The notes under the pieces: generated by a model
What the model was told of the DNA's origin: nothing
Seen by the model: only the letters and a program-made list of their open reading frames with translations
Database searches by the model: none
Assembly (NCBI GenBank): GCA_051294375.1
Contig: CM119269.1
Coordinates: 15,201,918 to 15,265,917, forward strand
Length of the DNA: 64,000 bases
Direction: 5' to 3'
Origin: Paraspadella gotoi
Taxonomy: Eukaryota; Animalia; Chaetognatha
Position numbers and translations under genes: made by a program
In this document: piece by piece, positions 1 to 64,000 of the stretch
How positions within the stretch are numbered: the first letter of the stretch is position 1
Layout: each line of letters starts with the position of its first letter

Positions 1-1028
1 AAGGACATCAATGATGAGAAGCTGAAAATAAATTTTCAGCTTCATACACCCAAATTTAATCATGAAAAAGGCGATCTATAATTTGGAACGCGACAACAAC
101 GTTGCATTACTTGTTTGAGGTAGAAAATGAATTGTTAATTACATACAACTTTTTTATTATTAAACATAAATTTCATACAGGTAATGTAAGCCTTCATCAG
201 CGCAAAAGTAAATTGATTGGTAAAAAAAGTTTTCATAGACAAAGAATCAGGGGAAGAGAAAAAGCGAATTAAAAAACGGTTTTTCGATGGTAAAAAGATA
301 ACATGCGCGACTGGAATGCTTAACATTACGAGTTCGATGCTGGAAAAAATTTCTTTTGAATAAAAAACAAAGAAAGGGAGAGAAAGAGAAAAAAAGAAAG
401 AGAGAAAGAAAGAAATAAGAAAAAAAAAAAGAACATGGAACTTTCAGCTCAGCCGCTGCAGAGCTAAACTTGCTTTTGGAACAATCAGAAGAGGCAACAA
501 CTGAGAAAAAGAAATAAAATTTGTTGCCTATATAACAAGCTAATTTGCATATTACATATTATATTATATTTATATATTTATTATTTATTTATATTATATT
601 ATATTTATTGATTATAAAATGTAAACAAATTTTGATGAATGACCTCATTAGTTTTAAAGGTCCTTGATAATGAGAATATATATCTAAATTTTCAGCTTTG
701 TACAATTGCAAATAATATTAATATTTGCAATATATATAATATTTGAAATATTATACCACTTTATTGATAGGGAAGCCAGATACTCTAGGAGTGAATAAAC
801 GAGACTGAGACAGTCGTGATTAAAAGCTTGCAAGGACCTGCCAAATCATTATCTTGTAAGAGTGATGGAGGCCTTAAACCACCAAAGCCTGTCCATAGTC
901 ATGGGCAATATAGCTTATTTATTAAATGAATGGATAATTTTTATATTTTCATGAGAAGAGATCTATAATTTTTAACGCCAACAACGACGACGCCATTTAC
1001 GGGGACCATCGCATTATTGCGACGATAA
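1..1028 (+). repeat. Family A fragments with a nested family C copy
   Basis: 1-100 matches 44714-44820. 950-1028 repeats the 3' end (gatctataattt...ttgcgacgataa). Confidence 0.65.
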
Positions 1029-2579
1029 AAAGTCGTTGTATGTAAACAAACAATTCATTTTCTACCTCAAATGAGTCAAATGCAACATGTGGATGAATGC
1101 AATATCAGCAATTTGACAATCAAGTTTACATAACATACAGATAGACGCCAGTAGTGCATTGATGAACAGGAGAGAGAAATTAATTTTCGTTCACTTTTTC
1201 AAGTTTTTTTGAAAAAATTATAACGAAAAAACTAAAATTTACTATCCTACATAAAAAAACCATATATATTACCAGTGTTGTTTATAGTTTAATTTAAACT
1301 ATTTTACAAACATAAATAACTTTACTAATAATATTTAAAAATAACTATTCATTGAAAATAAAGCAAACGAAACAAAACGCTTCTTAAAACTTACCAAAAT
1401 GTGTTGCAAAACAAGAAAAATATACTTAAATTTTTTTCAATATTATTAAAAAATATATAAAAAATTAACAGGGTTAATAAACAGTCAGGAAAATATAAAG
1501 TACACTGAGCGAGAAATAAAAAAAGCGAAATCATCAGATCAAGAGAAACACGATAGTGTTCAACAATGAATTCAATGATGACCGCAAAAAACAAAAAAGG
1601 CAAGCGATGAAGGCTCCGGAAACAATAGGAAGAGGAAGTTGGGGTTCAAGTGATAAACACAAGGAAGAGCGCGAGGGAAAGGGAGGGAAAGGGTAAGAAA
1701 GGGAGTTTAGACAAAAGGGGAGAGTATGCCAGGGAGAGGGATGGATATGAAAGAAGATAAGATAAAGTCAAACCTCAGATCTGGTGAGCGTTTGACGCTT
1801 TGAAAATAAGCAAGGGAATGAAACGGAAAAAACACCAAGCCAAAGTCGTAGCGAATTAAATTGATTTAACGATTTAAAAAATATTTCGACTTTCATACGC
1901 TGCTTTTGGGAAAATAGGTTAAGCATAAAGTGGAATTTTTTTACAGTACAAGGACCAAGTTACCTTAACAAATTTTGATATTGTCAGCAAATAGGAATAA
2001 CTCAGGAAACTTGCTAGATAATATTAGTATCTCCTAAATTAACTTTTAATTTCAACAAAAATAAAAAAGCAGTTTTTTAATTATTTTTACAAATACGGTA
2101 TGGCTTTAAGAAGTATATGAACAATATATAAGTCTCCACACTAAAACTCAGCATAATAAGAATTAAGATAAAAATTTAGCCGTATATACTATATAGTTTT
2201 ACAGAAATCTTAGCTTAAATCAGAATCTTATTTTAGGTGAACAAACATAGAAAATGGGCAATATAATTAATGAATGGGGATAGGAAATGAAATAAAACAA
2301 ATAGCAATACATATAAGGGTAACAACAGAACTTATGTCAAGTACCAAGAAAGGTCTGTACAGAGTTGTACAATTGTACCAACGATAGTTTTATCAGTTAG
2401 CTCAGCCGATCTGACAGCGAGGCGATGACTGAAGCGGATAGCAATTCAAGTTTTAACCGCCTCTTTCTGTTCTCTTGTCTGTTGGTTGCGGTTTGGGTGG
2501 AAGTGTTTTCGCCCCAGGTGGCCTAGCTTCCTATCATCGAGATGAACGACTGTTTTTAAAAAATATTTGCAAAATTTTT

Positions 2580-4427
2580 TTACCGTAAACGTACCTGCGG
2601 TCGCAATTTCATTTCCGTCTTTTTCAAGGAATGATTTTGAGAAATGGTCCTCCAGTAAACGCCGTCGATGTAAGCACGCCGATCAGAAGTGCCATTGTAA
2701 TATTTTCCATTCAGATTACTCTGCTTCCAAGAAGTTAGTCGGTACCACCATGCCCCGTGATACCTAAAAATAAGTTCCCGTTTAAAATTTAAGTCATATG
2801 GATGCCAACAAAACGCAGGGTATACGTATGAATGTTGTGGAATCAGAATTCAAACAGTCTGAACCTCGTTGAGGAAGATCCGACGGCGTCGATGTCGTTG
2901 TCCGAGTCTTTCGTGGAGAACTTCATCCCGTCGTGCATCTCATCTTTGCCATTGTAGCGGAAAGAATCGCCGGCGTCCCCATCCCGATACTCGCCGAGTC
3001 GTAGTCTAATCGCGTCAAGAAAAGAAAAAGTTCATTTTTGATAATACAGTAGATATAGCATTCATCTCTAATTAAGAGTGTAAAAAAATCCTATTATTAT
3101 ATAATAAATATTGTTAATTATAACGAAAAAAATTTAATACGCCGTTAAACAATATAATTAACAAGAAACTTTCCTGTAAGCGTCGCACTCATTATTGAGG
3201 GCGAAGGCCTCATAGAGAGCGAAATATCCCTTGGCGTCCCAATCTTCAAAATCGATTCGAAGGGCATAGACCTTTTGATTGGACAGATAAAAGATGTTGT
3301 CGTTTCCTAAATAAAATTCGGAGGTGATGTTTCCGAATCCGTTTTTGTATTCGAGCCAGTAGCGATAAAAGTCGAGTTCGCCGTTGAATCGCCGCTGGAT
3401 CACCGTCCATCCGCCGCCGTCAGTCTCCATGTCACAATAAACCTAAAGGGACGAGACAAACAGTTCGTTACAGATGGGATTTCTCATAACTGGGTTACAA
3501 TTACTGCAACGACGATTTTTAGATGAAGAATATAAGCAAACACAGGCTTAATATTATAATTAACCATTAATTGAAAAAAAATTTTGGAAAAAAAAATTAA
3601 CCTGGATTGGTTCCCAGTATCGAGGCTGCACCGTGTATCTTCCCGACTTGTGAAAACCCATTTCGTAGGCGTCCCAACAATCTCGAGGCAGATTTCCCGG
3701 CGAACCGGAATTTAGGCTACAAAGTTGAAGTTGGCCTCGAAGGCTGTGAATTTCCGCCATAAGGTCATCATAAAACTCTCGTAAACCGCCGAGTTCAGCA
3801 TCGAGCCGAATTTCCTGAACAAATCAAGGCCATTTCAAAATTCAAACTTAACAAAATTCATTGGCTTTTCATTTCACAACCAAAAACAAATAAATTAATA
3901 ATTTCAGTTGCTTCGCTAACATTGTTTATGAGAAACTCGGGGGTCAGACATAGAAAATTTTCGAAAAAGATTTATAATTTACAAAAATTAGAAGTTTGTA
4001 GTATGCACTAAGTGATCAGACGCAGGACAATTGCATGTCTTCATCAAAAACTATCCTTACCAGCTAAATTTTCCACTGAAAACAGCTGATTTCTGCAATA
4101 AATATGCTATGACTACTACGCTACTAAACATGCTTAGACTGCGATGCTATGGTTGCAGTCACCATCAGTTCGATCAGTGTTCATGACGCCAACCTTTTTC
4201 ATATCCGGATGATCACCACCAACGTTTTGGTGTTTGTCCCGCAACTTTCGAATCCTTTCAATTTTGTCCAGGGTAGTTTCTTTCAGTACAGAGTTGGCCA
4301 CCGTCAACTCCGGATCCTCTTCCGGAAGATTTAGGGAATTTTCTTCAAATGTGCCAGTTTCGGCCGCCGTCAACGAAGTTAAGGCGACGAGGACGCAAAC
4401 TAAACCAACAGCGCCCAATGACGTCAT
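2580..4427 (-). CDS. Secreted fibrinogen-related domain protein (FReD; angiopoietin-like/techylectin-like architecture), 5 exons, about 346 aa
   Basis: Exons 4194-4427, 3602-3814, 3174-3442, 2865-3005, 2580-2763 join in frame (phases 0,0,2,2). Signal peptide MTSLGAVGLVCVLVALTSLTAA, a short helical segment, then FBG motifs PRDC, VYCDMETDGGGWTVIQRR, YKNGFG, EFYLGND, YRLRLGEY, GDAGDS, HDGMKFSTKDSDND, GAWWY, SNLNGKY, SLKKTEMKLRP. Intron 3 needs a GA donor. The 3' end could instead splice at 2595 to a tiny exon ending near 2523. Confidence 0.9.
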
Positions 4428-4594
4428 TGCAAATGAAAAGGTTTATTTCCTTGTTAAAAGAAAGGAAGTCTTTGGATAAAACGAAGGAGCTTGTTTACAG
4501 AATGACGCGTATGTACGTACAGATACAAGTAGACTAAACTTTTTAGATCTTCTGGCTTTTCATTGAGTTTTAAAAATTGTCATATTGGTTACTG

Positions 4595-4870
4595 GATCTG
4601 TAGTGGGGATTGTATAAGTTCACCACGCCTATACGCATGACTCTTTCAGTCGTGACCCGATGGCTCAGTGAGTAAAGCCATCAGCTCATGACCACTAGGT
4701 ACTGGGTTCAATCCCAATTCGGTACCTAATCTGTGTGAAGTGTAAGGACGCCCGTAAACAGCCTTGGGGGAAAACCCCCCAAGCCTGGTTCCAAGCCCAG
4801 GACCCGTTCCATGGCTGCTGAGGGGGTATAGAAGTTACGGATAGTAGTCTTCAGTTCACTAAGCGCCTTA
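4595..4870 (+). mobile_element. tRNA-derived SINE-like repeat, family B copy 1
   Basis: A box tggctcagtgag and B box gggttcaatccc. Homologous to reverse-strand copies at 10870-11003 and 59841-60020. Confidence 0.75.
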
Positions 4871-7334
4871 TCCACACATTTAATAGCATGGCCAAAGTTA
4901 AACGGCAAAATTGTTTGTTACATGAATGTATAATATCACGTTGGTTGTATCAATGTACTTCAAGCAGTGATGTAATCCTGAAATATTGAAATATTAAAGA
5001 GAAAAAATTTAAACTAGTGATTTAATTAGGCAAGGATGATTAAAAAAATTAGACGCGATTTATATTTTAATTTCAACTTTTTTTAAAATTCCGACGTGAT
5101 GAACGAAAAACCAATGATATCAAAAGTAAGGCACATTAAAACATTTAAATAATATAAAAATATTTAAAAAATTTTAATCTTTAATTTGTAAATAAAGTTT
5201 AATTTGTTCTTTAAACCTGAAAAAATCATCATCATACCATAATTTTCATTTTATTATTATTTATAATATTAGAATTAAAAAACTAAGGCAGAAAATAATT
5301 TTTAACTTCGTATGGATGCTCCCCCTCCCCATTTAATTATTAGATAAGAAATAAATAATAGTAAAATCTAATACTTAACTTAATCTTATAATTACATTTT
5401 AAAATTTTTATCTTATTTTGTCTAATATAGTTAAACAAGTCTTATAATTTTTAATATTTTTGATAATATTTATATTACAAAACTCTTCGTTAACTTTTTC
5501 CGTCTTAATAAAAAGTCAATGAGAGACTCCGACGAAAAAGAACCAGGAAAATAGGAAAAAAACGAACTTCCCTTGGGGGGATGGCGGACTGAGAGAGAAA
5601 ATACGTCCTACTCTCTCTTGGAAGAGGAAGAGAGGCGAGTGAAACCTTTCCCTAAGGAGTTAAGGAAGAGAAACTGTAAAGAATGACTTTTGGTTATCTC
5701 CAACAAGGGTGAAGGGTGTGTTTGTATGTGTGCGAAAGAGATTAAAATACAAAAAAAATTCTATTTGGCAAAAAGCATAAATGATGATATATATATCAAA
5801 TTTAATTCTGTTTATCCTAAAAGTTTTCATATCTTTTAACAAAATATAATGTTCCTCATTTAGTAACTAATTCTAATACTGATATTATATTTTTATAGAA
5901 ATTAGTAATGTCGTCGAAATTAATAATGACCGACCGAAAAGTTAAAAATAGATGTAAGAAGCCGGTACATAATCAGTCAGATAATTTCTGATAATAATTA
6001 AAATGATTGAGCTGGAAATCAAGTTTTGACAAAATCATTTAAGTGGAAATAAATGTAAAAAACAAGACTATTTTACTATTTTATTTTTTAAAAATTAAAT
6101 ATAAAAATAGAAGTTGGGCATAATTTTACTGAGGGGGGGTTTGGGGGATAATTAAGAAATAAATTTTGTAAAAATTTTGTAAAAAAATATTTCTTTTTAA
6201 ATAATTATTAAAAAGGAATTGTGTATTCGATCCCCGAATCTCTGAGCCACGAGTGAATAATCACCGTGAACTCACATCTGCCTTAATTCTCAAGTTCCTT
6301 ATACAAAACTTATATAAATTATTACCGTCACTTATTTTAGACATATGAACCATCTATTCATACTATATTAACTATGCCATCTAGCGAGTTTAATTATAAT
6401 TATTGTTGAGTGAAAACAATTCGCTATTTCTCCTAGTTCCAACTATACAAAATGGAGTCATTTAATTCTACCAATCGTTACTGTTAATTATTGATTTAAT
6501 AATTGTTATTTGATTATTGCATTGTTAATCAATTTCTCTTAAGTGTTAATTGCATTGTATTGAATATCTATATGCTTTGATTATTTTATTAAGGTATTTG
6601 ATACAATGCAAATAGAACAAATTAAAAACTTTGTTAACTAACTGATTGGAACAATCTAAGAACTTCGACCTTGTGCTGACGACACTTGGCAGACCCTAAC
6701 GATCCTCTCCAGCACGTCGCCAAGTCTACGGCGTCCTTCAAGTTCGTAGCAACGCCGAGAATCAACGACTCATAATCCGGCGTTTCGCCACAGAACCAAA
6801 ACCCCAGTCGGAGAAAGTAATATTTTACCCAAACTTGTTTACTCAATGCGCAGTTAAAATAAGGGGGATTTTCGTTTTGATAATTAATATTAAATTTGAG
6901 TAATTGTCCAGCTTTTGGTTGAATGAAAATATTATGCTTGTTACATTACAGTAGGCCACATTGTTTATTGTGCCATAACCCAAAATTTTTGTTGAAAATT
7001 ATTTTCTTGGTTGGTCATTAAACTTACTTCCAAATTTAGTATGGTATTTATTTTTTATTGTTAAAACTATTTCCCAGCTAACTGCATAGCCAATGTAGTT
7101 GGCTGTATCAAACTATCAGCCCATCCATAACATTCAAATATTCTCAAATCCGAAAGGACTATTGTAAATATTTGTCAGGAAATGCCTGTGACCATCGATA
7201 TATATATAAAATTTAACCAAGATGCTAAAAAAAATTCGATGGTTAGTTGAAAGGATTTAAATATTTTAAAATTAACAAATAAAAAATGAATGGTCCTTTC
7301 ATACAATTGAAACATTCTTTGAAATATTATACTA

Positions 7335-7512
7335 CTTCATTGATAAGCAAGCCAGGTACTCTGGGAGTGAATAAACGAGACTGCGTGAGAGTCTTGATTA
7401 AAAGCTTGTAGGGACCTGCTCTGTCATTATCTTGTAAGAGTACCAGCAAAGCCTGTCCCAAGGGGCAAGATACTGGCTTAAATGAATGAATAATTTTTAT
7501 ATTGGTTGTACC
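7335..7512 (+). repeat. Family C copy
   Basis: Aligns by eye with 762-945 and 52201-52390. Confidence 0.75.
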
Positions 7513-8793
7513 ATATTTAAAAATAGAGCAATAATATGCGAAAAATTTAAAACCCTCAATTTCAATTGAGAGGCCTGTATGTACCTGAAAATAACAGACG
7601 AGTAATTTCGTAAGTTCTTCATCTGTCGCCGCCTTCAACTTCGTCAGCGAAAATCCTCATCCTGTAGCCATAATTTGAAAGGTTTCCATTTTTAGTTGCG
7701 CCGCAAGTAATCACGAAGAAACTCAATAAGTGAAGAGACAGAAATAATTGTTATGAGTTAGTGACAGAACCATTCAATATAAGCAGTCCCTAAGCTTCGG
7801 AGCAGGCAGTAATACTAATACAGGCGGGTTAAGCACCCCGTCCCTCTTTCACTGCTAAGCGAATGATTTGCCTCCTGCGCCAATGGCCTCTGATGGATTT
7901 TAGTCCCCCATATAAGTCGGTCGGTCGGTTCCACTTAAGTTAAAAATACACATAACTCGGGTAATAGTTCATATTTAGTAGGAAGGTAAGGTACCCATAA
8001 GACCTTTAATAATATGCAATGCATATGCATTATGCATCATACTTGACCCCACAGAACGATGGTAATGATGATAAAGTAAATACGGCATATTTGACTGTTT
8101 TAATTGAAACTTTGCAGATAAATGATTAACTATAGGACGTATGTCATACATAAATGACATAATTATGTAGCTACGTTATCTCCCGGAATTACCTATAATA
8201 AAGTCACAGCGGCGCAACACATCTTGTTAATTTCATATCTGGCAAATAATCTAGCTCAATAATTAAGAAAACTAATCTTATCTGATTACTATGCAGCAAA
8301 CAAAATCCGAGTAAAAATAATTTGTTAAAAAGTAAAATAATTTTAATATAATTATAGCGTATAAGTTGTTGAAGCGTACAAAAGTTTTTCAAACAAAAAT
8401 AAAAGCGATAACAAAAGCACGTGCATGATATTGAAACAAGAATTTAAAAATTTAAAAATAGTAAAAAAATCACACCCGATTAATAGAAAACAAAATTTTC
8501 CGTATACTAAAAACAATTAGTCTCCTGCGTAAATTTAAATATTTTAATTCTATTATTTTTGTCAATATGTATCTTGTAAAAGGGATGGATGCCTTAACCT
8601 ACCATCGCCTGTCCAAATTCAATGGCAAGACAGTTAAATTTTATATGTTTTAAATGAGTGAATACATTTTTTACTGGTTGTAGCAATGTCATGTAAGGCA
8701 AAAGGAGAAATACGTTTTGTTAGCATAATCATTAAAGGAAGACCAAAAATTAAAAAAAACTTCCTAATAAGGAACCCCAATCAATATGCACCG

Positions 8794-11700
8794 TCAGTCG
8801 GTTCTCACAACGAGAAAAAGTTTTTGAAGAGTCGAATTAAATTTGTGCATTTTGTTAACAAATGCTTTAGGTTTTTTCTGAAAAGGTATTAATAATCACA
8901 TTAGAAAATGAGTATATATGCGCAGTGCACTAAACTACACAATACCTTCCATGCAACGGCCACAAAATAGATGGGAACACCCGAAAGAATCATAAGAATG
9001 CCAATGCCACTGTTAACGGGATCTTGTATAAGAGGAAATACAACCTAATTGTTGAAAAGTAATTTTATTAAATTTATGACAAACAAAATTTTTTCAGAAT
9101 ATTAAACTTACTAGAAAAACACTTCCAATAATGTATAACACAGGAAAAAACAAATTAACTCTAATCGGCCTCTCGCGATTAGGTTCCGTCCACCTAAGAA
9201 AAAACGAAATTACGGAATTTTTAAAAATAAAAATCTAATTAGTTATAGTTCGAAATTTCCAAGTTATATTGCACCACATTCTAAGAGTGCCCAATATGCG
9301 CATATGTCATTCAGTTTGCTAATAAAATAAATCTAATTATAAAAACCTGAGAACAACGACGACGAAGACCGAAAGCCCCGTAAAGAGCCAGACGGAGAAA
9401 GACGAGTAGTTAATAAGTGCGTCGATATCCGACGAAGCGAGGTAGGCGCAAGTGATTAGGCCCGTGAAAATACAGGCAGGAACTGGGGTCTCCCTTTCAG
9501 TCTTAACGATAAAGAAAAAAAAATAGAACTTTTAGTAAGAAAAGGAGAAATCGAAGATTTTCCGAACTCTTACCTGAACGAAGGTAAGTATTTCTGGCAT
9601 GTGGCCCTCGCGGGCTCCGACAAAGAAGAGGCGCGATGAGGTGAGGATCATGCCGTTGACGCCGCCAAAGGTCGACATGGCTACCTAGTATTTGGTTTCG
9701 CTTTTCATCAATGTCGCCGAAAGTTTACTTCGAGATGCGGCAATACTCACAAAAATAGGCATGATCCACGCCATGGGTCCAAACATTTGATCAGCGAAAG
9801 AGACGGCCACCGCCGGAGAATTAAGCAGTTCACCGGGAGACAATACCTTGGAAAAAAGTAACCGTTTTAGCTTCAACGGGACGAGAGTGTTGAATGATAA
9901 AAATTATAAAAAAGGAAAGTGTGAAACAATTTTCAAAATCTTTAAGTTTTCAAAAAGCGAATATCTAATTATCTACGTATATCAATTTAAAAAAAAAACT
10001 ATTATAAAAAAAAATTACGGTTAAGTAGGAAACATTGGCGAAAACGTAAAAGATAGTACAAATGACGAGTCCGAGACCGAGGGCCCGAGGAAGATTGACA
10101 TAAGGATTCTTTATTTCTTCAGTGATTCCATTTAAATATTGCCAAGAATTGTAGGCAAATAATCCTGTTGTAATGATAGTATTTTAATTTAAAAAAAACA
10201 AAAACATGAGAGATGATGAAGTTCTTAAGTATTAACAGCAATGGTTATAAAAAAAACAAGTACCGAATCAAAAATCATAAAATGGTTCACTAATTATAGG
10301 GCATGTAGACAATGTATTCCGTATTGTAGGCAGGTACTTTTTATTCATGATAAAATTAACAATCCTCATAAAATCTAACCTTGATAAAGAGCGAGAGACA
10401 GGGATCCCAAATCCGATTTAGTTCCTGCCCAGGCATCCTAAAAAAAGTTGGGTGAAGTTTAAGGAAATTAGTTAGATAACTTATCGAAAGTGTTATTTTT
10501 ATTTAAAAAAAAAATAGTAAATATGAAATAATTTGAAAAAAATTGGCACTATCTAAATAGTACAACCGTATAGTAATGGCAGGAGACTTATTCCTGCGGG
10601 TAGAGGATTAGGAGACTGAGTGGGGTAAGCACCCAGCTCATAGAGCTCATAGAGCCTTGCTTTCGATTCAATAAACGGGGAAAAAACGTAAGAACCCTTG
10701 TCAATATCCAATGTACAAACCGACTTGTCATATGCTTTAACTACGTCTAAAAAAGATTTGATTAGTTTAAACAAGTTTGAGCAAACAATGACGGATCTAA
10801 TCGCGATGATTTAGCGATGATTTAACGATTATTTATTGTTTATAATTTTTAACCTTGGTCATTGTAGTGTGGGTTGGGATTGAACCTGTTACCTAGTTGT
10901 CAAGAGCTGATGGCTTTACTCATACTCAATGAGTCACTGGGTTACGACTGAAGGTATGCTTATAGGCAGGGTGAACTTGTGCAATGCCCAACGACAGATG
11001 TACGAACATAATTCGTTATTCTAAGATATTCTAAAATAATCTAAAAGATATACCCAAAATATTGTAGGGTAGGACCGACAAAGTTAAGTATAGAGCCGGA
11101 ATGTGCGACAAGTAGATTCGGCTAAAAACTTAGTGGGGTTACTTAAAATTTCAATGAATACATTTTAAAAAAATTTACAAATTACAATTAATAAATCATT
11201 TAATTAATTTTTAGTACATCATTTTGTATTTCGTATTTTCTTATTTTAAATGGACTAAAAAGCTAGGGCCAGATAAGAGTGGGTCATCCTCTGACGTGAT
11301 CAGCTCGTTTTGTATACGTTTTGTGTACATTTCTACTCTAAAAGTAACCATTTTTTTCACACCGAAAAAACCGTAATAAATGGCCAAATTTTAAAAAAAT
11401 CTAGTAATATATAAAGCAAAGCTTATTAAAAGCTGAAGCGATTAGTCCAAGTCTCAATAAAATCGAACAAAGCGTTCGAAAGTTAATTGGTACAAAAAAT
11501 CTAAACAGAAAAAAAAATTTTATCAGAAAGAGTCAATGACTTTTCTATATTTTAAAAAGTTTATAATACGAAATCAGCTGAACAAATTCAGCAGTCAGCT
11601 TCAAATACCTCTAGGGACCGGTGTCATTCAGTTTTTAACCTAAATCATATATGAAAAAAATTATTTTAAAAGTAAAGAAAAAGCAGTTGAGTGATAACTA

Positions 11701-14700
11701 ACCCCAGGTTACTTTCAAAACTTTTTTAAACCCAAATTTTTTTCCTTATTTCATCTCGTGTTGGAGCAGACTAATAGGAACCCTTACAATTAGATTTGAA
11801 CTAAAGTATTTATATTTTTTTATAAAATTACGGTTTGATATAAATAAACACTTACGAAAATAATAGTTAAAGATTCACTACTAAAATATTATTTTTGACA
11901 GCAATTAAAAATCTTTTTTATTGATAAGTAAATTTATTACATACCCTTTCATATGTTTAATTCCATTATTATTATATCAATTCTACATTGTGAGAATACA
12001 ACCTGACTGTAGTCCGCCACTACAGGTGATTAGACATCCCGTCCCGCTTACTCGCTTTGACACCAATGGGGCGCAAACCCAAGACCGCTTGGTGGGAAGA
12101 GACAATTCTCACTCTTACGCCACCTGGGCTGCGCTGATAGACTCAGGCGGGTGGCGATAGTGAATGTATTGCCACAACTTGAACCAATTAAAAATCTTTT
12201 TTAAGCCGATCGATAACTCTAAAAACGGTGACGTATACATGGTGACAATTTTACAAGCGCCGGTAGAAATATGCTGTCATTTGCAAACCAGTGGTTACTT
12301 CATTGATTTTCAAAATTAGTTGAGTAGAAAATACTAAAACCATTTATGTGTTAAAATTTTATATTGATCAGTTAAGATATGCCTTGACAATGAGTGGAGA
12401 AAGTTGGCTTGTAAAATCGGGTTTCATTTTATAACTCACTGTTTTTAAATTCTTTTTTTTTTAACTTTTAGCACTTTTTTAAACAAAATATTTATTATTA
12501 AAATATTAACAATATTAATATCTTCAGAAAGCCCTTAAAAATATGAAGAGAATGATATACTTACGAAAGCTCTAACATAAAAAGTGAGCTGCCCAGCCTT
12601 GGTTCAATTAAGAGTATCAAAAGTGAATTATTAAAAATTTTAAATCTTTTTTCAAAATATATAACCCGTTTAAATTATTATAACATAAAATATTATTATT
12701 TATATAAGTATTATGAAAGAGCCTGAAAAAAAAAGATTTAAGATAGCCAATCACAATTTGATAAATATCATAAATTTACTCTCCAGCTATTAATTTTTAA
12801 AAAGATGTCTCGTTTTTGAGTATCCTAATTAAATTAAAGCTGGGCCAGTTAAATTTTATACTACAGTATTTGTAAGTACGTCATTTTTTTTAGATTTGAA
12901 AGGGCTTTAGAAGATAATAAAATTAATATTATTTTATATCAAATTTCTTCAGAAAACTTACTGAAAGTAAGAGAAAAAAAATTGAATCTAAAAACGTAAG
13001 TTGGAAAATGAAACCCGATTTTACAAGCCAACTTTCTCCACTTATTGTCAAGGCATATCTTAACTGATCAATATAAAATTTTAACACAAATAGTTTAGTA
13101 TTTTCTACTTAACTAAATTTTAAAATCAATGAAATAACCACTGGTTTGCAAATGACAGCGTATATCTACCGGCGCTTGTAAAATTGTCACCATGTATAAA
13201 GATATCAAGTGGATACTTTTTTTGCGCCGCAGTATAAATCTGGACTCACTTTCAAAATTTTATTTATTCAGTAATCCGTGCACTTATTATCCTTTATCCA
13301 GGGAGACAGAAATCACGATGAGGGGCTTAAGAGGGACATCGCAGCTTGATTTGGGGAAAACCCTTGTTGACCTGAAAACTGTCGATCCTTCCGTAGGCGA
13401 GTTGGACGATTCCCGTTACGATAATAATGACGAGAGCCAGGCATTTGGCAAAAGTAAAAACGTCTTGAACCCGAGTCGCCCACTTAACCTCGACGCAATT
13501 AATCACCGTCAAAAGGGTAATTCCTAAACGAAAAGATGTTCGTACGTATTTTTTTATGCATGAATGATGGTTTTGAATAGGAAGATAAAATTTGAATAAT
13601 GGACATTGACATTGGGGAAGCTTATTCAAAAATGAAGTGTTTGAAAGACATGGGGTAGACCGTGAGTACAAAAACTTCATAAATAATTAATATATAATTT
13701 AAAAAAAATTGAAATTAACATACGATTTACAATTTGTAACTAATGAGGCTCTAAAAAAAAAATTAATAACAAATGCTTCAATACTCTTACTTAAGAATCG
13801 TCGAATTCATAAACAAAATCCGATATCCGCCAGAACCATAATCACGTCAATTACTTAAATTCTTTATGTCTGAACCTCTTTATTTGTAAAATATTTTTCT
13901 TTTACTTAATTTATTTTAATTTGATTAAATTAATTAATTTATATTTTTTAATTTTATTTTATTTAACGAGAGACAGAAAACCGTTATATAGAGTCACGGC
14001 TGTAACCGTGCCAAAAAAAACTCATCGGGGTGCGTATTCGTTTCCTGCTTCCCAACCGTTTACTCCCGATACGAGTCCAGAATCAAAGTTACGTCTTTAG
14101 TTAGGGACTAACTCCATAGTCTTTATTATCTATGGCATAGATAATATAACATTTTAACTATTAGCAAAGTGTTTTTTAGTTGTCTTGACTAAATATTTAA
14201 GCAATCATTTTGAGAAAAAAATTTACATTATACGTTACATTATACATTAAATATATTTTGTATTTTTTCGCATTATAAATTTTTTTTTTGAAATCTTAAA
14301 ATTTTTTGATGGATTCTGATAGAGCATAAAAAGTTAAACAAGAAATATAATTACAGCTTTCAAAAATTCCTACGTTTTCTAAGTGAAAATATAAAAAAAA
14401 TGATAAAATCATCGAAAGATGATAACGATTTTTTATGGTTTTTCTTATTTTTGTCTCACTTATCATGAAAATAATTAAAAAAGAATTATACTTTGTGTAG
14501 ACAACTTTTTATGAGCTATCTGAATCTGGTCTTAAATTTAAAAAGTGGAAAAAAAATTTTGGCCCTTCCTATCTATAAATGAATATTAAAAAATAATTAT
14601 TTGGGTATAGAGCCATATAAGAATTTTTTTGTCCATTGAAAATATACTTAAAAATGTATAAATTTTCATTTGAGCATGTAATCATTCTAAATTTTTGCCT

Positions 14701-17700
14701 CACCCCATTGAGTCAGGCTCACCCTACTTAAGTAAAGTATTGACGATATTTAAATGTTAAGGATGATAATAGAAGGGGGTGAGTCAATAATTTAAAGCGA
14801 GTACCGGATCCCATCTTGTAGCAAGCAAAGTAGTGGACGTTTATTATGTCCTAATTTCATATAAATTAAATAATACTTAGGTAAAGAAGCCCATTTAACG
14901 ATCGTCTAATTCATTTTCAATAAAAAACTACATAAAAAAAAAATCTTAAAAGCATAAGGATCGTCAAAATCGCATAAGAAAAATCTGGATTGACGACAAA
15001 TTTTGATACTAAAAAAAATCCAATTTGAGAAAATTAATTTATAAACAGAAAGAAAAATTATATTTTGTGATTGTCAATTAAAAAAAATAATAAAGTACCG
15101 AGGTCTAATTCAAAAATAAATTTTTGGAAAGGTTCCCAAATCAAACTTCTGACCCACCCCATTGGCTCTACCGAGGAAAATTAAAGTTACAGTTTCTGAA
15201 AAAAAAAAAACTTTTTCATTGTCAAAAATAAATTGATCAGCAGACGCAGTCCCTGAGAAAAAAAAAAAAAATGAAAAAAAAAAAAAAGATAACATGCACG
15301 AATGCGATGCTAATTTTACGAGTTCAATCCTAATTCAATTGTTAAAAAAAAATAAATGCAGAGAGAGAGAAAGAGAGAAAGAAATCAAAAGGCAGCAGGA
15401 GAAAAGAGAGAAAAAGAGAGAGCCCCTGCAGAGCCAGCTGCAGACTGAGAAGGCAGTAGCAGAAGCAGCAGGAAAAAAGAGAGAAAAGAAAGAGCCCCGG
15501 CAGAGCCAGCTGCAGATTCGTTTTTTTTTACGATGAATCAGCACTGGGGAAAGAGAGAGAGAGAGAGAGCTACATATAATTAAAAAAGAAAAAAGAGAGA
15601 GAAGAAAACATAAAAATAAAAGAGGAAATGTTTGTTTTGATAAAACATAAACAAAACATTTAATAACTGTCCTGACCCAATTTTAAGCACATTGATGATG
15701 AGAAGCTGTATATAAATTTTTAGCTTCATACACCCAAATTTAATCATAAAAGAAGCGATCTATAATTTGGAACGCCGACGACAACGCCGACGATGATGAC
15801 ACCACTTATGCGCAAAAGCGTTAAATATCGCTAATAATAAATAAATAATAAATAAATAATAATAAATAAAAAATAAATAAATAATAAATAACGCTAAGCG
15901 ATTGCGAAGATAAAAAAAATGAAAATATAACTCATTAAATTTAAATACACAATGAAATTCAGATACACTGTCGGGAAGAAACTTTTGTGACGATTTATCA
16001 TCAGGACTTTTATTCATAACATTTATTCCTAACAGCACCATTAAATAAAGCATTAACTAGAAAGTCTTACGGTATAAAATAATTATTGGCGACAGTCAAG
16101 AACATGCTCAGGAAAGCATTTTTTCAAAATTGGACGAACTGTACAAAGAAAACTTAAGATTTAAAAAAAAAAAAAAAAAAAAAATTAATGACTTAAAATT
16201 AAAAAAAATTAACCTCGTAATCAAGAACTTACTAAAAATAAAAAAAAAAAATAAAAATAAAAATAAAACTTGAAATAAAATTATACACAAAAAACGTCCA
16301 GTAGTTTTCTAACTAATGATATACTTGTGAATTATCTTTATTAGATATCAAAGGTGTAGTAAATATTTTTTTTGTATCACTCGCTGTATACATTAGAGTT
16401 GAGCACTGGGGATCATAAATTTTTTTAAAATGAACAAACAAGGATATTTATATGCGAGATGCTATGATTAAGGCGTACAAAAAATATTTTGCTTATATTT
16501 TTTAGGGAACCGTGTCATTAATTACAATATATTTATAGTTGGGAGAATAAACGAAAATTTCATTATTTTAGCAACATTTTAGCAACACATGCGAGTCTTC
16601 CTCGGCATTTGCTGATGAAGACTCGCACACAAAGAGTTGAAACATGTCCTGTTTTAATAAAAAATCATGTTACTAAAATAATAAAATTTTCGTTTATTCT
16701 CCCAACTTTACACAAAGCAACAAACGAAAGGAATTATCACAATATATTTATAATAATATCCTTACAAAATAATACATTTTCAAAATAATTTTTATTAAAG
16801 ATTTTGATTCTTTATAAAAAGTTAGATTAAAAATATAAAATGTTATTAAAAGTTTTAATGTTTTCAGCGTAAAAAAAATGGGAAAAAATAGAAAAAAATT
16901 AATTTTTTTACTTTTTCACGCTCTGTAATAAAAACTATTATATTATGAAACCTTTTAATCATTTTTCGCAGCTTTAACCAAAAAATATTATAAAACATAT
17001 TTTACATAAGTTTTTTATTTTTTTCCGGCGAATCCAAAACTTTTTAAAATTGAAAAAATATGATTTTAAAATTTTATGATTTTATAAGGATATTAATATA
17101 AATAAAATGAATTAATGATACTGTTATACAATTTTTTTTTAAAAAGGCTTAATTATTTTTTATTACATCTACAAAGACAGCAAAAAAAAGTTCCATCTTT
17201 TCATCACTCCACCATAGAATGGCCTTTAAATTTGATTGGCTATAGCTACTGATGAAATCACAACCACAGTCAAAAGATAAAAATAAATAACAGATACATA
17301 CTTGTTCCCCCCTTTTCCCGTAATTATGGAAAAATTTGAGGTGATGGTCAATGAGCGACCCTCAAAGCTCAAATTCGGAAAAGAATAAAAGCTTAAAAAA
17401 CAAAAACACATCTTATTAAGTTATTTACTTACAAAAACTTGAAAGAAAAAGATGAAAAAAAAACAAGGCCGCTGGCAAATTTTAAAAACAAGTCCTTTTT
17501 TTCTTTAAACGTCATCACAAGCACAGGGAGTATAATTATTCTTTGAAATTTTTTTATACAGGGTAAAATACTGCACTGAGAGCAAAAAAAATTTTTCCCA
17601 GATATTTCGACATATATTTTCTTTGTCATCATTAGTGGAAAAGAATAACCGAGAAAAATATTTTTGGTTATTTTGGTTTCATTTGCTTATTATTTTTGCC

Positions 17701-19272
17701 CACTAACTTTACAGGTGATCTCATAATGTCTTCAATTTGTGAATTGTTATTTATCAAATATATTTTTTTCGGTTATTCTTTTACTCTGATGATGACAGAA
17801 AATATATGTCAAAATACCTGGCAAAAACTTCTTTTTTTCTCTCTTAGCACAGTATTTCCAAATACGAAATTTTTTGAAAGGAAAAGTTCTTTTTTTGATT
17901 TACGAAAGAGCTGAAAAATTCCCCACAAATATTTTCGTCTAGACTTTAGGCCGAAAGAGCTTCCATTCTACGTCAGGCCGGGCGATGTATCTAAGAACTT
18001 CCTTCTGTTCGTAGTTCCTTAGTGCTTTTATGTTTATTTGATAGTTGCTTTTTTATCTGCTTATAAAATTTGTTTCTTACACAGGTTAAATTTTCTAAAA
18101 TAAACTGGTCAAATTGTCAGAACCAAAAAATTACACAATGTTACCTAAGGCGGCGATTAATCTGATGGCATTATCTGGCATAGGACATTCGATGAAAAAT
18201 GGATAAATTAAATAATTTCCACATGTCAGAGCGACAATGGCTATCAGACACGGGCGTATAACCATACATTCCACCCACAACCTGTAAAAATATGGCAAAA
18301 TTTTACTTTCGCCGACTGGGGTTTCTAAAATTTATTGTTAACGTGACTTCTGCGAGCTCTATTAATATATGAGCTGAATTTTTAAAAAGATGCCGCTTGT
18401 ACTTTATAATCTTTGAACTAACGGGGACTGTCAATTTGAGGCTTCAGAATTTCCCTCTTCAAGTTTATCACCGACCAAATTGGCTTCAATTAAGATGACA
18501 CGCAATGGGAAGATTTTAAGTCTCAATGATTCAAAACCTCAAAAATGCAGCATTAACGACCTTTTGTTCTCTATATTAGTTAATAGCAATCTGTATTTTA
18601 ACAATAACTTGCCTAATAAAAGCTGCGAAAGACCCGAAAGCGTGATGAAAATAAGCGTAATCCCCGCCGGATTTCGTGATGGTCGTTCCAAGCTCAGCAT
18701 AACAGTAAGCACCTATAAATTAACATTTTCACAATAAACAATTGAAAATATCTTAACGAATAATAAAACAGAACTGAGAGAACATCTCAGGTGGTCAATG
18801 TAATAAATTTGTTATTTTATGCTCAAAATTATATAGAAATCAAGAAGCAAACTAGGAGGCGAGATCGGTTAAATAAAAGAGAATTACGTGTCGAGAAATC
18901 TGGAAATACAGGACGCATACATTCAAATTCATGAAAAATCTGGAAATACAGGACGCATTCATTCAAATTCATGAAAAATAAAATGATGACCTAGCAAAGA
19001 GAATAATCCACAGAGAATCCAAATAATGAAGGAGGCTCCAACACTTCCGCTATAAAAAAGAACTCCTTTGGGCGAAATAAAAATACCGGAACCTGTGGAA
19101 AGCCAAAATCGATCAAATCGTACTATTCTCAGTCGACGTCCCCAACCGGCCCTATCAAACCAATTATAGTGCCGACGACGATGGTGATCGCGTTGACGAG
19201 TCCCAGTTTAGGCTGCAGCTTTATGGCGCCATCGTCTGCGCCACCGTCGGCGTTCCCTCCCGTGGCGCCCAT
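8794..19272 (-). CDS. SLC7-family L-type amino-acid transporter light chain (LAT/y+LAT/b0,+AT/xCT group), 13 exons, 477 aa
   Basis: Exons 19161-19272, 18991-19092, 18613-18712, 18145-18281, 13372-13523, 10380-10437, 10019-10164, 9751-9846, 9574-9684, 9347-9501, 9112-9193, 8946-9044, 8794-8877 total 1434 nt in frame. Motifs: [43 protein letters not shown] (heavy-chain disulfide Cys), [49 protein letters not shown]. Intron 3 is GC-AG. The specific ortholog cannot be assigned from sequence alone. Confidence 0.95.
10870..11003 (-). mobile_element. Family B partial copy
   Basis: Reverse-complement similarity to 4595-4722 (ttgggattgaacc...gagctgatggctttactca...acgactgaa...ggtgaactt). Confidence 0.7.
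11921..12184 (-). mobile_element. Probable tRNA-related SINE with 19-bp TSD
   Basis: Direct repeat caattaaaaatctttttta at 11902-11920 and 12185-12203. The minus strand has degenerate A/B boxes (ggtggcgtaag...gggtttgcgccc), a hairpin at 12007-12025 and an AT-rich tail. Confidence 0.65.
12238..13194. mobile_element. Non-autonomous Tc1/mariner-type element (MITE) with about 190-bp TIRs and TA TSD
   Basis: TA|catggtgacaattttacaagcgccggtag...gggtttcattt (12238-12430) is the reverse complement of about 13007-13194 ...aattgtcaccatg|TA. Located in SLC7 intron 5. Confidence 0.88.
14935..15913 (+). mobile_element. Family A copy (uninterrupted) in SLC7 intron 4
   Basis: Colinear with 42953-44880 without the Penelope insert (aaatcttaaaagcataaggatcgtc...gcgattgcgaagataa). 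Confidence 0.75.
16538..16738 (+). mobile_element. Miniature Penelope-type insertion (inverted pLTR remnant plus tail) with 14-bp TSD
   Basis: TSD acaatatatttata at 16524-16537 and 16739-16752. Arms agttgggagaataaacgaaaattt and aaattttcgtttattctcccaact are inverted. About 31 bp of unpaired tail at 16708-16738. Confidence 0.8.
16612..16655 (+). ncRNA. Minimal PLE-type hammerhead ribozyme core (stem I disrupted)
   Basis: CTGATGA (16612-16618), extra A, stem II gactc/gagtt, GAAA (16639-16642), palindromic stem III ACATGT, GTC cleavage triplet ending at 16648, then AATAAA. Confidence 0.65.
18896..18977. repeat. About 39-bp tandem duplication in SLC7 intron 2
   Basis: aaatctggaaatacaggacgcat[a/t]cattcaaattcatga occurs twice. 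Confidence 0.9.
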
Positions 19273-22200
19273 CGAGGCGATTTTTTTTTTTTTTTTTTGG
19301 AGAATCGAAAACGAAGAATGCGGGCGAGAGAGAGATTAAGGCAGAGAGAGAGTACGGCTCCGTTCCGTCCAGGGAAATGGGGGCATCAAAATTAGGGCGA
19401 AAGTTGAGTCGAAAAAGTTTTTATTCTCGGAAAGAAACGGGAGCGACGGTCCACGATTCGAGTTAGTCTTTATGACGTGTACATCGTCGTCGCTCTCACC
19501 GTCGTAGTCGAAAATCATGTAAAAGTTAGGAACGAAGCTAAGCGGAGAGAGAGAGAGAGAAAGAGACCTGGTGTAGAACACGAGAAAAACTAATATGAAT
19601 TATAAGAGTTCGAAGCCAAATTAACTTTCCCAAGTCTGTATTCAGTCAAAGCACACAAACTGGTTAGTAGAGCGTAGTGAAAGTTACGTACGGAAATTCT
19701 AAAAGTCAATTATGAACAACATACCATCAGTGAACATTAATTTGTAAAAAAAATTAATTTTATGTTTTTTTTAATTTTCGCAGTAGGCTATATTTATATA
19801 TAGTACTATCCTTATAAAATCGAAAAAATTCAAAATAGGCTTTTCTTAATTTTGATTGCAGATTTGAATTCCTCATCTTGATAAAAGAAAATATAAATCA
19901 TTTTTAAAAATTATTTTATTAGGTGGGTTAAAAATTAAAAAAACTATTTAATATATAAAAAGTTAATTTTCAGCTTAAAATATAGCTTTTTCTAATTTTT
20001 GACCCACTTAATGAAGGAATTTTTCAAAAAGAATTATATTTCTTGTTATCAACTTTTTATGACGAATCCAAATCTGCAAAAAAATCTTAGAAAAAACTAA
20101 ATTTAAAAAAAAAAAATTAACGCCAATCGAGTTTTTAGTAAAACATCAGAAGGCTGATGCAAGCGAGTTCCAGGTAATACTGCATTCTGATATATTATGA
20201 TGTGTCTTCTATCGAAACGGAATAAAAGGTTATATACAAAATACATGCCCAGAGTAATTTATTTATTCTTTTTTCACTTTATTGATGGAAGAAAGGAGTT
20301 ACGTGAACACGAAGTCACGTTCCACTTTTTCCTTTTTTACAACTCTAAGATTTGGTGAGAGATTCTTTCTCTTTAAAGTTTATTCCTTATAGTGGAGCGA
20401 GTTCTACTTCTAGTTAAAGATCTTGATCCCTTTTAACTAGTGTTACCATAACCGTTAACGGTTATTAACGGTTAAAAATGATTTTAACTTAACCGTTAAT
20501 ATATTTATTTTAACAGTTAAATTCGGTTAATTTTAAAATATCATTTTTGTTATTTTTTGTTATGAAATCTTTGAGTTTTTAAAAGAAAAGTATTTTTTTC
20601 CTGTCCTCTCTTATTCTCCCTCCCTTTCTCACCATATTATCCTCTCTTCTCCATTTTTCCCGGTTTTTTTAAAAATTTGTTATTTTCAACCTTTTTAATA
20701 TTTTTTCTATCCTAATCTCTCTTTTATTCTTTCTTCTCCTCATTTTATACCGTTCTGTTCCTTTCTTTTTATTTTTCTCTTTCCCCTCCTTTCCCCCCCC
20801 TTTCTTTTCTCTCCTTTTTTTTCTCCCTTAGCTTTTACCTTTTTCCTTTTTTTTCTGCCCTTACACTATTTTTTTTACTTTCTCCCAATTTTTTTTTCGT
20901 TTTTCCTTTTATTAACTAATTTAACTAAATTAATTTAACTAATTTTATGTATTACATTAAAGAATATTTTGAAATATAATATATATGCACATGCATAGTA
21001 GCATACATTTTCTTGCAAATCAAATCTTTGGCAGTGATTTTGATTTGGGTATTTTCAACAATGAAATTGAAACTTAAATAACTATTATTTCTTTTTTTCC
21101 TACTGATAACTATGAAACACTCTTTATTTAAAAAAACGGTTGGCTATAGTTATTTTCTCCTTATAACATCGAACTCACTGGGTGAATTTCTATGCTTTCA
21201 AAATACGGTAAGACATGATTTCTTTTACGACAATCATTCTCATTACGGGATCTGCCATAATTAAGATGAAACTATAACAATTTTTCATGGTAAGGGCAAC
21301 TTTTAAAGATTAAATTGCTAATAAGATCTATCGCGTTTTTTAGATATACTACTTCTTAGGCAAAACAACGGCACGTTATATTTTAAAACTTTTTTTCTTT
21401 TTTTTTCCACTATTTTTTTCTCTCTTGAACCTTCTCTCTGTCTCTCTCTTTTTCTCTCTTTCTCTCTGTCTTTCTCTTCCTTTCTCCTACTTTTCTCTCC
21501 TCATATTTCTCTGTGTAATCCCTTATTTTCTTCCTTAACCTTTATTTCCCTTCTCAATCTCTGTTTTTCTCTGCTTCTCTGATTCTCTTTTCTCCCTGTT
21601 TCTTATCTTTTCTTTTCTCTTAATTGTTCTCGTTTTCCCCCCTCTCCCCATATATTAATTTCTTTCCACTCTTTCTCCCTTCAATTTTTTTCACCCATTC
21701 TCTCTCTTCTCTCATCTTTTTATCATTCTCACTTATTTTTTGCATTCATATCATACTGGATGTATAAAAATCTTTAAAATGTAATGTAAGAAAAAAATCT
21801 AGGGTAGCGAATGATTTTAGCGGAAGTTTGGTTGCCAAGCAGATTTAAACAAGTTTGAGCAAACAATGTCGGATCTGCCTACATAATTAATTAATTAATA
21901 GATTAATTAATTAATTGATTAATTAATTAATTTTAATAATTAATTATAAATTATATTCAGCTTGTCATCATTGATGTCCTTAAAATTGAGTCAGGACAGT
22001 TATTAAATGTTTTGTTTACATTTTATCAAAACAAACAAATATCCTCTATTATCGAGCCAGCCGGGCAAAGCCCGTCCTGGCTAGATTTTGATTCGGTTTA
22101 GCTTTCGGTCACGCTTTTTTGCAATCATGGCTTCTGAAAGGTTCCGCGTACAAACGTTGCATTTAGGAAAAAAACGACTCTTTCCACTATTGTTCAGTTG

Positions 22201-22929
22201 TTACTTAAAATGTTAATTAACTTTGTACCACAACACAAATTAGGCCGAACGAAGGATTGGTTAGAAACATCTCCACCCGTTTCTAATGATAAAAGAGTAC
22301 CATTTTGGCAACTTTTAGGAAAAAAAATTATGTCCATTTTTGTCCATTTTTACTTACGACTTCTGATTTGAATGCCAAGGAAAGTTGAGAAAAATTTTTT
22401 ACTTTGGAAATCCGTTCTTTCTTATCTTTTTTACCTCTGGGTAAATTTATTAGCTTAAATCATTTATAGTTTGCCTATGAGTTAATTTTAAAGTTAAACA
22501 AGTCAAAAAGTTGGAGTTTCAGTCTTTATCATAATTTGTTAACAAAAATAAATCAAATTGGTTGAAATTAACGGAAAATATAGCCTATTGAATAAGCTTT
22601 TTAACACCTATAAAATTATCAAAAAAACTTTTTTGGTTTAGCCACAAATAATTTTTAAAGACGTATTTTAATTTGTGACTTTTTGTGACTTGCATTTATT
22701 TTCGATAAAGAGAATATTTTCAACTCATTTATTAGTTTTAAAAGATGAGGTACATACTGACCTTGATTAATTAAAAAAAACCGCATCCTTTTAACCCAAT
22801 GGAAAGTGTCAGGACCCTTTTTTTCTCAGAATCGACAGATTTTGCGGAAAATTTTTCTAAATTTGCTAGGCAACCAAAATTGAAAAAAAATCATGCGTTA
22901 CCGTTCATTTTCTTTCTTATAAAGCATTT

Positions 22930-23650
22930 TAAATATTTTATTTGATTTGGCTCAATGTAAACGTAGTGAGAGGAAATAGGAAAGGGAAAACAAGAAAAGG
23001 AGAAGGGGAGAGAATGAAAGAGAGGGTGAAAGGCAAAAAACCGAAGGCAAATGGGGAAAAAATAGTGAAACAATTGTAAGGTAAGAAAGAGGGGAAAAAT
23101 GGAAAGAAAAAGAGGGGAAAAAAGGGAAAGAATGAAGATGAGAAAAAAAGGTGAGGAAAGTGCATGAGTGACAGAAAAAGGTAGGGGCCAAAAAAATGGT
23201 AAGTGACAGCAAGAGAAGTAAGGGAGGAAAGAGGAAGAGAAAAATATAAAGTAAGAGAAGAAAAGAGGTGAAGAAGAATAATCAGGAAAAGCGTATGAAG
23301 GAAAAAATTGTATCAGATAATTTGGCGTCTTACCTAAAATCTTTTGTGTAAGTAAAAGACATGAGGATTCTTATAAGGAATTCGATCTTTAAAAATCATC
23401 TGTACCATAAAAATTCAAGCATACTTTTTTCTAAAATTAAGCAGTTAATGAGATTAGATTGACAATCATTGAAGAAATCATGTCTTACCGTATTTTTTAA
23501 CTCATAGAAATTTACATGGGAAGTTCTCAGTGATAAGAAGGAGATAACTTGAGACTACCGTTTTTTTAAATGAAGAAAGCTTCGTACTAACCAATGAGAT
23601 CAAGAAATATGGTAATTATTGAAGTTCAGATTTCGTTGTTTAAAAGACAC
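22930..23650 (+). repeat. Family D interspersed repeat
   Basis: Reverse-complement copy at about 49515-50125 and a more diverged one at about 21050-21370. Confidence 0.8.
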
Positions 23651-23923
23651 TGATTGTATGCGAAACCGAAAGTGTGATATCATAGGGAGTTGAAATTTCA
23701 TATATGGCTTCTAAGATCAAGATCTTTAAAATTCTCATGTTTCATATCAATATTCGTATTTGTTTATGTTTTATTTACAAAACAAAAACGTTTTAATTAT
23801 ATGTCGCTCTCTTTCTCTCTTTCTTTTAAATATATGTCGCTCTCTCTCTCTCTCTTTTTCTCCATCACTGCTTCTTCTGATTTGTCTAAAAACGAGTTCC
23901 GGCTCTGCAGCGTCTGTCCAGCT

Positions 23924-23967
<44 letters not shown>

Positions 23968-24397
23968 ACAAAAAAAATTTTAGATATAATGTGGGCTTAC
24001 TAATGTAAAAAACGATGCCGCGAATAGGGTGCGAACCCGGGTCCTTTGGGTAGAGAAGAGCTCACGCTACGTCCGGCGCCATAGGTAGTGCTGATTCTTT
24101 AACGAGTAAAGGGGCTTCTCTCACTCTCTATTTTTCTCTCTGTGTGTGTCTGTCCCTCTCTGTCCGATCTGCTGTCGGGATCTCTTATTGGTTTTTTGAA
24201 AAATTCTGATTACTTTTTTTTTCCTTCTAAAAACTTTTATTATTACCATTATTCCGCGCTTTTTCAATACAAAATCCCATATTTTCATCCGAGATTTTCG
24301 TGGATTTATTCTCTTCTTTCTCTCTCTCTCTCTCTCTCTCCTTTCTCTCTCTCTCTCACTCCATTACACGCATACCTTTGTTTGTTTTATTGACTAG

Positions 24398-24595
24398 TCA
24401 TCGCATCAATGAATGACAATTCATCGCATCAGTGAATGACTATCATCACAGCGTGAATGACTATCATCGCATCAATAATTGATTATCATCGAATCAATAA
24501 TCAATTCCTATTACATCAATAATTACTATTACATCAATCTAATTAGTATTACCTCAATCAATTAACTATTACATCAATAATTCGTTATCGCATGA
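24398..24595. repeat. Degenerate about 22-bp tandem repeat (catcgcatcaatgaatgactat)n
   Basis: Visible tandem units that decay from 5' to 3'. Confidence 0.75.
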
Positions 24596-24691
24596 TTCAT
24601 CGTTTTTTCCCGGGTTTTTTCATTAATTTTTCTTTGATAGTGGGCTCTGGCTCGATCTGGAGTCTTTTAAGATTTTTTTATTTTGTCTCCT

Positions 24692-24723
<32 letters not shown>

Positions 24724-24829
24724 TCTTTCTCTCTCTCTTTTTTTATGCAATACGACGCGACGATCCTTATGCTTTTAAGATTTTTTTAACTTGCATCATT
24801 TTTCAACTTGCATCATTTTTTCAAACTTG

Positions 24830-25900
24830 CATTACCGTCAAAACTTTATATCTAGCTTTTTGACTAACTTTCCTACTGGCTCACAAAATTTCATGTCAAT
24901 CTATCATGGGTTAAAATAAATAAAAAGATTCAAGTAAATGTGACTCATATTTTTTTTCATTTAAACTCATTTCCACTGGTACGTTTCCACTGAAACTTTA
25001 TATCAAGCTTCGTCACACATTTTCCTACCCACAACACAAATTTCAACTCAATCTATCCATCCAATTATGATTAATTAGAGTATTTATTGGTTAAAATAAG
25101 TAAAAAGATTTTAGTAAATTCGACTTATGTTTTTTCCATTTAAACTAATTTCCACTCACATGATTCCATCGAAACTTTATATCCAGCTTATCACACACTT
25201 TCCTACTCAACTCACAAAATTTAATTCCAATCCAACCAGCCAATCACGAGTTATTGGAGCTTTTTGCTAAGATGGGACGGATGGACGGATTGATTGACTA
25301 ATTAATTAATTATTGATTAATTTATTACTAATTGATTAATTAACTGATTAATTATTTGATTTATTAATACATCCTGCATATACATTTAATATAAAAGGAA
25401 AAAGAAGCATAATCAATTGGTAAAACAGGTTTTTTGTTTTTTTCCATTTAAACTATTTCCACTCAAACTATTCCATCGAAACTTGATTTCCTGTTCAATC
25501 ACACACTTTCCTACCCACATACAAAATTCCAGGTCAATCAGCCCATCCACTCATGAGCAATTGGTGTTCAAATAGTGAATATATTTTTTGTTTTTTCCAT
25601 TTAAACACATTTCCACTCGGACGATGCCACCGAAACTTCATATCCAGCTCAATCACACACTTACCTATCCTCACACAAAATTTCATTTAAATCCATCCAT
25701 ATCCAAACGAGTAATTGGTGTTTTTTGCTAAGGTGGGACGGACGGACGGCATGGACGGACATCCATTTTTTTGCATAATTTATCATAATTCGATGTTCTG
25801 ACATGATATAAGTGTGTGCCCGACAATATTGAGGGGGCGGACGCGACGGACCGACAAGTGAGTTATAGAATCGGGATCTGCTATAAGCAGATCCGACTAA
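24830..25900 (+). mobile_element. DINE-1/HINE-like element with about five 150-180-bp internal tandem units, (GGAC)n microsatellite and terminal hairpin
   Basis: The unit ccatttaaac..atttccactc..gaaactttatatccagct..cacactttcctac..cacaaaattt recurs near 24840, 24958, 25136, 25444 and 25597. gggacggacggacgg at 25735. Hairpin ggatctgct/agcagatcc at about 25874-25894. Confidence 0.65.
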
Positions 25901-27585
25901 AAATCTACAGATTTTTGCGTAAATTTTTTCCGCAAAAACCTGTCGATTGAGAGAAATTAATTTGCTGACGCTTCTCCTTTCAATAAAAAGAGGGTTTTTT
26001 TTAATTTGTCAACTTAGTATGTTTCTTAGCTATTAAAACTATAAAAATAAGTCAAAAACCGAGTTTTAGTTCAAATAAAACGCACCTCACAAATCCTCAC
26101 AAATTAAAAGTAGGCTTAAAAATTTATTTTGCAGCTAAAGTATTAAATATTTTGCCCTAATTTTTTAGGTACAGAAGCACCAACAATAGGGAATTATTTG
26201 ATTAGAATTGTGACATTTTGAAGTATTTTCGTTTAACAAATTGTAATGAAATGTAAAAATGTAAGTTTTTTGACTAGTCAATTTAAAAATTAATTCATAG
26301 GCAAACAATAGATGATTAACATCAAATGAACCAACTCAGAGGTAAGAAAATAAGGACCCGAAAGCCGGAGTAAAAAATTTTTCATCAATGATCTTGCATT
26401 CAAATCTCAAGACAAAAGTCAAAAGGACAAAAATGGACATAATTTTTTTTATTAAAAGTAGCAAAAATGATATTGATTATTAATTAGAAAATGATGCAGA
26501 GGATTCAATTAATCCGTAGTCTAGCCCACACATTTGATTTTAAGAGTTAATTAATTTAATTAATCTTTAGTATGTTGAGTAATATTCTAATATATGTGAA
26601 ATAAGATCGGATTTTTACGTAATAAAGCTTCTTCCTCGATAGAAATCACTGCCCTTTACATGCAATAATATATATTCTATTTTGCTATAATACTTAGTTT
26701 TCTTTTTCTTTCCCTCTTTAAAACGAACAAAGATGCAAATGAAATAAAACCGAATGAAAAATATAATAAACCAAATAAAAATAATTATTATAAAAAATAA
26801 AAAAATTAATAATACGTAGAAGGAACGAATATTTAAAAAGACATTAAGCTTTAAGGCTAACTAAAACTATCTTTCAATGATGATATACTTTTTAATAAAA
26901 TGTGTGGCTAAGAAGGTTTCGTAGCCACGGGTTCAACCCTCGTTTATGTTTAGCGGTCGCGAAGGAGGCCGGTTACTGACTCTCTCTCACTCTCTCTTAC
27001 TTTATCTGTGCCGTGCTCTCTCTTTTTAGTCTCGTCTGATGATCTTCCATGTTCTACATGTATTCTCTGTACTATATTGTTATTCGCCAATAATATATGA
27101 TTATGACCACTACACTATATAAGTTCAAACATCTATCCGAAATAGAAAATAAATAAGATTCATCAGCCAGAGTCAAAGAGAAAATACCATTAAATGCTTT
27201 AGTTTGTTTTAAATATTAATATTTTAAATTTAAAGTTAAATTAGAAAATTAACCTATTTTAACGGTTCACCGTTAAAAATGTTAGTTTTAACGGTTAAGC
27301 GAAGTTCCTCAAAAATTCCTCAAAAGTTAACGGAACTATACTTTTAACCCGTTTATAAGTGCTTCTACAGAAACAAAAATTATCAAATTTCGACTTTTTA
27401 AAAATTTGATATCCGAGCTAGAAAAATCTAAATCTTTATTTTTTTTTATATAATAAATATTCAAATATAATATTATTTATCAATATTTGGGATGGGGAAG
27501 TTAGTGTTGTCTTCTGGAAATAAAGGGTGCATCTAAACAACACAAGGTTAGATTACTATGTTCCAGTTTTCTAATATATATAATA

Positions 27586-28537
27586 AATGTTGAAAAATAA
27601 CAAAATATAACAAATCAAGTGAGGTACACAGCTATTTTAGTGTAATTTAGTCTGTAGAATTCGATGGTGATGACCATTTTTTTGTATTTTGTTGGAAATG
27701 ACGGTTTTTAATGTATATAAAATTGTTATAAAATAGCAAAACCATTATAAGTTATGATAAATTAAATTATTAAAATTTATATGAGCTTTTGAAATATAAA
27801 AATAAAGACTTTTAAAAATATTTTGGTAAGTTCATTTCTAAATTTTATGTTTTATAAAAAGTTAGTTAACTATATTTATTAATAATTATGAGTAAAAATT
27901 GGGCTAAAATTAAAAAATAATAATTTCAAAATTTTATTCATGGATTTGCATTCTTTATAAAAAGTTGATATAAGAAAATATAATTTTTATATCAAAATTA
28001 TGTTATTAGGTTGGTCAAAATTCAGAAAAACTATAATTTTAAGTCAAAAATTAAAAAAATTAAACAAAATTAATAGTTTTTAATATTTTTAACCTACTTC
28101 ATGAAATAATTTTTTAAAATGGATTATACTTTCTTATATCAACTTTTTGTAAGGAATTCAAATCCGGTTTTAAAATTTTAAAATTTTAATTTTTTCACTT
28201 TAACTTATTTTTTATTATTTATTAATAAATTTAGTTAACAAACTATTAATAAAATATAAAATTTGTAAATAAACTTACCAAAATATTTATATGGGTCTAT
28301 TTTCATATTATGTAAGTTAAATATGGCTTTTATAAAATCTTAATAATTTGAATTTCTTATACTCTACAATGTTTGCTCCATTTTAATAGCACCTTATATG
28401 CTGCAAAAATCGCCATTTCCGACAAAGAAGATGAGACTATACAAAAAAATGGTCATCATCATCGAATTCTACAGACTTTATTACACTAAAATAGCTATGT
28501 ACCTCACTTGATTTGTTATAATTCGTTATTTTTCAAC
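27586..28537. mobile_element. About 950-bp foldback (palindromic) element
   Basis: ataacaaatcaagtgaggtacacagctattttagtgtaa...gaccatttttttgtat (27607-27687) is inverted at about 28440-28520, and the inner arms are also inverted. Related internal motifs at 19855-20085, 14300-14530 and 16790-17090. Confidence 0.75.
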
Positions 28538-30403
28538 GCCCTAATAGATATCATACATCATTCCTGTTGAAAACTCATTAATGAGAAACTCATAACTAAA
28601 AGGCCGAAGAAAAATAACGGGGGAATGAATAATTTTAAAGTATATATTAAAAGTTTTTAAAGTTATTTAATTTTTTTAAAGTTTCTTTAAATTTCTCTAT
28701 ATGATATTGCCATTATATTCATTGATTTCCCTCATCTCGAAAACGAACGTCCAAAATCAAATCTAATTTATGAACTGGGCTTCTCAAACCAAATTAAATA
28801 TTTAAATTTATCAATTAACCTTTTTTTGGAATTAAAACGTAGAGCTTAACACTCAATTATAAACATCGACTAAAACATCTTTACAATCATTTTTTCAATA
28901 TCATTTTCATGATCAGTCCCTAAAAATCTGGTTCAGTTACTTGATGACAAGGGATGGACATTGGACCTATATGTTACTATATAGCTTCGACAAACGTTAA
29001 CGTGACTAAGTTTAAATTACGCAGAAAACGGACTGTTTTTAACACTTTTATTTCACCTAGGTAAGCATACAACTTAAGGAATATTACGGAAGTAGCACTA
29101 ATTAGCTTGATCCTGCATGCATCTGCAAGAGTAAACCAAATACGCATAAAAATGTACCCAGAAAAAAAAAAAAGCGAGAAAGATTATGCAATCTCGCGCC
29201 AACAAAATTGTTGAGGGACCTGCTTTTCGCTAATGGAGGAAGGGGGGGGGGCCGAGCGCTTCGTCCGATCCGCAGCCAACGATCACCGATAGCGTCTCTC
29301 TCGTCGTTTCGAAAATGACGCGTTGGAGTCGCATTGTGCCGCATATGTGTGAATGGTAAATTCTCTAAGTCTAACATACTTTTTTAGATATCGTTAGATT
29401 TTAGGCACTAAACAAAAGGTATATCAACGTCAAAAGGTTGTAATTTAAAAGCGCTTCATGTACTTTTCGTAATAATGAAACTAAAAAGACGTTAAGAAGC
29501 TTGACACGGACATTAATAACAAAATTCTACAAAATTAATATTAAAATCGCGCAAGACGTGATTCAACATTAAAAACGAACTAGCCGCAAAATGATTTACC
29601 CTATTAACTGCAACCTAAATTTAATTAAAGGGAGTGGTTCGTTATATACGCACTACAGGCATTTAAAGTGTAATACTTTACGACATTTGTTTTCCCGTTC
29701 TTTGTCGATGCATACAAGACTCTTAGCGTTAACCACGCAATGAGTTACTCCGTTAATCAGCGTTAGCTTACGCTGAGATTTGCGGTTTCGATAATACAAA
29801 GCGGAATACATGGACAAAAACAAAAAGCATGAGGTAATAACAATTCGTATAATTTAATAATTGCTTTTTTACTTTGCGATATGATATACAAAATTATTAG
29901 TTTTCATCCGCACTTGAAATACTAATGATTAATTTAGTGCAAATCATTTATGTTCTATTTTTAAGTGAAATTACCATTCAGTATGATGCTTAAATTTAAT
30001 GCTGAAAGGATAACTAAGGCAACAATCAGCCCACAATGCTACCCTGACAAGTAGCTCTAAGTGATAAAAGGCAAAACTGAAATTTAAAATTCGTTAACTG
30101 ATCCAGTAGTAGGACTGAAGTTTGAGTATTTGTTGCGCTAGATTCTTGGATCAATAATTAAAATCTTCAATAAATTCATATACTCGATTATCCTATTTAG
30201 ATATAGTAAACAGATAAGAAAAAGACTAATATATTATGGCAAGTTTTTACGACATCCATCTACTTTTTTGCAGGTCGACCACTCAGAAAAGAGCCAATTC
30301 TTTTGAAATATTTTTTTAAATAACAGCTAGTGATGCATAAAATTTCGCTGAAAATAAACTGGGAAATCGATTTTGACCATAAAACCGACCGGAAACATAA
30401 AAT

Positions 30404-30443
<40 letters not shown>

Positions 30444-31231
30444 AAATACGCAAGAGTTTCAATTCGGTCAAGCGACATGATTTCATTCGTTTGTAGGTCA
30501 TATTTGGGTGATGTAGAAATGAATATGTACGAAGAAATAGCATCCATCCGATACTTGATATAAGAACTTAAAAAAGTTTTGACATTACAATAACTAAAAT
30601 TTTACAATTTATTAGTTACAAAATTGATATAATCCGTTATTCGAAATCATAACATTCGATGGTGTGCCTCCTACAAGACCCAATAATTGTAATAATAATA
30701 GGAATGAAATTTTTAAAAAACCTGGTAATTCAAATAAAAATTCAGGGTTTAGAATTTTCAGAACGAAAAAATGTGTCTTATTTACAATGACAATTCTTTA
30801 GCACGCCGAAATTGTCCAAATTTTCAAAGCAACTGTGAAATGTACGCAAACATAATACATGAGCTAATCAGCGTTGAAGGCCGTTGAACAAAACAACATG
30901 TGTAATTTAAATTAGCTAATGACCTTAAGTCTCAATTTAAGTTATAAATAGGTCTTGAGTCAAAAAGTCCATGAAAGTACATAGTAACGCATCAACATCT
31001 ATGTCACAACGAAATACTGCTTTCTGAAAAAGAACAATACCGTACCACGTCTTTAAAGTTAAAAAAGCGAATTTGCTGGCGCGTAGCTGAAGAATTCGCC
31101 CAAGGCTCAAATGGAATGATGACCCCACAGTATCACAGATTTATTTCGAAAAACGATTCCGCAATCGACAATCCTTGGTTTTGAGAAAACGTTGTGACGA
31201 GATGACGATGGCGTCAAGAATTGTGACCCCA

Positions 31232-34200
31232 TCAAAGCAGGTCTGTAAAGTAAAAAAATTGAAAGGATCAATTTTATTTTTAGCACATGTATCTACTTAC
31301 TAAATTATATAGATTTCTTACAACTTACAGGGTAAAGCAATGTTTCTATAAAAAGATGTTATTGTACATATTTTTTCGACAACTAAACTTGGAATATTTG
31401 CTTAAGCAGGGGTATCGGAGGTCTGATGAAAGTTTAAAGATAAAAAAACTAAATTATATAATATATTGTTATTTTTAAATTTTTAAATGCAAAAAGACGG
31501 CTTTCTATTTCTAATTCAATTTATTAACGAAATTTACAATGGATGTTCTCGGTAGCACACGTAATAAAATTGCATAAACTGTGAGCTAATATTCCAAACA
31601 TGGCAGGGTTAACTAAAAGGCAAACTTAATGATACATATATAATAAATAAAAAAGGCAAGCTTAGACAGATAGGTTTTACATTAGACAAAGCAAAAATAT
31701 TGCTAATCAGTTATCATCATTCAATTAATATGCAACTTTCTAGTTTTATAAAAACCATCAATAAAAAGTAATTAATATGAAAAAAACAACAAAAAAACAA
31801 AATAACGATTAAAGACCAATACAGTCCAATCTAGTAAAATATGAGTTTATACTTCCGTGATTGTGAAGAATATCATAACTAATATTTTCCAATCTTGTAT
31901 TGACAATACACAATTACTCATGAACCAGATTTCACTGTTTTTTTTATTCTGTACCAACATAATTATTAAGACGTTACTATAATTTTAAAATCAAAAGATG
32001 CAATTTATTCTTTACATAGTAATTGAATGTTAATATTTTGTACTGATTACTTATGTAAATAAAATACATGCAGAATATGAAAGGAAGCTTTGATTTTTTT
32101 TTCAAGAAGATTATGCAATAAATTCGACGTTTTCTATTTAAAAACAAAATTACATTAGATTAAAAATTTATATATTATTGCATATTCCTTCAATAATATG
32201 ATTCTATGAAAACTCAAGAGTCGGAAGCTTTAATTTAGTTTCATATAAGAAATATAAAACGTGCATTAAGTACAGTACACAATCTTAATTTATTCACATA
32301 AAAACCAATTTTCTGTTGGTATATTCACAGAATCGACCTAAATGGATTTTCGCTAGTTTATCCTTTAGTACCTGAATCACAGTCAGCAAACATGTTTGAG
32401 ACATTAGTTGCTGAATTAGGAGCAAAAGCTATGCTAGGTGTTCCTTGCAAGACAGGTGATGAAGCATCAGAAGGAGGGGAGCAAGTTCGACAAGAGGAAT
32501 CTGGACTCTGATTTGTGAAAACAGCTGGATTTAATAGCCCCGTTTGGGATTTGCTTTCAAAAAAATTGGGACAATTTCCTTGATTCTTGATTCCAGTCTC
32601 GCGCCCATTCAAAGGTAATTTTCCAATGATTGGGGAAGACGTGCAGGAATAAAAAGGATTAGCATCGTCGACAGCAATGGAAGTAGAGTTATAAAAAGCA
32701 TTAGTAGAAAAATGAGTTGGTGATGTGAAATTTTTACATTTAAAGTCGGACTCTAAAGGTAAGTCTTGCCCTTCACTAAGATTACTAACAAAATTTAATG
32801 TAGCATTATCGTCTTCCAAAGGTGAAAAAAAGAAAGATCCTTTACTTTGCTTAATTCCCGATGGATCTAAAATGGCTGAAGAAGGGCCACCGACTCTACC
32901 ATTTGAATTTGGAGTAACATCTGCATTGGAATTCCTTATATCTTCGGTACCAGTGGGATTGTAATGTGCTGATGCTGTATTTACTGTATAAGAATCTGAA
33001 CTTGACCCATTTGTTGAAGAAGCCGTAGAATTATTAGCTGAAACTGGGCTTGATCCAATGCGTAAAATCTGAGTGTCAACTTGTTGAACTGTTGCAGGAG
33101 AAGTTGCACCAAAAAGCTGATTGGATCCACTTGTAGTACTCATAATCATTTGAGAAGATCCCAGTGAACCAATAGATAAATTATCACTTTCCTGTGTGGG
33201 TGAAGCATGTGGACGATCGGCCAAATCATCTTCAGACGAAGTTGTCGAACCTGCATCCGAAGAATCTTGTATGAATACAGGCCGACCTCCGCTTCTACAT
33301 GATAAAGTCATTAAGGGCTGTGATGAGGGATGATGGGAAGGAGATGTGGTTATCTTTGAAGAAGTAGGAGGTTGAGGAGATTGAGACTGCTGTGGAGACA
33401 TTCCAAATCCATCTAAAGATTCAACAGACCTCATGCGAACATCTTCTTGACTGCTTGCACCACTTCCAACTGGCCCAAGCAAATTGGAAAGCGCGGGTGG
33501 CTGAGATGTAATAGGACTAATGGACTGATTTATTGAAGAAGGACTTGTGAGGGATGCTGCACTTGAAGATGGAAGGAAATCCCTTTCAGGATCTCGCTCC
33601 TCAGCGTGGGAAGGCGTAGCCTTGTCACTTTTTTCCTGTTTTTGCTTAGTTGACACCAAGGTTTCTTGGGTCAACCCAGGTTGACTTGAATCAAATTTTA
33701 TAAAATGCACAGAATCTGTAGTTTCAGTGCTTTTAAAAAAAGAATCTGGAGGAACAGCCATTCCCCTTCCCAAATGGCCTGAACTATCTTTGGACGGAGG
33801 CTGACCATGTAAATGATCAATCATACCTTCACTTTTTATTTCATGAATTTCTGCAAAATGCAGAGGCACTTTTCCAGTTCCTTCACTTTTGAGCTCAATA
33901 CATTCATCAGTAGCTTTAGCATAATCGATATGAGACATTTTTTCATTAACCTTTTCTGAAAGACTCACTGGCTGAGCTGTGACTTTCATAGCTTCATTGT
34001 CTTCCAAGGCAACTATCTGTGAAATGGTATTCCCTTCCGGAACAACTAAATTCAATTCATCCTTATCAAAGGCACTGCCCCCATCCAAGCGCTTTTCACT
34101 TGTATCACGTATTCCTTTTGCAAATTCCTCCATTTGTTCTGGAGGTGTAGGTCCTGCCCAAAATGATGAGACAGTTTCATGCTCGACATTCTTATCATTA

Positions 34201-37200
34201 TTTTCAGAAAAAAAATCATTTCCAATCTCTTTCGCTTTAAGAACATCATTTGCTTTATGATGCAAAGCTACTTCTATCTTAGTATCCGCTTCATCTTCAC
34301 TTGAAAAAATAACCTCCACCTCTCTAGCATACTTCAGACCTTTGCCAAATTCTTCTTGGAATTCTTTTCCTTTCTCCTCCATTTCCTTTTCTTTTAGATC
34401 CATAGTAAGCTTCATTTCTTTCTCTTTAGCATCTAATTTCTCCTCAAATTCCTGTGTTTTCTTACTCATTTCCCTCTCAAACCCATTTGCTCGTTCCACA
34501 TCTTCTTTTGCTTCTTTTCTTTTTTCTTCCCAAAATTCCCGATTCTTTTTCCTTTCATAATCCTCAGTGCTTCTTTTAAGCGGACTAAATGACTGGTGCA
34601 ATTCAGATTCCTGACTTTGTTCTAACTCTTTTGCATACAACACCTTTTCTAAGACACGTTCGCGCTCTGATTTGAATTCGTGATCTTGTTCATTAGTAAA
34701 GTTAGTTAAACCTATGTTCTCATTTTTAATTAATGAACCTTTTTCAAAATCAACTAAAGACTGAAGTTCATCTTTAATCAAAGCTTGATGGGATAACTCC
34801 TCACTCTTTGTTTCCACAACATGAACTAAATCTTCATCAATATTAACATTAGTCTGTGGTACAGGCGAAGAGTAAAGATCAACCATTTCCGGTAAATCTG
34901 TTTCTGTCAGATGGGAAACTCGGGTTTCAAACGATGACTTACTAATATCAGTGTTGGGGAAAGCAACGGCAATTTTTTCTTCATTTACTTCATTCTTCAC
35001 TGTCGGTTGCTCATCAGATTTAACCTCAGCGTTGGATGTTTCCTTACTAAAGTTCAAAGGAGATGTGTCTATCATATTGGTTTCTGGCTCAGTTTCTAAT
35101 GCAGAATGGGTGGTATGAAATTTTTCTTCCTTTAATACGATGACTGCCGGATCTTCACGATCTGCTAAGCCATGCTCACTGTTCTTAACCAGATCAGAAG
35201 ATTCGTGGGCTGCTCTCTTGTCCACAATATCACTTATTCCTTTTTCTTTAACTAAAGAAGAAGACAAAGCTTTATCCTTCTCATTATCAAGAGAAGGATC
35301 TTTTGATTCATCTGTCTCTTTATCATTGGATACTGGAGCAACTTGCTGTGTTATCTTTCCCAAACCCAATTTTGTAACTTGCGCAGCATCTTTATCATCT
35401 TTTGTCACTTCAATTTTAGCCTCTTCTTTCAAAATTACTACATCCTCGTCTTTCGTTTCTTCAACAGTAACAAGATGTTCAGTAGTAACTTGGGATTCTA
35501 CCTTCACCTCAGTCTTCACCAAAACGCCCTGAGCATCCCGTATCTCCTGAGCCACGACAGCTTTATCTTTTTTAGTCTCTTCTCTTGGTACAACATCCAC
35601 AACAACATTGTTAGTCTCATGCTTAATTTGTTTAGCCTCCGCAACGTCTTTTGGATCAGCCTCCTTTGCCTCTTCCTTTTTCACCTCATCCACAATTTCC
35701 TTTTTCATAACTTCCCCCACGTCTTCCTTTTTAATACCAACAAACTCATTTAGATCCTCTTTTTTAACTTCAACCTTGTCCTTCTTTATCACAGCATCTT
35801 CCTTTGCCTCATCCTTTTCCACAACACTAAACTCCTTCACTTCTTCCTTTTTCACAACAGCTGCATCCACTTCCTCTTCCACTTCTCCAACATATGCTTC
35901 AACTTCGTCAATTTTAATAACCACCTCTACCGCTTTTTTTTTCACAACAGCAGCCTCATCTCCCTTTCCCATCTTAATAACCACCTCTGGCTCATGCTTT
36001 TTCACAACACCTTCATAATCAACTTTTATTTCCCCATCAATGGCTTTCTCTGCTTCTTCATTTTTTACAACAGCCATTGATTCTTTTGTAGGGGAATCCT
36101 CTGCTGTTTTGGATTTCCTTTCATCCTCCCGTTTTTTTATTAGAAAATTTTCTCCCTCATTTAATTCCTCAGGAGCAGTCTTTGCAGCCTTTTCCACAAC
36201 AGCTGCCTTTTCCACCACAGCTGCCTTTTCCTCCTTGATAACTGCAGTCTCCTTTGCTCCCTTCTTGACAACCGCAGCCTGCGTTTCCTCTTCCTTCTTG
36301 ACAACCGCAGCCTGCGTTTCCTCTTCCTTCTTGACAACCGCAGCCTGCGTTTCCTCTTCTTCCTTCTTGACAACCACAGCCTGCGTTTCCTCTTCTTCCT
36401 TCTTGACAACCACCACCTGCTTTCCCTCTTCTTCCTTTTTGACAACCTCGGCCTCCTTTTTCACTTCTTCCTTCTTGACAATAATCCACAGACTGCTATT
36501 CCTCTTTTTCTTTCTTGATAACCGCAGCTTGCTTTTCCTCTTCTTCCTTCTTGACAACCGCAGCCTCCTTTTCCTCTTCTTCCTTCTTGACAACCTCAGC
36601 CTGCATTTCCTCTTCTTCCTTCTTGACAACCGCAGCCTGCTTTTCCTCTTCTTCCTTCTTGACAACCGCAGCCTGCTTTTCCCTCTTCTTCCTTCTGACA
36701 ACCGCAGCCTGCTTTTCCTCTTCTTCCTTCTTGACAACCGCAGCCTGCTTTTCCTCTTCTTCCTTCTTGACAACCGCAGCCTGCTTTTCCTTTCTTCCTT
36801 CTTGACCAACCGCAGCCTGCTTTTCCTCTTCCTTCTGTACAACCGCAGCCTGCTTTTCCTCTTCCTTCTTGACAACCGCAGCCTGCTTTTCCTCTTCTTC
36901 CTTCTGACAACCGCAGCTTGCTTTCCTCTTCTTTCCTTCTTGAAAACCGCAGCCTGCTTTTCCTCTTCTTCCTTCTTGACAACGCGAGCCTCCTTTTCCT
37001 CTCTTGCTTCTTGACAAATGCAGCCTCCTTTTCCTCTTCTTCCTTCTTGACAACCGCAGCCTCCTTTTCTCCTTCTTCACACCACAGCCTCTTTTCCTCA
37101 TCTTCCTTCTTGACAACCAAAGCCTCCTTTTCCTTATCTTCCTTCTTGACAACCGAAGCCTCCTTTTCCTCATCTTCCTTCTTGACAACCGAAGCCTCCT

Positions 37201-40200
37201 TTTCCTCTTCTTCCTTCTTGACAACTGCAGCCTCCTTTTCCCCTTCTTCCTTCTTGACAACCGCAGTCTCTTTTTCCTCTTCTTCCTTCTTGACAACCGA
37301 AGCCTCTTTTCATCTTCTTGACAACTGAAGCCTCCTTTTCCCCTTCTTCCTTCTTGACAACCGCAGTCTCTTTTTCCTCTTCTTTCTTTCTTGACAACCG
37401 AAGCCTCCTTTTCCTCATCTTCCTCTTGACAACCGAAGCCTCCTTTTCTCTCTTCCTTCTTGACAACTGCAGCCTCCTTTTCCCCTTCTTCCTTCTTGAC
37501 AACCGCAGTCTCTTTTTCTCTTCTTCTCTCTTCTTGACAACCGCAGTCTCTTTTTCATCCTTCTTGACAACTGAAGCCTCTTTTCCCCTTCTTCCTTCTT
37601 GACAACCGCAGTCTCTTTTTCCTCTTCTTTCTTCTTGACAACCGCAGCCTCCTTTTCCTCTTCCTCCTTCTTGACAACCACAGCCTCCTTTTCCTCTTCC
37701 TCCTTCTTGACAACCACAGCCTCCTTTTCCTCCTGCGTCAAGTGCAGCTTCCTTTTTCCTGCTTGACAATCGCAGTCTCCTTTTCCTCTTCTTCCTTCTT
37801 GACAACTGCAGCCTCCTTTCCTCTTCTTCCTTCTTGACAACCGCAGCCTCCTTTTCCTCTTCTCCTTCTGACAACGCACCTCCTCTTTCCCTTCTTCCTT
37901 CTTGACAACCGCAGCCTCCTTTTCCTCTTCTTCCTTCTTGACAACCGCAGCCTCCCTTTTCACTTCTTCCTTCTTGACAGCCATAACTTGCATTTCCTCT
38001 TCCTTCTTGACAACCGCAGCCTCCTTTCCTCTTCTTCCTTCTTGACAACCGCAGCCTCCTTTTCCTCTTCTTCCTTCTTGACAACCGCAGCCTCCTCTTT
38101 CCTCTTCTTCCTTCTTGACAACCGCAGCCGCTTTTCCTCTACTTCCTTCTTGACAACCCGCAGCCTCCTTTTCCTTTTCTTCCTTCTTGACAACCGCAGG
38201 CCTCCTTTTCCTCCTGGTCAAGTGCAGCCTCCTTTTCCTGCTTGACAATCGCAGTCTCCTTTTCCTTTCTTCCTTCTTGACAACCGCAGCCTCCTTTTCC
38301 CCTTCCTTCTTGGAAACCGCAGCCTCTTTTTCCTCTTCTTCCTTCTTGAAACCACAGCCTCCTTTGCCTCTTCCTTTTTGACAACCGCAGCCTCCTTTTC
38401 CTCCTGGTCAAGTGCAGCCCCTTTTCCTGCTTGACAATCGTAGCCTCCTTTTCCCTTCCTCCTTGACAACCGCAGCCTCCTTTTCCTCCTTCTTCCTTCT
38501 TGACAACCACAGCCTCCTTTGCCTCTTCCTTTTTGACAACCGCAGCCTCCTTTTCCTCCTGGTCAAGTGCAGCCTCCTTTTCCTGCTTGACAATCGCAGT
38601 CTCCTTTTCCTCTTCTTTCTTGACAACCGCAGCCTCCTTTTCTGCTTCCTTCTTGACAACCTCAGCCTCCTTTTCCTCTTCTTCCTTCTGGACAACCGCA
38701 TCCTCCTTTCCGACCTCTTTCTTCTTGACTACTGCAACCTCCTTTTCATCTTCCTTCTTGACAACCACAGCCACCTTTTCCTCTTCCTTCTTGAAAACCG
38801 CAGCCTGCTTTTCCTCTTCTTCCTTCTTGACAACTGCAGCCTCATCAACTTCTTCCTTCAAAATTACAGCCTCCACCGCCTTCTTTTCATCTTCCTCCCT
38901 CACATTCACAACCTTATTCTCTTTCTCCACAACCACAGCCTCTTTTTCCTCTTCCTCTTTAACAGCGGCAGCCTGACTTTTCTCTTCCTCCTTCACAACC
39001 GCTGCCTCCTTGACATCTATGGCCTGCTTTACCTCTTCCTCCTTCACAACCACAGCCTCTGTTTCCTCTTCTTCCTTTACATCCTTGTTATCCACAGACT
39101 TTTTTTCCTCTTTCTCCTTCACAACCACATTCTCATTTTCCTTCTTGATGACCGCAGACTGCTTTTTCTCTTCAACAACCGATGCCTCCTTTTGCTTTAC
39201 TCTCTTGATAACTGCAACATCTTTTTTCTCTTCCTCCTTAACAACTGAAATTTCCCCGACATCCTTGATAACTTCTATATTATCTTCCTTCTTCCAATCC
39301 ACAGCATCCATTTCTTCTTTATCGACAACTGCAACCTTCTCTTTGCCTTTGTCTAATGAAACCCTCTTTTCCTCTGACTTCATATCCGCATTCATTATGT
39401 CCATCACAACTTCATCCTCTTTTTTTTCCATGTTGACAACACTGGGCTCTGCTCCCTTAACTTTCTCAGCAGCCACAGTCTCCTTGGCTTCTTCCTTTTT
39501 CACAATCTCATCCTCAGCATTTTTCACAGAATCATCCTCTTCCTCCCTCATAACTGCAGCCTCCTGTTTGTTTATTTTTTTAACCTCCACAGTTTCTTTG
39601 TGTTGGACAAGGACGGCCTTCTCTACCTCTTTCATTTTAACAGGAATTTTCTCTGCCTTTTCCGTTTCAATCACAGAAGCCTCCACTATTTCATCATTTA
39701 CCACGCCAGAAGCTTCCACTGCTACCTTTTGCACATCTGTACCTTCCTTTACATCTTTTGTTTCCACATCGGAAGCTGTCTCTTCCTTTTCCACATCGGA
39801 AGCTTCCTTGTCCACGACAGAAGCTTCCTTGTCCACGACAGAAGCTTCCTTGTCCACGACAGAAGCTTCCTTGTCCACGACAGAAGCTTCCTTGTCCACG
39901 ACAGAAGCTTCCTTGTCCACGACAGAAGCTTCCTTGTCCACGACAGAAGCTTCCTTGTCCACGACAGAAGCTTCCTTGTCCACGACAGAAGCTTCCTTGT
40001 CCACGACAGAAGCTTCCTTGTCCACGACAGAAGCTTCCTTGTCCACGACAGAAGCTTCCTTGTCCACGACAGAAGCTTCCTTGTCCACGACAGAAGCTTC
40101 CTTGTCCACGACAGAAGCTTCCTTGTCCACGACAGAAGCTTTCTCTTCCTTGTCCACGACAGAAGCTTCCTCTTCCTTGCCCATGACAGAAGCTTCCTCT

Positions 40201-43200
40201 TCCTTGTCCACGACAGAAGCTTCCTTTTCCTTGTCCACGACAGAAGCTTCCTTGTCCACGACAGAAGCTTCCTTGTCCACGACAGAAGCTTCTTGTCCAC
40301 GGACAGAAGCTTCCTTGTCCACGACAGAAGCTTCCTTGTCCACGACAGAAGCGTCCTTTTCCACGACAGAAGCTTCCTTGTCCACGACAGAAGCTTCCTT
40401 GTCCACGACAGAAGCTTCCTTGTCCACGACAGAAGATTCCTTGTCCACGACAGAAGATTCCTTGTCCACGTGACAGAAGATTCCTTGTCCACGACAGAAG
40501 ATTCCTTGTCCACGACAGAAGACTTCCTTGTCCACGACAGAAGCTTCCTTGTCCACGACAGAAGCTTCCTTGTCCACGACAGAAGCTTCCTTGTCACGAC
40601 AGAAGCTTCGCTTTTCCACGACAGAAGCTTCCATTTTCCACAACAGAAGCTTCCTTTTACCACCAACAGAAGCTTCCTTTTCCACGACAGAAGCTTCCTT
40701 TTCCTTGACAGAAGCTTCTTTTCTACGACAGAAGCTTCCTTTTCCACGACAGAGCTTTCTCTTCCTTTTCCACGACAGAGCTTTCTCTTCCTTTTCCACG
40801 ACAGAAGCTTTCTCTTCCTTTTCCACGACAGAAGCTTTCTCTTCCTTTACCACGACAGAAGCTTTCTCTTCCTTTTCCATGACAGAAGCTTTCTCTTCCT
40901 TTTCCACGACAGAAGCTTCTTTCTTCTTTTCCACAAGAGAAGCTTCCTCTTTCTTTTCCACCACAGAAGCTTTTTTCTTCTTTTCCACAAGAGAAGCTTC
41001 CTCTTTCTTTTCCAAAAGTGAAGCTTCCTCTTTCTTTTCCAAAAGAGAAGCTTCCTCTTTCTTTTCCACAACAGAAGCTTCCTCTTCCTTTTTCATATCA
41101 GAAGCTTCTTCCTTTTTCATATCAGAAGCTTCTTCTTCCTTTTTCACATCAGAAACTTCCCTCGCCTTCTCCTTTTCCACTATAAATACTTCCTCTTCCT
41201 CATTCATGATGGAAGCTTCTTTTGACCCTTCCTTTCCAACATCATTAGTCTCCTGTTTGCATACAGTAACATTCCCAGCCTTACCCATTTTCACTTTAAC
41301 CATGTTTTCTGCTTCCCGATTCCTTTCAACAAAAATAGCTTCATTTTCGTTGGCCTCTTCTTTATCATCGCCACTCAATGTAACATCTGTAGCTTTTTTC
41401 TTTTCAAACCTCACTTCAACAGCATCATCCTCATCTGTTTTCTTCAAACCTACTTCCGCATCCATCATATTACCATCTGTAATTTTTTCAGGGATTTCTT
41501 TGCTATCATCCATTTTCTCTTTTACCAAGATATCGACTTCAGCTTTATTGTATGCGACAACAACAGATCCATCTGTATCCTCTTCTTTTTTAATACTCAC
41601 GGCTTCTTCACCTTTTTGCTTCTTATCAAACGTTACAATATCCTTGGTTTCTGTCTCTTTTTCTTTCACGCACTCTTTAGCTTCAGGCTGAGTCTCAATC
41701 ATATCAGGCTCAGCGTCATCTTTCTTAACAGATTCTACGGCTTCTTCAATTGATTCCACGATTTTAATAGACTCCGACTGCTCAACAGCAACCTCCTTAG
41801 GCTCAATCATTATATCTACACTTCCTTTAGCAGATTCCACAGCTTCCTTCTCCTTCTGCAGAATTTTTTTATCATCATCTTTCTCTGGATCCAAAGCCAG
41901 ATCTTTTTTAAACTCATCTTCACGAGAACCTTTACGCCTTTCAATTTCATTTGGCGGCAAATCAGTCTCGCCTTGCTGCATTTTCTGATCCATGGGCTTT
42001 TGAACCACTCCCGTGATCCTTTGGTTTTCGCCATTCATAGAAAAATCTTGAGAAGCAGGAACAACATCAAAACTAGCCACTGTAGCATCGCTCCTTTTAT
42101 CGTCAGCTCCATTTGCTTGTGCTTTCTGAGGGACTTTCGCTACTTGCTCTGATGAAATTTCGGCAAAAAAATTTTCTGTCATACCTTTTATGAGTTCTTC
42201 CTGATCTAAAAACATTCTTTTACAATTCGTACCTGATTGAGGTGCTGAAACATTTCCATTGAGTGCGGGGGGAGGCCCAAGTCCAGGAAGGTCAAGTAAA
42301 GGGGATTCATCCATGATCCCAACGTTCTCGACATCTGTACTCTTCTTGGATGGTATCGTGCTCCTAAAATTGAATTAAATTAAGATTGCTTTACTCAGGT
42401 AGGAGGTGCGTAGGTTTCTCGAATTTGAAGACAAATATAGACATTCTGAGTTTATTTTTAATTTTTTTATTAAAACTTTCTATCAAACACCAAAAATCAA
42501 TTTTAACTTAAATTTAATTGACTTGGTTACCAAGTATTTTGACAAATACAAAATTTAAATATAAGAAGAAACAAAACAAATGATCTTTACCGATTGCATA
42601 TTTCAAAATAATAATTACCCAAACGCATCGTCTAAATTGTCAGCCTTCGAGCTGCCATTGACTAGATCCATTGCTTTCTTGTTATCCACCGTTCCGTTGA
42701 GTTTTGTAGAGTCCACAACGACATCGTCTAAGAAAAGTAAAAAGAGCATCTTACTTATTCTTAGGTGAAAAAATATTAAAGAAAATTAATTATAAATATC
42801 GATCAATGAAGAGATGGTTAAAGGCGTAACGAAATATTTTATTTCCCAATGAATGAATATTCAAAATCAATTGAATAAGTACGACGATTATTTTAGATGA
42901 ATCTTAAGAAAAGTTTCTTCCTGACAAAAAATTACGTCAGTTATCCAATAGCAAAAAAAATCTTAAAAGCATAAGGATCGTCGCAATCGCATAAGAAAAA
43001 TTTGGATTGATGACAAATTTTGATACTAAAAAAAATCAAATTTGAAAAAAGAAAATTAATTTATAAACAGAAGGAAAAATTATATTTTGCGATTGTCAAT
43101 TAAAAAAATAATAAAGTACCGAGGAAAATTAAAGTTACAGTTTCTAAAAAAAAAAAAAACCTTTTTCATTTTCAAAAAATAAGCTGATCAGCAGACGCAG

Positions 43201-46200
43201 CCCCTGAGAAAAAAAAAACGAAATAAAAACCCGATGATACGATAGCAAAATGATAACATGCACGAATGCAATGCTTAATTTTACGAGTTCAATCCTAATT
43301 CAATTTTTTTAAAATAAAAACAAAGAGAGAGAAAAAAAGAAAAAAATCAAAAGGCAGCAGCAGAAGCAGCAGGAGAAAAGAGAGAAAAATAATAAGCCCC
43401 TGCAGAGTCAGCTGCACGAATCAGTGACTAGGGAAAAGGGAGAGGGAGAGAGACATGTAATTAAAAGAGAAAAGGAGAGAGACATGTAATTAAAAGAGAA
43501 AAGAGAGAAAGAAATATAAAAATAAAAGAAAGAAAGAAATATAAAAATAAAAGAGAGAGAATTTGTTTGTTTTGATAAAACAAAAACAAAACATATTTAA
43601 TAACTAATAAAGAAAAACATCGATTTGGGAAACAGTGCTAATTTTATTTAGACCATGCATTCAAACCATTTTGCTGGTTCATTATTCAAGGCCAGAGAAA
43701 TTGTGGTGAGGTAAAAAATTATTTACAAATAAGAGAAGGTGAGAGGAAGGAGGAGACTCAGAGAGAGAGAAAGAGAGAGAGAGAGAAACTTTCAACAAAA
43801 AGGGATTAATCCCTCATCCCCCTCCCCCCCCCTTGTTCTTCGTCCGGGATGTAGGTGGTCCAGGATTGGCTTCCATGCATCTGTTTTCACGTATGCTCCT
43901 TTGTCTTCGTTGAGCCCTTTGCCTGGTCCACAATCAAAATGACGAATCCAAAGAGCTTCTTCCACTCTTAGATGGTGCTTGAGCATTCTTTGGTTTTTGA
44001 TTCGTGGCTGAGAGATGATTTCAGGTTCCCAGATGAAAAGGGCATCGCAATGCTCTCGATGTTGTGTCAAGCCGGAATGACGCCAATTACCCGACTCGGT
44101 TGCTCTTTTGTGTTCTGCCGTTCGAGTTTCAAAACTACGACAGGTTTCTCCAATGTATCGAGCCTTAGGAGAGCAAGAGCAACGAAAGCTATAGATTCCG
44201 CGTCCCTTTTTTGGCAACGGCTTTGTTTTGTTTGGGGCGCAGAGGATGTTTGCCAGCGTCTGTCCGCTCCTGCTAAAGAGTGATGCTCCTGCCTTTTTAA
44301 AAGCTCTTTGCAGTTGTTGGGTGATACCTGGAAGGTATGGAAGTGTAGCATAAGGGCGGAGTTCGTATTTTGTGTCGTTATGGAAAGGCAGTTCAGCAAA
44401 AAGGTTTGCTACAGTTGGTTGTTGTTGTGATCGTTGTAGTAGGGATTAATCCCTTTTTGGTTGAAAGTTTTCTCTCTCTCTCTCTTTCTCTCTCTCTGAG
44501 TCTCCTCCTCTTCCTCTCACCTTCTCTATTTGTAAATAATTTTTTACCTCACCACAATTTCTCTGGCCTTGAATAATGAACCAGCAAAATGGTTTGAATG
44601 CATGGTCTAAATAAAATTGCACTGTTTCCAAATCGATGTTTTTCTTTATCAAACTACTCGGTGCATGAGATGACACTTAACAATATATTTAATAACTGTT
44701 CTGACTCAATTTTAAGGACATCGATGATGAGAAGCTGTATATAAATTTTCAGCTTCATACACCCAAATTTAATCATAAAAAAGGCGATCTATAATTTGGA
44801 ACGCCAAAGACGACAACGACGCCACTTATGTGCAAAACCAGAGCAATATCGTCGCAAACGCAAAGCGATTGCGACGATAATAATTCAGATAAAAAAGTAA
44901 TTGCATAAAAACCGTAATTAATAAGAAAATTATAAATAATCATTCACCATGGCCAAAACCCCACTCCCTATTTTTACCGGCAGGAGAGGGAATGATGAGG
45001 TTTCCATTAACCCCGTCGTCGCCAACTTGAGGCGAAAGAATCTCGTCGGCGGGAGACGTCATCGGAGATTCCGTATCGGGGGTGTCCGCCTGATTATCAT
45101 TATGTCAGGTTTACACCGAAACAAAATTCATACCGCTCCCACCCTCCCTCCCTCCGTTTCCCAAAAGAAGAAAGCCTGCCAAAACTGACCTGAGGCGGCG
45201 GAAGGGACAAAGACGTCGGAGGTTCGATGGCGTCGCTCGACTCCTTTCTTCCATTCTTCTTTTGAAGGATCGGAAGTTTTTGGAGGAGAGGAGATTTGAA
45301 ATCTGACGAATTCCCTTCGAGTTTTTCTGCCGAACGATTAAATGAGATATCAAATTATTGAATTACTTATAGCAATTACATTGTATATTAATATATGAAA
45401 TACCTGGGGACGATGGGGCGGGAGACCTTCGGGCGTCCTCGGGCGCGGAGGACGCCGGTGGCGCCATCGCTGCAGCTGGAGGCGCCGCCAAGGGGGACGG
45501 GGTTTCCACCAACGGAGACGGCATAGGTTTCTCCTCGGGCGTGGACGATTCGTCAGACTGCAAAAACAAAGCCCAACCATCAACGGCATTCAGCAGCAAA
45601 AACGCCACCGACTGTCGACGCACCTTGCTATCCGAAGTGGGCGAGTCCGTTCTTCTTGTTCTTCTCATGATTTCCTCTAACCGCTGTTTCCGCTTGTCTC
45701 TCTCCTCGGCTTCTTTCTGCAGCTTGATCTGCCTTTCCTTCTCTGCCCTTTCCTCTTCTTCCTTGTCCTTTCGCTCCTTGTCTTCCTTCTCCTTCTGCTC
45801 CTTTTCTCTCTTTTGTCTTTCCTCGCGTTCGCGTTTCTCCCTTTCGGCTGAGAAAGAATTAATTAATTCATTAGAATAAACGAAAAGGTGGATTCATCAC
45901 CCCCGTCGATAAACCTCCCCATTAGCGTTCTTCCAAGATGATTTTTATCATTTTTTTTTTAAATATCGGATTCTTCGGCTCCTATTGAACTATCTGTGTC
46001 TGAGCCCACACGGGCTCCACATCTCGACTTTACAAGTTTACAGGTGTGTCACCCAAGGCAAAAATATCGCCACACTCCCAGGCCCCACGTTCCCTCGTTT
46101 CAAACAACCTTTAAGATTACTTTCCCCTCTCACCGATAGCCCTTTTAAGTCTCTCCTCCTCTGCCCTTTTGGCGACCTCCGCCAGTTTTCTCGCTTCCTC

Positions 46201-49200
46201 CTCCGCTTTTCGTTGAGCAGCCTCCAGTCGGCGCGCTTCTTCTTCCTCGCGACGCCTTTTGTTCGAAATAAAAAAACGAGATTAAACAATATTTCGTTTT
46301 GCGGGGGAAAAAAAAATTGCCAACGTCGCACGCATAAAACCCTTGATTTCAAAATGTGGGACGGATGGAAGGGGGTGGGGGGGGAGGAGGGCTGTAGGGA
46401 AACGAACGAGTCTGAGAAAGGGGAAATGCAAGAGAGCGAAAATGATGAATTCTGTTTTGAAAAACGTTGGGAACGACGCGGTGACCGCGAGAGGAAGAAG
46501 GATGATCAAGAAGAAACGGGTGAAAAAAATTGCTAAGGAGAATTAGAATGAAGAGAATGAAGAGAATTAGAATGAAGAGGATGAGGGAGAACCAGTTAAA
46601 TGTGTAAAAAACTGATAAACTTACTTTTCCTCCTCGAGTCTGAGTCTTTCAGCTTCCGCTTCCCTCTCTCTCTTTTCCCTTTCCTCCCTCCGTTTTTCGT
46701 TCATTCTTCTCTTAGCCTCCTCCGCCTCGATTTCCATTTTGCTCTTTTGCTGCTGCTGCTGTGTCTCGGGCTGTGGTTGCTGTTGTTCGGGTTGAGGGAG
46801 TGATGTGGCAGTTTCTTGACCCTCATTCGTTTTGTCCCCTGGAATGTCAAGGAGAAAGATTTGTAAAAGTAAAAATGGCACAATCATTTGGACAAACGAA
46901 ATCTAAAATAGGAAGAGAAAAAATTCTGAAGAGCCAGAAATATGTTTTGTTTTGTACTTCAAGTTAAACCGTAATTTTAAAATCCAATAAAATACAACAG
47001 GGCCTAAAAGAAAAAATATATATATCATAACTTTGAAAATCAATTATATTACAAATATACTAAAATATGGACAAATTAAAAAATTTAAAGGACAAAACCT
47101 TTAAAAAAATTTTAAAATCACTTTTAAAAACTCACAAAAACCGAAAAGCAACGAGCAACGACTTGAGCTTTTGAAATAATTTATACCTTTAACCTCACTC
47201 ATCGCACTTATTCGAAAAAAAAAGGAGAGAAAATCGAGGCCAATATCCGACAGGAACGTGGAAAAGAAATTTATCATCGAGACTGACTCACCCGGCGATG
47301 AGGCCGACGCGGTCTTTCCATCGGACGAGGTGGATTCCGGGGGCGGGGAAGTCGGTTCGGGGGCGGACGAAGCCGCCGGGGAAGCGGCCGGAGCATCGGC
47401 CGCCGGCGAAGCGGAAAGGGTCTCGGCGACGTCGGCCGACAGAGCCTCGGGCAGGTCCGTCGCTCCTTCGTCTGAAGAAAGGAAATCGGTTGACAAATAG
47501 GAAGGAAGGTCGGGTTTCACGTAAAAGGGGAAATAACTGACATCTTCGTTTCGTTCCATTTACATTTATCAAAACGCGAAGGATTTGGAATTGCATTTAA
47601 CATTTCATGTCTGATATCCTGGTAATTAGAACGTGCTATAATCAAGGATTAAATCCTCAGGAGTATTACTTTGATTAAACAAGGAAAAAAATGCTGTAGG
47701 TCATATACGTATTTCAGTATTCGAAAATTATTAGTTTACTTATCGAAATCAATAATCAATTATTCATGCTCGCGCACCGTAATTTTTTAGAATAATATAA
47801 ATTAGGTTTTCAAAAAATGGTTAGAATATTAGGATTCGACAATTTAAAAGTTAGTAATTAAAGTACTGCTGATTAACGGCAAAGAATAACTTCAGATTTA
47901 TGGACCAAAAATGAGGGACGTGCAGAAGATTTTTAAGGAGCCCATAAATTCCATCTGGGCCACATATATGGAGATTTTCAATTAATTTAAATGTTTTATT
48001 CAACCACGTGGTAACTATGTAATTTTGATGGAAGTTCCCCCACAGCGATTTGATATGCGATTCTTTCATACAAAACCGACGAGACCTATACAATGTAAAG
48101 GGGAATCACCTCTGCACGCCCCTGCAAGTTACTGAGTATCAAGTTAGTGCAAACTCATAGTTCGAAGTGGAAATGAAAATGGGTCGGAGTTGTCGTACCG
48201 TCTCCGATGTTCTTTTGTTCGCCGCTCTCAAACGCTCCTGCCACCTCACGTTTTTCCTTTTCAACTTTCTTGGGGAGCAAGGGGGCTGTGCTTTTGTCAT
48301 CCTCGTCTTCGTCTTCGTCGTCAGTGGCAGCAGAAACGAATGCATCTGCATCGGAGATCGTGGCCGGCGCGTGACTAGCAGGAGTCTCCGGCAGCGTCGG
48401 CGGCGGCGTTTTTTCTCGTGCAACACCCTCGTCTCCGCGTTCTCTCGGCGCGGCGCCGTACGCAGCAGACGGGGCGGCCGACTCTGCATCGCCTCGTACC
48501 GGCGCCGCGTGACTAAGAAGATCGGCGCTCGGCTGCTGCGCTGACGACGACCGGGCGCCAGCGAATCCTTCTCCCTTTTCTCCCGGTTCATCATCTGGTT
48601 TCGTCGAGATCTCGCTCACTGGGGGATTCGCGTTCAAAGAATACGGGCCGAGATGAGAGGGTGAGGACGGCGCGATGCAGGAGAGAAAGGATAAGAAGAG
48701 GAAAGAAGATGGGAGAGGAAAGAAGATGGGATAGGAAAGAAGATGGGATAGGAAAGAAGATGGGATAGGAAAGAAGATGGGATAGGAAAGAAGATGGGAG
48801 AGGAAAGAAGATGGGAGAGGAAAGAAGATGGGAGAGGAAAGAAGATGGGAGAGGAAAGAAGATGGGAGAGGAAAGAAGATGGAGAGGAAAGAAGAGGGGA
48901 GAGGGAAAAATGGGAGAGGATAGAAAAGGGGAAATGAAAGAAGATGGGAGAGGAAAGAAGAGGAAAGATGAGAGGAAAGAGCCAGTAAAGGAGGAGAAGC
49001 GAACGAAGAAGGGTTGTCGAGTTGATGGAACGAAGAAAAAGGAGGGGGAAACAAAACATTACTTCAAGATAATCAATTTCGGGCCGGATATACATAGAAA
49101 AAGGAAAAAAAATTCGCTTATAGACGAAAAGTCATATCAACTTCCATCTTGGGTAGGGAAAACTTTCTTTCTTGCTCTTGACGGACGACGGAGGGTCATG

Positions 49201-52200
49201 AAAGTTTCATAGATGTCGGTCTAAACGCTTCGGAGAAAATAAGAAGAAGGATGAAGAGAGCTGATAAAGGGAGAAGGGAGCACGTACCACCCCGATTTTG
49301 TACCAGTAGACTTTTTTCATGATTTGAAAATTTTTCTCATAAAAAAGGAAAGAGAAACAGCCTGAGCCGAAAAAAAAAAACCCGAGGGCCGAAAAGAAAA
49401 ACCGAGGGTCGAAAAGCCGCTCTGTTTAGGGAAGAAGAGGATAATAGAAAAAGAGAAAAATCAAACAAAAAATGTATAGAATGAGAAGCAGTTGGATAGG
49501 CTCCACGTACGATCGACGTCTTTTAGACAACGAAATCTGAGCTTCATTAATTACCATCTTTCTTGATCTCATTAGTTAGTATGAAGCTTACTTCATTTAA
49601 AAAAACGGTAGTCTCAAGTTATCTCCTTCTTATCACTTAGAACTTCCCAGGTAAATTTCTATGAGTTAAAAACACGGTAAGACATGGTTTCTTCAATGAT
49701 TGTTTATCTAATCTCATTAACTTCGTAATTTTAGATATAAGTATGTTCGAATTTTTATGGTATAGATCATTTTTAAAGATCGAATTCCTCATAAGAATCT
49801 TCACGTCTTTTACTTACATAAATGTTTTTAGGTAAGACGCCACATTATCTGATACAATTTTTTTTTCTTCATACGCTTTCCCTGATTCTTTTTCTTCACT
49901 TCTTTTCTTCTCTTTCTTTATATTTTCCTCTTCCTCTTTCCTCCCTTACTTCTCAATCTGCCACTTACCATTTTTTGGCCCCTACCTTTTTCTGCCATTC
50001 ATGCACTTTCCTCACCTTTTTTTTCTCCTTCTCTCTTTCCCTTTCTTTTCCCCTCTTTTTCTTTCCAATTTTCCCCTCATTTCCTACCTTTTATTTGTCT
50101 CACTATTTTTTCCCCCATTTGCCTATGGAGATGGTTTTAACCAATCCGTATTTTGGCCTAATTTATATTATGGTGCAAATTAAATTAATTTTGTTAATAG
50201 TAACTGAACAATACTGGAAAAAGTAGTTTTTTCTCTGAATGCGAGGATCGTAAGCAGAGGCGATAACAAAAGAAGTAAAAATAAAAAGGAAAACTGTATG
50301 AAACAAGAGATAATTAACAAGGATAGTAAAGGATACTTTCAGAATCATGAGGCCGCATTGGAAAATGGATGAGGTTGAAATCCGAAGAGGAAGCCCTTGC
50401 TTAAACGGAGAGAGTGGTGTCAGGAGAGAATGGTAGCAGAGGGAAATAATGGTAGGTGGGTAAGGGATGAATCATCGCCGCCCAAGATGACGACGACGGA
50501 CAGAGAAAAGGCGCGCGCGCGAGCACCGCTGGTGGGCGAGTGGCTGAAAAACGAGGTCGGGTCGCGGAACGAGGGGGAGAGTGATTAAAATCTAAAGTGG
50601 TAACATCGGGCGGATTGAAAATTATAGAAACCGACCCATGAGGATTTGGATCGAGGGAGGGGAGAGGTGCATGGGAAGGCGCACTCGGGAGCCAACGGGA
50701 GTTTAGGGAGAAGCAAAGGAGGAGATGATTAAGGGAATAAGGGGAAGTCTTGAGAGGATTTCTACGCCACGTAAAACAACCAATGAGATCCTCCCATATC
50801 CACTTCAGTGTGATTTATGAATAACTGCCTCGAGTCGCTGCCGACTTTTTTTTTTCTTCGCTCGCAAAGTTTCAACATTCTGTCTCCGTCGCTCTCCTCT
50901 CCAGACGATCTCTGTCTTCACTGATGTTTTATTCCGCCCTTTCTGCAATGAATTCTGTCTTGGCATCTCTCGTTTCTTTTGCCGATTCGATGAGTCAGCG
51001 ATAAATCTTTTTCAGTCGGGCTTCGCGATATATAAACAAACGGTTCAAAGCTACTGTCATTCCGTGTTAACCATTGTCATTCGCCTTCGATTGCTTTTGT
51101 TCTTTTTATTGTTTCATAAGGTACATGCGTTCTTTTGCGTTAGTTTTTGGTGTTAATTTTTCTTACCTAGTAGTTTGCTCTGTTCTTTTGTATTTGATTT
51201 TTAGTATAAGTGTGTTTCTCTAAAACTTCCTTATTTTACGATATCTAGAAACGTGAATGATATTTATTTAAAATTGAGGGAGAAAAGAACACCTTAAAAG
51301 AGGTATAAATCCAGTTAGATCGCACACGTTTCCCGACCACTCGAGCCCCTAGGCGACGAAAGAATGTTTTTGCTTTTGCCATTTTCTCGCGATCTTTTGG
51401 CGTCATCCCGTTGGGAGAGGACGCGCGACGACACATATCAGATTCTCTTTTTTCTGGCGCGTGACGACGAGTCGTATCGTGCCCCTTTTGTTTGGTTCAT
51501 TTTTGTTTTCCTCCTTTCCATCTTCTAAATGGATACGCGGTCGTCGTTTTCTGACTGTTTCCATTTTTTATATTAGTGTGCTTCTTTTTTTCGAGACGAT
51601 TTTTTGTGACTTTTTTAATAAGTAGGTAGGTGCAGTTTCACAACCATAAATAGAAAAGAAGTATCAAAAAAGGAAAGAAACTGACTAATTTATAATCATT
51701 TGACGTCATCTTAAAGGAAGACGACAATTTTATACATATTTAATACAAACGTTAAAATAAGGAACCGACATGAGAGATTAAAATTTAGAAAATTTAGAAC
51801 CTGAACTGATAAAATCTCTTTTGTAATCTCTAAAATAAATTTGTAAAATTAAAACATTCTCAATTTCATCTAATCTCTTAAAATGTGTTATTTCGGTACT
51901 GCACCATAGCTTTTTCTTCCATTTATTTTACTATAGCCCTTATTTTATTTTTTATTTATTTTATTTTACTCCTGTCAGTCCTTTCTCATCTTTCGCTTCA
52001 ACAATTTTTCTAATCTAAAATTCTCATCCTAATCCGAAAAAGCGACAAAACCAACACGTAATGTACTGTACATTACACAGATCAGAAGTCACTTCATTGT
52101 TTTTCTCGACTGATTTACCATATTGAGACGACAACAAAAATGTCTTATCTAAAAACCGAAAACCAGTCGATATTTTTCTCTCCAAAAATCAGTCCCCGAA

Positions 52201-55200
52201 ATATAAAATACAATACAATAGTGAATAAACGAGACTGTGAGAGAGTCTTGATTGAAAGCTTGCAGGGACCTGCTATGTCATTATCTTGTAAGAGTGATGG
52301 TGGCCTTAAATCACCAAAGCCTGTCCAAAGTTAGGGGCAAGATAGATATTTATTAAATGAATGGATAATTTTGTTTATTGGTTGTACCAATTTCATACAA
52401 TACAATACAATCCCGAAATATATAAATATATTTCAGAGACAGGAAGTTCTATTACTTTAAAATCAAGTAATTGTAATCTTTTAAAACCCTTTCAGTTTGT
52501 CTAGACCACCGAACTCTTTCCATCTCCACAATTAAATCGGTCATTTAATGAAATTTACTCTTGCGCCCCCTTCTAAATGGATTTACCAACTTACCGGGTG
52601 TTTTTTTGGGCCCACGGCCAGAAGGTTCCTCTTTCAGTTTCTCCTTTACGGGCGTAGACGGTAAAGGTGGGGCGGGTTTTTTCGGTTGCGGTCCGCCGGT
52701 GGCCGCTTCCGGTGGGCGCGTCTTGGCGGGCGGCACCTTGACATCCGGCTTGGACGGAGGCGCGGATTTTGCGGACGGAGGTGGCGCCTTTTTCGTCGTC
52801 GCCGCGGGTTGTTTCTGATCGAGTTTTTTTGCGGGAACTTTGTCGTCTTCTTTGGGCGCCGAGGCCGTTTTGGGCTCGGGTCGCGGCGATGGCTTTCGCG
52901 GTTGGTCCGCCGCCTTCTTGGCGACGGCAGCCGATTCCGGTTTGGAAGTCTTGGGTTCGGACTTGACCGGAGGGGCTGTAGACCTCGGTTTCGCTTTGTC
53001 TTTTGCGGATTTGGCGATGGGCTTTGGGACTGTAACCGCGGAGTCGGGCTTGGGAACAGCCGCTTTCGCTTCGGGTTTCGAGTCCGAAGATTTTGAGTCG
53101 GGTTGTTGGGCGGCTGCCCCTTTCGGGTCGGGCTTCGGGATAGGAGTTTTCGAGTCGGGTTTCGGGGCAGAAGTTTTCGAATCCGGTTTTGGGGGAGGGG
53201 TTTTCGACTCGGGCTTCGGAACGGGGCTTTTCGTCTCTTGTTTGATCGGGGGTTGAAGCTTTGGGGCGGATTTGACTTGAGGGGAGCCCGGTCTGCGAGG
53301 GGGAGTTACGTTTCGGCCGGCTGGCGCTGGCGAAGACGATTTCTGCAGAAACCAGAAAATAAATTTGAACGCGTTTTGCTAATATTGGAGTCCAAATTTT
53401 GCATTAATAAGAACGTGTAAAATAACCCATGATCACCAAATACCCAACTCCCTTGCCACGGTCACCTTCTTTGGCGGCTCGCTGATGGTTCTCCTGTGCG
53501 CCTTCTTCTCCCCTGCCGAGTCACTCGCCGAAGAGCCGGACTTTCCTATAAAGAGAAAACGAGTTTCAGTAATTAGTCTCGAAAGAAAAGAGATAAAACG
53601 AAAAAAACGAGATGCAACGAACGAAGTCGAAGAAAAAAACAAATTAAGAAAAAGGGTCATTCAACTCAACTTCGAAATAGGCCAAAATGGAGTACAAATT
53701 CAGAAAGCTGACCTCCTGCCGATTCCGAAAATGTATTCACTTTAAACATTTGATGCATTCTACGCCATTTTATATCGGTTTTAATTATAATATAAAATAA
53801 AAGAAACCTATCTGAAGAGTTGCAGCACAAACGAAAAGGCCAATCCATCTGATATTTTTTATGAATTTTTTATTAGTGAATTCGAAAAATGTAATAGAGA
53901 GACATTTTTAAATTTCAACTTGTATCATTGAAAATGAAACATTTTTAAACTTTAACCCTGAATTCTTCATAACTGGAACGCATTTAACAAAATGTCTCTC
54001 TATTACATTTTTACAAATGTTTTTAAGATAGCTAATCAAATTTTTAAATCAATATTATAGCAGTCGTTTAGGCTGCAACTCTTCAAATTCAGTATAGATT
54101 CATTATAGCTCAAATTTCTTTACCATCTATTTAACTGAAGATTTTGTTCATGACTGGAAAACCAACAGAGTAACAAGATTAATTGTTTAATTCCCCCCTT
54201 CTAAATTTGCCTTTACCGTGTTTTAACTTGTTACCTAGAATTTTTTAACAATCAGATTGAAAAACAAATCTTTAAAAAATGTGCTTACCCATTTAACTTA
54301 ACAATTTTGTTATTTACCGATTTAAAAAAAATGATTGAAAACAGAATGTTTACATATAAATAAAAACTTATTTTTTTGTGATTACTGATGACTATAATGT
54401 ATTTCTCGATGTATTAGCTCTAATACATCAAAGATTACGCATTGTTATGCTGAATGACCTTTCCTCTTAAGAAGAGAGAGAGACAAACATTACGGATGAG
54501 AAGTGACTTTAAAAAGACACTCCTTTTGAGGCGATTATTTCCTGTAAAAAAAAAAACTCTCACGGTAAGCCGTTCATAAAAAAGTATAAATTAAATGCTT
54601 TACCAGGTTCTCTGGCATGATGTGATGCTTTGAGAGGCTGTCTCGGCTGAGAAAGTCGGTCAACGCTTTGCTTGATGGAGGACTTCAGAGCGGATCTGTC
54701 GATAGAGGCGCTTTGCGCACGTAGTCCCTTGGTTTTGTCTGAATCGCCCAATTAGTCAAGGGAAAAAAAAAATTTTGTTGTTTAAAATTGCGGAAAATCG
54801 ATAGAGTCATAGACCTTATTATTTCTAAACTTTCTCCTTAAAAAAATCGTAATGCAAACGAAAAATTTAAGGAAGAGATAATCGTTGGCTGTGGGTAGAA
54901 TTAATGAATGTACGCAAATAAAAATTGGATGCAATGAGTTAAACGACATCAAAGCAAAATAAAGTCGAGTATAATTTACGCGGAGAATCACTTACGAGTG
55001 GACAAATACGCTATTTTGTCACGCGTTGGTTCAAGACAATCACATCGACAACGACGCAAGCGATTAATGGATGACGATGAAAACAAAAACAAAGCGAAAT
55101 GGTTCCCTTTGGGGAGCGAAAATAAAATTCACACAGATAAAGGTGAATATAAATTAGAGGCTGTTTTTTCTTTCCGAATATGAGCTAAAAACAAAGGCTA

Positions 55201-58200
55201 AAACGAAAGCGCTGTAAAATAAAATCACTTTAATTTTTAGCCGCTAAAGTGTAAATACAATTTACTGCGAATGAATGATGGTAAATTTGTAATGCACTTG
55301 GGTGGAATGAAAATTTCACTTACCGTAGCGACTGATAGCTTTGGGAGAACCCGGGGCAAAGCAAAGGCCGCACATATCGTAAATCGGTTTACACATGGAG
55401 GCCCCCACTGCCCATAATACATTCCCTAAAATCAGACTCGAGAAAATTAGAAACAAAAAGGAAGATAGGGAAAGACGAATTGGAATCAGAAAGAATGATT
55501 AGAAGAAACGGAGAAAGAAAATGAGACAGGATAAGGGAAAGAGCAAAGAAAAAGAGGATGGAGAGTGAGTGAGCGAGATAAAAAGAACTCCGAGGAATAT
55601 AAATGAACTTCAAAATGAGAGGAAAAAAATTATGAAGTAACGATGACATTAAAAATACTAACATAAGTAGTTCTAGTGGTTTAAATTTAAACCGCACCAT
55701 TATAATAAATATTTTCAAATTGAAAGAAAATAAATATAATTTTCTTAGCTTCCTTGCTTCTAATCATTGAAAGTTTTTAAAATCTATTAAAATCATTTTA
55801 CTACTGTAATCTGCAAAACATTTCATTATATAAAAATATTAAAATATAGGCATATGCTTCTAACGCCAATAACATTCTTAAATATACAATCAAGGTTTAG
55901 AGTCAGTAAGAATATTCAGTTTAATAAAATAACAAGTTCATGCAAATTCTACGAGATATCAAAAACTTTTAGGCATATTTAAATATAAAGATACAAAGGG
56001 AGTAATCAGCCAACGATTCATCATACTTCCAGTAAAATGGTTTCCATGCACGCCCTAAGTAAATATACTCAGTTTTTCTTTCCATTTTCATGCTTTATCG
56101 AAAACCGGAGTACAAATAAAAAATATAACATTAGACCTTAAATAAATTCTAACTTACTAAAATATTTTTCGGTAAATAATCTCCGTTATTTCTTAAGTAA
56201 AGGAGGGCCAATTTTTTGTTTGTCCTAGCAAAGTAGTAAACCCCTAGAATAATAACTTTAAAATACAAACTTTAATTTTATGCTGACATTAAGTAACAAA
56301 AGTTGAATATAATTCTAACAGCTGCTACAACTACTTTATAAATAAATTAACAAACTTAAACTCATAACTTATTATGCAAACTTTATAAACTAAACAAGAA
56401 GCAGTCAGTTCTCCCATATTTATAAATAATTTAAGTATTGTTAAATGTAATCGCATTCCTCTAACACATTACGTATAAAACTACCAAATAAAGTTTGCCG
56501 CATTCGTCGACAAGGAGATGATAGGTGGAGATCATTTCACATCGTTTAATATTAGTAATTTTATCTGTCATTTTTGTTGAAAAAAAATAGTTTTAAATAA
56601 CTGACCAACCAAAAAAATTTACAAACTGCGCTTATAAGCCAAGTTCAAATCCACACAAAAATCGATGAATGGGAATATCTAAAAATAATATACGAAATAA
56701 AAATATAAAGACTATAATTTTTTATTCAAAAATTTGTAAAGTTAAGACAATGCTTTAAAACATAATAAATTCTAACAATTTTGTATATTTAAAAGATATC
56801 AGTTATTTAAAACGATTCAAATAATCATAAAAAGGTTTACATAAAATGATAAATTTCTCCTTAAAAATTACATTGAATATTTAGATTATTATTAAATATT
56901 CAATTCTTTCTAATTTTTAATCTTTATACTCATTTAAAAAAGAACAAATGCAATACCAACTCTACTCCGAAAAAAAATATGGGGATAGTTTGAACGGGAC
57001 TTTTTCGTCATGCTACAAAAGCTCTTTATAATACATTAAAGAATAAGAAAAGATCGGAGGTATTTAAAAATACCTTATTTTTTATACGTTATTGACATAA
57101 AAGAAAAGAAAAGAAAGAAACCCTCACCTTGATATCGGTCAACAGATCGTGAAATACGAGCACTGGAAGCCGTTGTATGCGCTGCATAGTTTGGGACAGA
57201 ATTGTTAGAGAGATATAAAGGTTCAGAAAATTCACCTTGACTTCCAGGCCTTTTTTTCCTTAAACCACTGTCACTATCACTCGATTTTTCGTTCAGCTTT
57301 CCAACACTGCTATATTTCCAATCTTCCCGATGATCCAAATTTGAATCATTTGATTGAGCTCGTGAAGATGTAGAAAGCCTCGGAGCACTGTTAGCCCTTT
57401 TAGTATAATTTGATCCATATCCGGATTTTTTTGCGTCACTTTCTTTAATTAAAATCATACTTCCACCTTGAAAGCTCGACGAGATAGGAACAGGATCTAA
57501 AAAGGATTTTGAAAGAAAGAGAAAAATTAAATTAACAGGATAGGACCACATACCGTCTTTTTATTATTATTACAGCTTGGCACCAAAAAATACAAACAAA
57601 ATATTTTATTGGTTTGAAAAAATATTTTTTTAAATAATGAAAAGACAGGATTGAGCCATCTGAGCTAAGTGAAGTGAAAAGAAAAGAAACGGTATAATTT
57701 TATTTTAAATGGTTAAAAAAAGAAAAACATGGTTGGCTTTGACAGTGAGTGATAGTGACAATGGCAATTGGAATTTGAAAATAATTATGCTATTAACTTA
57801 CTTCAGTTGAATCAGTAAAAGTGACGAGAATTTTTAAATTCACAGTACGGATTAAAATGTCAAGTATGTCAGGACAGCGTTTCTGAGTACGATTAAGCTA
57901 AGTGCATTGTAAAAACAAAAGAGAAACGGAAATTAAAAGAGAAACGGAAATTAAAAGAAAAACGAAACTTAAAAGAAAGAAAAAGAGATCGACACATAAT
58001 TTTGAATTTCCGAAAATAAGAAACAAATACAGACAAAATCAACTAAAAATCACAAGTATATATACGAGGCCTCCATGGTTTTAAAAACCCTAACAGAAAC
58101 ATACCTTTGAATCGGGGACATCGCCGTGAGAGTACCAAAGTCAGTTTAAATCGACTAAACTAGCGCTAAATCTAATCATTACCGGGAGAACTGGGCGAAA

Positions 58201-61200
58201 GATTGTAACGACTTCCAAAGGCGACGGCAGTGGCGGGCATGAGATGCCACTCTTTTCGACGCGACCCTTCAGGACTGAGGTTGAGCATCGAACTCGAAAG
58301 GCGAGGGGAAACGCGGTGACGCTGAGGCGGTTGCTCTTGCGGCGACGACGACGACCCTTTTCCAAATTGACGGAGATATGAAATAAAAAATCCTCTGAAT
58401 CGGCCAAAAATTGAACGTTACGAACGGAAGAGCGCTTAGGCAAGCACCGTTTGCAGTCCCGATCGGGGAAAAATTTTCCAGCTCGATTTCGAATTAATTA
58501 ACAATTACGCGCACAGTCCCCGCATTTCGAATACGTCATTTGAAAAGACGATGAGCGCGGAATAAAAAAAATGATGGCAAAGCGGGAATGGGTAGGGCGC
58601 TTTAATGAATAAGATGAAAATAGCTTAAGAGTAAATGTGCCATCGCAGCATCCTTATGGAAAAGCATGCTCAAACACGCACAGTATAGATACTCTGCTAC
58701 GGCGACTTTCGCAAAAGCATATATTTTTAGTAGAAATCTCTTGCAAAAATACAGACGTGTCTGACAATGAGGGAAGATATGCGGTAAGCAATATCCTATT
58801 ATCTCGTTTCTCTTCTTTCGTATTATCTATAATTAATTATCATTAATTGGTTATAAATTATATTCAACTATAGATGTTCAAAAATAAATCGTACCTGACA
58901 TGAGTTTATCATTTGTTTAATTATTCAATGAATTAGATAAATCTTCGTCACTCATTGCCGAAAGTTTAACATAAGGAGACGGACAGACGGACAAAGTAAA
59001 TTTACTCCGAGCCTCGCAGTACCGCTCAGTTAACTAAAACCGAAACCTGAGGTAGACGAAGGTAAAAATTGCGATCTCTGTCGACTTCTCGGGGAGGTCA
59101 AGGTTTCCCCCCGAATGACCGCAGGAGAAGGGATCTCGATCGCTTCCCAGGGAGCCTGACAGACGCTGCGCGGGCGAGGCTGCTTCGGCCGGGGCGGTGA
59201 GCGCAGCAGGTGCGAAGCTAACGGTTCCTTCTCGGTAAGACGGTGAAGATCCAAACAAGATTGGCTAGACACTGGAAAGTCGACGGCGAACAATAAAATC
59301 CGGGATTAAACCTTTATTTTTAACTTTTATTTTTAAAAAGTTAATTATAAAAGGACACCACGTCTCTGATGGTTGAAAAAATTATTAAAAAATGAGCTCT
59401 GAATTTAATTTAAAATCATACTATTAAATTGTTATGATGTAGATACAATAAAAGCGAAGAAAACACTCCATAAACTTTTAAAAAATTTAAAATAAAATTA
59501 GAAATGCCAACAAAAAGCGGTCCTATACTATTAGTTTTACTTTTTCCGTACGTAACATTAACAGACTTAATGTGACTCAATGTGTCCGAAAGATCTTTGG
59601 ATATAATCGACCTATCTACAATTTTTGATAATCGTAGAAAAACCTTCATCTCAAAGATTTATACAATGAAAATTATTGTTCTTCAGAAACTAGTTCCGTT
59701 GTTTACAACATAAGAACAATTTATAATTGTTAACTTTTTTTTCCTTCTCTATTTTCGTTTGCAAAGACAGTATGTTTGTTGATGATGATTGTACTGAATC
59801 AACCTTGTTGTATTCGAATAAAATCGCATATATATGTGGATAAGGCGCTAAGGAATGGAAGCAGCCATGGAACGGGTCCTGGGCTTGGAACCACGCCCCC
59901 AAGGCGGCTTACGGCCGTCCTCACGCTTCCCGCAGGGTAGGTACCGGATTGGGATTGAACCCAGTACCTAGTGGTTATGAGCTTTACTCAATGAGCCAAC
60001 GGGTCACGACTGAAGATGTCATGCAATGCACGACTAAATATATTAGTTATCATGTTTCGGATATATAAATTCTTTTTATTTTCAACTTTTTTTTCCTTTT
60101 TAATGCTTAACCCTTTTAAAATATATTTTCGTTTAGTGTATTGTTTCCAAATGCTATTATAAATTTTACTTCATTAAAAGTGCACAGAACAAAAAATATT
60201 CTTGTTTTTATTGGATCGTTATTACTTAACGCAATGACCACGAAACCAACAGACAGAAAAGTTTCTTATAATTTCACGCCTGTAGTGTAGCCGTGACTAA
60301 AAATTTGACAAATTCAACCTATCAGGGACGTTGGTCCAAATAATATTTAATCAGTTACGATACATGAAATTTATAATATAAATTATTCCCAGTTAATGAC
60401 TTATTTCGTGTTGAAACCTATAACACATTCCATCACTATAGAAAGAGTATTGCAGAGAAGGCTTTCGCGGCACGGCGTGGAAAATTGCGTGGAATGGTCG
60501 TCGTCCCCGCAACGCATGAGCGGCCATGATGTCGCCGATGAAAAACCAGCGAAGCGAGACTAGGCGAAAAGCGCAGCGCTAATGCGATTTATTTTATTTT
60601 ATCTTTTTATCTATGGCTTGCTCTTTGGGTTTTCAAGTTTACCGTAACTTCGACGCCGATTAACTGTGTTAGGAAAGAGATTCTGAAGCATATTTCCGAC
60701 TAGTTGTTAGTCAGAGAAATATTTCATCGAGTATAAGATGTTCATACATTCATATCAAGTTCTATTTACTATAACAATGATGCGAAAACAGACGAGGTGA
60801 ATCAAACCGTCTGACGCGAGTAACGGCGGACAAAAACAAAATCGCTCTTCGTCTTACCTGCTGAAAGAAGCGAAAGGACGAATAAACCATAACACTGATA
60901 ACATTGAACATCAGACCCAAAATGAGTAGGAAAAGAGCCTCAAGAAAAAAATATGGCTTGAGCCACAAGAAAGGGCGGAGACGGAGAACGGATCAAACCC
61001 ATCTTAAACGGGAAAAAAAGTCACAAAATGAAGGGACGGTCGTCCTTCATCTTTCCTCTCTCCCCCTAAAGATTCTTTCCACCATCTTCCCTCTGACAAA
61101 AGCGCAAGGACGTCCTTGACGAAGACGGATCTCTGGCTTGTAAGCTTGTTCGTCGCAAAATACAACAAAAATTTAACTAAAACGAATTAACAAAATACAT

Positions 61201-63959
61201 CCATGTTTAAAACCAAGGCTTACGAATTAAGGAGCAGAGCGAGAAGATATATAATATATATTATCTAATTGTAATGCTATGTAATGGGTATCGAACCAAA
61301 GAAACCACAAAAACTGAAAGTTCGAACCCTCATTATCACACACATTTACAGACAATTTTCAATTTTCAAGCGACTTCCCCATCTGCTCCTCGTGATTATC
61401 GAACTAAGCTTTAAAGAAAAAAACCCAAAACCGTGAAAACGTGCAGCTCAAAACGTGAGGTCAAAATCAGGAGGAAAAAGGTGAGAAGAAGGGCGGCGGA
61501 AAAAAAGAGGCGGGGAAGAGTAGGGGGCAAAAGGGCAATGGAATACTTAACTTTGTCCTTTCAAGAATTGATTTAGACCCGAAGAAAGAATTCTCAATTA
61601 CTTCTCTTTCAACTAGCACAATAATGAATACATACATACAAATCTTTTCCAATTTTAAGTATTCAAGGTAGAAAAGCGAAAATTCCTACAGTATTAAATC
61701 TGTAAATTTAATTTTGTCTTTTGATAGTACAGTAAGATTTTTATTAAAATATAGGCTGAGATTGGAAGGAGGGACTGAGGCGGTACGACTTCAGCGGAGC
61801 GGGCTAGATTATCTCGTCTCAACCGTGCTTCATGTTTAATTCCTGGGTATCCCGGTTCTGGAATTAATGTGACGGGACCTGTTTAAACATGCCAGTCTCA
61901 GGAGTCGGCCACTGAGGGTGCACACTGCACAGTATCTAAGCCAGTTGGCGAGATAGCCCGCGCCACTGGTATCACAGGCGATCGCCCCACCATTGTCAAA
62001 GGTCATAAGACTTTTTATGACGTCGGATGACTCATTTATGTCAAGGATACTAGGACTCTTTAATTCTCATCAGGTTTTTTCAAATGAAGAAAAAAACGGT
62101 GTTTCCCAAAATAAACAAAACGAAACTGAAGTACTACCGGGCGAAAACGTCATGCAAACTAAAAAAACCCAAAACGCAAGCAAAAAAATTAAAAAATTAA
62201 AACCAAAAAGCGATATATTAAAATAAAATGGTATGGTATTAGCGCACACGCACAAAACATGCGGTTGAGGTGCCAGGCAACGAGGAGAACGAAAAAAGGA
62301 AAGGAGGCGGCCTACCGGGCAAAAGAGCTTCGCCGGCGAACTTGTGCCTCGTATGGCGATCGCCGCTCGACGACGACGAAGGTTCTCGGTATTCCGAGAA
62401 ATACGAGAACCAGTCGCCGCCAGAGTCCTCGTGGAGAGAGCGGTGGAGCCGTTGCGGGGTAGGGGCGACGTCGGCCCACGGGGGTCGATCGTCGGAGCCG
62501 GAGGCCACACCGGCCGCCGGCGCCGTCGTCACCGGGTCGGCGGCGGACGTCGAGTGAGAAGGCAGGTTAAAGGAGGTCGTGTAGTCAGTAGGAGAAGCCG
62601 AGGTGTCGAAAGGAGGCCGAGATCGTTGCAGAGAGGAATCTCGCTGCCGCGATCTGTGGGAAAAAGAGGGCGCCGACGACGTCATGGCCGCCGAGGGTCG
62701 CGACGACGGAGCCGGAGGTGGCGCCGTCGCCGGAGTAGGAAGCGGGGACGAACTCCACGGACCGCCGGCCGCGAAAGCCGTCTCTTTCACCGAATCGCAC
62801 GCACGCGAGGTCGCGTGAGGGGCCGCAGAGGCGGCGGGACCGCCCGAAGGAGCGGAAGGGGCAGCTCCGTCGCCGCCGGCGGTGCGATCATGAAGAGTTT
62901 CGATGCTGAAAACTTTGGAGAAGTCGATGTTGCGAGGAGACGAAGATCCGAAAGCGAAGGCTCCCGGGGTACTTCGTCGATTGTCCCTGATATAAAAAGA
63001 TTTCCCTTTTTAATTATGTACATTGTATAGTATCGACCCTGATGACCTTTCTGGGAAAAAAAGGGTATCTCTCAAAGAGTCAATCACCAAAAAACCTCAC
63101 CGGTTGGCTATTGATGCGCTTAGAGGGCGCGGGGTGACGCCGGCGGCATCCATGTTAGTCGCCATCGAACGTCGTCCGGCACCCGAAGCAAGACCGCCAC
63201 TGTTGGAAGTAACGATACCCGCCGCCGGCTTTTCCTTTAAACATATGAAATTGGTACAACCAATATAAAAATTATCCATTCATTTAATAAATTATATTAC
63301 TTAGTATAAATAAAATAACATTGAGAAAATTAAAATCTTTTCTTACAGTTTTCTACTAATGAGAAGAGTTTAAAATTATTTATATGAATATTAAATAAAT
63401 ATAATTGACAAGTGATCAATTGATCATGCAAAAATCAAATCATGGTGATAATGATTATTCACGATTAATTAAACTGTTGAGGTGTCTTCTCATTCATAAA
63501 ACATTGGATTTACTATTTCAGTCCTCTGAATGAACACGAATAGAAACTTAGTAAAACTTAGAAACAAATCCACATATTCACTATATAAACATTTCCGAGA
63601 AGAATGTAATATTTTAAGATATGTAAACTATGTGTCGAATACTTTTTTTAACATGGTCATGTTTTCAAAACTAAATAAACCTATCTTACCGCCTCGTCGC
63701 TAGAAAAACTGCATTCAAGAGAATCCCCGTCAATGGCCGTTTGGAGATTAGGGTGAGTAGGTTTATCCATGGAGCCGTGACGCGGACTGTTCGTTGTAGA
63801 TCCAGGCAGCGAGAGACTTTTCTGTTTTACATGCCAACAACCATACCCATTTAATTTCCCTTTATTTCGACAAGAAAATCGAAGAGATGTGCAAACCTGA
63901 GCTTCTGTCTGAGGAGTATGAGAATCAGCGATCAAACTCTCCATGTCGACGAAGAAAGG
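31232..63959 (-). CDS. MAP7/ensconsin-family microtubule-associated protein, 5' end probably outside the window, with a giant penultimate exon
   Basis: Phase-consistent exon chain: 63897-63959, 63690-63821, 63101-63234, 62316-62986 (FAFGSSSPR), 59047-59271, 57128-57496, 54604-54738 (VDRLSQPR), 53466-53545, 52595-53342 (P/K-rich), 48199-48618, 47292-47471, 46625-46838, 46134-46255, 45624-45847, 45404-45557, 45190-45302 (FKSPLLQKL), 44948 or 44978-45089, 42619-42727, 32372 or 42233-42363, 31232-31242 (DLL stop). Family call from motif recall, not an HMM search. Confidence 0.75.
32372..42363 (-). CDS. Giant exon (9992 nt, about 3330 codons): E/K/V/A-rich repeats followed by an S/P-rich disordered tail; frameshifts within the repeats
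   Basis: Acceptor ttttag at 42364 (phase 2, matching the upstream exon) and donor TCAG|GTACTA at 32372/32371. ORFs 38139-42314 and 32358-36875 are in the same frame. No intron-like AT-rich or TE sequence over 10 kb. Frame breaks cluster at about 36490-38500 and 40290-40780. Confidence 0.75.
36240..38850 (-). repeat. About 33-bp coding minisatellite (K[EQ]AAVVKKEEEE)n
   Basis: The unit cttcttgacaaccgcagcctccttttcctcttc recurs dozens of times, with single-base indels. Confidence 0.95.
39795..40600 (-). repeat. 21-bp coding minisatellite (EASVVDK)n
   Basis: Unit gaagcttccttgtccacgaca is nearly perfect over about 39800-40140 and more degenerate out to about 41100, with 27-bp variants (EEKASVVEK). 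Confidence 0.95.
43606..44684 (-). mobile_element. 5'-truncated Penelope-like retroelement with inverted pseudo-LTRs, tail and 13-bp TSD
   Basis: About 200-bp inverted repeats at 43607-43814 and 44441-44649. About 35 bp of unpaired tail at 44650-44684. TSD atatttaataact at 43593-43605 and 44685-44697. It interrupts a HINE-like repeat whose uninterrupted copy is seen near 15655. Confidence 0.9.
43792..44440 (-). CDS. Penelope linker plus GIY-YIG endonuclease domain (fragment, no RT)
   Basis: Open frame ...TLPYLPGITQQLQRAFKKAG...GIYSFRCSC...YIGETCRSFETRTAEHKR...SGLTQH...EALWI...LNEDKG, typical of the PLE endonuclease. Confidence 0.9.
45624..46838 (-). CDS. Exons encoding the MAP7 domain (E/R/K helix, kinesin-1-binding region)
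   Basis: Three GT-AG exons encode AEEAKRRMNEKRREEREKREREAE...EEERLKRAIAE...AEERDKRKQRLEEIMRRTRR, matching the MAP7-domain hallmark ERKKRLEEIMKRTR. Confidence 0.85.
48697..48965. repeat. Intronic 17-bp purine-rich minisatellite (ggaaagaagatgggaga)n
   Basis: More than 10 tandem copies. On the transcribed minus strand it forms a long polypyrimidine tract upstream of exon 48199-48618. Confidence 0.9.
49515..50125 (-). repeat. Family D copy in a MAP7 intron
   Basis: ccattttttggcccctacctttttctg...catgcactttcctcacc is the reverse complement of about 23148-23199. Similarity extends about 600 bp. Confidence 0.8.
52201..52411 (+). mobile_element. Family C short interspersed repeat with (TACAA)n tail
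   Basis: gtgaataaacgagactg...ttgtaagagtgatgg...aaatgaatggataatttt...ggttgtacc, flanked by cccgaaatata. Other copies at about 760-950, 7335-7512, 8570-8685 (partial) and 63247-63290 (minus, partial). Confidence 0.7.
53813..54084. repeat. Small palindromic MITE-like element
   Basis: Outer IR gaagagttgcagc/gctgcaactcttc and inner IR aaaaatgtaatagagagacatttt/aaaatgtctctctattacattttt. Confidence 0.65.
59841..60020 (-). mobile_element. Family B copy
   Basis: gcagccatggaacgggtcctgggcttggaacca...gggattgaacccagtacctagtgg...gggtcacgactgaa is the reverse complement of parts of 4646-4870. Confidence 0.75.
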
Positions 63960-64000
63960 CTACCACAAATCGCCAAAACTTCTTCCCATGGCGCTTTGTT

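Follow-up and report, generated by a model that had tools for sequence, protein, structure and literature searches.

The window, the whole stretch of 64,000 nucleotides that was analysed, carries on its minus strand a gene that is, by a Pfam match above the cut-off, a member of the MAP7 family, and the normal form of this gene skips a long exon and ends in ...SAPQSDLL. A giant isoform very probably exists as well, because the data support the MAP7 identity, the short isoform, the transcription of the long stretch at both of its unique ends, and its conservation as coding sequence. The best explanation as a whole, a short splice beside a likely 9.8-kb coding exon that would serve as a predicted spacer or tether arm, is proposed with moderate confidence.

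The MAP7 gene and its short isoform

Three contig sets, all from one study, were compared with the window: X1 from the same organism, and X2 and X3 from two other organisms. X1 is taken to be RNA because its contig carries spliced joints; X1 contigs are perhaps not independent of the genome assembly. The gene is laid out as follows.

52595..53342, minus strand: predicted Pro/Lys/Ser-rich linker exon of 249 codons (open frame, AG/GT borders)
48199..48618, minus strand: alternative Ala/Pro/Asp-rich exon, in frame over 140 codons, that precedes the MAP7 domain and is joined to 47471 in an X1 contig
46134..47471, minus strand: three exons (47471-47292, 46838-46625, 46255-46134) that run into the MAP7 domain's ERK-rich helix, with spliced joints within one 1412-nt X1 contig
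45624..45847, minus strand: MAP7-domain core exon (kinesin-1-binding), containing ...KRKQRLEEIMRRTRR..., matched by PF05672 and spliced in X1
42619..45557, minus strand: four tail exons (45557-45404, 45326-45190, 45089-44978, 42727-42619), with X1 spliced joints
42233..42363, minus strand: last common internal exon, ending at donor 1 (TCAG/GTACGA, phase 1), in an X1 contig
30500..31242, minus strand: shared last exon, (G)AC CTG CTT TGA = DLL-stop at 31234-31232, with a 3' UTR of approximate extent, in X1 contigs

The single exon 45624..45847 matched the MAP7 domain PF05672 with 38.3 bits against a gathering cut-off of 28.5 (E = 1.5e-9), in agreement with the initial annotation of the gene as MAP7/ensconsin. 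X2 and X3 contigs match this exon, and three protein relatives (P0001-P0003) were found among 2599 candidates; the search covered proteins of length 131-2000, so that it could not return a giant MAP7 from another animal. The family recruits and activates kinesin-1 and helps kinesin motors to travel along microtubules. In MAP7 proteins a microtubule-binding helix at the N-terminus is connected by a linker to the helix that binds kinesin-1, according to the passages seen of 10.1101/388512. Here, Pro/Ala/Ser/Lys-rich linker sequence precedes the MAP7 domain in exons 53342-52595 (predicted) and 47471-47292 (RNA-shown). Visual inspection of ten candidate stretches further upstream in the window did not reveal the N-terminal helix, which likely lies past base 64000. 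From its family, this protein would be predicted to bind microtubules and the kinesin-1 stalk.

The 1412-nt X1 contig contains eight spliced GT-AG joints plus the junction 42233->31242, with letters 1-30 on 31216-31245 and letters 28-157 equal to exon 42363-42233, and the short splice that had been read from the DNA (...SAPQS-DLL stop) is therefore present in RNA contigs. One X1 contig runs across acceptor 31242 unspliced. X1 contig depths were 227.5 for the short form, 40.5-42.7 for the giant part, 41.8 for exon 48618-48199 and 11.6 for the last intron, values that are not expression levels and cannot rank the parts of the gene.

Transcription and proposed exit and entry of the long exon

Both donors named in the initial annotation, TCAG/GTACGA at 42233 and TCAG/GTACTA at 32372, are there, in phase 1 and 9861 nt apart, and at the sequence level either joins acceptor 31242 in frame to give DLL-stop. 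Read-through past donor 1 remains open for 1364 codons, versus 1-86 codons at the other eight RNA-shown donors, which indicates that the long frame is not due to chance. The divisibility of 9861 by 3 is a 1-in-3 coincidence because many frame-breaking indels lie between the donors, and the count of "exactly 3287 codons" is approximate. Coding character throughout the 9.9 kb, as had been claimed, is found in three open blocks (42148-40800, 40271-38481 and 36476-32361), but the frame is broken within two repeat arrays. The stretch does appear free of transposable elements (0% dispersed self-BLAST cover versus 46% and 23% in two introns), which is weak evidence because two other introns likewise have 0% self-BLAST cover.

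32372..42148, minus strand: probable giant exon of ~9.8 kb and ~3,260 codons, phase 1 at both ends (X1 contigs, open blocks)
42149..42232, minus strand: putative in-frame 84-nt intron (GT...TTTCATCAG), spliced or read through, placed by the contig start at 42153
32366..32375, minus strand: donor 2 (TCAG/GTACTA at 32372/32371), phase 1, best-scoring site
31957..32371, minus strand: sequence read through past donor 2, encoding GTKG and a stop (32360-32358), after which the contig continues for 400 nt

Transcription of the unique ends is given by two X1 contigs without a single difference from the genome, one of 1169 nt covering 42153-41170 and one of 4333 nt covering 36150-31957, with 185 and 139 further letters, respectively, continuing towards the arrays; the RNA comparison is confined to these ends. 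Neither a link between the MAP7 exons and the giant part nor the splice 32372->31242 is seen in any contig. The proposed toggle between two donors is thus seen in RNA for the short splice, but the splice from donor 32372 is absent from the contigs.

Donor 2 ranks first among 206 GT sites in block 36476-32361, and first among 58 phase-1 sites under a matrix made without both GTAC donors; behind it GC drops from 0.39 to 0.23, as in an intron. The giant form likely ends in the shared DLL, and for the main giant form this ending is held with good confidence. Nevertheless, the giant part could instead be an alternative last exon that skips donor 32372, ends in ...DCDSGTKG-stop and is polyadenylated near 31960-31990, giving the two forms different C-termini. 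The 4333-nt contig indeed passes donor 2 unspliced, reads through the stop and ends at 31957, 47 nt after AATAAA at 32009-32004 (a further AATAAA lies at 32294), and the joint 32372->31242 is missing among the listed joints. This reading is unlikely, given that the best of the 206 sites stands in phase only 12 nt before the stop, that GC behind it is 0.23 versus 0.335 in the shared 3' UTR, and that the junction 32372->31242 would form a 56-nt connector whose loss leaves exactly the observed graph. Two contigs meeting at 31957/31958 overlap by 2 nt.

At the other border, the giant contig begins exactly at 42153, and the GC content of 42149..42232 is 0.30 versus 0.40 downstream; the giant part probably has its own acceptor at 42148 and is a cassette exon. 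In the k-mer graph, a start at 42153 arises only if read-through and 84-nt-spliced forms coexist (one of three models fits), so that a read-through form from donor 1 would, on this model, exist beside the spliced one, and a toggle between two donors does not account for everything. An 84-nt intron would be open and in frame by chance in ~8% of cases (0.23 x 1/3), which favours read-through as a real form too. The graph argument requires the assembler to have dropped short connectors. SPAdes-like graph simplification is stated in the passages seen of PMC12424806. Positions 42154-42232 have no X1 contig cover, a gap that carries no weight; the argument uses the start position of the contig only.

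Pure alternative 5' splice sites, the model of the initial annotation taken literally, with the giant form always reading through donor 1 and the 84 nt never an intron, are about as improbable as an alternative last exon. The 84 nt are open and in frame, and the fitting graph model itself needs read-through transcripts, but if read-through were the only form, the giant contig should start at 42262 and the short contig should break at 42233, whereas the observed start is 42153 and the short contig is unbroken.

Composition, repeats and conservation of the predicted arm

The EKVA-rich blocks have a charged fraction of 0.42-0.50 and a net charge per residue of -0.09 to -0.11, so that the arm described at first as acidic is net negative only mildly, and mixed-charge would be the better word. 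It would comprise ~3,260-3,300 residues, mostly disordered. On the frame-tolerant path VVKKE occurs 46 times and KSP motifs are absent from the giant stretch. The abundance of VVKKE could suggest that KKEE-bearing repeats act as extra microtubule-binding sites, as in MAP1B, with the giant form bundling or coating microtubules rather than spacing them. Tubulin tails are acidic, and net-negative repeats should be repelled. The microtubule binding of MAP1B resides in KKEE/KKEVI repeats, in a region described as highly basic in the abstract of PMC2115962, but the net charge here is negative; extra binding sites are considered an unlikely role.

39782..41160, minus strand: repeat array 1, built of 21/27-nt units (EASVVDK / EEASVVEK-type) and interrupted by frame-breaking indels
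36224..39011, minus strand: repeat array 2, built of 36-nt units (VVKKEEEEKEAA) and likewise interrupted by frame-breaking indels

In the assembly, 23 of 102 repeat units disrupt the frame, namely 17 of the 51 units of 36 nt and 6 of the 51 units of 21/27 nt whose lengths are not multiples of 3. These unit counts were used in place of the frame-tolerant path for frame analysis because that path put false shifts into already open blocks. The breaks are likely assembly errors. Were they real, the arrays would represent a decayed exon or minisatellites within an intron, with translation limited to shorter pieces, such as 42148-40800, or 36476-32372 via another acceptor. Besides the broken units, an in-frame TAG stands at 36498-36496 in the repeat frame of array 2, no selection was detected in the 36-nt array (6 synonymous versus 24 non-synonymous substitutions in 18 intact units), and the RNA comparison covers the sequence on either side of 41169-36151. 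However, the breaks are confined to the arrays and mostly involve single bases in purine runs (9 of 11 aligned off-length 36-nt units differ by one base, mostly in A/G runs), and unit lengths centre on multiples of 3, with modes of 36, 21 and 27 nt. The units also encode the same EKVA-rich text as the adjoining open blocks, and both giant contigs continue towards the arrays, leaving real breaks quite improbable.

34302..34694, minus strand: conserved helical island in the giant exon with two predicted helices (P0004, X2/X3, AlphaFold2)
32958..33233, minus strand: second conserved patch, within distal sequence rich in Ser/Thr/Pro (pieces of X2 and X3 contigs)

A search for the extension in relatives, proposed in the initial annotation, returned X2 and X3 islands and the protein P0004, all matching the distal giant part. 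Among the listed differences in the distal frame (18 of 34 for X2, whose contigs have a depth near 3, and 21 of 33 for X3), 16 of 18 in X2 and 15 of 21 in X3 fall at third positions, and 15 of 16 and 13 of 17 changed codons, respectively, are synonymous. The MAP7 exon, used as a control, is comparable (15 of 21 differences at third positions, 14 of 17 codons synonymous). In the patch 32958..33233, 6 of 8 listed differences are at third positions. These mostly synonymous changes in two other organisms indicate that the distal frame is protein code under selection; judged from its substitutions, it is under purifying selection in both.

P0004 shares 74% identity over 68 aa with the helical island, and its upstream 100 aa do not align. 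The island's helices come from an AlphaFold2 single-sequence prediction; the long one has an 11-residue hydrophobic period (period test p=0.0125), a heptad period is unsupported (p=0.34), and a homodimer prediction made without an alignment gave no verdict (score 0.00). Only short islands of the giant exon match X2 or X3 at a level of at least 80%, and the residues of 35102-33600 found one match among 1.84 billion representatives. By such comparisons the giant exon is fast-evolving and recognisable only in close relatives. A protein search across donor 1 returned 0 of 108 candidates, Pfam gave nothing significant on the three giant open blocks or P0004, PDB sequence searches reached E=0.62 at best, Foldseek gave 0 matches and ESM Atlas no usable match, and SxIP and W-acidic patterns were not found. 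The one metagenome locus obtained from 395 stretches (L001) resembles, by eye, a bacterial methyltransferase-type frame and was set aside as a chance match.

Least probable is that the long frames form an independent gene, nested on this strand and starting near 42150: no contig joins them to the MAP7 exons and in-frame ATGs are present (e.g. near 42037), but the frame carries on unbroken from an RNA-shown MAP7 exon and is in phase 1 at either end, and the first base of the contig is exactly the one at which an acceptor-like site begins to match the exon end, at a chance of ~2% (9 AG sites in 430 nt share at least 3 bases with that end).

Predicted role of the arm and known systems

In the proposed scheme, splicing exon 42363-42233 to the last exon gives the normal protein ending ...SAPQSDLL, and including exon 42148-32372 would extend it, after the kinesin-binding domain, by ~3,260 residues that are mostly disordered. 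Entry would run from donor 1 via the 84-nt in-frame intron, spliced in some transcripts and kept in others, and exit from donor 32372 to DLL-stop, with some transcripts reading on to ...GTKG-stop. The N-terminal part would hold the microtubule and the MAP7 domain recruit kinesin-1, while the mixed-charge repeat arm would project away and set a distance. Some 2,500 residues along this arm, the conserved helix could bind a partner or anchor. By analogy, inclusion might be limited to one cell type, most likely neurons or muscle. The spacer or tether role is itself an even call. The giant stretch is seen in one animal and a few relatives, and its function is a prediction.

If true, MAP7 would become one of the few cytoskeletal gene families in which a giant exon occurs, motor activation would be linked to an arm of great length, and a natural test of arm length versus microtubule spacing or anchoring would be at hand. 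Similar exons may sit unannotated in the last MAP7 intron of other animals, long repeat-broken frames being of a kind lost by gene callers and short-read assemblers.

The gene resembles mammalian MAP7 and MAP7D1-3 and Drosophila Ensconsin in having a C-terminal MAP7 domain after a predicted Pro-rich linker and differs from them in the probable optional arm of ~3,260 residues that follows the kinesin-binding domain; literature searches found no giant MAP7 isoform. In MAP2a/b versus MAP2c and in Big tau, a protein bound to microtubules gains a longer projection arm when a large exon is included, but these belong to an unrelated family with a shorter, N-terminal arm, whereas here the arm is C-terminal, behind a motor-binding domain. 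Futsch and neurofilament heavy chain carry long charged repeats, and the latter has an intermediate-filament rod together with KSP repeats. The arm shares with MAP1B/Futsch and neurofilament heavy-chain tails its long low-complexity repeats, which are highly charged and contain KKEE-type motifs. Against a neurofilament heavy chain stand 0 KSP and no Pfam match in the three open blocks; against MAP1B/Futsch stands a net charge per residue of -0.09 to -0.11 despite the KKEE motif, the MAP1B KKEE region being basic (in the abstract of PMC2115962) and the MAP7 arm net acidic.

Giant ankyrins (the AnkG/AnkB giant exon, Drosophila Ank2-L/XL, the Ciona 13.4-kb ORF) have short and giant forms made from one gene through a multi-kb exon, as is proposed here for MAP7. 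Their giant exons average 8.1 kb, are fast-evolving and may hold lineage-specific repeat arrays of 36-228 bp, and a role as molecular spacer has been suggested for the Ank2-XL array (passages of PMC5135030, PMC6703079). The unique tails of Drosophila Ank2-L/XL are likened to an alternative last exon with differing C-termini. The hosts differ, giant ankyrins being membrane-spectrin adaptors and MAP7 a microtubule-bound kinesin activator; the MAP7 arm has no sequence relation to them (no Pfam or PDB match), and giant ankyrins are neuronal, an expression that could be extended here by analogy only. Our results tentatively raise the possibility that MAP7 independently evolved a giant-ankyrin design, in which a ~500 kDa, cell-type-specific form with a ~3,300-residue repeat-tuned arm and a conserved helical anchor would be switched by splicing from motor activator to a ruler that sets microtubule spacing or ties kinesin-rich tracks to a distant structure.

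MAP7 identity and the short isoform

The exon at 45845-45624 matched the Pfam MAP7 model at 38.3 bits (cut-off 28.5) and had three relatives at 86-88% identity over its length, agreeing with the initial annotation's assignment of the upstream exons. A Pfam scan of seven other pieces yielded no significant match, and no N-terminal microtubule-binding helix was recognised within the 64-kb window. By the single testable defining feature, the sequence identifies the gene as a MAP7 member.

Features in the window, all on the minus strand
42363-42233: exon ending in donor 1 (42233/42232)
42148-40800: open block of the giant stretch (open frame in the assembly)
40271-38481: open block of the giant stretch (open frame in the assembly)
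36476-32361: open block of the giant stretch (open frame in the assembly)
32372/32371: donor 2
near 63236-63099: predicted Ser/Pro-rich MAP7 exon, sequence only
near 62985-62315: predicted Ser/Pro-rich MAP7 exon, sequence only
near 57495-57127: predicted Ser/Pro-rich MAP7 exon, sequence only
near 54744-54604: predicted Ser/Pro-rich MAP7 exon, sequence only
2591-4430: multi-exon fibrinogen C-terminal domain gene with a signal-peptide-like start (PF00147, E=9e-34 and 1.6e-9)
7570-19284: multi-exon gene for an amino-acid permease, judged SLC7-like by eye (PF13520/PF00324 in two exons, below cut-off)

Sequencing run X1 contained 0.99 of the words from 30800-36100, and it represents RNA, because one 1412-nt contig carries eight GT-AG joints. 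A record matching that contig in length and depth has its letters 1-30 on 31216-31245 and then runs on into the last bases of exon 42363-42233, so that the predicted splice from donor 1 to the terminal exon (42233->31242) is present and the short isoform ending ...SAPQSDLL-stop is expressed.

The gene contained a second optional in-frame exon (48199-48618, minus strand, 140 codons), spliced to 47471 in X1, with a donor hexamer, GTACGA, identical to that of donor 1. The depth of its contig (41.8) is near that of the giant contigs and cannot demonstrate co-inclusion, and the two exons may be co-included. Candidate Ser/Pro-rich exons lie upstream, in 54600-64000. An intronic element at 43640-44618, with a near-identical copy in X1, contained a frame of 217 codons on the minus strand (44445-43795) that carries a GIY...YIG motif, has no Pfam match and resembles a Penelope-like endonuclease; inverted repeats of ~175 nt (92 nt perfect) flank this frame.

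Transcription and proposed junctions of the giant part

Both donors, their phase, their 9861-nt spacing and the DLL-stop last exon were as the initial annotation described them from sequence. X1 contigs covered 42153-41170 and 36150-31957 with 0 differences, which gives RNA coverage at both ends of the giant stretch. The alternatives weighed below address different steps, and their likelihoods are not expected to sum to one.

At the 3′ side, one X1 contig passes donor 2 and the stop unspliced to 31957, indicating that read-through RNA exists, and a second is unspliced across 31958-31216. Donor 2 sits 12 nt upstream of a stop belonging to the distal frame itself (...DCDSGTKG-stop). The anticipated joint 32372->31242 was in none of the X1 contigs matched there. 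Assemblers with SPAdes-like simplification delete short connectors of relatively low coverage. The missing joint is not decisive, because a donor-2 junction would be a 56-nt connector in the graph whose removal would leave exactly the observed contigs. With a matrix built from 10 RNA-shown donors, donor 2 ranked best among 206 GT sites in 4.1 kb, and after removal of the two GTAC donors from the matrix it was the best of 58 phase-1 sites. GC content falls from 0.39 to 0.23 across it (0.23 in intron 42618-42364, 0.335 in the shared last exon). These sequence properties favour a real donor, and the main giant form probably ends in DLL; an alternative last exon, which the read-through RNA would fit, is unlikely. 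The two X1 contigs terminating at 31957-31958 overlap by 2 nt, 47 nt behind an AATAAA; their ends may reflect polyadenylation, a break in coverage or a sequence variant.

At the 5′ side, the giant contig begins on 42153. This base opens an ATCAG that occurs both where exon 42363-42233 ends and at an acceptor-like site; the latter ends at 42149, in frame with donor 1 and 84 nt away from it. Among three k-mer graph models, a unitig start at 42153 arose only under short, read-through and 84-nt-spliced forms together. Fitting this model with an unbroken short contig requires assembler removal of 139- and 54-nt connectors; Logan contigs are described in PMC12424806 as Minia3 assemblies with SPAdes-like simplification. 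From the fitting model we infer that two routes probably lead from donor 1 into the giant part, one reading straight on and the other splicing to a separate acceptor at 42148, so that the proposed two-donor toggle would describe one of two forms. The frame stays open for 1364 codons past donor 1, versus 1-86 at eight other RNA-shown donors. Pure read-through without the 84-nt splicing is improbable given the start at 42153. A sequence variant at 42154 could also produce that start, but it demands a hit on exactly that one base. A nested gene is very unlikely beside that open frame, even with a MAP7 exon joined to the giant part in none of the X1 contigs matched to 42153-41170, 36150-31957 or the MAP7 exons.

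Open blocks and conservation of the giant stretch

The description of the 9.9 kb as coding-like throughout applies to the three open blocks, the frame as assembled being broken in two tandem arrays. Unit lengths were not divisible by 3 in 17/51 units of the 36-nt array (36224-39011) and 6/51 of the 21/27-nt array (39782-41160). Nine of 11 aligned off-length 36-nt units differ by one base in length, mostly at A/G runs, suggesting long-read errors in unpolishable repeats. Real breaks, with which an in-frame TAG of the repeat frame at 36498-36496 would agree, are quite improbable. The 18 intact 36-nt units were without synonymous bias (6/30 changed codons synonymous).

Short contigs of X2 and X3, runs from other organisms, matched 34554-34368 and 33233-32958 at ~85%. 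Among the differences listed (18/34 in X2, 21/33 in X3), third positions of the giant frame accounted for 16/18 (p=1.7e-6) and 15/21 (p=4e-4), and 15/16 and 13/17 changed codons were synonymous; the MAP7 exon in X3 gave 15/21 and 14/17 among the rows listed. This substitution pattern indicates that the distal giant frame is protein code under selection, with the counterweight that X1, X2 and X3 all derive from one study. The helical island (34302-34694, minus strand) aligned with one relative over 68 aa at 74% identity (34682-34479) and not upstream, the sole match among 7989 scored candidates and likewise among 1.84 billion representatives. Single-sequence prediction gave two long helices (core pLDDT >90, pTM 0.33), with an 11-residue period (p=0.0125).

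Predicted arm and comparison with known giant proteins

The predicted arm, ~3,260 E/K/V/A-rich residues with a Ser/Thr/Pro-rich final 613, has a charged fraction of 0.42-0.50 and a net charge per residue of -0.09 to -0.11, with repeats nearly without aromatics, and its charge-hydropathy balance places it among disordered sequences. The predicted chain is a weakly acidic polyampholyte, milder in acidity than the long acidic spacer arm first proposed.

The MAP7 domain, the short splice, transcription at both giant ends and selection on the distal frame are established here. Inclusion of the giant exon in some cell type would yield a protein of at least 4,700 residues. MAP7 family members are described as sitting on microtubules and recruiting kinesin-1 (10.1101/388512; PMC13406575), and the giant protein could do likewise, its arm projecting outward as a spacer or tether and its conserved helix binding a partner. 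MAP1B-like binding of microtubules by the repeats is doubtful, since the MAP1B KKEE region is described as basic (PMC2115962), unlike this arm, which is not a MAP1B. Nor is it a neurofilament, having 0 KSP motifs. No giant MAP7 was found in the literature searched, which included few subscription papers, and annotation in databases elsewhere is possible because MAP7-domain proteins >2,000 aa fell outside the protein search. By analogy, the giant-exon design may work as in giant ankyrins, whose long exons are reported to average 8.1 kb, with fast homology loss and lineage-specific arrays (PMC5135030), and for which a spacer role has been proposed in Ank2-XL (PMC5135030; PMC6703079).
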